Source: Nemertoderma westbladi
Lineage: Eukaryota > Animalia > Xenacoelomorpha
Direction of reading: 5' to 3'
DNA length: 64,000 nucleotides
Assembly (NCBI GenBank): GCA_032718475.1
Contig: JAUCBJ010001208.1
Coordinates: forward strand, 5,028 to 69,027
Shown: in pieces, positions 1-64,000 of the stretch
How positions within the stretch are numbered: the stretch's first letter is position 1
Layout of the letters: each line of letters starts with the position of its first letter
The notes under the pieces: generated by a model
The model's input: only the letters and a program-made list of their open reading frames with translations
Database searches by the model: none
What the model was told of the DNA's origin: nothing
Made by a program: the position numbers and the translations under genes

Positions 1-1647
1 TTAACCAATGAGACTGTAGTTATTAGATTGTAACCAATGTCGTACAAGTTATATATTTGCTGGACCAATAGCTATCTTTAAAAACCTATTAGAACTCATA
101 GAACAATCGAGAATTTTCTCGATTGATTGCGGCACAAATTTGGTATAAAAGGTGCGATTTCGTTCATTAGTACACCACTTCACACTTTATATCTAAAACC
201 TTCTATATCTCAATCATTCGTGCTTTAGATTATCTTTATTAGTTATCTATTAGTTTCTTGTTACGTTTATGTATATCTTCTGTAATAAAGTCAGAATTAT
301 CGCTAATCTGCCCTTTTTCTATCTGTTTTACTATACTTCACCACGGTGAACTCAACTGAGGGACAGGATGGCTGGCTAAACATCGGGCCACAGCAATGAA
401 CGGGAACATCTAAGGAATGTAGACAGGAGACAACCCGCAATATCACTCTTAGTTATTCGCCCATCGCCTGAAAGGTTAGACAGCGTTCGATGCCTTGCTA
501 CCTAAGTATAAGACCAAAGATCGAAGGTAGAGGTAGTGACACGCTGTACGCCTAAAATTACATCTAGGGACTGTACTGTTTTAATTCAGGAAAAAACCGC
601 AGTAGACCTTCATATTCCTACGGGGAGAGGAGAGAGCTCAGGCAGAGATACTAGTACGCAGATAGGACGTAGGCACACCGGTACAAAGCATACACATTGG
701 TAGGGTGCAGCAAACTGTACGCCTAACTCTTGCTAAGTACAGGTGCGTCTGTGACTATTTGTAGTACAACGGTGTCCATTGCATTATAACTTGTAGGCCA
801 GGAGGGTTACTGTGTTTCACCTGAATTAGGATTGTACCGTTCAGGCGGTAGGGCAGTTTACGGCTAGGCGCAAATAAATTGAGGCTAATTAGGGATACTA
901 ACATCTACCGTGTCCCCGCCGACATCCTGATAGGAAGTTACCAAGCCCACCTAGGTAACCAAAATTCTAGATAGGACGCCAGGCTAGCTATTAGTAATTG
1001 TACGCCTACTGTAGTAAACTAACACATTTCTTCTTAGTATTAGGGACCTGGTAAATAAAATTGCCGAATTCTGGGCGTAGTATTAACCTTATGCCTGAAT
1101 TTGAGTCCTGGAAATACATGAAAGGGGAAGGAGCCTTATCATTCGTGAGTATTGGACCTACAAGTTATAAAATTAGAATATTTGCAAAATGCACACCGTA
1201 CCCAGTAATTATATATATGAAGGAGCAAAACTGATCTTGACGGTTCAGAATTAACACACGCGCGTTAGAAATTATTTACACCTCAAAATATATAAAATTA
1301 ACTTTTGTCCGTACTGCGCTTTGCCCGCTAGTTAGACATCTCCAGATCTCTGCACCTAGCTAGCGTCCTTTTCGCCCAACCATATAAATCACACCGCGGC
1401 AAAGTATACGAGCCCCTTAGTCCGTCAGTGAGTCAGCCTGATTTTAGCGCGCGGGATTTTGTTTTATCGAAGTTTGTCCGTTCGTAGACTGTTTTCTGCC
1501 TCACCGGTTATAAGAGACCGATACTGCAATATATTCGCTTACTTGGAGTTTACTGTTTTGGTGAGAAGGTCGGATTTATGATTTGATTCACAAACTTTAT
1601 AGTATGATATTGCAGGATTCGTGTATTTGTTACTGTCTCTTCATATA
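1..1647 (+). repeat. 5' LTR of element A (partial, truncated by window start)
   Basis: Matches 17571-19224; identity ends at ...TCTCTTCATATA. Confidence 0.93.
5..152 (+). promoter_or_regulatory. LTR A Pol II promoter: three CCAAT boxes and TATA box
   Basis: CCAAT at about 5, 34 and 65, TATAAAA at 144-150; LTR C shows the same order (CCAAT x3, TATAAAA about 58618). Confidence 0.6.
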
Positions 1648-2450
1648 GTAGGAATATGTTTTACTGAACTACGGTTCGGTAGGACTAAAGTTATTTGAAA
1701 ATTTTGTATTTTGAGGTAAAAATTTATATTTGATTGGCTGAGTGCTAATTTTTTGAAATAAAATTTGATTTGAACCGCGTGTAAAATATTTTGGAATTGA
1801 ATACCGGTGTTTAAAAGGGTTTAAATACCATATTGTACCGGTACAAAATTTTTCGTAAAAGTAAAACCTAACTCTTTTGTTTTTCAGGATTCAGAACTCA
1901 TTTCTAGACTGTAACGAGAGCAAGACCGTGTTTAGCAAGTTTGGGAGATAGATAACCCAACAACTTTGGTTGGGAAAATCGCACTTCGTCTGCAACGCTG
2001 GAAACGGAAAGGTTCACGTCCGGTTTGTATCTGGGAATTTGTTTTTCTGGAGAATCATTGGAGTGGGTGAGTTTGAAAAGTTGCATAAATAAGTTAGGCA
2101 TTACCGTATTAGTTAAAAATTATTGTGGGTTCCACTGTCTCAAGTATTTATGCATTCTGTACGATTTCTTTGTTCATTGCTGAATTAGTCCGTATTATTG
2201 TATTTAATTTACCTTTTGATAACGCATATCGTTATCCGATTTATTTGTTATAAAATTGGCCGCTAGGCTAATTTTATTATCCGTGACATTTATTTGCTGT
2301 AAAATTGGCCGTTTAGGCTAATTTTATCCATTTGCTATAAAATCGGCCGGTAGACTAATTTTATATGACTGTAATTAGTACCGTTTAAATATAAATATGG
2401 TAAATTTGATACTTTGACACTCACATTTTACTTGACTTACAACTACCGAA

Positions 2451-2833
2451 ATGAGTGACAAACAAGACTATACGAAGAATACACCTACCGACTATGACTC
2501 ATGTGACGCGGATAAGTCAGCAGCGGAAGAACTACAGGGGAAGACTCGCGAGCCTACCGAACCTACACCGTGTGCGTCACCAGTACATCCAACGGGAGTA
2601 CCGGATGCCGTAGTACGAGGCGACGGCAGGACCGAGGACTTTCTAACTGTTCCGCAACCTAGATACAGGGAAACGGACATGGTAAGTTCAGCAGGAAGCC
2701 AGGAGAGCGTAGTTAGAAGCGTCGGAGGATACATGGCGCATATTACCAGGAGTATTGGAGAAGGCCAACGCATATTAGACGAGTTGACCGCTCCGATGTC
2801 TCGGTTTGAGTTCTACACCCTCCAGGTTAGAGT
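2451..2833 (+). pseudogene. gag: gag N-terminus of element A, interrupted by insertion of element B
   Basis: MSDKQDY...RSVGGYMAHITR...EFYTLQVRV is collinear with element C Gag (MSDTPHS...RSIGGHMAQITR...EFYTLQVRI); similarity stops at 2833 where LTR B starts. Confidence 0.88.
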
Positions 2834-3645
2834 TGTATTGTATTTGGTAAGAGTATAAAAAATTTATTTTATAATCATTATATTGTTCCGATAACTTCTA
2901 CTGTACGTTTAAAGTATAAAACCTATTCTATACCTATATTCTACTATATTAATTAACGAAAATCTTATGGATTCTCTTTAAAGTTAAGTTTGTTTCAGTT
3001 CCTTTACTTACTGCAGTAGAAATACTGTACGATTTATTATGTGAAATACTACCTGATTATATGATAAATCACCAGTAGGTTAATTGTCCAGTATCTATAA
3101 TTATTTCCAGATTATTATTATTATACAGTACAGTATAACTAAGCCCTGCTGGAGGTATTTTCAAATTAAGGCTTTTTAAACATGATTAGCCAATGACAGC
3201 CTTTGAATTCTTTATGCTTGTTTCAATGTAGAATTGAAGTTATATATATTCATTCATTACTCTGTTACTGCATTAAGTACCGCAGTACCGGTACGTTATA
3301 TGGTTTAATCTTTTACATTTGGACGTGTATTTAAATTTTGACAGTGTTGTTTTGCATTCAGATGTCTGATGTCTGGATGTCTTTGATATAAAACTGTGAT
3401 ACTGTGATACGATATTCAATATAATGTCTTAGTCGATTAGAACACGTTCAATAACATTGTTGTTCCTGATTAACGGATCAGATCGCATTCTGACATGAGT
3501 CAATTATCGAAAACATTCGCGATGTCCGGCTAAGATTAGCTGCGGTGTGGTGAGGCCGGCAATGGGATGTGGGACATCAGTGGCGGTACGGAAGCAAAAT
3601 TGGACTATCAGGGAAGTTGATCGAACCATTAGGCATAAGTTTGGG
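2834..3645 (+). repeat. 5' LTR of element B (portion shared with 3' copy; true end further right, possibly ...TTACA 4177)
   Basis: Near-identical to 10500-11311; CCAAT about 3190, TATAAAA about 3387. Confidence 0.88.
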
Positions 3646-5087
3646 CTCGCTAAAATTGGATTAGTAACTGTCAATCAATTGCCCCTGAGTGCTAAGGCTG
3701 TAGGCCAATTGGTGAAGGGGTTAGATTATAGTTTTCAGAGGCCCCTATATTGATTTATAATTCATGTACCGCCAGACCGGTAGCTAGGTCTACCATAACA
3801 CGTTAGGAATTCTAACTTACTAATTTTCTAATAATTATTTTAGATAGTTTGTGATCATTCTTAGGCCCTACGGATAAATTGGTGGTTATTATAGCGCTGA
3901 GGGAACATTTGGGATGGTAAAATAGTTAGGCCATTTAATTATTTCTTTCTCAGCCCTAGTATCCTAAATTCCGTATAGATTGACAACCAAACTGTTGTAA
4001 GTATAAAATTTATTTATTTGTTTATACATATTTTGAAAGATAAAAAATTAGTATTTGCTCGTTTTGGGATTAGTTAGAAGAGCCTACTGGTCTAGCATGA
4101 ATTACGAATTTTCAGCCATAATTGCTGTACATTCTGATATAGGTTTGGTTTATTATTTTGGTTGCTGGTGTTTTACAGTACTTTATATGTTAGCCTTTAC
4201 TGCCTGCCAAAATCGAACGACAAATATCTATTGAACTTACTTATTGTGAGCGCTGCTGTAAAAAGGTGTTGAGGTCTCCACCATTGAATTAAAACATTTA
4301 CTCGCAATAGCGATAGCTTTCCCTCAGTTTTGATCTCGGTTAATTCTGCCCTTTCGGGGGATTTGGGATTGCACTTAACAGAAATCAATATAAAAATAAA
4401 TCCCAGCTGATTTACAAAATACTTAGCAAATAACATTTTTAGAAAATAATCAGTCTTTCTGTAATTATTCCGTTTTGCAGAAATACAAAATATTTTCTGG
4501 GATTAAAATATCAGCTCCAAAATTATGTAAAGGAGGTTGAATAGATATTAGGTAGCCAAAAAGGTTAAAAATTTAAATTTAAAGTTTATTTGCAGGAAAT
4601 AAAATTAGTAGGCGCCGTTTAAAGTTTCTATACGACTTTCAGGTACAGAGGGAGACTTTCCAACTGATTCTGGGATCTGTTGATGTTTACGAGTTTGGTA
4701 CAAAAAAGAAGTTTGCAGAATGAAAATCTGCAGCTCAGATTGGGACGCGAGGAAAATTGAAACTGCTCCTGGGGTTAGTTGCATTACCTGTATCTCTGTG
4801 TCTGTGAGACCTGTGAAAGTTTTGCGGCAAGTTAATTTTATGATTTATTTAAATGCTTCCAGTTTGTCCACTATGTTTTAAGAACTCCACATCTTTGCCG
4901 TGCTGGGAAACCGTTACGCCTATTATATTTGTGTATAAAAAATATAATATTTGAAGGAAATATTAAAAATATTTTAGAAATTTTACCGCTGTAGAAGCAG
5001 CACAACTTCAAGTAAAATTAGAAAATATATTTAGATATATACTGTCCAGAAGGTTATACAGAAATACAGAATTAAAATTTACCGACC

Positions 5088-8000
5088 ATGAGTATGCATA
5101 GGACATCGACTATACAGGACATAACTCTAGTAGGTTCTGACTCAAACGATGACGAAATAGAGGAGGTGGTGAGAGTAAGTAGTTTAGATTCACAAAGAGG
5201 GCCACCGATAAGTAGGAGTGCTGGTGGGTATATGGCACAAATTACAAAGTGCACAAACAAGGTAATTACATTATTATTACAAGAGGGTGCTACATTAGAC
5301 AGACAAAAACTTTTGGAGTTACAAGGTAAGTTTAACACCCAGATGATCCATCCAGTAGCTGAACTACAAGCTCTTGTGGATAGAGCAGAAAAATATCAAG
5401 AGAATAAAACCCTGACTTTCTTATTCGAGAAATTGAAAAAGGCAAGAGTGAGTTATATAAGAGTAATTGAACACTTTTCCCAAATTCGTAATACACGATG
5501 GAGCGAAGCAGTTTGTGAATCTCTAACAGTCAATGAAGTCGAGTTTAGAGAATCAGAGAAACGTATTGTGGTTGAGACTCAGCATCGAGTTACTAAATTA
5601 ACCCGTTACTTAAGTAAGAGAGGAGTAGTTATCATTGGATTACCATTGCCATTAACTGCAAACCAAGAGACAGTGAGTGGGTTAAACAGTGGAGCGGAAG
5701 TTTTATCTGTTGCCAGCCAAAGCACAACAAGGTCGCGACGAAGTACGAGTGTAGTATGTAGTCGGAGTTCGATAACAGAATCACAAAAGGCCCTGCGAGC
5801 ATTCACAGAACGAGATAGACTAATTGCAGTTGAAGAGAGAAAGCTCGAAGTAGAGGAAGCGCGTAGGCAGGAAGTTGAACTCGCTGAAGAGGAGATACAT
5901 AAATTAGCAGCACAAGAAGCAGATTTAAAGCAGCAAGAGCAGCATGAGGAAGCAGCAGCTAAATTTAGGCGTGAAGCACAAGCTGCAGCCCAAGAAGCAG
6001 AGCATTTGCGTGATGAATTGCAGAGGCAACAGCGTGAAGCAGCGGCAAATTTAGCGCATCAACATGCACTGAGACGCGCACAAGTAGACGAAAAGCGAAG
6101 AGAATTAGAATTAAAGCAACGAAGGCGTATCCATGAGATTGAAATGCAACATAAGCGAGCTCAGTTGCAAGATGCACGGCTTGAGTTGGTAAATGATAGG
6201 CAGCAGTATGAAGAAAGAAGAAGAATTGCGAAACTCATAAAACGCGAGATTGGGATACGTTTACATATAACCTATTGGACTGATGCCACTTTAGTATTAA
6301 TGTACTTAAATATTGATGATGTACAATTTAAGACATTTGTTGCAAATCGGAAAGCCGAGATTTTAGATTTTACTATCAAAGAAGACTGGCGTCACTGTCC
6401 GGGTGATCGCAACCCCGCAGACATTGCCTCGCGAGGAATGATGCCGACGGAGTTTTGTCAACCAGATAATCAAGATTTCTGGCTGCATGGACCCAAATTC
6501 TTAAGGAAGTCAACAGAGCATTGGCCTCCAATCTTTCACTGCCACTTACATAAACTTCCACCGGAAGCGGAGATTAAGATCGAGAAAGTAAAGAAGTCAA
6601 AGGCGAAGGCCACAGGTTTATCCCATATACCAACATTATTGACTGATCAGGTAATGTCAAATAATTATATGGAGCGGCCGAGAAATGCCATGAGTGAACA
6701 GATGTTAGACAGAAATGAGATTACGTCCCGTACCACATTATATAATCTAAGATCGCGAGTGACACATACAAGTGATATAGTTCCTACGTCGTTACCACCG
6801 CCAAATCCGCCAGATTCAGATATTAATTTAGAGATTGAGTCCGAAGTTGACCTAGCCCTAGATATATCAGACGACGATGAATATATTGACATGCATCCAG
6901 TTCCTGGTGATGAAAAATTCGATGAAGTAAAAGCGATATTTCTAGAATCACCCTTGACCAATAGTAAGCAAGATCTTGTAAAAAATGTGGCATCACAGCC
7001 ACCGCCTAATGTTATGGTAACACAACCACTTAACAGTAATTTAAGGAATTTCTTTGACAGGTTAGTAAATTCCAGTTCATCTTGGCTAAAGCTATGTAGG
7101 AAAGCCGCTTGGATCAGTAGACTTAGTAAATTCTTGGGTAAATCAAAGGAATACTCACTATCTGATTGGAGACAAAGGGTTATTAGAGGATTTCCCAGGA
7201 GACTATCTATCGAGGAAATAGACCAGGCGGAATTGAAGATCATCCTTCATTTTCAGCTGCGAAGTTACACCCGTGAGTACAACGCCATTATGATTAAGAA
7301 AGCGGTTACTTCTTCCCCATTAGTCAGGTTGAGCCCGACCATACACAAAGGACTGCTTTGTCACAGGTCTAGATTACAAGCTACAGACCTAGCACGAGAC
7401 TTCATATATCAAATTATAATCCCGGCATACTTAGAATTACAATGCGCCATGATATGGGATGCTCACTTGAAGCTGAAACATGCTGGCCGTTCACATTGCA
7501 TCTCTTTGTTAAGACAACGTTTTATTTTAATAAAACCAACAAAGGCATTAAATACAGTTCTATCAAACTGTATAGTTTGTAAAAAGTTGAACGCACGCAT
7601 TACCCAGCAACAAATGAGTGAACTACCCTTAGCTAGAGTGCAGTCACACCAATCACCATTTACCCATACGGGACTGGATTGTTTTGGTCCAATCCTCACA
7701 AAGCGTGCACGGTCGATGGTAAAACGTTGGGGTGTCATATTCATTTGTATGGCATCCCGTGCGGTACACATTGAACGCGTCACAGACATGTCCACAAATG
7801 CCTTATTACTTGCTTTGCGTCGGTTCATAGCCAGACGCGGGTTGGTTCAGGCTTTCTCTAGTGACCAAGGTACGAACTTTGTCGGTGGGGACAACGAGAT
7901 TAATAAATCTCTTAATACTATTGACCATGATAAAATTGCTGCCGAATTAATACCCAGTCGTATCACATGGAACTTTAACACGGCTGACAGCCCCTGGAGA

Positions 8001-8657
8001 GGCGGTAGCTGGGAGCGTCTTATACGATCCATAAAATTGGCGTTCCATAAGACCATCCCACCGAACAAAGTACTCACAGATGATGAACTAGTGACTCTTT
8101 TCACAGAGATCGAGTATACTTTGAATTCTCGACCGATTGCACTGGTGCCAGACAGGTCAGACAACGTTATTGCCCTGACACCAAACCATATATTAATGCA
8201 ATCTCCCGCACCACTTGTACCAATCTCTGTCCCAGATGACAGCGATCTGTACTCCAGGAAAGCGTGGAAAATCGTACAATTGTTAGCAGATAACTTCTGG
8301 GAAATATGGCGACAACACTATTTGCCCACTATTTCAGCCAGAAGTAAATGGTATCAAACAACAAGGAATCTTTGTAAAGGAGATTCTGTTCTCTTAGCCG
8401 AGGCGAACCTAAAACGGCGTCACTGGTTAACAGGTGTTGTAATAGCGGTTCATCCAGGATCAGACGGAACAGTTCGAACTGTGACAGTTAGAACACTAGA
8501 CAAACATGTAGTAACTAGACCAGTGCAACATCTCGTTTTATTAGAAGAGTCACGTTGTCAGACTGGAGACTACAAAATCTTTAAAAAACCCAGTGATTAT
8601 ACTTCCCACAAATTATATGAGACAGGAAATGTAAAAACCTCCAAGAAGACAAAGTAA
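5088..8657 (+). CDS. BEL/Pao Gag N-terminus fused in frame to RNase H C-terminus and integrase (capsid core, protease and RT deleted)
   Basis: Coiled-coil Gag N-terminus; RNase H motifs YWTDAT and NPADIASRG; integrase HHCC (HLKLKHAG..CIVC), GLDCFGP, SDQGTNF, WERLIRS; Pao C-terminus (FWEIWRQHYL, HPGSDGTVRTV); no protease or YxDD motif. Confidence 0.9.
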   Translation: MSMHRTSTIQDITLVGSDSNDDEIEEVVRVSSLDSQRGPPISRSAGGYMAQITKCTNKVITLLLQEGATLDRQKLLELQGKFNTQMIHPVAELQALVDRAEKYQENKTLTFLFEKLKKARVSYIRVIEHFSQIRNTRWSEAVCESLTVNEVEFRESEKRIVVETQHRVTKLTRYLSKRGVVIIGLPLPLTANQETVSGLNSGAEVLSVASQSTTRSRRSTSVVCSRSSITESQKALRAFTERDRLIAVEERKLEVEEARRQEVELAEEEIHKLAAQEADLKQQEQHEEAAAKFRREAQAAAQEAEHLRDELQRQQREAAANLAHQHALRRAQVDEKRRELELKQRRRIHEIEMQHKRAQLQDARLELVNDRQQYEERRRIAKLIKREIGIRLHITYWTDATLVLMYLNIDDVQFKTFVANRKAEILDFTIKEDWRHCPGDRNPADIASRGMMPTEFCQPDNQDFWLHGPKFLRKSTEHWPPIFHCHLHKLPPEAEIKIEKVKKSKAKATGLSHIPTLLTDQVMSNNYMERPRNAMSEQMLDRNEITSRTTLYNLRSRVTHTSDIVPTSLPPPNPPDSDINLEIESEVDLALDISDDDEYIDMHPVPGDEKFDEVKAIFLESPLTNSKQDLVKNVASQPPPNVMVTQPLNSNLRNFFDRLVNSSSSWLKLCRKAAWISRLSKFLGKSKEYSLSDWRQRVIRGFPRRLSIEEIDQAELKIILHFQLRSYTREYNAIMIKKAVTSSPLVRLSPTIHKGLLCHRSRLQATDLARDFIYQIIIPAYLELQCAMIWDAHLKLKHAGRSHCISLLRQRFILIKPTKALNTVLSNCIVCKKLNARITQQQMSELPLARVQSHQSPFTHTGLDCFGPILTKRARSMVKRWGVIFICMASRAVHIERVTDMSTNALLLALRRFIARRGLVQAFSSDQGTNFVGGDNEINKSLNTIDHDKIAAELIPSRITWNFNTADSPWRGGSWERLIRSIKLAFHKTIPPNKVLTDDELVTLFTEIEYTLNSRPIALVPDRSDNVIALTPNHILMQSPAPLVPISVPDDSDLYSRKAWKIVQLLADNFWEIWRQHYLPTISARSKWYQTTRNLCKGDSVLLAEANLKRRHWLTGVVIAVHPGSDGTVRTVTVRTLDKHVVTRPVQHLVLLEESRCQTGDYKIFKKPSDYTSHKLYETGNVKTSKKTK

Positions 8658-10499
8658 AATAAAGTGTACTTTATTTTACTGTGGTGTTCTAGTGCTCGAT
8701 ATTCCAGTGTCTGTTATGTGTATTTCGGATTACGTCCGATTACACATAGGAGCGGATTATTGTGTACTGGAATACCGACAACACTTTTATTATTTATTAC
8801 ATCCCATTTGAATTTGAAAATCATATGAATTTCGAAAATGATATTGCTAAAAAATGTTACTACTAAAGTGTGTTTACAGTAGCGAGTCGCAGTTGTGAAA
8901 GTTACCCTACAAGAACCTGAAGTAATTCTAAGCCCTTGGGACGGACAGTGGAGTGACTCGTGCTGGTTGTTGTAGTCGTTGTGCAGCTACGACGTTGGCG
9001 ATAGGCACAGCGGCGACAATACATCAGCGCTGAGGATCTTGCGCTGTCCGGGCGGCATTGAGGGGGAGGCAGCTCACACGCTCCCTGATATATTTACAAA
9101 AAGTTAAATAATTTTAACTAGTTGATTTATTTAACTTTAAATTTGTGTCAAAAAGATTGGAGTACTACATCTGGAGGCTGTAACATTAAATTATTTTATC
9201 AAAAAGGGTCTCACAGATATATTGGCACGGGTATTGTAGCTGTCTTAGGGGTATGTTTAAAACATGTTTTGTAGAAGGGGAGACAGATCCCAAAATCAAG
9301 ATATCTCTTTATTGATTAACACTTTATTGACATAATTTCTCTCTAAATTTCTTAGATAGTAATAAAAAAAAAAAAAAAAAAAAGCGAATGATTTTGTTTC
9401 GCAAATGTCAAAATTTGGGGTCAGCGCTAGAATAAGATAATTTAATATCAATTGGTTGACAAACGCTGAACTGATGGAGGTAAACCCAGGCTTAGCTGAA
9501 AGTTTGTGATACTGTACCTGCCATTCATCCATCCATCAATAATCTTTCTATAAGTTACTAGTTACAGGATGGTACCGCATAAGAACCTGTTGACATACCC
9601 CATCGATTTGAACTGTGGATGCGATCGAAATATCTGGCGATACAGAAAAGATATTGCGCCATCTGATGGTTGATGAGTGGAAAAGGAGGGGGGGATGAAA
9701 GGTTCTACCCGAACTCCCATTGATACCGGCCATCAGCGGAGTTGGAACAGTAAGAAAGAATTCCAGAATACACAAATCCCATACGAGCGTTCGATGCGAA
9801 GTAATTGCGATTGGGCTGGATGTGACCGACGTTGTCACTGCCGATTGCAATACCAGGATTAGGGCGGGGTTTGAGATCCTAATATTTGACCCATTTCAGA
9901 CACAAATCAAACTAATGCGATCGAGAGCGAAGAATTTATGCTCAAGGCGATCATATATTTACCTAGTCATTCTTACTGTAACATTGGGATGTGTCAACGA
10001 GATAATACTACAACAAACCCTGCGCCCTTTAAATCCTGGAAACCAATACCATCGTCCCACTGGTATTTTTTTTATAAGTCTTATATGCTTAACGTCTTAT
10101 ATGCTTACCGTCTTATATGTTTACCTAATCATATATTAGCCTCAATTTATTTACGATGTTAACAAATATTTCACGAACTCATTCGATTTATATTATTTAT
10201 GCCTTAGTAAAAGGTAGTTACTACCTGACAAGGTACTAAAAGTGAACCGGACTCTTACAATATTTTAAGAAAATGTGTAAGTCAGTCCTATTATTATGCA
10301 AGATATTTTATGTAATAATTGAAATAATTCAGATAAATCTTTGTGTTATAGGTAGTATGTTATACAATTGTATGTCCTTTTGAAATATTGATAAATTTAG
10401 ATTAATCTAGTATATTCTACATAATTTTATATAGTAGTTTTAGATTTATTCGGTATGTCCGGTGATGGGATCAGAGCGTTAAACGTCTGATCGGAGCGG

Positions 10500-11311
10500 T
10501 GTATTGTATTTGGTAAGAGTATAAAAAATTTATTTTATAATCGTTATATTGTTCCGATAACTTCTACTGTACGTTTAAAGTATAAAACCTATTCTATACC
10601 TATATTCTACTATATTAATTAACGAAAATCTTATGGATTCTCTTTAAAGTTAAGTTTGTTTCAGTTCCTTTACTTACTGCAGTAGAAATACTGTACGATT
10701 TATTACGTGAAATACTACCTGATTATATGATAAATCACCAGTAGGTTAATTGTCCAGTATCTATAACTATTTCCAGATTATTATTATTATACAGTACAGT
10801 ATAACTAAGCCCTGCTGGAGGTATTTTCAAATTAAGGCTTTTTAAACATGATTAGCCAATGACAGCCTTTGAATTCTTTATGCTTGTTTCAATGTAGAAT
10901 TGAAGTTATATATATTCATTCATTACTCTGTTACTGCATTAAGTACCGCAGTACCGGTACGTTATATGGTTTAATCTTTTACATTTGGACGTGTATTTAA
11001 ATTTTGACAGTGTTGTTTTGCATTCAGATGTCTGATGTCTGGATGTCTTTGATATAAAACTGTGATACTGTGATACGATATTCAATATAATGTCTTAGTC
11101 GATTAGAACACGTTCAATAACATTGTTGTTCCTGATTAACGGATCAGATCGCATTCTGACATGAGTCAATTATCGAAAACATTCGCGATGTCCGGCTAAG
11201 ATTAGCTGCGGTGTGGTGAGGCCGGCAATGGGATGTGGGACATCAGTGGCGGTACGGAAGCAAAATTGGACTATCAGGGAAGTTGATCGAACCATTAGGC
11301 ATAAGTTTGGG
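10500..11311 (+). repeat. 3' LTR of element B, truncated by deletion
   Basis: Matches 2834-3645, then joins directly to the integrase of element A. Confidence 0.88.
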
Positions 11312-12165
11312 TCCTGTCCAGTAGGGCAGTTCATATTGAACGTGTGATGGATCTTTCCACCAACGCGTTTATACTAGCATTGCGGCGATTTATTGCTAGA
11401 CGCGGATTAGTGAAATGCTTGTACTCAGACCAAGGGACAAACTTTGTTGGTGCCCGAAATGAAATTGCTAGAGCCTTTAAGAAATTAGATCATGATCAAA
11501 TCTCAAACGAACTACGTCCTTACAAGATTGTTTGGAAGTTTAATCCTCCAGATAGTCCATGGAGAGGCGGAGTCTGGGAGAGATTGATTAGATCTATAAA
11601 AACAGCCATGGCAAAAGTAATTCCAGTAAACCACATTTTGACAGACGACCAACTGACAACACTGTTTGTTGAAATCGAGGCAATACTAAATACTAGACCA
11701 ATAGTATTAGTACCCGATGACAAACAATCTCAGTTTGCTTTGACACCGGCACACCTGCTTATGCAGGCACCGACTACATTAACGCCTATTTCTTTTCCAA
11801 TGGAAGGCGATAGCTACGGTAGAAAAGCGTGGAAAATCACGCAACTACTAGCTAACAAATTCTGGGAAATATGGCAAAACCATTATTTGCCCTCTATTTC
11901 TGCCAGAACAACATGGTACAATAACACCCGCGCATTAAAGCCGGGAGATCACGTGCTGTTAGCAGAAGTGAATCTAAAAAGACGCTTCTGGATAACAGGT
12001 GTAATTTTAGACACACATCCATCTATGGATGGAGTAACAAGAACTGTGACGGTACGGACAATTGACGGTCGTACAGTTGACAGAACGACTCAACATCTCG
12101 TACTTCTTGAAGAGACTCGAAACGAGTCTGGAGACTACAAATCTCCAACAAATGTTAGTAAATAA
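11312..12165 (+). pseudogene. BEL/Pao integrase catalytic core and C-terminus of element A (5'-truncated)
   Basis: LSSRAVHIERV, SDQGTNFVG, WERLIRSIK, FWEIWQNHYL; clearly homologous to element B integrase. Confidence 0.92.
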
Positions 12166-12825
12166 TTAGGAGTTTACAAATAGATTTCCATGTATCTGTA
12201 CACTGTAGTAAAGACAGCGGTAGAATTCCATTGTCTTTATATGTGAACATTGAGGGTAGTACCCTTATGTGTCACATAGGAGCGGGATTTGTAGGTATAA
12301 GAAATGGAATTCTACTTGGAACTCACAATATTGAGACATTTTCGAAATTTTAGACAATCCATTTGGATTTGAAAAATTTTTAAAATTTTCTCCAGTGAAT
12401 AGATTTCAGGGTACAGTCGGGTGGAACTTAAAATTAGAGAAACAAGAGAGGAAGACTTGCGAGCCTTTCTTAAAATTTTAATTAAATTTTACACGGTCTT
12501 GTTTCAATAAGTTACGTCAATATATAGACTTCCCTATATTTATTACTAATTCTTGACTGCTTATTTCTGATAATAGTTTGGGATCAAAAAGTGAGTATTT
12601 TAGACTCACAGCCAGTTTAGCCCAAAATCGTTTTTATTTCGGCAAAAATTTTAGATTAGAAGCAGCGTGTCATTAAAGAAACCCTAGATCTTAGGCTATG
12701 GGTAGGAGGTTAGAGCGTTGTCGAGCCAAAAGGGCAGACGAAAACTCTCACATCTCCTCACAACTAACTACAAACTCTGTTGTATTCCCTCTAGTAGTAA
12801 TGATTATGTAACTGCACCTCTAATT

Positions 12826-14994
12826 ATGGAGAAGGAGATACATGGAGAGCCGAGATGGGGATATGATATCCAAGAGGAAGCAGCAGCGCCATTCGAGAGA
12901 TTTGGAGCCAAAGACTACACTATATTTGGTATAAAAGAATTATCAGAAAGTACTGCGAAACTCGCGAGAACTAAATATGACTCGAATGTATTAAAGAGAA
13001 GGCAAAACGCATTAAATGAAAGAATCGAAAGTTTGCGCAAAACCTTCAATGAACTTTACCCGTACGACGCTTTGTGTGATACGGGAGACATTAGCGAAGA
13101 CCCCGATACTGAAATTAGTCGTTTGTATCATACCATGCAATACCTAAAGACGCACGAACCTATGCCTGCGGTACGAGATGAATTTGATGGAATGCATCTT
13201 TACAGACGAACTCGAGGGGACGATAGAGAAACAAAGGAAGCATTTTCAGTTTATAAACTTTATTATCAATGTGGTTCTTGTATGCGCGAACAACGAAATG
13301 CGATTCCGATGCGTTTGAATAAGGAAAATCCCGAACCGATATTGGCGAGGTGTTCGAACCATCAACGACTACGCTACCAGGAAGGAGGGTATCCTTTATC
13401 AAATCCATATCATTCGTTTGCTATGACTGGACCAAAGGCGGGAGAAACTGTCGTTTACCCACCTAAGGTTGTTGAACCCAATGCATTTGAACTTACGCTG
13501 GATGAGGCGAATCAGTCAACCCGCGAAAAGAAAGAAGCTCTTAGCCTATACAGAGCCTACAAGGCTTTTGAGAAAGGTGAGATGGAAGAATGGGGCGGAA
13601 GACTCGCGAGCCTACCTTACCATTGGACGTCACACGATCAAACTCCAGCTAAGGAGATGACACCGGAAGTTTTCGAGAGCATAAACTTTGCTCAAAATGT
13701 TATTCAGAGACTACAGATTGCATCCCCGGAGAGGACAAGAGAAATGCAACCATATAGTACTTCGACTACGAAACCATTGAGTACGACACTCAATTTTCCT
13801 ATTAGTATACCAGTCCGACAGGATACGACGTACGAAATACTCATCGTGGATCATCCAGAAATTATTTCGAACTTGGAGTTTCTTCCTGCAGTTGTTTTTA
13901 GCGATATAAGTAAGATATATGATTTACGTAGACATATTACTCAAAAGGTCGTGTATAACGTTCTACCTCATATTCAAGACTTTAGAGAATTGGATAGAGC
14001 TGGTGCTGATATAGCTCCGAGTAATTTGAAAGGATATTTAACCAAAACGATTCGTTTATGGATTGGAACTGGAACCTTCGAGTCGGATACAGATATTGCC
14101 GCGGATTGGCGAGGTAAGGTTATTCGTTTCGAAGATGATAAGGACATAGAGAAGATTTGGCAACCTTCGGAAGAATTGTTGGACGAATGGAATAGAACGT
14201 TTAGATCGTTTCAGGAAAATGGTTACATGTTTTACGATAACGAGGGCGGCAGTCATCAACAGAGTTTGACTTCTAAGACTATACAAATTAGAGCGGCGGA
14301 CGGAGTCTTGCACGTTTTCAGTAGACAGAGGAGCGACAAACGAATGCCGATACCTCCAGCAAATACAAAGCGACACCATCTCATCACTGACATAGTAAAG
14401 AAGATGGACCAAGCTTGTAATATCGATGCTAGAATGCTACCGAAGATGGTAAGAAATATGATTTTAGATAAAACTGTTGTAAAGATTGGATCAGGAGTAA
14501 GAGAGGACTTAATTAGCGACTTCGCCGACATGACGGACAGCGATGACCGACTACCGACACCGTACGTCGACACTCGACCTCTTATCTTGTGGTCTATAGA
14601 ACAAGGGTATTTTCGTGAGTATAATACTCAGAAGACCGGAACTGGATACATTTCCTACCTGTTATTCAATTGGGATTATAAGGAAAGTAAGAGAGCCAAG
14701 TATATTGAGACTTATGGAGAAGGTGATACTCCAGATATGAGTGAGTTTGAATCACAGCTCAAATGGAGAGGATGCGTGTATTGGGCTATTACGTCACCTC
14801 CAAGAGCGGTCCTACAATATTATTTAGCAATAGAGTCATCAGTGAATGTTTGCTTAATCGCCGACATTGTGTCTCAGACTCTTAAAAGACATCCACTTTG
14901 TCTCGGAGATGATCATACGTTCTACAAGGAAGGGAGAATTCATACCGACGTGTTTAGACGATTTCTTGAATGCCTTTACTCGAGCAGGATTTAG
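12826..14994 (+). CDS. Accessory ORF of element A, part 1: N-terminal CxxC..CxxH and WRN/EXD-like DEDDy 3'-5' exonuclease domain
   Basis: ExoI FYDNEG (14230-14247), TIQI..VLHVF, LPKMVRNMILDKTVVKIGSGVRED (ExoII D 14506), YVDT, W..PP...QYYLAIE (ExoIII-like 14815-14835); first ATG at 12826. Confidence 0.72.
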   Translation: MEKEIHGEPRWGYDIQEEAAAPFERFGAKDYTIFGIKELSESTAKLARTKYDSNVLKRRQNALNERIESLRKTFNELYPYDALCDTGDISEDPDTEISRLYHTMQYLKTHEPMPAVRDEFDGMHLYRRTRGDDRETKEAFSVYKLYYQCGSCMREQRNAIPMRLNKENPEPILARCSNHQRLRYQEGGYPLSNPYHSFAMTGPKAGETVVYPPKVVEPNAFELTLDEANQSTREKKEALSLYRAYKAFEKGEMEEWGGRLASLPYHWTSHDQTPAKEMTPEVFESINFAQNVIQRLQIASPERTREMQPYSTSTTKPLSTTLNFPISIPVRQDTTYEILIVDHPEIISNLEFLPAVVFSDISKIYDLRRHITQKVVYNVLPHIQDFRELDRAGADIAPSNLKGYLTKTIRLWIGTGTFESDTDIAADWRGKVIRFEDDKDIEKIWQPSEELLDEWNRTFRSFQENGYMFYDNEGGSHQQSLTSKTIQIRAADGVLHVFSRQRSDKRMPIPPANTKRHHLITDIVKKMDQACNIDARMLPKMVRNMILDKTVVKIGSGVREDLISDFADMTDSDDRLPTPYVDTRPLILWSIEQGYFREYNTQKTGTGYISYLLFNWDYKESKRAKYIETYGEGDTPDMSEFESQLKWRGCVYWAITSPPRAVLQYYLAIESSVNVCLIADIVSQTLKRHPLCLGDDHTFYKEGRIHTDVFRRFLECLYSSRI

Positions 14995-16522
14995 TATATT
15001 TCGAGACGTGTATCTTCGCTGTGCGGGATCTCTTATCGAAAGACCGTCTATGTTTACATTGTTACCCTATGAAGGAGAACGTATCGTGGAGATTACGGAT
15101 GAATCACGGCAGACGCGCGCGCCTATCGGTCACCTTGGTGATGATTTCGAAGTAACGACTACGATCACTGACGATCCTTTAGAGGAACTTCTTGAGATAG
15201 AAAGGAACCTCCCGAAGAAATCTCAGACGGAGATTCGACAACTTGAAGCAACAGATGCTGTAGTTTGTATACAACCTTCAGAAACCTACCAACCCATAGA
15301 TCCAGATGATTATGATTATAGTGTGGGAGGAAGCGCTCGACCAATTGGAGATCTTATATACGAACGAGTGTGGTACCCTGCCAATACGATGTGTGGTAAA
15401 TGTGGTGTCGCTGGACATCATTCGACCAAGTGCAGTGGAAAGCACATTACTACGACTCAACTAATCTGTGGATGGTGTGGAGATCAAGGGTCTCATACCT
15501 TTTATACTTGCTGGAGATTTATGGCTCAATGTACTTATTGCAATATAAAAGGGCATCGAGCATCTGAATGCCAACTAAGAGACATACCTTATGAACACGA
15601 ATCTGTAAAACTCGTGAGAAACCTATTCGATGAGTGGGAAGATTTAGCCGACGAACATGTATCGGCACAAAGAAGACGATTTCCGATGAGAGCGCATCTT
15701 GGATTTTGGGCGGTAAATCCCCAAACGATGATGTCGGAAGGATACATCTCCGCTATGCCCCAATATGACGAACTTATCGAGGTAGTCGATATTTTGCCTC
15801 ACGACAGTGGATTCCGAGTGGTGCGTGAGTATCTATTACAGATTCACCCGGACAACAAGAACACGTGGAATTTTCAGAAAGTCGTAAATCGTATCACGTA
15901 TGGTGAATTTGATCGTTTCCGAACTGAAAAGCGGAATAAGGGAGCTTGGTTAACCGTCGCATGGGCATACTGAGCCGCGTTTTACCACAAACGTATACGA
16001 GCGAGCGTGTTCGAGGAAGAGGAGATCCTAGAGGTGACAAATATACCAGCCACTCCGGTTGAGCCGTCTGCACGTCACCCTTGGGAGGACGGACAGGGTA
16101 GGATCATAAGGGTCCAGAAAGTGAGCCAACAATTAAAGAAGTCTATTAATATAGAAGAACGCAAGGGAGTTGAGCCGACCATTCGAATTACTCGGGATAC
16201 GGTATCGCTTCCTAGAGAACCAACAGGAGGATCGGGACATACACCAGCTGATCAAAAGGGGGCGCAAGCTACTCTTGGGTCTGCGTCGTCCGCTTCCCGC
16301 GCGTTCCCAGACGTTTTACCAACTGTAGTGACAACTGATCGGTCACGAGGAATCGGTCGAGGTTTTGGGATACCAAATAGACGAATTTGTGAGGAAACGG
16401 TCGCACCGTCTCCCAACGTACAAGCGAAACCAGTAACTCGCCCCACGAGTCCCATATCGCGGGCAAAGTCACCTGTGCGCAGTTTTCGAGGACGCGGCAG
16501 GGCTCGATCTACTAAGCGATAA
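14960..16522 (+). CDS. Accessory ORF of element A, part 2: three CCHC zinc knuckles and a Pro/Arg/Gly-rich tail (continues part 1 after a frameshift; in-frame TGA at 15971)
   Basis: CGKCGVAGHHSTKC, CGWCGDQGSHTFYTC, CTYCNIKGHRASEC (15392-15571); ORFs 14867-15973 and 16007-16522 share a frame; RGRGR tail. Confidence 0.75.
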
Positions 16523-17292
16523 AAGGGAGGGCAAGGGTGGACGGAAGATTCGTGAGCCTTTCTTGTGAATTTGTGATTTATTTGATTAGTAAGTTTTGTA
16601 TTCTGGAAGAACTCATATTTAGTAAGATTTATATTTAGTAAGAATTTATATTTTGCAAGATTTATATTTTATATTTGTGATTATTCCGAACTTATGCAAT
16701 TTATATTGTTCCGAATACTATGCAATTTATATCTTATAAGCAGTATTTGTATTTACAGTGAAATAGAAAGTAAGAGTAGATGGAAGACTCGTGGGCCTTT
16801 CTTATAGTTTCATTTGTAAAGTGTTATATTTGTATTTAGAAAGTTTTATAGTTAGAAAGTTTTGTACTTAGAAAGACTCATATTTGTAATTATTCCGAAC
16901 TTATGCAATCTACATTTAGGCACGAAAGTATTTGTAATTATTTGAATTTATGCAATATTTGAGATGCAATAGTAGATGGAAGACTCGCGAGCCTTTCTTA
17001 TGATTTTCATTTATTTGTATTTGTAATTATTTGAATTTTGCAATATTGAGATGCAATAGATTTATATTGGTGAATTTAATTTAGATTTATATTGTACTTA
17101 CTTAGTAAAGCCTTAAATACGTAAAGTTTGAATTTGTAATTATTTTGTATCGAATCATTATGTAGAAAGGAAGTATTGTTTGAAATTTAATTTGTAAATA
17201 TGTAAGTACGCCCTAAGTATTCTATAATTTGATTGATTATTGGTGAAAACCGTATATTTTATGCACGATAATATCCTGTTTTCATGGAGCGG

Positions 17293-19224
17293 TATAGAAT
17301 TATATTCTCTAAATGCCGTGGATTTTCAAAATTTTTATTTTATTCGAATTAACTTTGTTAAAAGATTACATTAAGTCCTCATTTGTATTTGCTATATCTA
17401 TTTGTACGATGATTAGTCAAGTGGTTCAGTAGCTCAGTCGGTAGAGCGTTGGAAATTATATGTAGTGTGTATTGAGTTCGAATCCTAGTAGGTGCGAATT
17501 ATTTTTTGTGCAGAATTTCAACTCATTTAAATTGACCGCTACAAATTAATTGCATTTGCTCGAAGTAAGATTAACCAATGAGACTGTAGTTATTAGATTG
17601 TAACCAATGTCGTACAAGTTATATATTTGCTGGACCAATAGCTATCTTTAAAAACCTGTTAGAACTCATAGAACAATCGAGAATTTTCTCGATTGATTGC
17701 GGCACAAATTTGGTATAAAAGGTGCGATTTCGTTCATTAGTACACCACCACACACTTTATATCTAAAACCTTCTATATCTCAATCATTCGTGCTTTAGAT
17801 TATCTTTATTAGTTATCTATTAGTTTCTTGTTACGTTTATGTATATCTTCTGTAATAAAGTCAGAATTATCGCTAATCTGCCCTTTTTCTATCTGTTTTA
17901 CTATACTTCACCACGGTGAACTCAACTGAGGGACAGGATGGCTGGCTAAACATCGGGCCACAGCAATGAACGGGAACATCTAAGGAATGTAGACAGGAGA
18001 CAACCCGCAATATCACTCTTAGTTATTCGCCCATCGCCTGAAAGGTTAGACAGCGTTCGATGCCTTGCTACCTAAGTATAAGACCAAAGATCGAAGGTAG
18101 AGGTAGTGACACGCTGTACGCCTAAAATTACATCTAGGGACTGTACTGTTTTAATTCAGGAAAAAACCGCAGTAGACCTTCATATTCCTACGGGGAGAGG
18201 AGAGAGCTCAGGCAGAGATACTAGTACGCAGATAGGACGTAGGCACACCGGTACAAAGCATACACATTGGTAGGGTGCAGCAAACTGTACGCCTAACTCT
18301 TGCTAAGTACAGGTGCGTCTGTGACTATTTGTAGTACAACGGTGTCCATTGCATTAGAACTTGTAGGCCAGGAGGGTTACTGTGTTTCACCTGAATTAGG
18401 ATTGTACCGTTCAGGCGGTAGGGCAGTTTATGGCTAGGCGCAAATAAATTGAGGCTAATTAGGGATACTAACATCTACCATGTCCCCGCCGACATCCTGA
18501 TAGGAAGTTACCAAGCCCACCTAGGTAACCAAAATTCTAGATAGGACGCCAGGCTAGCTATTAGTAATTGTACGCCTACTGTAGTAAACTAACACATTTC
18601 TTCTTAGTATTAGGGACCTGGTAAATAAAATTGCCGAATTCTGGGCGTAGTATTAACCTTATGCCTGAATTTGAGTCCTGGAAATACATGAAAGGGGAAG
18701 GAGCCTTATCATTCGTGAGTATTGGACCTACAAGTTATAAAATTAGAATATTTGCAAAATGCACACCGTACCCAGTAATTATATATATGAAGGAGCAAAA
18801 CTGATCTTGACGGTTCAGAATTAACACACGCGGGTTAGAAATTATTTACACCTCAAAATATATAAAATTAACTTTTGTCCGTACTGCGCTTTGCCCGCTA
18901 GTTAGACATCTCCAGATCTCTGCACCTAGCTAGCGTCCTTTTCGCCCAACCATATAAATCACACTGCGGCAAAGTATACGAGCCCCTTAGTCCGTCAGTG
19001 AGTCAGCCTGATTTTAGGATTCGCTGCGCGGGATTTTGTTTTATCGAAGTTTGTCCGTTCGTAGACTGTTTTCTGCCTCACCGGTTATAAGAGACCGATA
19101 CTGCAATATATTCGCTTACTTGGAGTTTACTGTTTTGGTGAGAAGGTCGGATTTATGATTTGATTCACAAACTTTATAGTATGATATTGCAGGATTTGTG
19201 TATTTGTTACTGTCTCTTCATATA
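17293..19224 (+). repeat. 3' LTR of element A (about 1.93 kb, TATA...TATA termini)
   Basis: Start inferred from GGAGCGG at 17286-17292, the same signal that precedes LTR B; end from loss of identity with the 5' LTR. Confidence 0.82.
17423..17507 (+). ncRNA. tRNA-derived Pol III A-box/B-box module in U3 of LTR A (not a functional tRNA)
   Basis: TAGCTCAGTCGGTAGAGCG (D-arm GCTC/GAGC), GAGTTCGAATCC, downstream T-run; acceptor and anticodon stems do not form. Confidence 0.65.
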
Positions 19225-19786
19225 AGCCTAATGCTTATATATAGCCGTTGGCAGGTTTTTTGACTTTCAGAAGCGATCAGACAAACGTCCATGCCGTTCC
19301 TGGATTCCATAATACTGTGTTAAACAACTGTCAGCTCGGTAGGCCTACTGCAGTACAGTGTACAGTACTACAGAATGACGTAATTTCCTGAGTTACGGCT
19401 ATCAGTTGATATTATTTTGATTATTTCGAATTTAAGGAATCCTATTTAGATAATCGGAAATTTTTTGAAGCCCTTGACTGTTGGTAGACTATCTGGAACT
19501 GCTTTCTGACTGTTGGTGAGTTTTTCAGACTGTTGGTAGGTCTTTTTGACTGTTGTCCTCAATACAATAGTATTGTCCTTAATTAGACCTATCCAACATT
19601 AGACATGTAAAAAAGAAGAATGCTTTCAGATGTGGTACTAATCTGATATCAGCTGTATATTTTACGGACTTTTGTAAGGCAAGCTTCATCTTCATGTTAA
19701 GCTATGTCCTAGAAAAATGTGTAGATACCTGTTATTTCTGGAATATTGGGCCGCGTTGCTCCCCGTGATGCTCCCGTGTTGCTCTG

Positions 19787-20083
19787 TGTGTCCCCCAAGC
19801 TTGACACTAGAACAAATCACCTCCGCTTTGCAGGACGTTGCTTTCGCCGTGAGGACCAGTCAGTGCATAATCTTGTACTTTGGCAGCCTCATGGAGTGAA
19901 TAAGCATGGTGGACAGCCCATGACTTTCTTGAGATGCATCTTAAAGGACACTGGCCTTGAAGATGCGGATGATCTAGCAAATGTCATGGGTGATAGGGAG
20001 TTGTGGCGGCGCAATTTTGTCAACAAGCCGGCAGAGCATTCTTAAAAATGCAGCTGCAATGCAGCATGCCGATCCTAGTAGTA
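19787..20083 (+). mobile_element. RTE-clade LINE 3' end fragment
   Basis: LRFAGRCFRREDQSVHNLVLWQP..MGDRELWRR; 3' UTR TGCAGCTGCAATGCAGCATG plus (TAG)n; same family as 27946-28303 and 36598-37692. Confidence 0.85.
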
Positions 20084-20899
20084 GTTGCAAGCGTTGGTAG
20101 GATCACATACCAGTATTGCGGTATTATTCCATATTGAAAAAGTCCCCTCAGGCGTGCGTCACTGTGTTGAAGTTACATATGTGCCAGCCCGCCAGACCAG
20201 ATAGAATTAACATTATCCCTTCCCAGGTCTGTGTACAACGAAAACATTATTGTGCAGATGGAGACATACTCCAGCCACACCTGTTTCATAACCTTAATTC
20301 ATTACTCAATAATCAGCCTTTCTTTAAATATAAATAACCTTTCTTTAGCAGTGTCTCTAAATATTGCGCTGTTACTTGGAAAAGGGAGCCTAATTGACCA
20401 CAGTAGGGGGGCGCCCTCTTCCCCTCTAATGCTATGTATGTACGTACATATAACTATACAGTTGGGAATGCATTCGTTTCACCTGAGCTGACCATCCACT
20501 AGAGTTCAATATACCAGTCCTCTCCCATGAAATTGAGTATTGTAGGGTGTCCGTCAACCTTGTCAAATAGTTCTTCAGCAAGGTCTTGATCTATAAATGT
20601 TCCAGAACTTCCTGTTCTGGAACGGTAAGTAAGTGTAAGGCGTTCACTATATTACTGCTAAGTGCTACTGGTCTTATTGGAATGTAGTCTGACTTACAAA
20701 ACGGGGAATTCTCTAACTGAATTCTCTAAATTTTCGATTTTGAGTTTGAGATCTTTGATGTTGTGTCACAATTTGATCTCTCAGGTGACAAAGGTAGCTC
20801 ATATGTGATGGCTTTAAGGTGGGCATACGGTTAACACTTGCTTTGAGAAAAACAACTATATTTTAATTGTATGGTTTTTACAAAAGAATTATGATCTTG

Positions 20900-22318
20900 T
20901 ACCACAAAGGTTTTCTTGTACGAGGGATTCTGGAGTTGGAGGCTACTCTCATGTTCCACCCCGACCAACAAAGCCATTGGTGAATCTGAAGCAAGTCACT
21001 AGACTAGCCTCAGTAAACACCCTAACACTCGGGTCCCCAATGCGACAAGGTGAGCTGACTGCCTTGGCAGATAAGCTTTCTCTTAGCCCAGTGGGTGTTC
21101 AAGAGCACAGAATGCAGACTGGACAGACTGATGAGGTTCTGATTAAGGACATGGGGGGGTGGGCGGTTGGCGATCAGGCTCGCTTCAGCAGATGATAGTG
21201 GCAATGGTGGAATTGGTCTATTGATGAATCCAACTGCACATGCATCATTGGACAAAATAGACCAAATCTGTAACCACATCATCCGTTGTCACTTCTCATG
21301 TTCTGGAAGACTGGCTAAGAAGTTTCCTAAGGTGGTTCTGATTGTGTGCTACTCTCCAACTAGTGTTGCCCCTGTAGGTGGACAATTTCTACCACAATCT
21401 ACAAGCAGCTACTGATGGAGTGGATTAGCATGCATTATTAACATTCCTGGGAGACTTTAATGCAAGTCTGCATCAATCACCTATATCGCCCTGGGTCTAT
21501 AGCAATAGTGTTAACCGAAATTCTGTCCATCTTCAGGATTTTATCTCTGGAAATGGATTGTTTTCGGCTGGAACGCAGTTCAAGAAGCGAACTGCAAAGC
21601 TATGGACTCATAGTGGACCCAGTGGTCACAAGTACCAGATAGACCATATTCTGTTTCGTAGGAAATACAGGAGCTCTATACTAGACTGTAATGCATTTAC
21701 ATTTCGACCCTTCTCCAGTGATCACCGCCTTATTGTGGCCAAGGTAAGACTTAGTCTGCATGCTAGCAGAACAACGAAATCTGCCTTGCCGCGGCATGAC
21801 TGGTCCTCTCTGTTGCAACAACCAAGTGTGAGATTCAGCTTCACACTACAGCTGAGCAACAGGTATGAGGTTCTTGCCTCTGAGGCGGCAGATCACTGTG
21901 AGGGCTATACTGCCTTCACAGAGGCAGTTAAGTTAGCAGCTGCAGAAACAGTTCCTGTTTATCCTCGAAACAGGAAACGGGCCCCCTGGACTGACAACAA
22001 AATTCAGAAGTGCCGAAATGACCTTTATAAGCGCAGAAAGAGTCCCGACTCGAACAGACTACAGCGGCCAAGAATGCAGTTAAGGCTTCATGTAGGTCCC
22101 TGAATGAATAGGCAGTACTTTGTTAATCTACAGGAGCGAATAAACCAACAGGTTGATGCCATCAATGTTGCTGACGACAGCAGGCAATCATCCCAGGCAT
22201 GGAGATCGATCAACTTGCTTACTGGTCGAAAAAGCCAACCAACCACCAAGGTTAAGGCTGAATCACCAGCCGAACGCCTCAATGGTTGGAAGGCCCACTT
22301 CGAAAAGCTCCTCAATAA
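20900..22318 (+). pseudogene. RTE-clade LINE AP-endonuclease region, frameshifted
   Basis: RLASVNTLTL, VGVQEHR, GGIGLLM, VCYSPT, GDFNA, WTHSGPSG.KYQIDHIL, SDHRLIVAKVRL. Confidence 0.88.
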
Positions 22319-22822
22319 TGACAGGGTATTGCTTTGGCATTGCTTTGTTATTTTGCTTTTATTTCATCTATTACCTTAATGTGGAAAAAATAAAGAGATA
22401 TTCATATTCATTGAGACGGTAATGTAAGCCTCGTCTTTTATTTACTTTTGTTTGTATATTGTTTATATATTGTTTATTTATTATGTGTATCAGGTTACTG
22501 CACTGGTCCGTCCTTCTCGAGATATGACTGTATCCGTTTGACTGTCGGTCTGTCCGTCATTATGTCTGTCCGTCAATAGAAAGCATACTTATCTGTCTAA
22601 AAAATTTCCTATATGGGTTTTTGGGGTCCGGATTTCATTTCTGATGTCATTATTCAAAATCGTCGTTTCTGTATGTATGCCTGTCAGTCTGTCCGTCATA
22701 ATATAACCGACAGACTAAAAGCCAAACAGACAATTTGAAAGTCCTGAAAATGTTAAAACTAACACTCGAAATGAATTCTGCGACCAGAAAACCATGTCAT
22801 TAAAAAAGGCAATACCCTGTCA
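22319..22822. mobile_element. Short inverted-repeat-bounded non-autonomous element truncating the RTE
   Basis: TGACAGGGTATTGC ... GCAATACCCTGTCA inverted repeat; internal CTGTC(C)GTC microsatellite; no target-site duplication found. Confidence 0.5.
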
Positions 22823-22910
22823 GGGTTGACAGGGTCAGACATTGACAGACATTGACAGGGTACTGCTGTATCATTGGATGTGTTGTACTGTATTAAATAA
22901 ACCCACCAAC

Positions 22911-23105
22911 CTTCACATTGATTAGAACAGAAACCCCAATGCCCTGAACTGGATATGAAATTCCCACCGCTTTCTACTTGAGTTGCACACCATGGCTGGG
23001 TTTTAGGTTCAATAGCGCAGTTGGTGTACTCATTTCCATTGTCGGTGAATGGGAAGACGCAGTTCCAGTTGGGTCGTGGTCCTCCCAGTGTTCTGCAATC
23101 CCGTA
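22911..23105 (-). CDS. Host gene exon: fibronectin type II domain
   Basis: ctgattgcag|TA acceptor and G|gttggt donor (phase 1-1, 195 nt); RDCRTLGGPRPNWNCVFPFTDNGNEYTNCAIEPKTQPWCATQVESGGNFISSSGHWGFCSNQCE; absent from the ORF track. Confidence 0.85.
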
Positions 23106-24195
23106 CTGCAATCAGTATAAGAAGGTGAACAGTCTCTGGTCATATAGATGGGTGATATTGGAGTTAACTCACAGCACTCAATGTAACACTGTAACTGTAT
23201 TGGGATGGATGGAGGGACAGAGTCGTTCAATGTTTATGTAAGCCTACTCGCGATTAGTTCAATGTTCTCCCGCTAAAGGGCTTAATCTAAACATGAAATG
23301 TTCATTTATACCTACCACTTTTTTTTAATATATACACTCCGAGTGGAGTAAATTTAATATTTTAATGAAATATATAATGTCTACATACTGTAAATTAAAA
23401 CAATGTCAACTAAAATTTGGTGTAAACACCAAAACATAAAAAAGTGAATCTGTTTATAAAAAACAGTGAATTAAACTTAAACTGATTTGGCTCCAAGCTG
23501 GAGACTGGGACGGACATTTTTTGCAATGCAGTAAGTACATGGTATCTATTTATAGATACATCATTGCAGTATTTGGAACTACAGTCCTTTGTGATTGGGT
23601 GGAATGGCGTTGAATTATCACAGACTTTACAAGGAAAACCATGTGCCGTGAGTCTTGTTACCAAATGTCGGTTCCGTTGCAGTGGATTCCGCCAAACACT
23701 GCAGAGGTACAGTCCATGTGCAAAATGAGTAAATCTGTAGTATAGTTTGGTTATAATACGTAGTTTATTGTTTTAATCTTAAACATTATTTTAATCTCAA
23801 CAAATGACAAATATATAATATAATGTTAAACGTGACACCACCACCAGATAACTCATAATATAATACAGTAATTACTGTTTGACCTGATGGTCCATATGAA
23901 ACGAATCATTAAGAAGAGTTGGCAATATCCCAGTGATAGTGGGTTATTGCGGTTATTATGTAACTAATACATTATACAAGTACATTATATGTTATATGAG
24001 TTAGTTGATACTATACCAATCTGATAGGTGAAAAATAAGTAAGAGGTGAAAAATAAGTAAGCATGGTGTTGTATGTAATGTACATGATACTGTACATAGA
24101 ACAATCATGATGCAATAATCTTAATTCTTCATTTTCTTTGAAAGTAGTTTTGCCATTATTTGTTGCCAATTAATTTATTAATGGGTAACAACCAC

Positions 24196-24420
24196 CCTAG
24201 TTTGTGGGGCGAGCCACGAAGTGAGCCTTAGTATATGGGTGCGATTAACGAGTTGTCTGTCGTCGTCGTCGACGTAAATTTTTGATCGCCAATAACTCGG
24301 TTATTCATTGATGAAATTAAACGAAACTTATGTAGTATGTATACGTATACGTAGGTACGTATGTAGTCCGGCAAAAGTTTAGAAAGAATCTCAAGTTTGG
24401 TCAAAAACGAACGAACGCAA
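24196..24420 (+). repeat. DINE-1/Helentron-like non-autonomous repeat (second, inverted copy at about 30340-30500)
   Basis: GGGGCGAGCC..GCCTTAG..GGTGCGATTAACGAG..GTCTGTCGTCGTC..AATAACTCGG matches the reverse complement of 30377-30500. Confidence 0.5.
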
Positions 24421-24781
24421 CGAGTTTACAGTGGACATGAGAATCTATCTGCCATAAATCAGCAGTTATAATGGTCGTTAGTCTCCGTTTAGGAAAATTA
24501 TTTTAAGACAAAACACGAAGAGCGCAACGAGGCTAATGAAGGACAAGAGTATTGTCAACAGTATCACAAACTGATAGCATCGCCTTCACTCATATATATT
24601 TTAGGAAAGACAGTTTTCGTATATCTAATAGAGATTACTATAATATACTTTCTAATATAGGCTCTCGTGCTGCGAACGTGTATTACTTTGCTTTAGTGCT
24701 TCTTTCTATGTATGATGAATGTTACGTTAGACATGTGGGGCGATCGATAACGATAGCCATGTAAGTCCAGTTGAGCTTTAA

Positions 24782-26359
24782 CCCTATTAGTACCGGGCTA
24801 TAAAATGTTGTACAAATACCGGAGGGGGGGTCATATTGACCCCCCCTCTAAAATCTACAAATATTTACGAAAACGTCTGATTTTTTGTTTGTACGTAGGT
24901 ATCACTTGTCTGGATCCGACCGAAAAAAAAAATTTCGAAAGAATGTACTTGGGTGGTTATATTGCAGCACCAAATTTACAAGTAGTGCACAATTTTCACA
25001 AAATTTGAAAGTTACATTTTCGGCTTAATTATTTTTCAATACAGGTTTTCTGGGGCGCAAAATACATTGGAAAATATTTAAAAATAATATGATTACTATA
25101 AATGGCTGTTTAGTCCTCTCTGCGTAGGAAAAAAATGAAAAAAACAAGTAACCAGCACTTTTCAGTTAGAACACAAAATTTTTAATTCACTTATACGATG
25201 CTATAAATTCACATTTTCAGGTTTTCGAGGGCCCTGATTCTAATGGAATACATTTCTTATATGCCAGATCATTGCTACTTGTATTTTTCGGCGTAATTTG
25301 GCAGATTTTGGTGCTAGCACCAAATTTCGTACCCATTACCAAAAAAGTACAAGTTTGCGATGTCCAGTGCTGTTTTTATTGATTCCATCGGATTCAGGAC
25401 CCTCATAAACCCGTATAACGCAAAAAACAAGATAATACTATCTTCTGATCAATTTGTTTATTTTCCAAAATTTGGTGCTGGCACAACAATTTTCACCCAC
25501 CGGCAAAAAAAATACAAGTTTGAGAACTCTTATGAAATTTTTGCTGATTCCATTGAATTCAGAACCAGCAGAAACCCGTATAACGCAAGAAACAAGGTGA
25601 CACAATCAATTGATTTATTTGATGGTTTTCAAAATTTGGTGCTAGCACCACATTTTGCACCCACATCCGAAAAATACAAGTTTGAGATGTCTAGTTCGAT
25701 AATTATATATTCAATTGAATTCAGAACAGCCATAAACCTCTAAAACGCAAGAAATAAATTGTCACAAGCAATTTTATCTATTGAATTAATTTTCAAAATT
25801 TCGTGCTAGCACCAAAATTTGCACACAGCACCGAAAAATACAAGTTTGATACGCTTGGTGCAACTCTTATATATTTAATCGAAACCAGAACCCCAAAAAA
25901 CCCCAATTGCGTAAATAACAAGTTTCAAACAATCAATTTACAAAATTGACATATTTCAAAATTTGGTGCTGGCACCACAATTTGGCACCCACCGAAAAAA
26001 ACAAGTTTGAAATTTCTAAATCAATTTATATGAATTACATCCAATTGTTAACACCAAAATACCGCTGTAAATCAAAAATTGAGATGTTACAATTCATATT
26101 TAATGAAATGTAATATTCAAAAAACGTCTCAAAAAAAGTGCCAAAAGTAGGGTTAAAAAATGGTGCTATAACACGAAAACTACCCTATATTTTTGAAAAA
26201 GGTTTTCACTACGAGGAAGACAATAGATTTTTAGGAAAAGTCAAAAAATTTCAGATTCCCAACTGCGTTTGTTTCAGAATTATAATAAAAAAAACACGAG
26301 GGGGTCATATTGACCCCCCCCCACCACCCCCCCCCCCCCCCCCCCCGTGTTTAATAGGG
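24782..26359 (+). mobile_element. Non-autonomous piggyBac-like element, copy 1
   Basis: TTAA|CCCTATTA...TAATAGGG ends, subterminal GGGGTCATATTGACCCC palindromes, internal tandem units of about 120-130 bp; second copy at 54286-55892. Confidence 0.78.
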
Positions 26360-26605
26360 TCTTTAAGGCCTATATATAACTGAGAGTTTTCGAGGAGAAT
26401 GCAGGACAGATTTTATACTACACCATCTTCCTTAATGCAACAACCATTTTAGCAATTCAGTAATTCGTCGATGCCATTAAAATTTAAATTTCAAGTGTTT
26501 GAAGTTTGTATACCAAACTCTCTTATTTATGGTGTAGAATCTCGGTTAAGTAATGATGTACAAGGGATACAAAAACAGTACACGTTCGTGGGGACTTCGC
26601 GCAGC

Positions 26606-27103
26606 ACGTAGTCGGCAAGCCTTGGCATACGGTTCATATAGAGCAAATGGGGCATGTCTAGTTTGGACCCCATTTCCCATGCTATAAATGTATTCATTCG
26701 ATATACAATCATATGTTAATCCGCTAGGTGGTGTCAAATTGTTATTCTGCAATTTCGTACTTACCAGTGCAGCACTGTACAGCAGTACCGTACCGGTAGG
26801 CCTATGTCATTACTTCTGAGTCTCTAGCGGATCCCCAATTAAATGTCTTAACTTTTCAATTTCGTAAAAGATAGACTTCATGATTCTCTACAGGCCACCA
26901 AAATTTCAGCTCAGGAAAATGAGGCCTTCCCGAGAAATTTAACATTTTCTAAAAACCACATAATCTGTCGTAGCTGACGTCAGACTGCATGATTTTTCAC
27001 CAAACTTTACAAACTTTCTAAACTTTCTCTCTACTACTTACCTACTAAGTTTGGTTCAATTCCGAACCAGCTATGCCGAGATATTCGCGTTCAAACATTT
27101 ACC

Positions 27104-27155
<52 letters not shown>

Positions 27156-27210
27156 GGACATGCCCCATTTGCCCTATATGAACCGTATGCCAAGGCTCGC
27201 CGACTACGTG
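26606..27210. mobile_element. DINE-1/Helentron-associated-like element with ~54 bp inverted repeats and (CAGA)n
   Basis: CACGTAGTCGG..GGGGCATGTC (26606-26659) inverted at 27157-27210; (CAGA)n at about 27103-27155; AAAATTTCAGCTC motif. Confidence 0.6.
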
Positions 27211-27690
27211 TCTCGCCCCACAATATGTATCGAGTAAAAATACTTCTTAGAGTAAGAATACAAAGGCCCCCAATGCCATCTACATGTTATAACTTGGTCT
27301 TCCGAAGTTGTAGACACGAATTAATTGTTAAATTCCTTTCAAGGTTCCTAAATAAATATAAATAAACACAGCGCCAGACCTCTTCCCCTTCCACCAAGCA
27401 TATGACATTTTACGGCTCAATATAAGATATATGCCTGATTATGCTACAAAGTTTAAGTTTTGACATGCATGTAGGCCTACTGTACCACATGCTGCTTCGC
27501 TGTGAGGAAGTTGATTGAACCGTAGTTTCCAGTTTTCCAGTTGTTAATAGGCGAAATGTCTAAGAGTAAAAACCTTCTTTATTCCTTAATGCTGAAACTT
27601 TTCTACTGCGTAAAAGTGATTAGCCGATATCTGCCTAAATTGTACTTACAGTATAATTTTTTGAGTTAACACTTAGTAATCCGAACTTAC

Positions 27691-27809
27691 TTGGCTGCTT
27701 CTTTGCTTCACCACAGACTATCATGAGTGCACTAATATTTGCAACAGGTAACTCTGAGGCGTAAAATCCTGGATTACATTTCGTGTTGGTACCAGTGTAG
27801 TCGACACCA
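27691..27809 (-). CDS. Host gene exon 4: beta/gamma-crystallin Greek key 4
   Basis: ttacag|T acceptor, A|gtaagt donor; SGVDYTGTNTKCNPGFYASELPVANISALMIVCGEAKKQP; phases match exon 3 and the FN2 exon. Confidence 0.8.
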
Positions 27810-27945
27810 CTGTAATTAATACATCTCATGATTAATTAAAGTAACGCCACATATGCGATGTAGGCCTATTCAGTATACTGTATTGCTGTTACAATATTGC
27901 TGTTAGTTATACTGCAACAGCAGCTTATCAATCAATTTGGGTTCA

Positions 27946-28303
27946 TTGTGTCAAGTACAATGCACACATCTCCAACCAGACACTATATAACATTGGAGGT
28001 GTCTCATTGATTCCCCCAAGCTTGACACTAGAACAAAATCGCATCCGCTTTGCAGGACATTGCTTTCGCCGTGAGGACCAGCCAGTGCATAATCTTGTAC
28101 TTTGGCAGCCTCATGGAGTGAATAAGCATGGTGGACAGCCCGTGACTTTCTTGAGACGCATCTTAAAGGACACTGGCCTTGAAGATGCGGATGATCTAGC
28201 AAATGTCACGGGTGATAGGGAGTTGTGGCGGCGCAATTTTGTCGACAAGCCGACACAGCATTCTTAAAAATGCAGCTGCAATGCAGCATGCCGATACTAC
28301 TAC
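27946..28303 (+). mobile_element. RTE-clade LINE 3' end fragment (intronic)
   Basis: RIRFAGHCFRREDQPVHNLVLWQP..DRELWRR; same 3' UTR with (TAC)n tail. Confidence 0.85.
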
Positions 28304-28639
28304 TATCAATCAATCAGCAGGTTGACGGTATCAACAATGCCAATATATGCACACTGTATGCATGCAATAAGAATATGAAACTAATGTATATTTTATACTC
28401 AGAGCCTCAGCAACTGGGCCACTGTCTCTCTCGATTAATTTACAGTACCTTCTAATTCGGCATCCTTTTATACAAGCATTTATTAGATTTTATTTCATCA
28501 ATTAATATTAATATTTATTTTATTTTATAATCAATCCATGGCTTTATTAAATTTAAAAAAATGTATATATTTTTTTTATTAATTATAGTTCTACAGTAGA
28601 TATTTGATGACAGAATATTTTAAGTCTAATAGGAAATAC

Positions 28640-28790
28640 CTGTATAATTGCCAAGGAAAGATTCCTGTAATTATCATGGAACTGGCGATGTTGTCAAATC
28701 CATTGTTTCCCAAGTCAGGGACGTTGCACCTGCTGTCTGCGTCAGCGTCTACTTTGTATACCGGAGCGTTACATGATATGAAGGAGTTTC
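28640..28790 (-). CDS. Host gene exon 3: beta/gamma-crystallin
   Basis: attag|GA acceptor, AG|gtattt donor; GNSFISCNAPVYKV..CNVPDLGNNGFDNIASSMIITGIFPWQLY. Confidence 0.85.
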
Positions 28791-28829
28791 CTAATAATCA
28801 CAAGAATACTCGCATATGTAAAAAATAGG

Positions 28830-29160
28830 GGAGTCATCTCAGCCTAAGGGGAGAGTGTTCTCAGTCTAGGCTGAGATAACTGGTGAGTGTTCCCAGCCCA
28901 GGCTGAGACGACTGAGGAGTGTTTTCAGCCTAGGCTGAGATGACTGGGGAGTTAATTTCAATATCTCAATGTCAATATCTCAGCCTTTCAGCTCGCTGTG
29001 CACCGGGTCACATTTAGGTTGTGTGATCATCTCCAACTCTTTCAGCCCGCTGTGCACCGGTACACATTTAGGTTGTGTGATCATCTCCAACTCTTTCAGC
29101 CCGCAGTGCACCGGGTCACATTTAGGTTGTGTGATCATCTCCAACTCTTTCAGCCCGCTC
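28830..29160. repeat. Intronic tandem repeats: CTCAGCCTAGGCTGAG palindromic units and 3 x 54 bp unit
   Basis: TGCACCGG.TCACATTTAGGTTGTGTGATCATCTCCAACTCTTTCAGCCCG at about 28999, 29053 and 29107. Confidence 0.85.
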
Positions 29161-29218
29161 TAACTCAAATCTGTCCAAATTGTAAAGAACACTTTGTGTT
29201 ACTTAGAATTATATTTAC

Positions 29219-29376
29219 CATTGAAATCTGTTTGATCGAATAAAATCAACCCTGATTTAGGTATGACTCTGAGGGAACTGATCTTGTCGGCAGTGGCTGG
29301 AAGTTGGGAACTATTATAACTTCCGAAGGTAACAATATCTTTGGCCCCGTCGAAATCACCGTCGTACAGAATCCAA
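29219..29376 (-). CDS. Host gene exon 2: beta/gamma-crystallin
   Basis: tttctag|T acceptor, G|gtaaat donor; WILYDGDFDGAKDIVTFGSYNSSQLPATADKISSLRVIPKSGLILFDQTDFN. Confidence 0.87.
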
Positions 29377-29663
29377 CTAGAAAATATAAGTAGAAAAATT
29401 AAAAAATGAATATGAAACCTTGAAATAAATATATATAATATAAAATATAATATAAAAATAATATATCTCTATAAAAGATAAGGAGAGGTTGATAGTCTGG
29501 TTGCTTTTAAAGAGGAGCAATTGTCTTGCTTCTGATTGTGTAAGTAATACGTACAGAAGACATTCCAGGCCTACAGTAGTTAAACTCTCAGTGCGTGTAA
29601 ATTTTACTGATTTTTGAAATGTTTCATTTAATATCTTCCTAACTAATAATAATTTATACTAAC

Positions 29664-29872
29664 GTTCCACAGATGACATTTATTGATGATACAACATTGT
29701 CGAAAGAATCAAGGTCTAGGTTTGCTGTGTCGGTTTCGGCATATTTGTCCACTTTTGTTCCTGTTTGCCCATCTTCATCGTACAATTCAATGTGCGAATC
29801 ACATCCCTCAACCTCTTGACCTCTACCCAGAATTGGTGTCAGGGTAAATATTGCAAAAATAAGTAGAATCAT
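29664..29872 (-). CDS. Host gene exon 1: signal peptide and beta/gamma-crystallin Greek key 1
   Basis: MILLIFAIFTLTPILG hydrophobic leader; IELYDEDGQTG..FDNVVSSINVICG; AC|gttagt donor, phase 2, matching exon 2. Confidence 0.87.
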
Positions 29873-31574
29873 GATTTTCTACTCAACTCAACTACTTTTT
29901 AGTACCGTAAGTCACACCACACAAGTTATCTACAATTTAATACAACGCAAATTATGTTCATACAATTGTTTAATGTGGGTAGTGTATAATACTGCATGGT
30001 TGCTTACATCATATACAGAATAATGTTAACAACAATTATTGATCTTTATAAAATTCTTGAGGACATTCTTACAACATACGAGTATGAGGAGCTATGTACT
30101 AGAGTTTAGTACCTCACAGTTGGTGACAGTATCATCCACATCGATTATGTAGGTGGTGACATGGGTGGGTGTACAAAGTATACGTTGCGTTGGTATGGTG
30201 GTGTGTATGAATGCCTGTAGTGAACATACAGTAGAATGTAATGTTGTAAAATGTAAATGTATAGTTCATATAAGATAACTCCTTCTCTGTCCACTGTAGC
30301 AACAAAGCTCATATACCTACCATATGCCACTTCAATAACTTTCTAAACTTTTGTCGGACAAGAACATACGTACCAAGTTTGGTTTAATTTCATCAAGAAA
30401 TTACCGAGTTATTAGCGATCAAATATTAGACGACAACAGACGACCTCGTTAATGGCACCCCTACGCTAAGGCTTCACTCACTTATTGGCTCGCCGCACAG
30501 AGCATAATCATATAATAATTGTACTACATCGGTTCACTATGCTTTTTTATTATTAATATAAGTGTATCAATTTTTGGTTTTGTTATTAAATAAAAGAGAT
30601 ACTTTTGTATTTTTTTTTGCAAAACAAAAACCTCACCACACACCCCTCCACATGCTGATACAGGTAATAATGCAATAACCCCTTTAGCTAATCAAAGATT
30701 CCACCTGATATTATATTATCCTTGCACTGACTGCTAGGACTTTAAGGTTAATTGACAACTCCCACACATAGAATACATACATAAGAAATTTTATGCAATA
30801 TAAATAATAAACACCAAGTAAATTAATGTATGTACAAAGCTGTTTGGTTGGGCAGATCAGATCTGGCCCCTAACTTTTGGCGGTAAATTCAAATCTGTTG
30901 TATCATTGAATATAGGAATAGACTGAACTGCTAAGATTGATATAATTGAATCAGAATGCATTTCCTATCTCTTTCGGAGAGACAGGGGGGAGGGGAACTG
31001 TACGCAAATCACGCCTTGGCGAATTAATACCCCGCATCAATGTTAAATTCTCAATTTAGGGAAAGGAGCAGGTTACAGTGGAACGTTATTTTAACGAAAA
31101 CAATAAACTAAACACAAAAGAACAGGTTACAGTGGAACGTTATTTTAACGAAAACAATAAACTAAACACAAAAGAACAGGTTATAGTTTTATTTTTGAAA
31201 GTAATCATCTGTTATTTGCGTCCAATTTACTCTGGAGAGGGATGAATTTTTATTGCGTCCTGTTTCACTCCTATCTGGTTTCGGCCTGAATATTTCTCTT
31301 TTTTACTTTCTTTCATGGGACCAATTTTGTTTATTTCGGAGGGGGGGGGGGGGGGGGGCACAGACTCTAACGCCGGCTCTGTCCATATCCGATCTGTCCA
31401 TGTCCTAAGAACATATTAACAGCTCCAATTTAAACAAATAAATACAATTCCCAGCACTTTAAATTTATAGTTTAGGACTCGTCAAGCTAAAATAAAGTTG
31501 TTAATTTAATCAATACTTCGATTTTAACTAAGATAGTTCAATGAAATTCGCCTGAATATTTATCAAACGTAGCC

Positions 31575-32640
31575 GACCTGCGCAGAACATGTTTAATGGA
31601 GTAGGCATTATCTCCCTGCTTAGTGAGAGAGTTGGCTTGTTGCAATTTTTCGGGAACCTCAGTTAATTTTATTCAACTCTCCTTTGCATATCATTTCCCG
31701 CAGGGTAGAGCTATGTCGATACGCAATCTTTTATCAGCTACTGACGTCAGTGAATGTGTTTCCTAATAAAGAGAACAACTCTCGGTGAAAACGTTTATGG
31801 GTACCGATTTTGCTTGGATTAGTTCCTTGATGAACTCGCCATATAAATAGGCTGACTCTACTGCTTCCACCATTTCAACTGTTTCGGCACCTAGTGAACT
31901 TTTCCCTACCCTTTGGATTCGTCTGCTATGCCAAGCTATGAGTGAAGCTTTCTTTACCTTTATCACCGAAAAGAAACAATAGAGCCACCTCGTGAACCGC
32001 CGTCTAGCAAGTTTCCTAAACTAGCGTCGCTAAAACATTGACTCCCTGTTGATTCTAGATGACCAATGTTGTGCATGTGAATATTGAGAATTTCCGACTT
32101 TATTTTTCTAACAGCCTTTGCTGCCCTGAGTTCCAATGTTTGCCTTGTTTGCAGAACAAGCTTTTTGACAGGATTCAAAGGAAGTGTCGACTCGACACTG
32201 TGTGGTCGCCACAATGAGAGAGCGGTAGATCTTGTTTTTCTCGGCATTCAGTTTCTTTATCATCGGCCCAGTTTCTGTGAACACTTATTTCGGGAATTTG
32301 TGGAATGAATTTGTCTACATTTATTGTTACGCAGACATTATCTTGACGTAGATCTATCCCTAAATATTTAAACGGAGACTCCTTTTCATGGCCCACGATA
32401 AATGTTTCTTTGATTTTCTCGATTATCTTATTCTGAAAGATCGTGTCTCCAGCCCATAAAAAATCATCTACATGGATTACAATCAGGCCACATAATTGTG
32501 TATTCCATTGGAGGAAAAATACTGCTGGGTCGAAACGAGACTTTTGCAGACCAATTGTTCAAACTCCTAACTACGTACTCGAAGATACCACATTCTCCCT
32601 GACTGATGTTTAGATCTTCACTTTCCATATATGTGGCGTT
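31575..32640 (-). pseudogene. Ty1/copia (GalEa-like) RT-RNase H fragment
   Basis: IVIHVDDF, FKYLGIDL, FSDASLGNL.DGGSRGG, WHSRRIQRVGKSSLGAET, KRLRIDI, QANSLTKQG across frameshifts. Confidence 0.82.
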
Positions 32641-33003
32641 AACTGGTCATCTGGAAGATTTTGGGTTATTCATAAAAGTGAATAGACTATTTATTGTATG
32701 TAAATTCAATTAGACTTAATTAAGCAACATAAAAAAGCTAATTTTTCCTAAATTTATGTTCAAATGATGTAACTGAGTGGGATAATTAATTTCGCGACTG
32801 TGTTTGAGGCTTAAATAAATCTTTTGGTGTGTGTGTCGGCCTGTGTGCCTCATCCCGCTTGTCTTTGACTGTGTTTGAGTGTGTGCCTAGTTTAGTAACA
32901 TCCTTTAATCTCGAATTATTATTGTTCGAACCATGCTCTGCCATCATGTTAATTGAGTGTAAAGGAATATCATGTTTGTTTCAAATTCAGTATTTGTTAT
33001 TAA

Positions 33004-35910
33004 GGGTAGAGGATAGGTTGCAAAATCCCATACATTTCCCTTTCAAAATCGATGTAACTTTTCCTCAAAATCTGCCTTACGGATTTCTCTCAAATTTTAA
33101 CACAACCATTCTACCACTCTTGTACATAAGAGGAATTAACAGTTTTCAAATTTTATTTCAAAATTTAAAAAATATCGCACATTTTTTAATAAAACACTTT
33201 AATTTTTCAAAAAAAAACCGCCGATTTTTCAGAAAAGCAGCTATAACTATTTTCATAATCATTGGATGAAAAAGATTTTAGTTGCACATTTGTAGGATAT
33301 GACATATATCATCTCTGGAAAATTATTAAAATTCATAAAGCCAATCTTGAGAAAAAGGAACATGAAGTTTCGAAATTTCAAAAAATTCAAATTTGAGAAA
33401 AACCGACTATTTTATGAGTGAAACCCTTTTCATACCCCATATTGCGAGAATGAAATTTATGAAAATAAAATGAAACTGAAATTCGTAAATTTAAAAAAAA
33501 TTTGTTGAATTGAAAATGAATTAATTTAAATTTGTAGAGAATAATCATCGACTTATTCGAGGTGTTATTTAACTAATTAAATTTATTTATAACTAATATA
33601 GTTATCATTAATTAGGTAATAAATTTCGCTATTTAAGAAAACTGTAGGTCGTGTGGGAAAATGATGAAATTTAAAGTTGTAGGGAATCGTCGACTTAGTC
33701 GAGTGTGATTTCCGGATCCAATTCGCTGCACTACCTAGCGGAAAATAGGGAAAGTGGCTTTTTACCAATTATAGTTGGCTAGGTGACATTAGCAATATAA
33801 TGTCACATATTAACCAACGAACGCAATATACATTGCCAGCCACAAGAGATGAGAGGCTATAGGCCATCTCAGGGGGACGAAGGGAGCTAGCACGTGGGTA
33901 TGGGGGAACAGGGATTGCCAAAGGAAGGATAGATTAGCCAGTGGTGGGGCAGCACACCATCTGATTGGGATGCATCCATTGGCCAGGCCACGTAGCTCCT
34001 CTATAATAATGTGTATAACCGTTGCATTTATTACCTGTTGTTCATTGGGTTTGTGTAGAGCTGTGGAAGCAAAATGGTTTAAACCGTAGTCGTCGTCATT
34101 CAGTAAGTGCTGTTATTACAGTACATTCTGATTGTGCTATTATTATATTCTGACATTACGAACAACTGCCACTAAAACTCAGTTATTCTATCGGCCTCTG
34201 GCCTTTCAGATACCACAAGCCTTTCAGCAGCCAGCAGACGCAGCGATTTGTATTATCCAAAAGCAAACACATCGGTCGGGATTCCCTCGCCAACTCGGGG
34301 ATCCCGTCACATCGAGTGGTTATATAACTTTTTTAATTAATTTATAATTAATTAGGTAAAAAATTTCGCAATTTAATAATTTATTTTATATTTGCTGTTA
34401 TATAATTCCTGTACACAAGCCAAATTGATGAAAATAATGAAGAATTAATGTAGCAATTAACTCCAGTTAGTTTAGAAAAATAATTTCGAATTACTGTAGT
34501 TATTTGTGTAAATAGTTAGTGCCCACCAGGAACATAGTCTTTTTCATCATCATCAGAGTCATTCTCCTTTTCGCGTTTTATACTTCGTTTAGGCCGTGCA
34601 GCCTTTGTTATGTCTTTGAATCTATTCTCCACTCGACGAATTCGTATATTGTCCAGTTTATTCAACGCATTCAGGCATTGGTGAACAACTGTTTTAGAAC
34701 ATTCAAGACCTGAATTCCCTTGATTGAAACAAATAACTGAGTCATAAGCTCCACTCGCTAGCATGGTGCAGCCAACAAAAACACGTTTTGGACACCGTTT
34801 ATACACCATGTTATTGAATGATTCATTTAAATTCTGGGTCTTACCATGGATACAACGTTCTACAGTAGTAGAGAAGATTCTGTGAGGGCGCGGTAAATTG
34901 GTTTTATAACTGTCATGATGGCCGAGGGTAAACTGTTGCTAGTGTTGCTATGGTTATATGGGATCCCTTTATTGCACTTACACCAGGTATCTGAAATTTT
35001 AGGGCATAACCCATGTAGGGGAGAAAGATTTGTTGATAGCTTGTGGAAAAATGTTGCCCATACCGCCTTCCTCATAGAAGCGACGGAATCTGAATTGGAA
35101 CAAATAGCTACTCCATATTATCCCTGCAGTTTGTCTATAACTTAATCTGTACTGTAAGTCGATTCCAACCTCCAATCTTTTTCAGATTAGACAACTTTTT
35201 CCGGTGTTGTCGCGTTTCGGCAACTGATAGTCGCGTTTCGGCAACATGGTAACAAGGTTGCGTTTCGGCAACTGAGTGATGCATTTCGGCAACTCATAGT
35301 TTCATTTCGGCAAGTTGCCGAAACGCAACTTCAGTTAGCCGAAATGCAACTACGAGTTGTCGAAACACAACTATAGCAGTTGGTGACACGTAATTGTTCA
35401 GTTGCCGAAACGTGAATTTGAGTTGCCTAAACGTGACAGTTGCTGAAACGCGACGTAACCCTTTTTCCCACTATGATCATTCTTCAATTTCCGAAGCCTG
35501 CTCCCTAATCTCTTTTTGAATCTGTACCACACTCTCGAGTTTTCACAATAGCAACATTGTTTCCATACAGTTTTGACCCCTCAACTGTTTTAAAACTGCT
35601 GCTATCACCATCACTGAGATACTGTGTATAATGGACCCTGAGCTCCGATATTGATCTACAAAATATCGCCATCCCAGCCACTTCCATCCCCCCACTAGAT
35701 CCTGTGTAGTTCTTCAAACACGCATTCTTGTGTTTCTCCAAAGCCTCAAACTTATTTGTTGCATCCTTGATAAGGTTTATCATAGTTCAATGATGGCAGT
35801 ACTTCGAGAAAGTCTCAACATCCACAACTCGTCCGGTGTCCACAAATATACTGAGCTCCGATATTGATCTACAAAATATCGCCATAGCCCCAGCCACTTC
35901 CATCCCCCAA
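33004..35910 (-). mobile_element. Kolobok (KolobokP-like) DNA transposon remnant with disrupted DDE transposase (about 34516-35900)
   Basis: GSSGGME, YTQYLSDGDSSSF, MRKAVWATFFH, HGLCPK..WCK, HGKTQNLNESFNNMVYKRCPK; TTAA|GGG terminus at 33000-33006. Confidence 0.7.
35203..35460. mobile_element. Palindromic MITE (Merlin- or MuDR-like) inserted in the Kolobok transposase
   Basis: 8-bp target-site duplication CTTTTTCC (35195-35202 and 35461-35468); GG-starting TIRs; arrays of GTTTCGGCAAC and its inverse. Confidence 0.8.
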
Positions 35911-36049
35911 ATTTATTTAACCATTTAAACTTCGGGATCCCGTTTCAAAAAAGTCGGAATCGGGATTCGATATTTCGCTGGGATCCCGGTTTATCGGTTT
36001 TTTTTAAACATTAGTGCATTGATGAAGCCAGAAGTCTTCCGATTGTTTA

Positions 36050-36594
36050 AATATAAAATCTGATTTAAATAAAAAAATCTGATTTAAATAAGAAAAAAGT
36101 GATTTAAATGGGTGACTACAAAACGAAGACCAAAGACCTTAATAATAAAGACCTGCATAATCTTTGAAACATGTGTTAACTTTCGTTCATTGTTTTGGTT
36201 CCCCCAACAAGCCTCTGTAACATGCTCCTTTACTAACCTGTTCCTTTAAATGCAATGTAATCTAACGCTCTTTGGCACCTGTACAAAACAAAGATATAAA
36301 GTCGCGTTACGTCCTAAAGGGGATTAGGTCCCATTGCCATATAGCGTTAGGTCCCATTGCCATTTACAGGAGCAGGTTAGTAAAGGAGCAGGTTACAAAG
36401 GCGTGTTTGGGGAACCAAAACAATAAACGAAAGTTAATACATGTGTTTCATACAGGTCTTTGTTATTTTGGGTCTTTGCTTTTTAGTCACCCGATTTAAA
36501 TGAAAAAAATCTGATTTAAATCAAATAAATCTGATTTAAATAAAAAAAATCTGATTTTTTTTATTAAAAAAAATCATGATTTTTATCAACCCTG
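36050..36594. mobile_element. hAT-like end with a nested foldback MITE (about 36110-36493)
   Basis: ...AAAATCATGATTTTTATCAACCCTG end and GATTTAAAT repeats; internal inverted arms GGGTGACTA/TAGTCACCC and TGCTCCTTTACTAACCTG/CAGGTTAGTAAAGGAGCA. Confidence 0.6.
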
Positions 36595-36597
36595 CCT

Positions 36598-37692
36598 GCA
36601 CCCATGACATTTGCTAGATCATCCGCTTCTTCAAGGCCAGTGTCCTTTAAGATGCGTCTCAAGAAAGTCATGGGCTGCCACCATGCTTATTCAGTCCATG
36701 AGGCTGCCAAAGTATAAGTTTATGCACTGGCTGGTCCTCACGGTGAAAGCAATGTCCTGCAAAGCAGAGGCGATTTTGTTCTAGTGTCAAGCTTGGGGGA
36801 ACCAAAGAGACACCTCCAATGTTATATAGTGTCTGGTTGGAGATGTGTGCATTGTACTTGACACAATGTACCCGGCGTAGCATTCTTGTGAATGTGCCAT
36901 CCAGAGATTTGGTGTCCGCAGCAGTTAGAGCCCAACATGGACTCTCATAGAGAGGTACTGGAACTACTGCTGCTCTAAATAATCGGACCTTAAGTTTCCG
37001 ATTAATTCTCGGTGACTTCCAAATCCTGCAAAGCATATTCAAGGCTGCCCAATGCTTTCCCTTACGCATTCGAAGGTCCTCATCTGACTTCCGGATCCAT
37101 GATCCCAGGTAACATAAGTCGTCCACATGCTCAAGCATACCATCCTTTGAGCTTATGCTCATCCGATCAGAGACTTGCTGAGGACTTTCAAAGTTAACTG
37201 TCAAAAGTTTGGTCTTTCTGGAGTTAATAAAAAGACCAACACTAGAAGCAGCATGTTCTAATGAGCTGAGGAGCCGTTGGGCTCCCTCTAATGATTCTGA
37301 GAGTACTCCTAAGTCATCAGCAAAGTCTAGATCAGTTAGGTACTTGGCAGGATTTCCTCGACTTCTGGAGCCAGTAGGTGGAGTTATCATCACCCCATCA
37401 TCATTATGATGATCTAAGGACGTGCGTAGAACATAGTCAACCACAATTATGAACAAGAATGGTGCAAGTGTGTCTCCCCGGAGGACGTCCCATTACACTT
37501 CAAATGGTTCTCTGTCACCGTCAACAGTAGAGACAAATGTTATCGAACCATCGTATACTGATCTGATTGCTGCAATAATTTCATCAGGAATCCCATATAA
37601 TGAAAGTATGCTGAACATACGTGAGAGAGAGACTGAATCAAAGGCCTTGAAGAAGTCAACAAAGATAACAGCCAGATGCCTATCTTTCTTTT
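36598..37692 (-). pseudogene. RTE-clade LINE reverse transcriptase, truncated and frameshifted
   Basis: FVDFFKAFDS, GDTLAPFLFIIVVDYVLR, DLDFADDL, CYLGSWI, RLCFAGHC. Confidence 0.9.
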
Positions 37693-37874
37693 TTGATAAC
37701 TCTTAAATTATCCTTCGGGTATCCTATGGGCTCCATGGTCCCACGAATGCCGAATTGGCCGAATGCCAAAATAAGGATCACGAGACGAATTACAGAAATG
37801 CTGAAATGTTTGATCCTGTTTAAACACTTAGTTAGTAGGCCTACAACATAGTTAGTACAACATGAATAAACCAT

Positions 37875-38170
37875 GCAGTTAGGTGTATAATAATACTGTT
37901 CGGGTTTGCAATTAGCACAACATTAATTTGACCAAGCAGTTAGGTGTATAATAATACTGTTCGGGTTTGCAGTTAGCACAACATTAATTAGACCTTGCAG
38001 TTAGGTGTATAGTAATACTGTTCAGGTTTGCAGTTACCACAACATTAATAGACAATGCAGTTAGGGCTATGGTATATGTGTAGTCTTTACCACCCTTGTA
38101 CTCTAGCGACCTTCTAGAGAATTGGTTAGTTAGGTGTATAGTTGATTTGCATGCGTCTGGAGCAGTTAGC
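37875..38170. repeat. ~60 bp tandem repeat (3-5 degenerate units) at the left edge of the Polinton
   Basis: GCAGTTAGGTGTATAATAATACTGTTCGGGTTTGCA.TTAGCACAACATTAAT repeated. Confidence 0.8.
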
Positions 38171-38619
38171 ACTTTGGACGAAAAAGAGCTCGTTAGCGTT
38201 TCGAGTGGTTTGCCGGTATACGTGTTTGTGCACATTGATATTGGCTTGGAAGGGTAAGAAGTGCTCTACTTCATGGCCACCTATACAAAGAATTGTATCG
38301 ATTATTTGGGTTCTTATTTCGGGTATTAAATATTTAGCGGGTAAAATTAAGCTCTTGCTGTATAAAAATAGCACAGGTCGATTCACCGTGTCCCATTCTC
38401 ACAAATATTCGAGTGTTTAATATAAAGATGTATGATTATTTATTGATTAAAAATTAAATAGTGTAAGAATATGTCATATTCTCTCATAGAGCCTCTACTT
38501 TCCCTATGGTAGGGAATGGGGAACGATTTTCTCTGTATCATAGCAACGTTGTATAATTATTTAACTCTAGCTAGCTGGGAAGACAGGTAGCAAGCTGGCT
38601 GGAGTGTTGAGTGTGTCTC

Positions 38620-39460
38620 AGTAAATCCAATTGTTGGGGTATAACTATATATTAACATGTATTGATGCCTTTAGCAGGCTTGCTTTTGCCTATGCTATGA
38701 AAACAAAAAGGGTATTGAAATTATTAGTATATTGCAAAAAATATTCCAGAAAGGAAAACCAAACAGAATCGCGACTGATCAAGGGTCTGAGTTTCTAAAT
38801 AAATCTGTAAGAAAATATTTAGATACGTTAGGTATACAGTATTACGTAATGTATTCTGTGAATAAGGCGGCTATTGTCGAGAGATTCAATAGAACATTAA
38901 AAACAAAGATGTTCAAAATTTTTACGCAACGAGGAAATAATGTTTGGATTAAAATTTTACCAAAGCTCATTTATGCTTATAATAGGTCATATCATAGGAC
39001 AATAAAAATGACACCTATTGAAGTTAATAAATTTAATGAAACTGAATTAATGAATAGATTATATGGGAAATATAGACAGATTAATCATAAGAAAATAAAA
39101 TTTAAAGTTGGAGATACAGTACGATTATCTATCGCTCGTACTGCTTTTGCTAAAGGCTATCGAGAACAATGGACACATGAATTATTTATTATTCATCGTG
39201 TCAGGTTGGATAGAGTACCTGCGGTAATGTTCGATATTAAGGACAGCGCTGGAGCTATAATAAATGGCTCATTTTGTTCTCACGAACTCCAAAAGGTCCA
39301 CCCGAATAGTAATATTTATCTAGCAATTGATAAAAATATTGGCAAACTTAAAGAACGTGTACGCAATGGGAAGAATATTTAATATTTAGTAAAAAAGAAA
39401 GAATATTTAGTCCGATTCATCGGATCCAAGAAACAGTCGTGGGTACAGCATATTCAATAA
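38620..39460 (+). pseudogene. Polinton retroviral-like integrase (frameshifted; chromodomain-like remnant)
   Basis: YILTCIDAFSR (other frame), IATDQGSEF, KAAIVERFNRTLK, YNRSYHRTIKMTP, FKVGDTVRLS, KGYREQWT, KKEYLVRF. Confidence 0.9.
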
Positions 39461-39711
39461 GCTTAGGTTTATACTGTATATTAATTCATTTTGGTCACAT
39501 ATGACCGTAATTAATCAATATTAACTCGAATGATATTACTATATCTATAGTTCATCCGTTTTAAATAAAGCCAATATAATATTGATCCCGCGCATATACT
39601 GTAGAAGATGCGACAATGAACGTGGTCACAGATGTCTATAATTTAACATTATACTGTACTGTATGTACAATGGAGTCAAGTAGAGAGAGAGCTTAAATAA
39701 TAATAATAATA

Positions 39712-40584
39712 ATGGCCACAGATACATATATCACTCTACTTTCAGATAGCTCATTAAACACTTACCCCAATAATAATCCTAGTGAGTTTACTGTTGATTT
39801 AGCCGAAGAATTATATATTGGTCCAAACGCTAAAATTGGGCTTGCCGAGCTACAATACCAAGCAACATACAGTAATATTACACTGCAAACTCAAATCTCG
39901 CTGTCAATCGGGGTAGATGCAAAAGATGCCAAATTATATAGTTTATTTCCTGGTATGCATAGCTCTATTCAAGTGATTATTGATGATATAAATAAACTGT
40001 TTAATTCTGAAGCGAAATATAGAGATTTCGAATTCATTTTTAATACAAATAATTCTAGAATTAAATTTAAATTTCCTAAAAAGTTGAAAAAAATACAATT
40101 AAGTCTACGTGGTGATTTAATACAAATTCTAGGCTTAAAACCGTTATTGGATCGGAATCATCCAGGTATTCCGAATTGGGATATATACAGTACCACTACA
40201 GTAGATGAATTAAGCAATATAGAACAGCCGATATTAATTTTAAATTATAGCGGACCAAAAATTTCGGAAATTGGCATTTTAGATTTTCCAGCTCCCACGA
40301 ATATAACACGTAATAAAGACACTATCTTTATATATACAGATATTATTAAGAGCTCATTTGTTGGTGACGCTTTAGCTCCGCTCTTAAGAACCTGCCCTTT
40401 AACGCAATTAAATCGAAAATATATTAATCACGATTACGAGAGCATTTGCTATTACCCGTTGTTGAATAAAAAACTAAAAACAATCTTAATTACTTTACGT
40501 GACGGACAAGGCGAATTAATTAATTTTAGCGGAGGTCGCACTGTTATAACACTTAAGTTAATACGGGGTGGCAGTGATGGATGA
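39712..40584 (+). CDS. Polinton minor capsid (penton-like) protein 1
   Basis: YITLLSDSSLNTYPNNNPSEFTVDL; IFIYTDII..SFVGDALAPLLR; ITLRDGQGELINF..GRTVITL. Confidence 0.82.
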   Translation: MATDTYITLLSDSSLNTYPNNNPSEFTVDLAEELYIGPNAKIGLAELQYQATYSNITLQTQISLSIGVDAKDAKLYSLFPGMHSSIQVIIDDINKLFNSEAKYRDFEFIFNTNNSRIKFKFPKKLKKIQLSLRGDLIQILGLKPLLDRNHPGIPNWDIYSTTTVDELSNIEQPILILNYSGPKISEIGILDFPAPTNITRNKDTIFIYTDIIKSSFVGDALAPLLRTCPLTQLNRKYINHDYESICYYPLLNKKLKTILITLRDGQGELINFSGGRTVITLKLIRGGSDG

Positions 40585-41422
40585 ATTCTACGTAAGACTA
40601 CCAAGTAACTCCTGTCCAATTGATTTTCCCCGCAATAGCGCTAGTAATTATCAGATCAATTTCCATGGCGCCTTACCTATAAACCCAAACGAAAACTGGG
40701 TGGTAGGTATAAAAAGTATATTTTACTTAGCTACGTTGCCGTCCATGTATAACAATGTAGAGAATGTTATTTTATTAAAAAAAGGAAAAAAAAATTTTGA
40801 GGATACACTTCCATCCGGTTTGTTCTACAGTATCAATGACATTATAGATTATTTTAACACGGGGGCATTGAAAGATAAATTACAAATAGTTGAAAATACT
40901 CAGCAAAATAGGTTGCAATTTATTTTAGGGAAAACTGTGCGAGAGTTATTTATAGGTCAACAATTAGCCTATTATTTTGGAATTACTGAAAATAATCTCG
41001 GTGCGAATTTAAATCCAAATTTTAAAATTATTTTGAAGACGAAAAATAATATAAAGGGTTATTTAATAAAGGTTATCGGAAATGGAGAAAAAGCTTACCA
41101 GATGGTATTTTTATGCCCTCAACCACCCAATTCTATTCCAGAACCTAAGTCGAACATGTACGTGACTACTAATATAATTGAAAATCAATATATTAATGAC
41201 TTTGGTTTAGCTTTACTTCGTCGTGTTGCGATACCTGATGACGTGAAATATGGTAGCGTAATAAATAAAGAATTTGTCAAGGATACAATTCATTATATCC
41301 CTGTAAAAAAATCATATAAGATAACATACATTCATATTGAAATAACAGACAAAGAAGGAAAAGATTTGAATTTTGAATACGGGACAACATCTATTACATT
41401 ACACTTTAAACGAATAAATTAA
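40577..41422 (+). CDS. Polinton minor capsid (penton-like) protein 2
   Basis: FYVRLPSNS..FPRNSASNY; MYVTTNIIENQYIND..LLRRV; IHIEITDKEGKDLNF..TSITLHFK. Confidence 0.8.
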   Translation: MDEFYVRLPSNSCPIDFPRNSASNYQINFHGALPINPNENWVVGIKSIFYLATLPSMYNNVENVILLKKGKKNFEDTLPSGLFYSINDIIDYFNTGALKDKLQIVENTQQNRLQFILGKTVRELFIGQQLAYYFGITENNLGANLNPNFKIILKTKNNIKGYLIKVIGNGEKAYQMVFLCPQPPNSIPEPKSNMYVTTNIIENQYINDFGLALLRRVAIPDDVKYGSVINKEFVKDTIHYIPVKKSYKITYIHIEITDKEGKDLNFEYGTTSITLHFKRIN

Positions 41423-41423
41423 A

Positions 41424-41984
41424 ATGGATTCTGATTTATTTCACAGATACAGTAAACCTCAATATGGTGGTGCAGACTCGAATCTTGCTGTTTTTAAAGG
41501 TGGTAGAAGTACGAGAGGCTCGACGCAAGTTCCTGTTTTTCGAGGTGGTTCATATATTGACCCTTACGGTCAACAAATTGGCGCATTTGGTCCAAACTTA
41601 AAACAACGTCATTTTCAGCGTTATCCTAGAGGTATGAGGACAAATCAACACGGAGAAGGTATATTTACAGACGCTTTATCAACATTGAAAAAATTTGGTA
41701 AGCCATTAGCTAAAAAAGTTTTACAAAAAGCTTTACCATTTACCACAAAATTTATGAGACAACACGTAATACCAAAAGGTAAGCGGGTCTTACATCAGCA
41801 GGCTAATACGGTTATTAATAAAGCATTAAATAAAATGAAACCGTCAACAAGGTCAGTTGTAGAAAAAGTTTATAGAGATTTAAAGCGACCCGCTAGACCA
41901 ATGTCTATGAACATATATCATCGACGTAGTAAAAAGAGAAATATAAAAGGCAAACTGAAACACTGCGAAAAAAGTATTTTTTAA
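41424..41984 (+). CDS. Basic core-protein-like gene (PW/adenovirus pVII-like)
   Basis: Arg/Lys-rich; QYGG, FKGG, FRGG and QHGEGIF adenain-type cleavage-like motifs; located between penton and major capsid; ends ..SIF. Confidence 0.65.
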   Translation: MDSDLFHRYSKPQYGGADSNLAVFKGGRSTRGSTQVPVFRGGSYIDPYGQQIGAFGPNLKQRHFQRYPRGMRTNQHGEGIFTDALSTLKKFGKPLAKKVLQKALPFTTKFMRQHVIPKGKRVLHQQANTVINKALNKMKPSTRSVVEKVYRDLKRPARPMSMNIYHRRSKKRNIKGKLKHCEKSIF

Positions 41985-41986
41985 TA

Positions 41987-43246
41987 ATGTCAATTATTAA
42001 GGAATTAGATTTATTTTCTACACAGCCAATACAGACTGAATTTAAAGTAAAGCATTATGAAACAATTTACCCCATATCTAATCTCAGAAGTGAGTCTAGG
42101 GAAGTCACGTTCCTTGTACCGAGATCCAATGAATTCTATACGAAACTGCAAGATGCGTTATTAATTACAAAATGTACTGTACGGTGGGATAGACGACTTG
42201 AAAATTCCCATATATATATGCTGAATTACCCCGCTGAAACTATGTGGAGTGATATTAAAATAGACCTTAATGAGAAGCAGGTTGAAAATAGCAATAACCA
42301 TTATTTCTACAAGTCGTACTTATCCAATTTATTATTTACAACTTACGAGGATAAAAATGGGCTACTGGGTGCGGGTGGCTTTCATCAGCCTTTATCTGAG
42401 CACGGAAATGAAATTGATCCAAGCGCGCATCCTATTGGCGATGCCTTTAGTAAACAAATGCAATTTGTAAGTGGATTGACGATTGATTTTGATACTGAAA
42501 GCAAAATAATACAACCCGGGTATGATTTAAGAATGCATTTTAGAAAAGTATCAAATTCGTTTATTTTTAAAATCACTCCAAACGCAAACGCGGTGACAAA
42601 TCTTCGGCTAGAATTAGATGAAATAAAGATCCTAATCCCTAGAATGGAGGTTAATCCGGTAATAGAAAGCAGTCACCTAAAAGGTTTAGAGAGTTACGAT
42701 ATTGAATATCAATTCCAAAAAAAGGAGGTTACAACATTTACTATTCCCGCTCAAACCACAAATTACACCCAAACAAACATATTTGATGGTAAAAAACCCA
42801 AATTAGTTATTATCGGCTTCATAACAAATAACGCTTATTCGGGAGAATTAATTAGCAATCCCTTGAAATTTGAACATTTTAACCTTAGACGCGCGGAACT
42901 GATTGTAGACGGTCTTCCAGTAGGTGGTGTAATATACGAGCCTAATTTTACAGATGGAACATATATTTTTGAGTATACTCAATTAATGAAGAACATTAAT
43001 ACATATATTAATGGTTATGGAGGTAATAATATAGACCATGAAACCTACTTAGGTAATTGCCCCATCCTATCCTGGGACTTAACCGCCGATGGCTATGTTA
43101 GAGATCCGCAACCGTCGATATATACTAACGGCCAATTAAAATTAAGATTTGCCGAACCGTTGGTTGAAACCATAAATGTAATCGTTTTTAATATTTATGA
43201 TCAATCATTAAGTTTAAATAGCAGGAAAGAAATACATATCGATTAA
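41987..43246 (+). CDS. Polinton major capsid protein (double jelly-roll)
   Basis: ELDLFSTQPIQT..YPI; FDGKKPKLVIIGF..NAYSG..NPLKFEHF; WDLTAD; LRFAEPL.ETINVIVF; 419 aa. Confidence 0.8.
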   Translation: MSIIKELDLFSTQPIQTEFKVKHYETIYPISNLRSESREVTFLVPRSNEFYTKLQDALLITKCTVRWDRRLENSHIYMLNYPAETMWSDIKIDLNEKQVENSNNHYFYKSYLSNLLFTTYEDKNGLLGAGGFHQPLSEHGNEIDPSAHPIGDAFSKQMQFVSGLTIDFDTESKIIQPGYDLRMHFRKVSNSFIFKITPNANAVTNLRLELDEIKILIPRMEVNPVIESSHLKGLESYDIEYQFQKKEVTTFTIPAQTTNYTQTNIFDGKKPKLVIIGFITNNAYSGELISNPLKFEHFNLRRAELIVDGLPVGGVIYEPNFTDGTYIFEYTQLMKNINTYINGYGGNNIDHETYLGNCPILSWDLTADGYVRDPQPSIYTNGQLKLRFAEPLVETINVIVFNIYDQSLSLNSRKEIHID

Positions 43247-43248
43247 GT

Positions 43249-43704
43249 ATGTTATCTACAGAGGACCTTGATATGTTTCCAGTGGGTGGTCACTATTTGG
43301 GAGCGTTTCCAGCTAATAAATTACCTAAATTAGATAATAATAATAAGCGAAGAGATTATGGGTTAATAGTAAATACCGATAAAGAGCATCTGCCCGGGAT
43401 TCATTGGATCGCAATATATATACGAGATAATGAGGCTGAATTATTTGATTCATTTGGATCAAAATATCCAAACAGATGCATCGAAAAATGGCTTGAGAAA
43501 AATTCCGCAAGATGGCGTACTACTCGCAAACAATTTCAAGACCCTAGGCGGACCACATGCGGTCTATACTGTCTTTATTATTTGGTAAATCGAATTCACA
43601 CAAACTATCCAATGAGTGCGTTTACAAATAATGTGGAAATAAATGAAATAATATTATATAAATGGCTTATTAATTATTATAAAATAAACCAACAAGCGTT
43701 GTAA
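43249..43704 (+). CDS. Adenain-like cysteine protease
   Basis: LGAFPANKLP, IVNTD..PGIHW, FDSFG, QFQ..TCGLYC (H-D-Q-C catalytic set). Confidence 0.9.
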   Translation: MLSTEDLDMFPVGGHYLGAFPANKLPKLDNNNKRRDYGLIVNTDKEHLPGIHWIAIYIRDNEAELFDSFGSKYPNRCIEKWLEKNSARWRTTRKQFQDPRRTTCGLYCLYYLVNRIHTNYPMSAFTNNVEINEIILYKWLINYYKINQQAL

Positions 43705-43735
43705 TTAATCATTTAGCTTTTGTTTATCAGATAAA

Positions 43736-44338
43736 ATGGATAATATTATTTTTGTTGATTTTCAATATTTTAAGATAGACAATAAAGAGTATCCGGTAGT
43801 ATTTAAAGAATTTGCTATATTCGATTCTAATTACACCAAAACTAATGTAAAGACGTTTTTAATTAAAGGCCCACCTAATATTAAGTTATCAGCTTTAGAT
43901 GTAGCTCACGTAAACAATTTACGAGACATGACTTCTCATTTGCCCTGGGACTACGGTGACATTTCGCAAGATGACTTTAAAAAATATATGAAGAGACATT
44001 TAAAATATAAAAAAAATATACATGTATTTGGGTTGCTGAAACGGGCAATATTAGTTTCCCAACTTGATGTTCTCGCACCAAATTCGGTGGAGAAATTGGG
44101 AATATATAAGCAATATCATGATTATTTAACCCCCTGTCGCTTCCACGATCAATTTACTACAGTAGAAAATAAATGTGCGTTCCACTTAAACATAAAGGAT
44201 AACTGTCTGCGATACTGCTCAGCAAAACGCATTGGGGGGTATGAGATGCTACACTTTTTCATGAGAAAGCGTTTAACTGCGACTGATGATGATAAACAGA
44301 AAGAAATAACTGCAGTGGAAGATGTACTCATACTGTAG
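43736..44338 (+). CDS. DEDD/RNase H-fold-like protein typical of Polintons
   Basis: IIFVDFQYF..VFKEFAI, HLPWDYGD, IHVFGLLK, C-terminal C..H..C. Confidence 0.55.
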   Translation: MDNIIFVDFQYFKIDNKEYPVVFKEFAIFDSNYTKTNVKTFLIKGPPNIKLSALDVAHVNNLRDMTSHLPWDYGDISQDDFKKYMKRHLKYKKNIHVFGLLKRAILVSQLDVLAPNSVEKLGIYKQYHDYLTPCRFHDQFTTVENKCAFHLNIKDNCLRYCSAKRIGGYEMLHFFMRKRLTATDDDKQKEITAVEDVLIL

Positions 44339-45475
44339 GTTTAACTGCGGTGGAAGATGTACTCTTACAGTAGGTTTACTCTAAGCTTGTAATGTGATGG
44401 GATAATATATTTGTTTTAATGTCAATAAAAAATAATAAAAACATTAAAATCTTTTTTTATATCGCTGTTTACACTCACAAACACAACACACCTACCGGTA
44501 GCCCCCTGTTGTATCAGAGTTTAACTACCAGTAGCTAGCTGACTTTACACATACAGACATATAGAATGGCGGAATGGCGCCCTTCTAGACTGACAGCAAC
44601 CACAAGGCTTTAGCACAAGGCTTACTAAATAATAAAATTAAATTAACTCAACATGGAGGGTTCGTGAATGCCGCATTAGAGAGGCCCACCTAACAATAGG
44701 CCTACTGGTACCGAGGGCCCTGTAGCCCTCTTCCAACCGTATACCAGTACTTGAGGATAGAGCAAGAGCATACCGGTTTCTTTGATTTAAGGATTACACT
44801 ATTACACTTGAATGCTTCCAATTTTCTGTTTACAACTTTAATTGGTCTAATCTACATTACTGCGGGCGGGCTACTACTGTCGCATAGGTAAGCCTATACA
44901 GCTATTGTTAACTTTATGCGGGGCCCTTTTTCACATGTTGACCCAATATGGTTTATGGTTAACCTTTAGTACTCGTGGATAGGTAAGGTGCACTTTCATT
45001 CGGTTAGGCATATAGGCCTAATGACTTACTCCTCAACTGAAAGTTGACTAGCTCATTGATACAATAGGTGTGGTTAGGTACCGGTAGCGCTATAGGTCCT
45101 ATAAAATCCCCTCGCACTCTCTGTTACTAACTTTCTACATTCACTCTATGTTGTATGCTTCTTTACAGTTAACCTTTAGAACTCTTGGTTAGGGGCGCCA
45201 TCATTCAACCAGTCATATAATGGTTCCACTCGGATACAATAGGTGTGGCTCGCAGTATACCTAACTAAGCCTATATAAAATCCACCCCATTCTCTGTTAC
45301 TAACATTCACTCTATGTTGACGGGGGGACTATATAAAACATAGTTAATTTATTTATGTATTCGCTTTTTTTAAATTATATATAAAATAGATTCGGTCTAC
45401 TAAGTTTTATAAGCAACAATAACTGATAACAATAACAACAACAACAACACTAAATTTATTACTGTATTATACTTT

Positions 45476-45892
45476 TTATAGTCCTATATGTGGGTCCCTC
45501 TGTAGAGTTTCCTCCATTACCGGTACCTGTAAATGGTTGTTTATAGGCCTAACTTCTACCGGTCTTTGTGTTGGTATATTGAAGTGAAGCGTATCATCAA
45601 CATCATTCTCCCAATTTTCACTAGAGGGTGAGCTTCCCGATATTTGCGGTTGTATCTTTATAACAAGCGAGAAATCTTTTGAAATTTCAACCTTTGTAGG
45701 CGATAAAGGTAGACCATCTACTTGACCTACTCCATATTCTACCGAAGTAAACCCAATCTCAAATTTGTGGTTTATATATCGCAACTCCATCTCAGCAATA
45801 TTGGATGCTGAGAGATATGTTTCGTCGCTTGATTGCAATTCGATTTTGATACAACTTTTCAACTCACGGTTATTGAAAAAGGCGAATGTCAT
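45476..45892 (-). CDS. Hypothetical Polinton protein (138 aa)
   Basis: ATG-initiated ORF co-oriented with the pPolB block; no recognisable motif. Confidence 0.45.
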   Translation of the reverse strand: MTFAFFNNRELKSCIKIELQSSDETYLSASNIAEMELRYINHKFEIGFTSVEYGVGQVDGLPLSPTKVEISKDFSLVIKIQPQISGSSPSSENWENDVDDTLHFNIPTQRPVEVRPINNHLQVPVMEETLQRDPHIGL

Positions 45893-46575
45893 CTTCGAGT
45901 CGAGGTAAGTTGTCGTCGTCGTCGTAACTAGGTACCGGTAAGAATATCTTTAAATTGAATAGGTAGGCCTACTGATATTTTTTTCTTCTTTTGTTTAACA
46001 AAATTATAGTTCACTGTCAGAAAAATTGAGTTTATATATATTTTTGTAGAGGGTCGCAGAGGTGTACATTACAAAATTCTCATAGTTAACAAAATGCACA
46101 ACATAAACCTTTCCCAGGCGGATTAGCGATATATGCTCTGTTCGTTGTTCTATTCTGAATGTAGGGAGATGCATAGCCGATGTTTTAATGATATGTACCG
46201 GTATACAGACTAGTAACAGATAGGAGGGCATCGTCTTTGACTATGAATGCCAGCACATAGCCCTAATCTTTTCTCACTGAGCTTAGCGTTGCCCGCCGCA
46301 CTCACGCACACTCATAAGTAACAGATGCGCTATTGTAACTCACTCGTGAGCAACAATGCCAAGTTAGCTAGCTAGCTACAGCCCCTGAGTATACTATGCC
46401 TACTTGTGTGTTACAAGCAGCAATCGCTCTACCGAAGTTAATTTCCCCTCAAACTAGTTGTTGATTTAAAAAAAAAAATATTCATAATTTTTTTCCAACC
46501 AATTTAATATATATATATTTTACAGTAAAAATCTCCACCACCAAACAGCAACAACAACAATAAATTTCACTCACA

Positions 46576-47127
46576 CTAATTATATTTTACAACAAAAACC
46601 CTCGCACCAAACAATAATAAATTATTAACCAGTTTGTTGAATATAGGGTAATATATATGAAATTTAAACGGGGAACACATTAATGTACATTTACCGGTGT
46701 AGAAGCAGCAAACAACAACATTATTATTTATTCTGACTTTACAGTTATTGAATATTTCAGGTTCATATATAACTTGAAGTTGCACATTATCAAAGACAAC
46801 ATAAAACCCGGTATTGTTTATCAATAACCTATAGACTACAGACTTAATACTAAAAATATAAGTACATAAATTAACAGATTTTAAAATCAAATTAATACTA
46901 GTTTTATCAAATATATGCTTTTTTACTTTTTGGAAATTATACTTACTGCCTAATAATGTAATACGACCATTTTTAAATATTAATAATGTAGCACCAAATA
47001 TCTTATATATAAACTGATTTGGTTTGAATATGTGTTTACCAGATAATTGATTTTTTAATTCTTTAAAATTAATCGCTAACACTTGCTGGCAACTTATATT
47101 TTTATTTACAATTTGATAATTCATCAT
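46576..47127 (-). CDS. TATA-binding-protein-like protein (183 aa from ATG 47127)
   Basis: Two TBP-like repeats: YQIVN..INFKEL..FKPNQF..GATLLIFKNGRITLLGSK and SVNL..VIYEPEIFN..VVVCCFYTGKCTLM (compare TBP TALIFSSGKMVCTGAK, SYEPELFPG, VLLIFVSGKVVLTG). Confidence 0.72.
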   Translation of the reverse strand: MMNYQIVNKNISCQQVLAINFKELKNQLSGKHIFKPNQFIYKIFGATLLIFKNGRITLLGSKYNFQKVKKHIFDKTSINLILKSVNLCTYIFSIKSVVYRLLINNTGFYVVFDNVQLQVIYEPEIFNNCKVRINNNVVVCCFYTGKCTLMCSPFKFHIYYPIFNKLVNNLLLFGARVFVVKYN

Positions 47128-50100
47128 CAACACTGTCGTCTTTTGGTTCTTCATAAATTGGTATATTTGATATTTGTATAGGTTTTTTGAGGTTTGTTTT
47201 ATAGTGCCCCCAAGGAAGCGAATGATTTTTATTAACCCAATAAAGTTTATCGTCAAAGCTACTGAGTGCAAATTTATTTCTCTTTAAGGTATAAATACGA
47301 TGTAATTTAGATTGAAATCTGTGTATGTTTTTTTTTATTTCTTCATTTGAGTTATATGCTTTTAAATATTCTTCATATATTCGTTTCCACAACAGCTCTT
47401 GTAATACCTTTTGCTCTACGAATATTTTTGTTATTCCATTCCAAAATTGAATATAATTTTGGTCTTAAAAATACTGCTTGTTTAATTTCACGTGAGGCTA
47501 GCTCGTCTTTACAGTAATAGAGTTGGGATTTATTTTTATCACTGTAATGAGGGTGATCCTTAGGGTAATTGGAAGTATCTAAAATATTATTTTTAATTAA
47601 TGCTTTTAAAAAATTATTCTGTGATGTATTATAATAACAACCTATTAAAGAGTCAGTGTCTGATGCAGCAATTTCAATACGACAGTTTAATTCTTTCTCA
47701 ATAGGTAGCAATTTATTGTAAAACAGCTCATACATATCCAATTTAGCCAAGTCCAACACAGCGCTACCAATAAATATAGGCTTATCGAGAGTTACAGAGT
47801 CTTTCACTAATAAATGTCCCGATAATGTATTATTGTATATTATAAATTGTTCATGATTAATACGATTTACCAATTGATCGCATTTATCGTTGCTATTTGC
47901 GATACGAAAGTCACATCGATCTCTTATCTTTTCTATTGATTTGCCAAACAGTGAATTATTGAGCAATTTCGCGACAGCAGTTTCAATGTAACTTTTTGCT
48001 AGGCGCCTTTGATTAATATTAAAATCTATGTAGGGTTTAAATACAAATTCTTGTTGAAAAGAATATAATTTATGTAGTTTAGTAACAATTAATCCATGTT
48101 TTATATAAAATTTTAACAGTTTCAAATGTAAATGATAAAACTCTTTATCAAATTGCGTCAGCAAGAGTTTTGGTGTAGACATCCTATATTTACGGGAGGT
48201 ACCTCTTTGTATCGATAAATTATTAAATTGTTCCCTCATATAAGGTGAAAGCATTGATTCATTTATACTTAAATGCTCTGGGGCTAACGGTAATTGTAAT
48301 GTTTGATCGTGAATAGCTTTAGGATAATTTAAATCACATATTAAAAAATATCCAGTAGATCCATCAATGTCTAAATCTACCAAGTACTCGATTAGTTTTT
48401 CTGGAATTGCATTCTCTAAATGTTTAATACTTACTTCTTTGAATTGCGAGGTGGGTAGTTTTTTACTTAAATTCCCTGAATATAAAGAGTTGAAATCAAT
48501 ATTAAATATATGGCATTCTTCCTTAGTAGAATCATATGTACTTGTTCCTGGTATATTTGATTCTATATAATGCTTTCGACAAAATGAAACACCACCCCTA
48601 ATTGATTTTTCAAAATCTCTATATGTCTGATAATCCTTTATTAATTCTATTTTACATTTATTATATTTTAGTGCGCAATCATAGGTAAATGACGCGATAC
48701 TACAGTAAAAAACCACTTCTAAATCGTAATTTTGTTTACAAACATTCCTAAAATTCTCAAATATATCAGCAAGCAAACAAACATCGAGTTTTAAATAGGC
48801 TAAAAGATAATCTTTGAGATTCACACAGTCGAATTCAACCCATGATAATTCCGCAAACCTATAATCTTCAATTGTACATGTTTTTTGACTTAAGTTACTA
48901 AAAAAATTATTTATAAATGGTAAACTAGTATCATTAAATTTATTAATATCTGTCAAGTACTCGTATGGAAATACTCCTTTCCGTTTAATTGTTGAGTTAT
49001 TCAAGTTTGGATAAAAATATTTCATTTCTTGTAGAGTAATAGGTAAAATTGAGCTTATATCATGACTCGCTACATCCTTTGTTGAACACTCAACTAAATT
49101 ACTTAAAGAAAAGCTTAAAAATTGATATGTGTCCAAGAAACGTAACTCAATTTTTTTAGAAGTGTTTTTAATTGGGATAAATGCATTCAGTGAAATATAT
49201 CGTTCTGTATTTCTCGGTATAACCTTTATATCCCAATCTGTGTATTTCTTATCTCTAAATCCGGTTTGTAATATACAATGTATATCGTAGTTGTTGGAAT
49301 TGTGCCCGCAAAGTATATACAGGTATCGTTTCAATGATAAACTTCGGTTACAACTATTATAGGCTGCCGCAATATATTTACCTATAATATGTGAATGATG
49401 TCTGTTTTTCCCAACATTATTATTTAAAGTAACATTACAATAGAAACAGAATTTTGCTTGTTCAAAATTTACAAAATCAATATTAGTAAATGACATGGTT
49501 TTATGAGTATATATGTCTGACCAACAACATAATTCAGTTAAATCAGTATATAATGAATCTAAGAAATCTTGAATACAATTATTATTATTATTTGTCTTTA
49601 CAAATGTTTTCAAATGACATTTTGGTGGGTCAATTAATTCAGTATTGGGAACAATTAAATAACTCACAACACACGGTATATGCTCCTGTATAAATTGATT
49701 ATTAACTGAAGGTTGTAAGATACATTCTATATCAAAGTAGGTGACAAACAATGGGGATAAGGTTCTATCTAAATTTGTAAAACTAATGTGTGTTCTTTTT
49801 TTATTAGGTAGTTTCTCGCGTTGACTTCTTCCTTGGTAGCATACAAGACGGTGTCGATGAAGAACTTCCGCTCGAAAAAAATGAGCCAAGCACCTTTCAC
49901 AAAATTGCCTACCTCGAGTATGAAGAGCTCTCGTATTCAGCAATCGATTCAAGTTAGTTATGCAAACATAATGATTCAGTTTAGGTACATTGTTATTTTT
50001 TACTACAAGTAATATATTTAATAACTGTTTATCAGGTGTAATTTTACTAAACGGAGGTTGTCTTAATATAGATAGATACAGGAGTGTGTTTGTTGTCGTT

Positions 50101-51162
50101 ATTCCAACATAGTAAATTAATTATATATTTTGAATTTTGTTTTTCAAAAAGTTTAATCGCTAACTGCCACTCTGTTGGATAATCTTTGTTCCCATTGTCA
50201 AAAATGAAATGACTCATATAATTTTTGTACAATGAAGTATGGTTTTTGTTGTTTTTCACTTTGCTACCAAATTTTGCGGATATAATAGCCCATTTGAAAC
50301 AATCATTATCAGCTGTTTGTATATTTATTGTACATTTTTTAGCTGATAAAGCCTTAGGTAATTCCATATATCCATGCCCCTTATATAGTAACGACCTACA
50401 CTTAGATTCAGCTAATTTAATTTCAACCCTTAATAAAGATTTAATACGCCACCCCGAACCACGTGTGTTAAAGATGGCTATTTTTTGTAATATATTTCCC
50501 AGCACATACTCAAACCATGTGTCAAAACTTTGCGGTGAATCTACAGTATTAATAGCACCACCGGAAGAATTAAAATAAAAGGTTTCCAATTGCTTGCCTT
50601 CTGAAAAATGTGATCTGTACATTAATACATTTAAACCTAACCACAGTCTAAGAACATTCATTTCTTTCAATCTATCTAATATTAACTGAAGAATATTACC
50701 TCGAATTTGTGCTAATGCTGTTTCTACATCGGGATAATCTCTAGAAGTTGGGAGGTCGTGGACATAAATTTCAAGACGATTATCGTGAGCTTCTTGTTCC
50801 CGCGTAAAAATTGTTGCGCATGTACCAAGAGCCACCCTTAAGTTTTTTCTGGATATTATATTTTTATGTTGCGGAAATTTACGCTTTCTTGTGTAGTAAC
50901 ATTTCAAGTGACAGTCGTGTCATATATAATTCTCATATGTATACTCTTTATTACAGGTAGAACAAGTCAATTGATAGGTGCGGAACTCCATTTCTTTACA
51001 ACCAGTAGTTGATTCATGTCGTTTACAAATTTCGCTGCATGAAGTCACGACATGACACTTAAAACAAGAATAACCTTCAAAATGTGACTGTAGGTGGCGT
51101 AAGTAATTATGTCTAGTTACATTCATATGACAGAATGAACAACATATTGTTATTTTATCCAT
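47102..51162 (-). pseudogene. polB: Protein-primed family B DNA polymerase polyprotein (C2H2 fingers, TP/OTU-like region, EndoVII-like insert, exonuclease, polymerase), broken by one stop and frameshifts
   Basis: FDIEC, HNSNNYDIH, RKGVFPYEY, YLKLDV, IRGG, DFNSLYS, KLLNNSLFGK, SDTDSL, KGI, ALSSFDDK; ORFs 50920-51162 and 50047-50907 share a frame across a TGA. Confidence 0.93.
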
Positions 51163-51354
51163 ATTGAAGTTTGTTTAGATAAATAATAATAATAATAATA
51201 ATAATAAAGTATGTCCAAAGATTAAAATAAAATGAAATGATACGATATTGACTATATCTAAACATTTATATGATAGCGAGGGAAATAATTTTAAACCAAT
51301 CACCAATCGCTTATGACTATTGGAAACCGCAAAGAGTTTAACTTATGATTAGGT

Positions 51355-52416
51355 TTACATATTAGGATAATAATAAGGTTTCCATGGAGAATTAGTAACA
51401 GGCTCTACTAGAACTGGGTTACTGACAACTTTATGTTTCTTTGCAGGTGATGCGTTGGTAAATTTACTCGATGATCTTGGCTTCCGAGGTAATATTTCAG
51501 GAAAGACCTGTTGCGGTTGAGAGCAACTCTCTTCAACATCCGGATTAGGTGATGGGATCTCTACGAATGCTTTAGGTTTATCCAAAAGGACAAAACCGTC
51601 AACATGGGCTTCAGTAAGAGAAACGCCATCCATCGATTCTTTGAGAAAACTAATATGGGCTTTATCATTCAAGTAATGCAACTCAATAGAATTTCCGCCG
51701 GCACCTACTTCAGTAGAATTATCGGTGTTGGTGATAATAATTTTTTTATTATTGGTTTTAATCATTTTGAGCCGGTCTGATAATTGAATGATATTTTTAT
51801 CAAAAAGATGCTTGTCTGTTTCATCGACTTGGTTGTCCCACTCTCGCAACAAAACGGTTAGTTCCTGTTTTGACAAATTGAAACCCGTATAATAGTTAAA
51901 ACCAACACTATCAGCGTATCTGAGGCTGATTTTCCATAAGCCAACATAGTTGGTTCCTTTAAAAGCTGTTACAAATCCAATAAACTCTGGATTTGATAAT
52001 TCAATGTAGAATTGATCGCTAATAATCTCTAGCGGTGGAGAGATTAATTGCAATAATTTCCCTCTGTATTGAATTAGAACTTCAGTAAAAGCTTTGTGAA
52101 CTTTGCATTTGCCTTGTTTCTGAACGTAAACATCACCCGATGTGGGGTTGATGGAAATATTCAAATTTCCCCGCGCAAAACGAAGAGTTGGATATATCCT
52201 ACCTGGTATAATTGCTGGTCTGGATTGATGTTGGTTGTTGTTGGTTGTTTCTAGAATGTCTAACAAATAGCGGGTATCTTGATGGGAAAAACAAATTGAT
52301 TCGTTGTCCTCCTGAGATTCCACAATAAAATACTTGCTGTGTACGACGGTACAAGTATATTTATTGTAAGTAAATTTCCAGCTATTTGTTGCTCCGGTTT
52401 TTTGCGTTAAGGCCAT
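51355..52416 (-). CDS. PC4-like ssDNA-binding / coactivator-fold protein
   Basis: FIGFVTAFKGTNYVGLWK...YTGFNLSKQELTVL resembles PC4 (V..FKGKV.IDIR...KGISL..EQW); NLS-like PAKKHK in the tail. Confidence 0.5.
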   Translation of the reverse strand: MALTQKTGATNSWKFTYNKYTCTVVHSKYFIVESQEDNESICFSHQDTRYLLDILETTNNNQHQSRPAIIPGRIYPTLRFARGNLNISINPTSGDVYVQKQGKCKVHKAFTEVLIQYRGKLLQLISPPLEIISDQFYIELSNPEFIGFVTAFKGTNYVGLWKISLRYADSVGFNYYTGFNLSKQELTVLLREWDNQVDETDKHLFDKNIIQLSDRLKMIKTNNKKIIITNTDNSTEVGAGGNSIELHYLNDKAHISFLKESMDGVSLTEAHVDGFVLLDKPKAFVEIPSPNPDVEESCSQPQQVFPEILPRKPRSSSKFTNASPAKKHKVVSNPVLVEPVTNSPWKPYYYPNM

Positions 52417-52479
52417 AATAATAATAAATACGAAAAATATTACAAGTGATAAATTTTAAACCGTATCGCTGTAATAAAT

Positions 52480-52884
52480 TGACACCATAGTTCTCACTCT
52501 AAAATTGTGTTGGTCGGAAGACGAGACCAAAGAAAAATGATGCTGAGTTCGACATTAGGTATCGACCAAAAAACAAAAATTGAGCTACTAATAAACTATT
52601 TAACAAAAATCTTGATCTTAATTTGCGATTTGAAATATCCCAAAGATATTCATGATCGTACATTAGAACTACCCTTAGCCCCGTCAGTATCAAGATTTGT
52701 TAAATAGTTTAAATAGTAGCTCAGATTTTCGTTTTTAGGTCGATACCCAATGCTGGAATCAGTATCATTTTATGAGGTGTCGTTTTCCGACCAACGAATA
52801 TACAACGAATAAGATAATGTAGAAATTATTAAGGAAATAACACAATTTCAGAGTGAGAACAAAAAAAATTAGATATGGTATCAA
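52480..52884. repeat. Long imperfect inverted repeat with a polB-derived loop
   Basis: GTTCTCACTCT.AAATTGTGTT / AACACAATTTCAGAGTGAGAAC; GTTGGTCGGAA / TTCCGACCAAC; GAGCTACTA..AAACTATTTAACAAA..TCTTGAT / ATCAAGATTTGTTAAATAGTTT..TAGTAGCTC. Confidence 0.85.
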
Positions 52885-54285
52885 TATATTACCATGAAGA
52901 TTACAAGTGATGAATTTTAAATAAAAACATTCAGTTATATAAGTTTCTGAATACGTGATGTGGCATAGTCAACGTAGAAGAGATGGGATGTGGCATAATG
53001 GACGAATAAGAAAAGAGATGGGTTGCAATGTGGATAGGAAATACGTGAAAGAATATGAATCATAGGGTTGTGTGTAATAATAATCAATAATTATAATAAA
53101 AACGCACAGTATAATGTTAGTAGTAGTAGTAGCCTTTCAATATGGCAAAGATGCTGCGGGATCGGTTAGCTTGAGTAACTACTATGGAAATGCTCGTATA
53201 CGTGTAGTTGACACGAGGCGGAATTTCATGCACATGTATCATACTGAGTGGTTGGTTTGTTGGTTTGGCGACGGCTGTCGTGGAGTTGGCAATCGATATA
53301 ATATAATATATGCGCGATGCGAGTAGTTGGTGGCCACGTCGTCGTTGTCACCATCATATACAGTATACAGCGGTGGTGGTGGTGGTGATGGTGACGTGGT
53401 GAAAAGGTGAATAACATTAGGGTTAGTAGTTAGTTAGTCAGTCAGTAAGGCGGGCATCCGCGAGGTTAGGCTACGCTACGCTACGATTGGTTGATGGCAA
53501 CTGCCGATCGATGGATGGTGGTGACAGATGTGGCGCGCACCGCAATTTAGCACCGGAATTTGGCATTTTTTAATAGCCCTCCGAATGGAATGTGCATAGC
53601 CCAGGCTTAGGGAGGACTTTGTTGGGGGCCATGCTTTATCTACTACTAATGGGAAACTACTTTGGAGGAATATGAAATATCAAGGTGGTCAACAAAGTAA
53701 AATTGTTTATTGTCCATCAAATGAAACATTTGCCACTTTAGGTTGGCCTTTTACAGTTATCTATATAATGGATTTTATAACTGGAGAAATCATTAATAAA
53801 ATTATGAATGAGATGACCACATATGACATTACTACAGTACTATTGCTTGCTTTTCAAATAATCACCATCATAATTGGTAAGTTGCATAATAATAATTTGA
53901 AAATCGTTAGGACTGTACTTATTGCTGTAAAGAAAATCGTCTGTTTGTTTGATTGTCTGTGTGTATGTGAACGTTATTATTGGAATGGAAGGGATCATGC
54001 TCTACTTGGTGAAGGGTCAAGTATACTATAACTATATACTACAAGTGATACTATAACTCTGTCAAACTGTCCTTCTTATGTGCTGAAAGTCTTCTAATAG
54101 CCAGCTTGCTGACACTGATGACATCTAGTTCTATAAATAGTCACATATTGTAATGCCTCAAAACACATTGGCTGAGGCATTACATGAGGTCTCCTCCCTA
54201 CTTATTGCTAGTAGGGTGGAGCCCTACTATTTAATTTTAGAAATTCAAATATAACAAGTCAGGAAAAATATCCTCTCCTAATTAA

Positions 54286-55892
54286 CCCTATTAGTACCGG
54301 GCTATAAAATGTAATATAATAATTTATTATTGTTATTTAATAAAATGTTGTACAAATACCGGGGGGGGGGGGGTCATATTGACTATGACATATTGATTGT
54401 TTGTACGTAGGTATCACTAGTCTGGATCCGACTGAAAAAAAAATTTTGAGAAAATGTACTGGGGTGGTTGGTTATATTGCAGCACCAAAATTACAAGTAG
54501 TGCACAATTTTCACAAAATGTGAAAGTTACCTTTTTCGGCTAATTGTTTTTCAATACAGCATTTCTGGGGCGCAAAATACATTGGAAAATACTTAAAAAT
54601 GATATGATTACTATAAATGGCTGTTTAGTCCTCTCTGCGTAGGAAAAAAATGAAAAAAAACTAGTAAACAGCACTTTTCAGTTAAAACACAAAATTTTTA
54701 ATTCATTTATACGATGCTATAAATTCACATTTTCAGATTTTCTAGGGCGCTGATTCTAATGGAAAACATTTCTAATATGCCAGATCATTGCTACTTGTAT
54801 TTTTAGGCGTAATTTGGCAAATTTTGGTGCTAGCACCAAATTTCGAACCCATCACCAAAAAGTACAAGTTTGCGAAGTCCAGTGCTGTTTTTATTGATTC
54901 CATTGGATTCAGTACCCTCATAAACCCGCATAACGCAAGAAACAAGATGATACTATCTACTGATCAATTTGCTTATTTTTCAAAATTTGGTGGTGACACA
55001 ACAATTTTCACCCACCGGCGAAAAATACCAGTTTGAAAACTCTTATGGAATTTTTACTGATTCCATTGAATTTAGAACCCTGACGAACCCGTATAACGCA
55101 AGAAACAAGGTGACACAATCAATTGATATATTTGATGGTTTTCTAAATTTGTGCTAGCACCACATTTTGCACCCACTTCCGAAAAATACAAGTTTGAGAT
55201 GTCTATTTCGATAATTATATATTCCATTGAATTCAGAACAGCCATAAACCTCTAAAACGCAAGAAATAAATTGTCACAAGCAATTTTATCTATTGAATGA
55301 ATTTTCAAAATTTCGTGCTAGCACTAAAATTTCCACACAGCACCGAAAAATACAAGTTTGATACGCTTGGTGCAACTCGTATATATTTCATCGAAACCAG
55401 AACCCCAAAAAACCCCAATTGCGTAAATAACAAGTTTCAAACAATCAATTTACAAAATTGACATATTTCAAAATTTGGTGCTGGCACCACAATTTGGCAC
55501 CCGCCGAAAAAAACAAGTTTGAAATTTCTAAATCAATTTATATGAATTCCATCCAATTGCTAACACCAAAAAACCGGTGTAAATCAAAAATAGAGATGTT
55601 ACAATTCATATATAATGAAATTTTCAAAATTTTCAATGAATTTTTTTTTTTCAATGAATGAAATTTTCAAAAAACGTCTCAAAAAAAGTGCCAAAAGTAG
55701 GGTTAAAAAATGGTGCTATAACTCGATTACTACCCAATATTTTTGAATACGGTTTTTATTACTAGGAAGACAATGGTTTTTTAGGAAAAGTCCTAAAGTT
55801 TCAGATTCCCAACTGCGTTTGTTTCAGAATTATAATAAAAAAACCACGGGGGGGGGGGGTCATATTGACACCCCCCCCCCCCCCCCCCCAGG
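54286..55892 (+). mobile_element. Non-autonomous piggyBac-like element, copy 2
   Basis: TTAA at 54282-54285 and 55893-55896; collinear with 24782-26359. Confidence 0.8.
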
Positions 55893-58014
55893 TTAAGCAT
55901 GTATATATTTTAAATATGTACATATTTAAATTATGTATGTATTTTAATTATTTATAAATTTTTATATATATATACATATTTTATTATTTATCTTTTAATG
56001 CTTCACTTTGTGAATTAAAGAATCAAAGATCATATTGTTTTTATTATTACTAAAATAGTCGATTTTGGAAATATTTTATGAATGGGAGAATCTTTTAGTC
56101 TCGTTAAGCCACTAGACCAAGCTGCTGCTTATTTTATAATTTTTTAAATAAATTTTTTAATATTTTATAAATTATTGTTGCTAATTAGATGTTATGTAAT
56201 GCTTAGATCCAACTCTTAGAATATGTTATTTTACACATCGTTCATCTTTTTAATTAGTATTATTAGACATTTGGTTGTTATATAAATGCGATATTTTCTA
56301 ATTTATATGGGACTATAATATAATGAATTGTTATTGTTTGCACATTACATGAGAGTTCTATATCACGAGCGACCGAATGATAAAACGAAATTTATCATTT
56401 TTATAGATACAAAGTGTGTAAAAGAAAAAAACGTCTAACTAAGGGAAAACAATTATTGCCACCATTTGTCTGCACACCTGAGAGTCACTTCCCCCGAATT
56501 CGCAATAGAACCAGCAATAAATTTCCAAAATTACTGCGGCCTAATTTGAATGCACAGCACAGGTCTGTTGTGTCATTCTCTATAACAACTAACTACAGTA
56601 CTGTAGTAAGTATCATCTACTTCTATTTCATATCCAATTTAGCTAGCATACAATACAGTAGTAGTCAGCAATATGAATTGTTATGTCCACTCTCGCACAA
56701 CGTCGTGTATTGAACGCAAGTAGATCTCACAGAGACCCCCCGCAGGGTGTAATTAATACGAAGCGAATTAATGTAATGGAAAGATGCCCTTCGTGACCTT
56801 TCGTAACCTCACGTAAATAGCGTGAAAAATAATTGTTTAATAAGGAATAACATTTTCAATGCAGTGAAGCAAGAAATTAAGATCAATAATGGAACGTACA
56901 ATGAGATAATGGTAAACCATCATATCTTCCTATACATATCAAACAAAATATGCACCAATTCCACAAACACAATAAGTACTGTATACTACTACAAAGACCG
57001 ACTGTAATACCAAAATATACATAATAAATATTTATTAAATGGTAAATAAATTAGAATTATTGTAATAATGCTTGATTCTAAAAATATTCCAAAGTATTAT
57101 TAGATTGGTAAACAGGATTTTACATATTCAAGTGTTAATAATGAAAATTAAAAAATAAATATATAATTAATTCAATAATTATATTAATTACAATAATAAT
57201 AATTAAATAATTAATTCCTAAATTGTAATATTACTCAACGCCGTTAGAATTACAGTATTAACAGCGAGTTGTTATTTAGCACTTTACAACTTTTGAGGAC
57301 ATTAATGCATTGTATTTACCTGTACATTTAGTATTGTATTGGTGTTGTAATGTCCCTTGTTTATGTGGTAACCAATGACGGCGAGCTGTAAAGTTACGGC
57401 GTCATTGGTTACCACGTAAACAATAGGTGGCATTCATAATTAATGATGTAATATTATGGTTTTAGTGTGTTATGAGTATATTTTATTATGATTATATGTT
57501 AGTATATTATGGTATTATGGTTTCTTAGCAAGAATCTCATCCGTATTTGGATTCTTTGTGAACACCATCTGTCTATCCACGTACAGAAGAACGTTTAATT
57601 CACCAGCAATGCGAGTCACAATAGACCTATGCCCCCCACTCCGTGGCGACGCTTTAATTGCGTTAATGAATCTGACATAATAATTATTATACAGTACAGT
57701 TTATTTTAAGTTAAATTGGCCATTTAATTAGGTCCCGGCACCAAAATGTAAGGGAAATACCCAAACATGAAACAGTACGACACTGTCAAATATAATAATA
57801 CGTAAAAGGTCTCATAAACTAATAACAATAATAAATAATATATATAATATATAAATATAATAAATATATATATATATATATAGAGAGAATATCGTTTATT
57901 TGAAAAAGATAGAGAGAGCTATCGAAAGCTAATAATAAAAAATAAATTTTTAGTGATAGATCAAATAAGTTGTCACCTTTTGAATTGTTAAAATATTATT
58001 ATATTTATATATAT

Positions 58015-58054
58015 AATGCAGCTGCAATGCAGCATGTCGATTGTAGTAGTAGTA
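58015..58054 (+). repeat. Extreme 3' tail of the RTE family
   Basis: AATGCAGCTGCAATGCAGCATGTCGAT plus (TAG)n, as at 20047 and 28269. Confidence 0.7.
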
Positions 58055-58261
58055 CAGTACTAACAATTTATATAATGGTTTCGTCAAAAAGGCAGAGCTA
58101 AATGCTACTAAATATACATTGATGAATTATTTCACTATAAGATAGCATTTGTAGTTTAACTTTAACGTAAAAACTTTCGAAAATCCGACGTATTTTGATT
58201 GAGCTACAGTAATGTAATATGCCTATTCATATTTGTACACATAAAACCTTTAGGTACTCTC

Positions 58262-58344
58262 GTGGCGTAGTGGTCAGATGGTTAAGGCGTTGGTTACATT
58301 ACATAGGTTACGAGTTCGAATCCCAGTCGGGAAATCTGTATTTT
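58262..58344 (+). ncRNA. tRNA-derived Pol III A-box/B-box module in U3 of LTR C
   Basis: TGGTCAGATGGTTAAGGCGTTGG (A-box), GAGTTCGAATCCC (B-box), TTTT at 58341. Confidence 0.65.
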
Positions 58345-61326
58345 GGGGCCATTTATTTTCGTGTGGTGCTAATTGGTAGGCCAATGAGAAGCGTACAGCG
58401 TAGCGAATGATGAGCCAGGCCAATCATAGGGCATAAATTATCTTATTGCTCAAATGTGAGGCAGTGGAAAATTCTGTTAGGATTCCATGTCCCAGATTAG
58501 TGTAAGGGCCGGACTGCGTTGAACGATGAGCTGGGCCAATCATAGGGCACGAAGCACTTTAATGCTCAAATGTGAAGCTGTGGAAAATTCTGTTTAGTTT
58601 CCATGTGCAATTTCTAGTATAAAAAGGCCGGTTTGCCTTCGGTTATCACCCTTATACTATGTATAACACCACCTTACTCTTGCAAATTCCTAAATTGTTA
58701 TTAGTTTATTTCGGTTTCTTGTTGAAACTTTATTTGATAAATCCCTTTGTAAAACTGTAAATATACTGCAAATTCCTGACATGTTTTCTTTTGGTCCAAC
58801 TTTGGGACAGCCAAACATCAGGGAGATGGCAGCCTAGACCGTTAGGCCGTAAGCAACGCAGGGAAGAGATGTCCACAACACGCTAGCGCCCACATTGGAT
58901 TGACCGCGCACCCCCTTTGCCCTTCGAAATACTCCACTTGCTATGCAGCGCCCGCTTTGTGAGAAGGTAAGACTTTGTTCGACGCCCTTGCCCGCCGTAA
59001 GACCTATAGATCAGGGTAAGCGTGACACCGTACTGGACGCCGCAAATTTAGGATCAAATAATTATATCCAGACACCCCCCCCCCCCTTTGTCAGTCCTAC
59101 GAATCCCTGGGTTAACCTGTACTTCCTACAGGTGCGAACTATTGCCATTCGTCAGTACGCGAGTACATATTAGGTACGGACAACATATGTTCCATAATTT
59201 AGTGATTCATAGCACTGACTGTTTGGTACCGGTTCGCTTTGTAGAACGTACATTAGTACCCCCCCCCCCCCCCCCCCTGTCTGGAGTTAGCTATTTGATC
59301 AGGCAAGGAGTATTTCTGCTACCGGCACACTGCTTGGCCTAGGGAGGTTTATTAATATCCTACCGCGCCTTGCCACGTACTGATAGGTATTGCTGCTAAC
59401 TACCGCAGCAACAAAGTTCTAGAATTAAATTAGTATACCAGATCAGCTAACGTACGGTAGCGATTAACCCCTATTCTTATCTTACAACCAGAATCTGGTA
59501 TTAGTGCCGATCACGGGTGTAGTTACTAACACTGTGGTTGCCCATTGGGTTGTGGATAGGAAGGAGAGAGCTTTGACGTCATTCGTGAGTATAAAGTTCT
59601 ACAAACGCGACTAGTTTATTTTAGTAGCTAGCGCACGGTATCATTTAGTCAGAAAATCACTAAAACCTAGTAAAAGGAATTACACGAAATTGTTTTATTT
59701 GTAACACACCCACACACACACGCCCTAAAACATATTGCCCTTAAAGTTCTACTAGCTATAGCGCACTATACATTACTTTAGGTGGAAATTATCTGTATTT
59801 GTAAAATTAGGATCTGATTTAGTTGCGGCGATAAGGAGTATTTCACTTTCGTTATTAAACTGTTGATTTCTATCCAGCAGTTATTGTTACATTTAGGCCT
59901 GACCCTTTAGACTGATTTCGTACAGGGGGATCAGTTATTGTTACATTTAGGCACGACCTTTTAGGCTGATTTCGACAGGGATGATCAGCATTGTTACACT
60001 AGGTCTGTTAACCACCTAGCTCGTATATAAACCATATAAATCACACCGCGGCAAGTTACTGTATTTAGGACTGTCAGTGATAGTTAGGATTCGCTGCGCG
60101 GGGATTGTTTTCCCGTGAGTTTGGTCTGTTACTGTAACTGTACATCTGCCTCACCGGTTAGAGGACAGGTATCCTTCTGTCTAGTACGTAGGCATTCGAC
60201 CCGCTCACGTACATAGAATAGATACAAGGCTCTGTTCCTCGCCAGTAGTCGTTTGTGTACTGTATCTGTTTGTTTAGATATCCTGGACTGGGATTTGTTG
60301 TCAGATACTGTACAAGCCCGTATACATTACTAGAGTCTCATAGTAAGATACATCATTACTAGGATCTGGTAAGCGGTATACTACTGGACCCTTACAGTAG
60401 GAAGTATTTATATAAATTAGTATATAGTATTTCCGCCGTAGCGTATAGTATAGTTTAGAATTGTTAGCTATTGAAAGTAGGAGATATTTAAATCTAAGGT
60501 TAGTAAATTTAGTAATTTAGAACGTCCCCTGCTTCAGTAGGCTTTTAGGGTAGCTAGTACTTTCGTATTTAATATTTGACTAGCTAACAGTTAGTTTGTA
60601 GCACTTTGTTTTACGCCGTGTGTGTGCGGTGTTACTTTTCGGTACTTGAAAAGGTACATAGGGTTTAAAGACCAATTTGTATCGGTACCTAGGAAGATTT
60701 TTTGTAAGCGTAGAAGTAAAACTCTCACCTTCGACCTTTTCAGGACTCAAGGACTCATTTCTGGACCGCTTCGAGGATTAGACCGCTTTTCGCAAAGTTT
60801 GGGAGACAATAAATTCGTCCGCGCCGCCGAAAAACGGAAAGACCCACGTCCGGTTTGTATTTGGGAATTTGTACGACTGGAAGATCAAAGGAACGTAAGT
60901 TTTACGACTCGCGTCGTTCAAACTTAAGAAAGCACAGTAGTACTCAAAATTTGTGGGTTTCACTGTCTATTAGTAGTGTTGTTGGTACTTATTTTCCCGT
61001 TAGACGTTGCTGTTTGGCCTATTGTTTATACTTGTTGATCTATATTTTGTTAACGTATACCGTTATCTCACTTATTCGTACAAATTTAGCCGGTAGGCTA
61101 GATTACTACTTATTTTATTATATACCTTGTTAGTTTATTTGTACCGGTTAGGGTATATATATGATATATATATATATCAAGGTAAGTTTGACATTTGTAC
61201 ATTTCGACATTTTGACATTTCGACATTCTGACTTGTTGATTTATTTGTACCGGTTAGGTAAGTTTGACACTTCAACATTCAGACACTTGACATTTTATTA
61301 TCCGTACTTGACGTATATAATAAGAC

Positions 61327-63999
61327 ATGAGTGACACACCCCATTCGACGAGATACCCACCTACCGACTATGACTCGTGCGACCCGGACAGATCGACAGT
61401 AGACGAACCGAGAAGGAGAACCCGAGATTCCACCGATGTCACACCGCTTGCGTCGCCGGTACCCCGAACGGAAATACCGGAAGCCGCAACGCGTGGCGAC
61501 GGCAGAATCGAAGATTTCCTTACCGTCCCGCAGACTAGATCACGGGAACCGGACATGGTAAGTTCGACTGGGAGCCAGGAGAACGTTATTAGAAGTATAG
61601 GAGGACACATGGCCCAGATTACTCGGAACCTCGGAGAAGGTTTTCGCGTTTTACGCGAGTTAACCGCCCCGATGTCGAGATACGAGTTCTACACCTTACA
61701 GGTAAGGATAGAAAGTAGGGTACATGCCTCCGTAGATAAACTTAAAGGTTTGCACGAACTTGCAGAGTTGCGTGGCGACAACTTTACTCAGGTAAAGATA
61801 GTAGATAAATTGGTAAGTGCGAGAGAAAGCCTTATCCAGTTTAAGTCGGTAATAAGCTTGGCTCAACAGGAGCAGTTCGACCAACTGCTAGGTGAGTCAG
61901 TTTCGGACGCGTTGTTACAACCCGAAGAGGAAGAAGAACTCTACTGCCTGGACGGAAGGTTGGAAACGCTGACCAATTTTCTTCGTAGATGCGGCGTACC
62001 GATCGACGAACCGGAAGTCGAACCGCGAGGGACGACGGAAGTTCTCACTACGGAAGGCTCGCGAGCCTACCAACATCCACCACTGGATAGATCGTTCGTT
62101 AGCGTACGGAGCGACGTTGGCAACGTTGGCGACGTTAGTAGAACAGCGTCTGGAATTACTCGACAACAACAGGAGGTTGCACGCCGACAACAAGTCGCCG
62201 AGGAAGAAGCGCGACACCAGATGGCACAGATTGCCATCGAAGGAGAGAAACAACGTAGAGAGGACGAGGCAAGAATTGCACAACTCAAGGCGCAAGCCGA
62301 ATTCGAAGCATCAGAAATGCGCAGACTGGAGGAGGACTTAGCGCGAGAAGCGGCAGCCGACGAGTTAGCACGACAGGCGGCAGCTGACGTGTTAGCACGA
62401 CAGGCGGCAGCTGACGAGTTAGCACGGAAGAAAGCAGCATCCGACGCTCGTGCCAAGTTGGAGGCGCGACAAATAAACGCACGATTAGCTATACAGGAAG
62501 CGGAATTAGCGGCACAACAACAGGATGCAGATCGACGCGAAAGGGAGATGCAACTACAGTTCGAATTGAATCGTAGATCGCGCGAGACAGCGAACGCGCA
62601 AGCGGACCTCGAACTCGACGCGAGAGATAGATCTATAAGATCGCGAACTGGACACGACTTGTCTGCCCTGGATCGTATGGAAGCTCGATATCGCGGAATA
62701 CAGAAGCGGATCGAGGAAGGAAGCGTGGGAGCGATAGATCGAGGAGAGGAGTTCGTCGAGGATTACTGCAAACGTTTTCCCCAAGTTATTCCTATGCTCA
62801 AACCCACGACTCCGATAAAACCGGTCTTCGTTACGAAACCTAAGGAAATAACGCCTGTGCGTTCGACGCAAGGCAACAGGTTTGTTGTGACGGAATTACC
62901 GCAACCTAGGGCGACTTCATCGCCAATTTTAGCAGGTAACGTAACTAGTCCACCTACAGTAAGTCGTAGTCTACTTGTAGGAAGAGAGGAACCTGCGTTT
63001 ATGACCATTAAACAGGTGAGTAAACCATTACAAGTTAAACCTGTGACGTGCTGTGCAAATCCAGTTATTTACAGACCGACTACGAAACCCGACTATTTCA
63101 CTCGACCGTTGACACAATGTTCGACGCAACCTACGACTTCGTGGAAGGCTTGCGAGCCTACCGAACTACGGAGGAGGATGGATGTGGGTAGTACCCACGG
63201 GATCGGACAACGTATAGCGAGACCTACGACTTCGTGGAAGGCTTGCGAGCCTACCGAACAACGGAGAGCCGTAGATTCCGGACCACAACGGACGAAATCG
63301 AGAATAATACGCCGGACACGAACCCGCCAGCCACCTTATCCGGACGACAGCGATTCATCCAGTGACTCGGAGTCGACGGAACGGGAAATATTCCGTACTG
63401 GAGCGGCGGAAGATTACAAACGGGAGGAACGATCGACGAACCCCTATATCGACAATCCTCCACGAGAAACACCCCAACAGAAACCCACGTTGAAACCAGC
63501 GGAAACGATCAGCGCTAAACAGTTCACCGAGATGACGGACAGAATAGCTCAACTCGAAGAACGACTCGAAGCGCAACCGTCGGATCGATCACGGACCAGC
63601 GTGGAGTTGGAACAACCTAGACAACATCGACCACCGAGGAGAGAACAGGAGACTAGACGGACTCCGACACATCGAGAAGAAGATCCCGTTAATAATTCCT
63701 ACCGACGAACAACGCGCGGAAGGGAGCGACTGGACGACGCCGCCGAACAGGGACGCGGACAGTTGGATTTAGTTAGCGAGATTGCGAAATTCGCGGCTAG
63801 ACACGGATTACCGGCACAGCAACCGCCGAAGTTCTCTGGCAACGCGAAACACTGGCGCACACTGGTAGACTACGTAGAGTCCCAGATCGCTAAGTGTGCT
63901 TTCACCTCGACGGAGAAGTTTAACTACTTGCTCCAAGTTCTGTCTGGTGAGCCGAAACGATTAGCGGAAACCTTTATTGGTGTTCCCGATGCCTTTGAA
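61327..63999 (+). CDS. gag: BEL/Pao Gag(-Pol) of element C, open to the window end (missing from the ORF track)
   Basis: Manual translation shows no stop from ATG 61327; coiled coil with ADELARQAA repeats; Pao capsid-region motif LPAQQPPKFSGNAKHW..EKFNYLLQVLSGEPK near 63810-63960. Confidence 0.9.
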   Translation, partial: MSDTPHSTRYPPTDYDSCDPDRSTVDEPRRRTRDSTDVTPLASPVPRTEIPEAATRGDGRIEDFLTVPQTRSREPDMVSSTGSQENVIRSIGGHMAQITRNLGEGFRVLRELTAPMSRYEFYTLQVRIESRVHASVDKLKGLHELAELRGDNFTQVKIVDKLVSARESLIQFKSVISLAQQEQFDQLLGESVSDALLQPEEEEELYCLDGRLETLTNFLRRCGVPIDEPEVEPRGTTEVLTTEGSRAYQHPPLDRSFVSVRSDVGNVGDVSRTASGITRQQQEVARRQQVAEEEARHQMAQIAIEGEKQRREDEARIAQLKAQAEFEASEMRRLEEDLAREAAADELARQAAADVLARQAAADELARKKAASDARAKLEARQINARLAIQEAELAAQQQDADRREREMQLQFELNRRSRETANAQADLELDARDRSIRSRTGHDLSALDRMEARYRGIQKRIEEGSVGAIDRGEEFVEDYCKRFPQVIPMLKPTTPIKPVFVTKPKEITPVRSTQGNRFVVTELPQPRATSSPILAGNVTSPPTVSRSLLVGREEPAFMTIKQVSKPLQVKPVTCCANPVIYRPTTKPDYFTRPLTQCSTQPTTSWKACEPTELRRRMDVGSTHGIGQRIARPTTSWKACEPTEQRRAVDSGPQRTKSRIIRRTRTRQPPYPDDSDSSSDSESTEREIFRTGAAEDYKREERSTNPYIDNPPRETPQQKPTLKPAETISAKQFTEMTDRIAQLEERLEAQPSDRSRTSVELEQPRQHRPPRREQETRRTPTHREEDPVNNSYRRTTRGRERLDDAAEQGRGQLDLVSEIAKFAARHGLPAQQPPKFSGNAKHWRTLVDYVESQIAKCAFTSTEKFNYLLQVLSGEPKRLAETFIGVPDAFE

Positions 64000-64000
64000 T

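Follow-up and report, generated by a model that had tools for sequence, protein, structure and literature searches.

Self-priming is an established mechanism in the LTR retrotransposon Tf1; in its gypsy relatives and one copia lineage it has been predicted. It is reported for Tf1/sushi elements and Tcn1, and by prediction for the copia element TAR (PMC6317226, PMC4600332, excerpts). The Tf1 primer is about 11 nt long and is cut by the RNase H of the element (PMC7175516, excerpt); a three-duplex structure is described around the PBS (bioRxiv 2022.12.06.519325, excerpt), and the Tf1 cDNA ends 3' with the PBS sequence (PMC11042837, excerpt). In Tf2, inclusion of the primer is regulated through start-site choice (PMC5341516, excerpt). 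Fungal GalEa elements have no PBS either, in a different way (PMC5445492, excerpt). For the Belpaoviridae, the ICTV profile gives an 18-nt PBS for tRNA-Arg or tRNA-Gly, LTRs of 0.2-1.2 kb and genomes of 4.2-10 kb (PMC8742986). By term search, the main text of a BEL/Pao survey (PMC3118150) does not mention primer, PBS or tRNA, and the excerpts of PMC3601003 and PMC3286476 hold nothing further on BEL/Pao priming. No paper on BEL/Pao self-priming was found in a search of article listings and abstract openings outside the subscription journals and Repbase.

The window, which is the whole stretch of DNA analysed here, comprises 64,000 nt of Nemertoderma westbladi (assembly GCA_032718475.1, contig JAUCBJ010001208.1, positions 5,028 to 69,027, forward strand). 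It contains three related LTR elements, A, B and C, with B nested in A (Table 1). Pfam finds DUF5641 in A and B and a weak DUF1759 in C, and among 939 database relatives the 120 listed ones have PF05380 (Peptidase_A17) and PF18701, which are BEL/Pao domains, at 33-40% identity; on these gag/pol domains and those of the relatives, the assignment to BEL/Pao made in the earlier note holds. Like Belpaoviridae (Semotivirus), these elements have a DUF1759 gag, a DUF5641 integrase tail, LTRs and a polypurine tract, and all listed relatives have Peptidase_A17. Unlike that family, A and C have no 18-nt PBS complementary to a tRNA 3' end, their LTRs are longer, there are extra 3' ORFs, and even the listed relatives are just 33-40% identical; given the anomalous PBS, the filing as BEL/Pao rests on the proteins. 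Since the domains are BEL/Pao and not those of Ty3/gypsy chromoviruses, the elements are not members of the Tf1/sushi group. No reverse transcriptase match was found by Pfam in the ORFs of A and B, and C is cut by the window end; the present copies of A and B would thus be unable to move autonomously.

Table 1. Features of elements A, B and C in the window; positions are those of the window.
Feature	Positions	Strand	Remarks
5' LTR of A	1-1647	+	cut by window start; 99% identical to 17571-19224
TATA box of A	144-149	+	after CCAAT boxes at 5, 34 and 65; equivalent in C at 58618; from motif scan and A/C alignment; presumed function
Predicted 5' splice donor	475-480	+	AAG/GTTAGA in A; canonical AAG/GTAAGA at 58967 in C; aligned
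Candidate self-primer of A	611-621	+	exact complement of 1648-1658; identical in 3' LTR at 18181-18191
Predicted helix arm of A	627-647	+	pairs with LTR end 1626-1645; adjoins primer duplex; not found in C
PBS-position 11-mer of A	1648-1658	+	no TGG
Predicted branch point, pyrimidine tract and 3' splice acceptor	1867-1887	+	conserved between A and C; 60737-60743 in C
gag N-terminus of A	2451-2833	+	interrupted by B; 65% identical to gag start of C over 127 aa
Nested related element B	2834-11311	+	LTR from 2834; second LTR 10500-11311; ORF 5076-8657
Remaining C-terminal part of integrase, assigned to A	11305-12165	+	DUF5641 (Pfam)
Extra ORFs in A, after integrase	12706-16522	+	3.8 kb; predicted 3'-5' exonuclease-like domain and CCHC knuckles; a lead only
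Polypurine tract of A	17286-17292	+	GGAGCGG; same motif precedes second LTR of B
3' LTR of A	17293-19224	+	1932 bp; TA...TA ends; 99% identical to 5' copy
5' LTR of C	58120-60396	+	2277 bp; TG...CA; only LTR of C in window
C motif aligned with primer of A	59089-59100	+	6 nt complementary to PBS-position sequence of C
Candidate self-primer of C	59119-59129	+	11 nt: 10 exact pairs (59120-59129) and one G.U
PBS-position sequence of C	60397-60407	+	no TGG
gag of C	61327-64000	+	runs off window; weak DUF1759 at its end (Pfam)

The ends of the LTRs decide where a primer-binding site should be sought. For A, the two copies differ in 16 alignment columns, none of them within 611-621, and their flanks diverge after ...CATATA, which establishes the end at 1647 that had been claimed earlier; the 3' copy starts directly after the purine tract, hence its length and its TA...TA ends. 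The earlier note had placed the end of LTR C by homology. This placement now has canonical ends beside it and is well supported: the region aligned with the start of LTR A opens with TG at 58120 (local alignment score 161.5, against at most 135 in 300 shuffles), and CA at 60395-60396 directly precedes the PBS-position sequence, although it still rests on homology and canonical ends because the 3' LTR of C is absent from the window. A start of LTR C at 58150 (TGTA...TACA) was dropped, as the alignment puts it at 58120. The terminal dinucleotides of A (17293-17294 and 19223-19224) and C differ at both ends in a matching fashion. A block of about 150 nt in the 3' part of the LTR (1378-1520 versus 60030-60165) is 73% identical between A and C, above the rest of the LTR, and is a candidate packaging or 3' end signal.

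It had been claimed that no tRNA primer-binding site is present and that the sequence at its position pairs with a segment inside the LTR of the same element. Indeed, no TGG occurs within 60 nt after the end of LTR A or LTR C, both complements have the coordinates and letters reported, and in both elements the pairing begins at the first base 3' of the LTR. Of 899 other start positions per element, 2 in A and 2 in C have an exact complement of equal length, the composition-based chance estimate is 6e-4 (A) and 3e-3 (C), and with G.U pairs allowed an equally stable anchored helix was found at 6/300 control starts in A and 4/300 in C, the figures for C having been computed with 58150 as the lower bound of its LTR; by these exact counts, and by the energy version, the match lies beyond chance. 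Among the 40 listed of the 274 substitution rows in contigs of four runs over 1-5200, none falls in 611-621 or 1648-1658. Both PBS-position sequences match contiguous LTR sequence, and a search for a splice-junction primer, in which the PBS would be complementary to an exon-exon junction in the LTR, gave no GT-AG split match of at least 10 nt in A, C or B. Rfam has no match over LTR A and eight sub-threshold ones around LTR C, none of them a ribozyme. A 19-nt motif common to A and C hit two metagenome loci, both by chance, and no viral contigs.

In these respects A and C resemble Tf1 and Tf2 of Schizosaccharomyces pombe, Tj1, Tf1/sushi elements and Tcn1, which have no tRNA PBS and about 11 nt after the LTR that are complementary to their own LTR RNA; the complement length of 10-11 nt also equals that given for the Tf1 primer in the excerpt cited above. 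The differences from the Tf1 group are the BEL/Pao proteins, LTRs of 1.9-2.3 kb and the location of both halves in a predicted intron. Moreover, the Tf1 primer is nucleotides 1-11 of the RNA, whereas the segment of A lies about 440 nt past the predicted start. A further parallel is found in TAR, Houba and Osr-1 of the plant Ty1/copia elements, for which self-priming was predicted from sequence in an otherwise tRNA-primed superfamily (PMC6317226, excerpt); these belong to another superfamily in another host kingdom, and the putative primer of A and C would be internal.

The earlier note had further argued that both halves changed together between A and C. This stands in part, as the halves are matched in two families. 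However, the PBS-position sequence starts with GTAGGAA in both, so 7 nt are common by descent and the two cases are not independent, and the difference may be read, as judged by eye, as a single 1-nt indel mirrored in both halves, together with a wobble. The A/C alignment (score 123.5; maximum of 200 shuffles 82.5) places 59089-59100, and not the full match of C, opposite 611-621; the full match belongs to a related motif that lies 30 nt further downstream, and a match at a shifted copy would fit a site that is kept for pairing. Element B, whose integrase is 64% identical to that of A over 277 aa, is uninformative or negative. Its ORF has a gag start and an integrase but no reverse transcriptase match, and its second LTR is cut by a deletion running into the integrase of A. 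Contigs break at 4336 (run X1) and 4330 (run X2), and depth falls from about 440 to about 200, which puts the end of the B LTR near 4330-4336. No TGG lies within the 27 nt after this likely end, no helix better than -8.6 kcal/mol was obtained from starts 4322-4344, and no splice-junction complement from starts 4320-4345. An AT-rich 11-mer at 4382-4392, one base past TTAACA, matches 3746-3756; this match was not taken as a self-primer because of the contig breaks and the approximate halving of depth at 4330 and 4336. B thus offers no convincing complement and neither supports nor clearly refutes self-priming.

Whether the segment is internal to the transcript depends on where transcription starts. 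The TATA box lies 467 nt (A) and 502 nt (C) upstream of the segment. The predicted donor is conserved in A and C, the conserved acceptor region lies about 240 nt (A) and 350 nt (C) past the PBS, and one contig of run X4 joins 474 to 1888, skipping 1413 nt with GT..AG ends. This joint is a weak hint, as it comes from a single contig with a short side of 22 letters in a run only guessed to be DNA. Among nine runs, no RNA run was listed as carrying the sequence, which gives no information about expression. Conservation of the sites in both elements, together with the joint, argues for transcription from upstream of 475, and so from upstream of the segment. The predicted intron spans both the primer segment and the PBS of A, which suggests that splicing removes the two halves from the mRNA and that the segment has an internal position in the transcript. 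The earlier claim that the segment sits about 450 nt into the transcript receives indirect support from the conserved upstream donor and the one joint; an RNA starting near 611, as in Tf1, is less likely but conceivable, and folding favors the pairing only in this shorter RNA of A. AATAAA is found in A at 284, upstream of the primer, and at 873 and 1054, downstream of it; LTR C has no AATAAA, and its ATTAAA motifs at 59424 and 59854 are downstream of the primer. Such poly(A)-type signals downstream of the primer make a long R possible. Contig depth, which is incapable of showing transcript ends, was not used to locate R.

Predicted RNA structure gives a mixed picture. In A, the best site within 622-1617 for the 20-mer before the PBS is 627-647, starting 6 nt after the primer, and the resulting helix resembles one arm of the three-duplex structure of Tf1; C is without it. 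For the upstream arm of A, 2 of 15 shuffles reached an equal score at some place in the LTR, which leaves the position of the helix as its one notable feature; for the downstream arm, 1 of 15 did, and for the arms of C, shuffles were as strong in 6/15 (upstream) and 4/15 (downstream). The flanking pairing of A ranks 15th of 1586 windows of 30 nt, 96th of 1556 at 45 nt and 306th of 1526 at 60 nt, and no flanking helix is present in C (rank 1032 of 2186, again with the bound at 58150). When the A RNA is folded from 611, ten pairs of the primer duplex have probabilities of 0.89-1.0 and the eleventh 0.22; in the A RNA from 175 and in both C RNAs the duplex is not formed (pair probability <0.01), and forcing it costs 8.0 kcal/mol (A from 175), 1.0 (A from 589), and 16.5 and 3.6 (C), while folding of RNAs of 1.1-1.9 kb is unreliable both ways.

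Considering these observations together, the feature is real and, on sequence evidence from two families, most likely reflects self-primed reverse transcription in a BEL/Pao lineage, possibly with an internal primer; self-priming in some form we regard as probable. More specifically, we tentatively propose, with a probability of roughly 0.45, that A and C prime minus-strand DNA with an LTR-internal segment of their own unspliced RNA and not with a tRNA. Transcription would start near 175 from the CCAAT/TATA promoter. The mRNA spliced from the donor at 475 to the acceptor at 1887 would lose primer and PBS and serve translation, while in the unspliced RNA 611-621 would pair with 1648-1658. The RNase H of the element, presumably as in Tf1, would then cut this RNA after 621 and leave a 3' OH that faces the final base of the LTR. 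Because the primer would be copied during plus-strand synthesis, the PBS would be written anew in every cycle and the two halves would stay matched. If the same molecule serves as primer and template, the cut at 621 would end strong-stop DNA at 622, and the RNA 3' end, and with it the end of R, would have to lie further into the 3' LTR than 622. A primer taken from a second RNA molecule would lift this constraint. The exonuclease-like ORF of A could, speculatively, encode a primer-trimming enzyme. In favor of the internal primer is a complement in register in two families with 65% gag identity; against it are a primer that would carry a 450-nt tail and offer plus-strand copying no evident reason to halt at 11 nt, the restriction to two families, the AATAAA of A at 284, the failure of the A RNA from 175 and of both C RNAs to fold into the duplex, and a C segment that has no positional orthology to that of A. 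The full scheme, in which a mid-transcript LTR segment replaces the tRNA, splicing separates a primer-less mRNA and the element's own 3'-5' exonuclease may finish the primer, is doubtful as a whole.

It is also conceivable, if unlikely, that the elements prime exactly as Tf1 does, with the replicating RNA beginning at about 611 through a second start or a processed 5' end and the TATA box at 144 driving the spliced mRNA only. TCATATT at 610-616 fits an initiator consensus. In the RNA of A folded from 611, ten of the 11 duplex pairs have a probability close to 1, the complementarity ends at 10-11 nt in both A and C, and the start-site switch of Tf2 includes or excludes its primer (PMC5341516, excerpt). 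Set against this are the absence of a clear TATA upstream of 611 and of 59120, and the C RNA, which does not form the duplex when folded from 59120. A quite improbable reading takes the pairing as an RNA structural element for packaging, dimerisation or control of the 475-1887 splicing, with another RNA as the primer. Long-range U5 pairing is frequent in LTR elements, both halves lie inside the predicted intron, and in A extra pairing flanks the duplex on both sides; yet on this reading the exact coincidence of the helix end with the LTR boundary, seen in both families, would go unexplained, and no primer site is left.

A host tRNA half or other small RNA that pairs with the GTAGGAA core and primes, the LTR match being secondary, would account for the identity of the first 7 nt in A and C, and copia lineages with half-tRNA primers are known (PMC6317226, excerpt). 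However, full pairing of one RNA with both PBS versions is impossible, the LTR-internal matches would go unexplained, and the match between the U3 tRNA-like segments and the PBS is just 5 and 4 nt long. This reading is slightly harder still to credit. The least likely of all is chance, namely an inherited 7-nt inverted match with an accidental extension of 3-4 nt in each family. In its favor are n = 2, an energy background of 1-2% per element and, in B, 2 of 1430 positions that reach an 11-nt match through composition alone; but two separate extensions would be needed, whose odds from base composition are about 1 in 200 and 1 in 50, atop an ancestral match exactly at the PBS position, and chance offers no primer.

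If self-priming is true here, BEL/Pao would be the third superfamily with this mechanism, in contradiction to a family definition by tRNA priming; if the primer is internal, it would not need to be the RNA 5' end. The internal primer predicts an RNA 3' end at 621, plus either a long R or priming by two RNA molecules. Self-primed elements of this kind would be overlooked, or given wrong ends, by annotation tools that depend on a tRNA PBS.

The extra ORFs of A deserve separate mention. Residues 480-762 resemble a PF01612 3'-5' exonuclease in an Atlas feature search (0.92; 24/30 hits), and one distant relative, P0121 of 648 aa, matches, with weak PF01612 and zf-CCHC scores. Pfam, PDB and word-index searches returned no hits, and a single-sequence fold was unusable (pLDDT 31); a part of this ORF in primer trimming is speculation drawn from the predicted domain.

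The U3 region contains a degenerate tRNA-like segment with A-box- and B-box-like motifs (17429-17496 in A, 58257-58334 in C), aligned between the families and called by ARAGORN at relaxed thresholds only. It is possibly a Pol III or TFIIIC element. As a primer it was rejected for its PBS matches of only 5 and 4 nt.

Other features lie between and beside the elements. Just upstream of C is a long near-perfect hairpin (57348-57432) with sub-threshold miRNA-family scores only. By eye, the ORF cluster at 39697-52455 looks similar to an element of Polinton/Maverick type, with putative B-family polymerase-like (47373-50120) and capsid-like (41933-43246) ORFs; neither ORF has a Pfam match. A fragment on the minus strand at 36668-37492 looks by eye like a LINE-type reverse transcriptase. 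A 1.5-kb repeat with internal 165-bp units is present at 24885-26334 and 54397-55889, its copies 90% identical.

What the first reader, a model, noticed from the sequence alone, without database searches (positions are those of the whole stretch)
46576..47127. Polinton encodes a stand-alone TBP-like protein overlapping the pPolB stop
Seen: an intronless 183-aa ORF, the size of the TBP core, with two repeats carrying TLLIFKNGRITLLGSK and YEPEIFN..CFYTGKCTL; it overlaps the last pPolB codons. A PC4-like gene lies on the other side of polB. Known: TBP homologues occur in large DNA viruses but are not among the canonical Polinton core genes. Inference: a small integrating virus with its own basal transcription factor or TBP decoy, possibly driving capsid gene expression.
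Basis: partly seen in the sequence, partly recalled or inferred. Interest (0 to 1): 0.74.

Follow-up and report, generated by a model that had tools for sequence, protein, structure and literature searches.

The report
Polinton virus's own TATA-binding protein
A decayed virus-like Polinton (Maverick) element carries an intact, strongly diverged gene for a TATA-binding-like protein, which likely let this small virus without an RNA polymerase steer the host's transcription machinery to its own genes.

Summary
Confirmed. A minus-strand ORF (46576-47127, 183 aa) is a two-lobed TBP homologue: Pfam TBP E 2e-8, above the curated cut-off; all top fold hits are TBPs. It overlaps the pPolB stop by 26 nt. 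The Polinton copy is decayed (broken pPolB, integrase cut off, no ATPase), but the TBP frame is intact, and differences among copies are biased to synonymous sites (17 of 37 vs 9.2 expected, p about 0.002).

It keeps the four DNA-intercalating Phe and both TFIIB-stirrup Glu, while most base-reading positions have changed. Best reading: a viral promoter-recognition factor that recruits host TFIIB and Pol II. This is inferred: no binding or expression data, and only a weak promoter motif here.

Other Polintons carry TBP too (L031 alone, with a strong per-gene GTATAAAC box; L001-L003 beside their own TFIIB), but never next to polB, so the overlap is lineage-specific. The PC4 claim was not confirmed. 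Viral TBPs are known, and one figure legend labels a TBP in a related MELD virus; I found no paper on Polinton TBPs. This scan noted Polinton TBPs before on other DNA.

The parts
46576..47127 (-). TBP-like gene, 183 aa (192 aa from the in-frame ATG at 47154), intact frame
47197..47203 (-). Canonical TATAAAA 76 nt before ATG 47127, inside the pPolB 3' end; candidate host-type promoter of the TBP gene (inferred)
   Evidence: one of only 2 TATAAAA in 6.5 kb of this strand; about 0.02 chance per 60-nt window, post hoc
47101..47106 (-). AATAAA overlapping the pPolB stop; it also encodes N8-K9 of the TBP; candidate polB poly(A) signal (inferred; the hexamer is common here)
47102..51162 (-). Protein-primed DNA polymerase B, broken (frameshifts near 47376 and 50050, in-frame stop near 50920)
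   Evidence: (relatives 33-40% identical, many with PF02945/PF03175)
51355..52416 (-).
38640..39448 (+). rve integrase, 5' part missing, interrupted; marks the truncated left end of this copy
39712..40584 (+). Minor capsid (penton)-like gene 1
   Evidence: similar to L001/L002/L031 genes at the matching place; penton label by position and recalled gene order
40577..41422 (+). Minor capsid (penton)-like gene 2
41424..41984 (+). Basic 186-aa ORF, core-protein-like (inferred from composition and position)
41987..43246 (+). Major capsid protein-like gene
   Evidence: E 3e-40 to the L031 gene; capsid label recalled from Polinton gene order
43249..43704 (+). Adenovirus-type cysteine protease
   Evidence: PF00770, E 7e-6, above cut-off
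43736..44338 (+). 200-aa ORF weakly like the ORF after TBP in L031 (exonuclease-like by recalled motif only)
   Evidence: E 0.07
45476..45892 (-). 138-aa ORF of unknown function downstream of TBP
39477..43012 (+). Four TATATTAAT copies (39477, 40420, 41189, 43004), 157-245 nt before penton 1, penton 2, core and protease ATGs; weak candidate late-promoter box
53640..53647 (-). AGTAGTAG, possible right terminus; no partner inverted repeat in the window
   Evidence: terminus motif recalled

Best explanation
The ORF encodes a diverged two-lobed TATA-binding protein of a Polinton, which likely binds and bends the element's own promoter boxes and likely recruits the host's TFIIB and RNA polymerase II to them. 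Shown: TBP homology and predicted fold, an intact frame under purifying selection among copies, and retention of the four intercalating Phe (F39, F51, F126, F142) and the two stirrup Glu (E122, E124). Inferred: its own gene is transcribed early by host TBP from the TATAAAA inside the polB 3' end. The protein, whose base-reading face has changed (V71>N, V122>T, T124>L, P191>N, L205>C, V213>T, T215>M in yeast numbering), would then read a variant box before the virion genes, giving an early-to-late switch without a viral RNA polymerase.
For: Homology: Pfam TBP E 2.4e-8; 30 of 30 Atlas hits TBP, best score 0.94; model pLDDT 76.7; Foldseek ranks 1-44 all TBP-containing entries, best E 1e-8, TM about 0.55; VIA top five all TBP, Z 10.6-12.9, next 7.5. 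Residue map against Dictyostelium TBP P0105, yeast numbers from PMC12529657 Table 1. Selection: 17 of 37 listed copy differences synonymous vs 9.2 expected (p 0.002), 0 stops vs 2.3, none at 13 key codons. Most viral TBPs lack the TFIIB-contact Glu and come with a viral TFIIB (PMC7221094). Here both Glu are kept and no TFIIB is in the window. The same holds for L031 (YEPEIF, no TFIIB hit), whereas L001-L003, which carry their own TFIIB, have Asn at the first Glu position. L031 has TATAAAC before 7 of 11 genes (0 of 300 permutations as strong) and all 7 GTATAAAC copies on the coding strand. KSHV ORF24 is a precedent for a viral TBP with a more polar face that reads a variant box with host Pol II (PMC12529657).
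Against: No binding or expression data. The window's own motif is weak: FWER 0.07, three of four copies are Tyr-Ile-Asn codons (synonymous-shuffle p 0.022), and several ATGs lie between the first box and the penton ATG. A strong upstream motif also occurs in L043 (TTTAAAA, 7 of 10 ORFs, FWER 0.007), where no TBP was detected, so a motif does not need a viral TBP. The element's left arm is missing, so a viral TFIIB may have been lost with it. The fold model used an alignment of TBPs and is partly circular; the single-sequence model failed (pLDDT 40). The second central Asn is ambiguous (N86 by eye, T89 by MAFFT), and helix H1' is predicted to be replaced by strands. The Glu/TFIIB pattern rests on two lineages against two.
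Confidence: 0.55

Rival explanations
1. The TBP works with a viral TFIIB that lay in the lost left arm of this copy, forming a private TBP-TFIIB pair as in L001-L003.
For: Adjacent TBP-TFIIB genes in L001-L003. The left arm, with the ATPase, is absent here. Almost all viruses with a TBP have a TFIIB (PMC7221094).
Against: In L001-L003 the pair is adjacent, whereas here TBP is flanked by polB and a 138-aa ORF with no TFIIB signal. Both host-type Glu are kept. L031, with ATPase-to-polB in view, has TBP and no TFIIB hit.
Confidence: 0.17
2. The protein is a decoy or competitor: it binds host TFIIB or host TATA boxes and dampens host transcription, or shields the element from host regulators, and does not activate viral genes.
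For: Stirrup Glu kept while the DNA face and helix H2 length are altered. No convincing cognate motif in the window.
Against: All four intercalating Phe are kept and none of 37 listed differences touches them. The TBP-only relative L031 has a per-gene TATA variant.
Confidence: 0.13
3. The protein is an architectural DNA-bending factor for replication or packaging, for example at the termini, co-expressed with pPolB.
For: It overlaps the polB end on the same strand, and the frame is open 43 codons upstream of the first ATG.
Against: Position beside polB is not conserved: 0 of 30 loci with at least 800 nt after polB have a TBP there, and the four other Polinton TBPs sit among virion genes. The TFIIB stirrup would not need to be kept.
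Confidence: 0.1
4. The ORF is a decaying captured host TBP or TRF fragment with no function.
For: Very long branch (2.1-4.5 changes per site) and unusual composition. The AU test does not reject grouping with eukaryotic TBPs (p 0.16). The element around it is decayed.
Against: Synonymous excess and no stops among copies. The only listed indels in the ORF are three single-base insertions within 12 nt that add up to one codon. Key residues are kept despite under 30% identity to any TBP.
Confidence: 0.05

Closest known systems
Cellular TBP (Pfam PF00352; eukaryotic TBP and archaeal TBP)
   Same: Two-lobed saddle, four intercalating Phe, first central Asn, YEPE stirrup.
   Different: Under 30% identity, no N-terminal extension, three residues deleted after F39, shorter H2, predicted strands in place of H1', most base-reading positions changed; encoded by a mobile element.
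TBP-like proteins of large dsDNA viruses (Nucleocytoviricota; Ravarani et al. 2020, PMC7221094; passages and section 12 read)
   Same: Diverged viral TBP with conserved Phe; BFVD fold hits include them.
   Different: Those mostly lack the TFIIB-contact Glu and come with a viral TFIIB, and most such viruses have their own RNA polymerase (recalled). Here both Glu are kept, no TFIIB is seen, and no RNA polymerase gene was detected. The paper's main text never mentions Polintons.
Beta/gammaherpesvirus vTBP (KSHV ORF24; PMC12529657; passages and section 15 read)
   Same: Viral TBP mimic with four Phe and a more polar DNA face (V213>T shared with gammaherpesviruses), reading a variant TATA box with host Pol II. 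The closest working analogy.
   Different: ORF24 is a 752-aa multidomain protein that binds Pol II itself within a six-protein complex and lacks the TFIIB Glu. This protein is a bare 183-aa core that keeps them.
'TBP'-labelled gene in MELD viruses with adintovirus-like PolB (Starrett et al. 2021, PMC8502044, Fig. 5 legend; passages, section 10 and one supplement searched)
   Same: A TBP-like gene in a Polinton-related element.
   Different: Only an abbreviation in a legend. I could not see the figure, so which element carries it is unknown; the text gives no analysis and the supplement search found no hit.

Membership tests
TBP family (PF00352) | Pfam TBP score above curated cut-off, two repeats | tested here: met
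   34.1 vs 22.9 bits, 2 stretches
TBP family (PF00352) | Two-lobed saddle fold | tested here: met
   model built on a TBP alignment, so partly circular; RMSD about 5 A; H1' not predicted
TBP family (PF00352) | Four intercalating Phe | tested here: met
   F39, F51, F126, F142
TBP family (PF00352) | Two central Asn | tested here: inconclusive
   N8 aligns without gaps; the second is N86 by eye but T89 by MAFFT
Canonical TATA-reading TBP | Hydrophobic base-reading residues V71, V122, T124, V161, P191, L205, V213, T215 | tested here: not met
   Changed at all eight in my alignment (V161 depends on the Asn register); so not a canonical host-type TBP
TBP family (PF00352) | TFIIB-contact Glu pair in the C-lobe stirrup | tested here: met
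   E122, E124 align to P0105 E146, E148; role from PMC7221094
Eukaryotic TBP | Basic patch on N-lobe helix H2 for TFIIA, Brf1, Mot1, TAF1 | tested here: inconclusive
   H2 region is Lys-rich but shorter, and register is unreliable
TBP family (PF00352) | Binds and bends a TATA-type box and supports initiation | not testable with these tools
   Needs biochemistry
Polinton/Maverick | Protein-primed PolB | tested here: met
   Present but broken; 670 relatives at E <= 0.001, best 40% identical
Polinton/Maverick | rve integrase | tested here: met
   Truncated; PF00665 E 2e-4, tblastn E 6e-39 to the L031 integrase
Polinton/Maverick | Capsid genes and adenoviral-type protease | tested here: met
   capsid identity by similarity to the matching genes of L001, L002, L031, not by a fold
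Polinton/Maverick | Packaging ATPase | tested here: inconclusive
   No hit in the window, but the left arm of this copy is missing
Polinton/Maverick | Terminal inverted repeats and target-site duplication | tested here: inconclusive
   No pair found; left end truncated near 38640
PC4-like ssDNA-binding protein (ORF 51355-52416) | PC4 profile or fold match | tested here: inconclusive
   No sequence-level hit; no fold model made

The most novel reading that the evidence does not exclude
Some Polintons run a one-protein late-transcription switch: a bare viral TBP with rewired DNA specificity that plugs into host TFIIB and Pol II. It is the smallest such system, and sister lineages either add their own TFIIB (changing the stirrup Glu) or rely on the host's, so each Polinton family has its own TBP-box code. 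This lineage's box would be TATATTAAT.
Probability: 0.35. Interest if true: 0.75.

Novelty: new variant of a known kind. Interest (0 to 1): 0.55.

Why it matters
How Polintons, which encode capsids but no RNA polymerase, time their virion genes is an open question (my knowledge; none of the papers I searched addresses it). A selected, TFIIB-competent TBP gives a concrete and cheap test: one small protein, a few candidate boxes and a reporter. If true, it extends viral TBP mimicry from herpesviruses and giant viruses to elements of 15-20 kb, and supplies natural TBP variants with altered DNA specificity. The polB overlap itself is a minor, lineage-specific detail.

Tried and rejected
No own genome is held, so copies were seen only through contigs of public runs. 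Direct search with the ORF found no homologue among 75 candidates and only 2 weak hits among 1.84 billion representatives. phmmer against PDB sequences gave only chance myosin hits. Scans of viral contigs with the TBP, MCP and pPolB single sequences and with alignments A2 and A4 found nothing. The single-sequence fold was unusable (pLDDT 40). No RNA holder was listed, which is no evidence on expression; X5 is RNA only by guess. Longer or fused TBP forms were not searched in the protein database.

Trees cannot place the protein: long branch; AU tests reject neither a eukaryotic grouping (p 0.16) nor one Polinton TBP clade (p 0.28). In those trees only P0065 and P0080 of the 'arch' rows are named archaea, no animal TRF was included, and the genomic context of the 'mini' TBPs is unknown.

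Exact-word motif search upstream of window genes gave nothing (best FWER 0.33; 0.88). A pPolB-TBP fusion by ribosomal frameshift was considered, because the frame is open 43 codons upstream, and set aside: it would need +1 slippage and nothing supports it. No Rfam match in 36000-56000. No complex prediction was run: no host TFIIB was on hand, and the contact depends on DNA.

Literature searches for Polinton/Maverick with TBP, TATA-binding protein or TFIIB turned up only the Starrett legend. Term look-ups in five Polinton papers found no TBP. Subscription journals, Repbase entries, figures and bioRxiv supplements were not visible and could hold prior annotation.

Full report
Observation. The minus strand has an ORF from ATG 47127 to the stop at 46576 (183 aa), with an in-frame ATG at 47154. 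Both quoted motifs are present. The last frame of pPolB stops at 47102-47104, so the ORF overlaps it by 26 nt in the +1 frame. An ORF this long has probability 2e-6 at the local stop density.

Identity. Pfam TBP matches above its cut-off with two stretches (E 2.4e-8). All 30 ESM Atlas feature hits are TBP clusters. The only two hits among 1.84 billion representatives are 170-171-aa proteins named TBP by their source. A single-sequence model failed. With an 88-row TBP alignment the model reached pLDDT 76.7 and matched only TBP entries at the top in Foldseek and VIA-align (Z 10.6-12.9, next 7.5). That model is partly circular, but the Pfam hit and the single-sequence hhalign test (91.7% against at most 0.9% for 20 shuffles) are not.

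Setting. The gene lies in a Polinton of about 15 kb: truncated integrase, two penton-like genes, a basic ORF, a capsid-like gene, a protease and a 200-aa ORF on the plus strand; a 138-aa ORF, TBP, pPolB and a 353-aa ORF on the minus strand. This copy is decayed. pPolB has two frameshifts and a stop, the integrase lacks its 5' part, and no ATPase or terminal repeat pair is found. Contigs continue differently left of about 38640. Named pPolB relatives are from insects, a mollusc and a sea spider at 33-36% identity, so the host is likely an invertebrate (inference). The 353-aa ORF gave no PC4 hit.

Is the gene maintained? Contigs from three samples of one organism cover the TBP stretch at summed depths similar to polB. 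The runs were chosen with this region and depth is no copy number. Contigs from two studies bridge the TBP-polB junction (X4 record 20; X3 record 22). One search showed 40 of 79 differences, 37 of them in the ORF. Of these, 17 are synonymous against 9.2 expected (p 0.002), none makes a stop (2.3 expected) and none hits 13 key codons; among 15 high-frequency sites 10 are synonymous against 4.6. So the family kept this gene under purifying selection.

Anatomy. I mapped residues to Dictyostelium TBP P0105; an offset of 40 reproduces the yeast positions in Table 1 of PMC12529657. Kept: F99, F116, F190, F207 (F39, F51, F126, F142), N69 (N8), L114, the Gly-Lys/Arg turns, and the stirrup Glu pair (E122, E124). 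Ambiguous: N159. Changed: V71>N, V122>T, T124>L, P191>N, L205>C, V213>T, T215>M and probably V161>C; three residues are missing after F39. Strands are predicted where helix H1' should be (pLDDT 60-72). The protein therefore looks able to bend DNA and touch TFIIB, but with altered base preference (inference). Ravarani et al. report that viral TBPs mostly lose the TFIIB Glu and bring their own TFIIB; this protein departs from that pattern.

Relatives. A scan with the nearest short TBPs returned three Polinton loci, L001-L003 (two lineages). There TBP is followed directly by a TFIIB gene, between capsid and integrase genes, and has Asn at the first stirrup position. A scan with pPolB returned 58 loci, 24 of them 10 kb or longer, most partial. 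One, L031, has a 150-aa TBP after the protease, with YEPEIF and no TFIIB hit. None of 30 loci with at least 800 nt after polB has a TBP there (36 of the 58 loci were examined for flanks). TBP is thus a patchy accessory gene of Polintons, and its place at the polB stop is specific to this lineage. The window and L031 proteins are only 19% identical, and trees cannot tell one origin from several.

Promoters. Earlier scan notes suggested a TATA-like box before virion genes, so I tested for one. In L031, TATAAAC lies before 7 of 11 genes, stronger than all 300 permutations. In the window no exact word is significant within 130 nt. Within 250 nt, TATATTAAT occurs four times, all on the coding strand of the virion block, but FWER is 0.07 and three copies are Tyr-Ile-Asn codons. 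Among 32 sequences tested, strong motifs also appear in loci without a detected TBP, such as L043, which weakens the link between motif and TBP. The TBP gene itself has a canonical TATAAAA 76 nt upstream, and the polB stop overlaps an AATAAA. This fits a separate, host-driven TBP transcript, but it is post hoc.

Mechanism. Most likely (0.55) host TBP transcribes the viral TBP gene early, and the viral TBP then marks variant boxes before virion genes and recruits host TFIIB and Pol II, much as herpesvirus ORF24 does but with a bare core. Fold, residues and selection are shown; DNA target, partner and timing are inferred. Rivals: a viral TFIIB lost with the left arm (0.17), a decoy (0.13), a replication or packaging role (0.10), a dead remnant (0.05).

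Novelty. Viral TBPs are established. For Polinton-related elements I found only a legend abbreviation in Starrett et al. 2021 and its preprint; eight literature searches and term look-ups in five further papers found no description. Figures, subscription journals and bioRxiv supplements were not visible. This scan has noted Polinton TBPs and TBP-TFIIB pairs on other DNA, though none like this sequence; those notes are leads, not support. Verdict: a real, selected gene; a new variant of a known kind; interest 0.55.

Noticed in passing
L001:2987-4224; L002:5261-6372; L003:5858-6969: Polintons with adjacent, overlapping TBP and TFIIB genes (Pfam TFIIB and zinc ribbon hits); their TBP has Asn at the first stirrup Glu position.
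   Followed up: partly
L031:900-8300: Polinton with a 150-aa TBP and a GTATAAAC box before nearly every virion-block gene, all on the coding strand; the contig is filed in a bacterial MAG and is probably a eukaryotic or viral contaminant.
   Followed up: partly
L043:1-12545: Polinton locus with TTTAAAA before 7 of 10 ORFs (FWER 0.007) and no TBP detected in the part held; also carries a phospholipase A2-like domain gene (5864-6424).
   Followed up: no
L024-L061: 38 loci with Polinton-type pPolB matches inside bacterial and archaeal MAGs of GTDB, likely mis-binned contigs.
   Followed up: no
window 52509-52795: Imperfect inverted repeat (about 290 nt, 73%) upstream of the 353-aa ORF, inside the element.
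   Followed up: no
window 43710-43736: Pyrimidine-rich tract ending in CAG six bases before the ATG of the 200-aa ORF; looks like a splice or trans-splice acceptor.
   Followed up: no
window 39470, 39595, 39650: TATACTGT three times in the 240 nt before the first penton-like gene.
   Followed up: partly
window 37870-38052: Three 61-nt tandem repeats left of the truncated integrase; 37500-38066 is heavily covered by contigs and probably belongs to another repeat.
   Followed up: no
window 24950-26334 and 54465-55889: Two copies (91-97% identical) of a 1.4-kb non-coding repeat with internal 163-nt subrepeats, possibly a non-autonomous DNA transposon.
   Followed up: no
window 5088-8657, 11347-15973, 36668-37390: LTR retrotransposon pieces (DUF5641, integrase zinc finger, CCHC knuckle) and a LINE reverse transcriptase fragment.
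   Followed up: no
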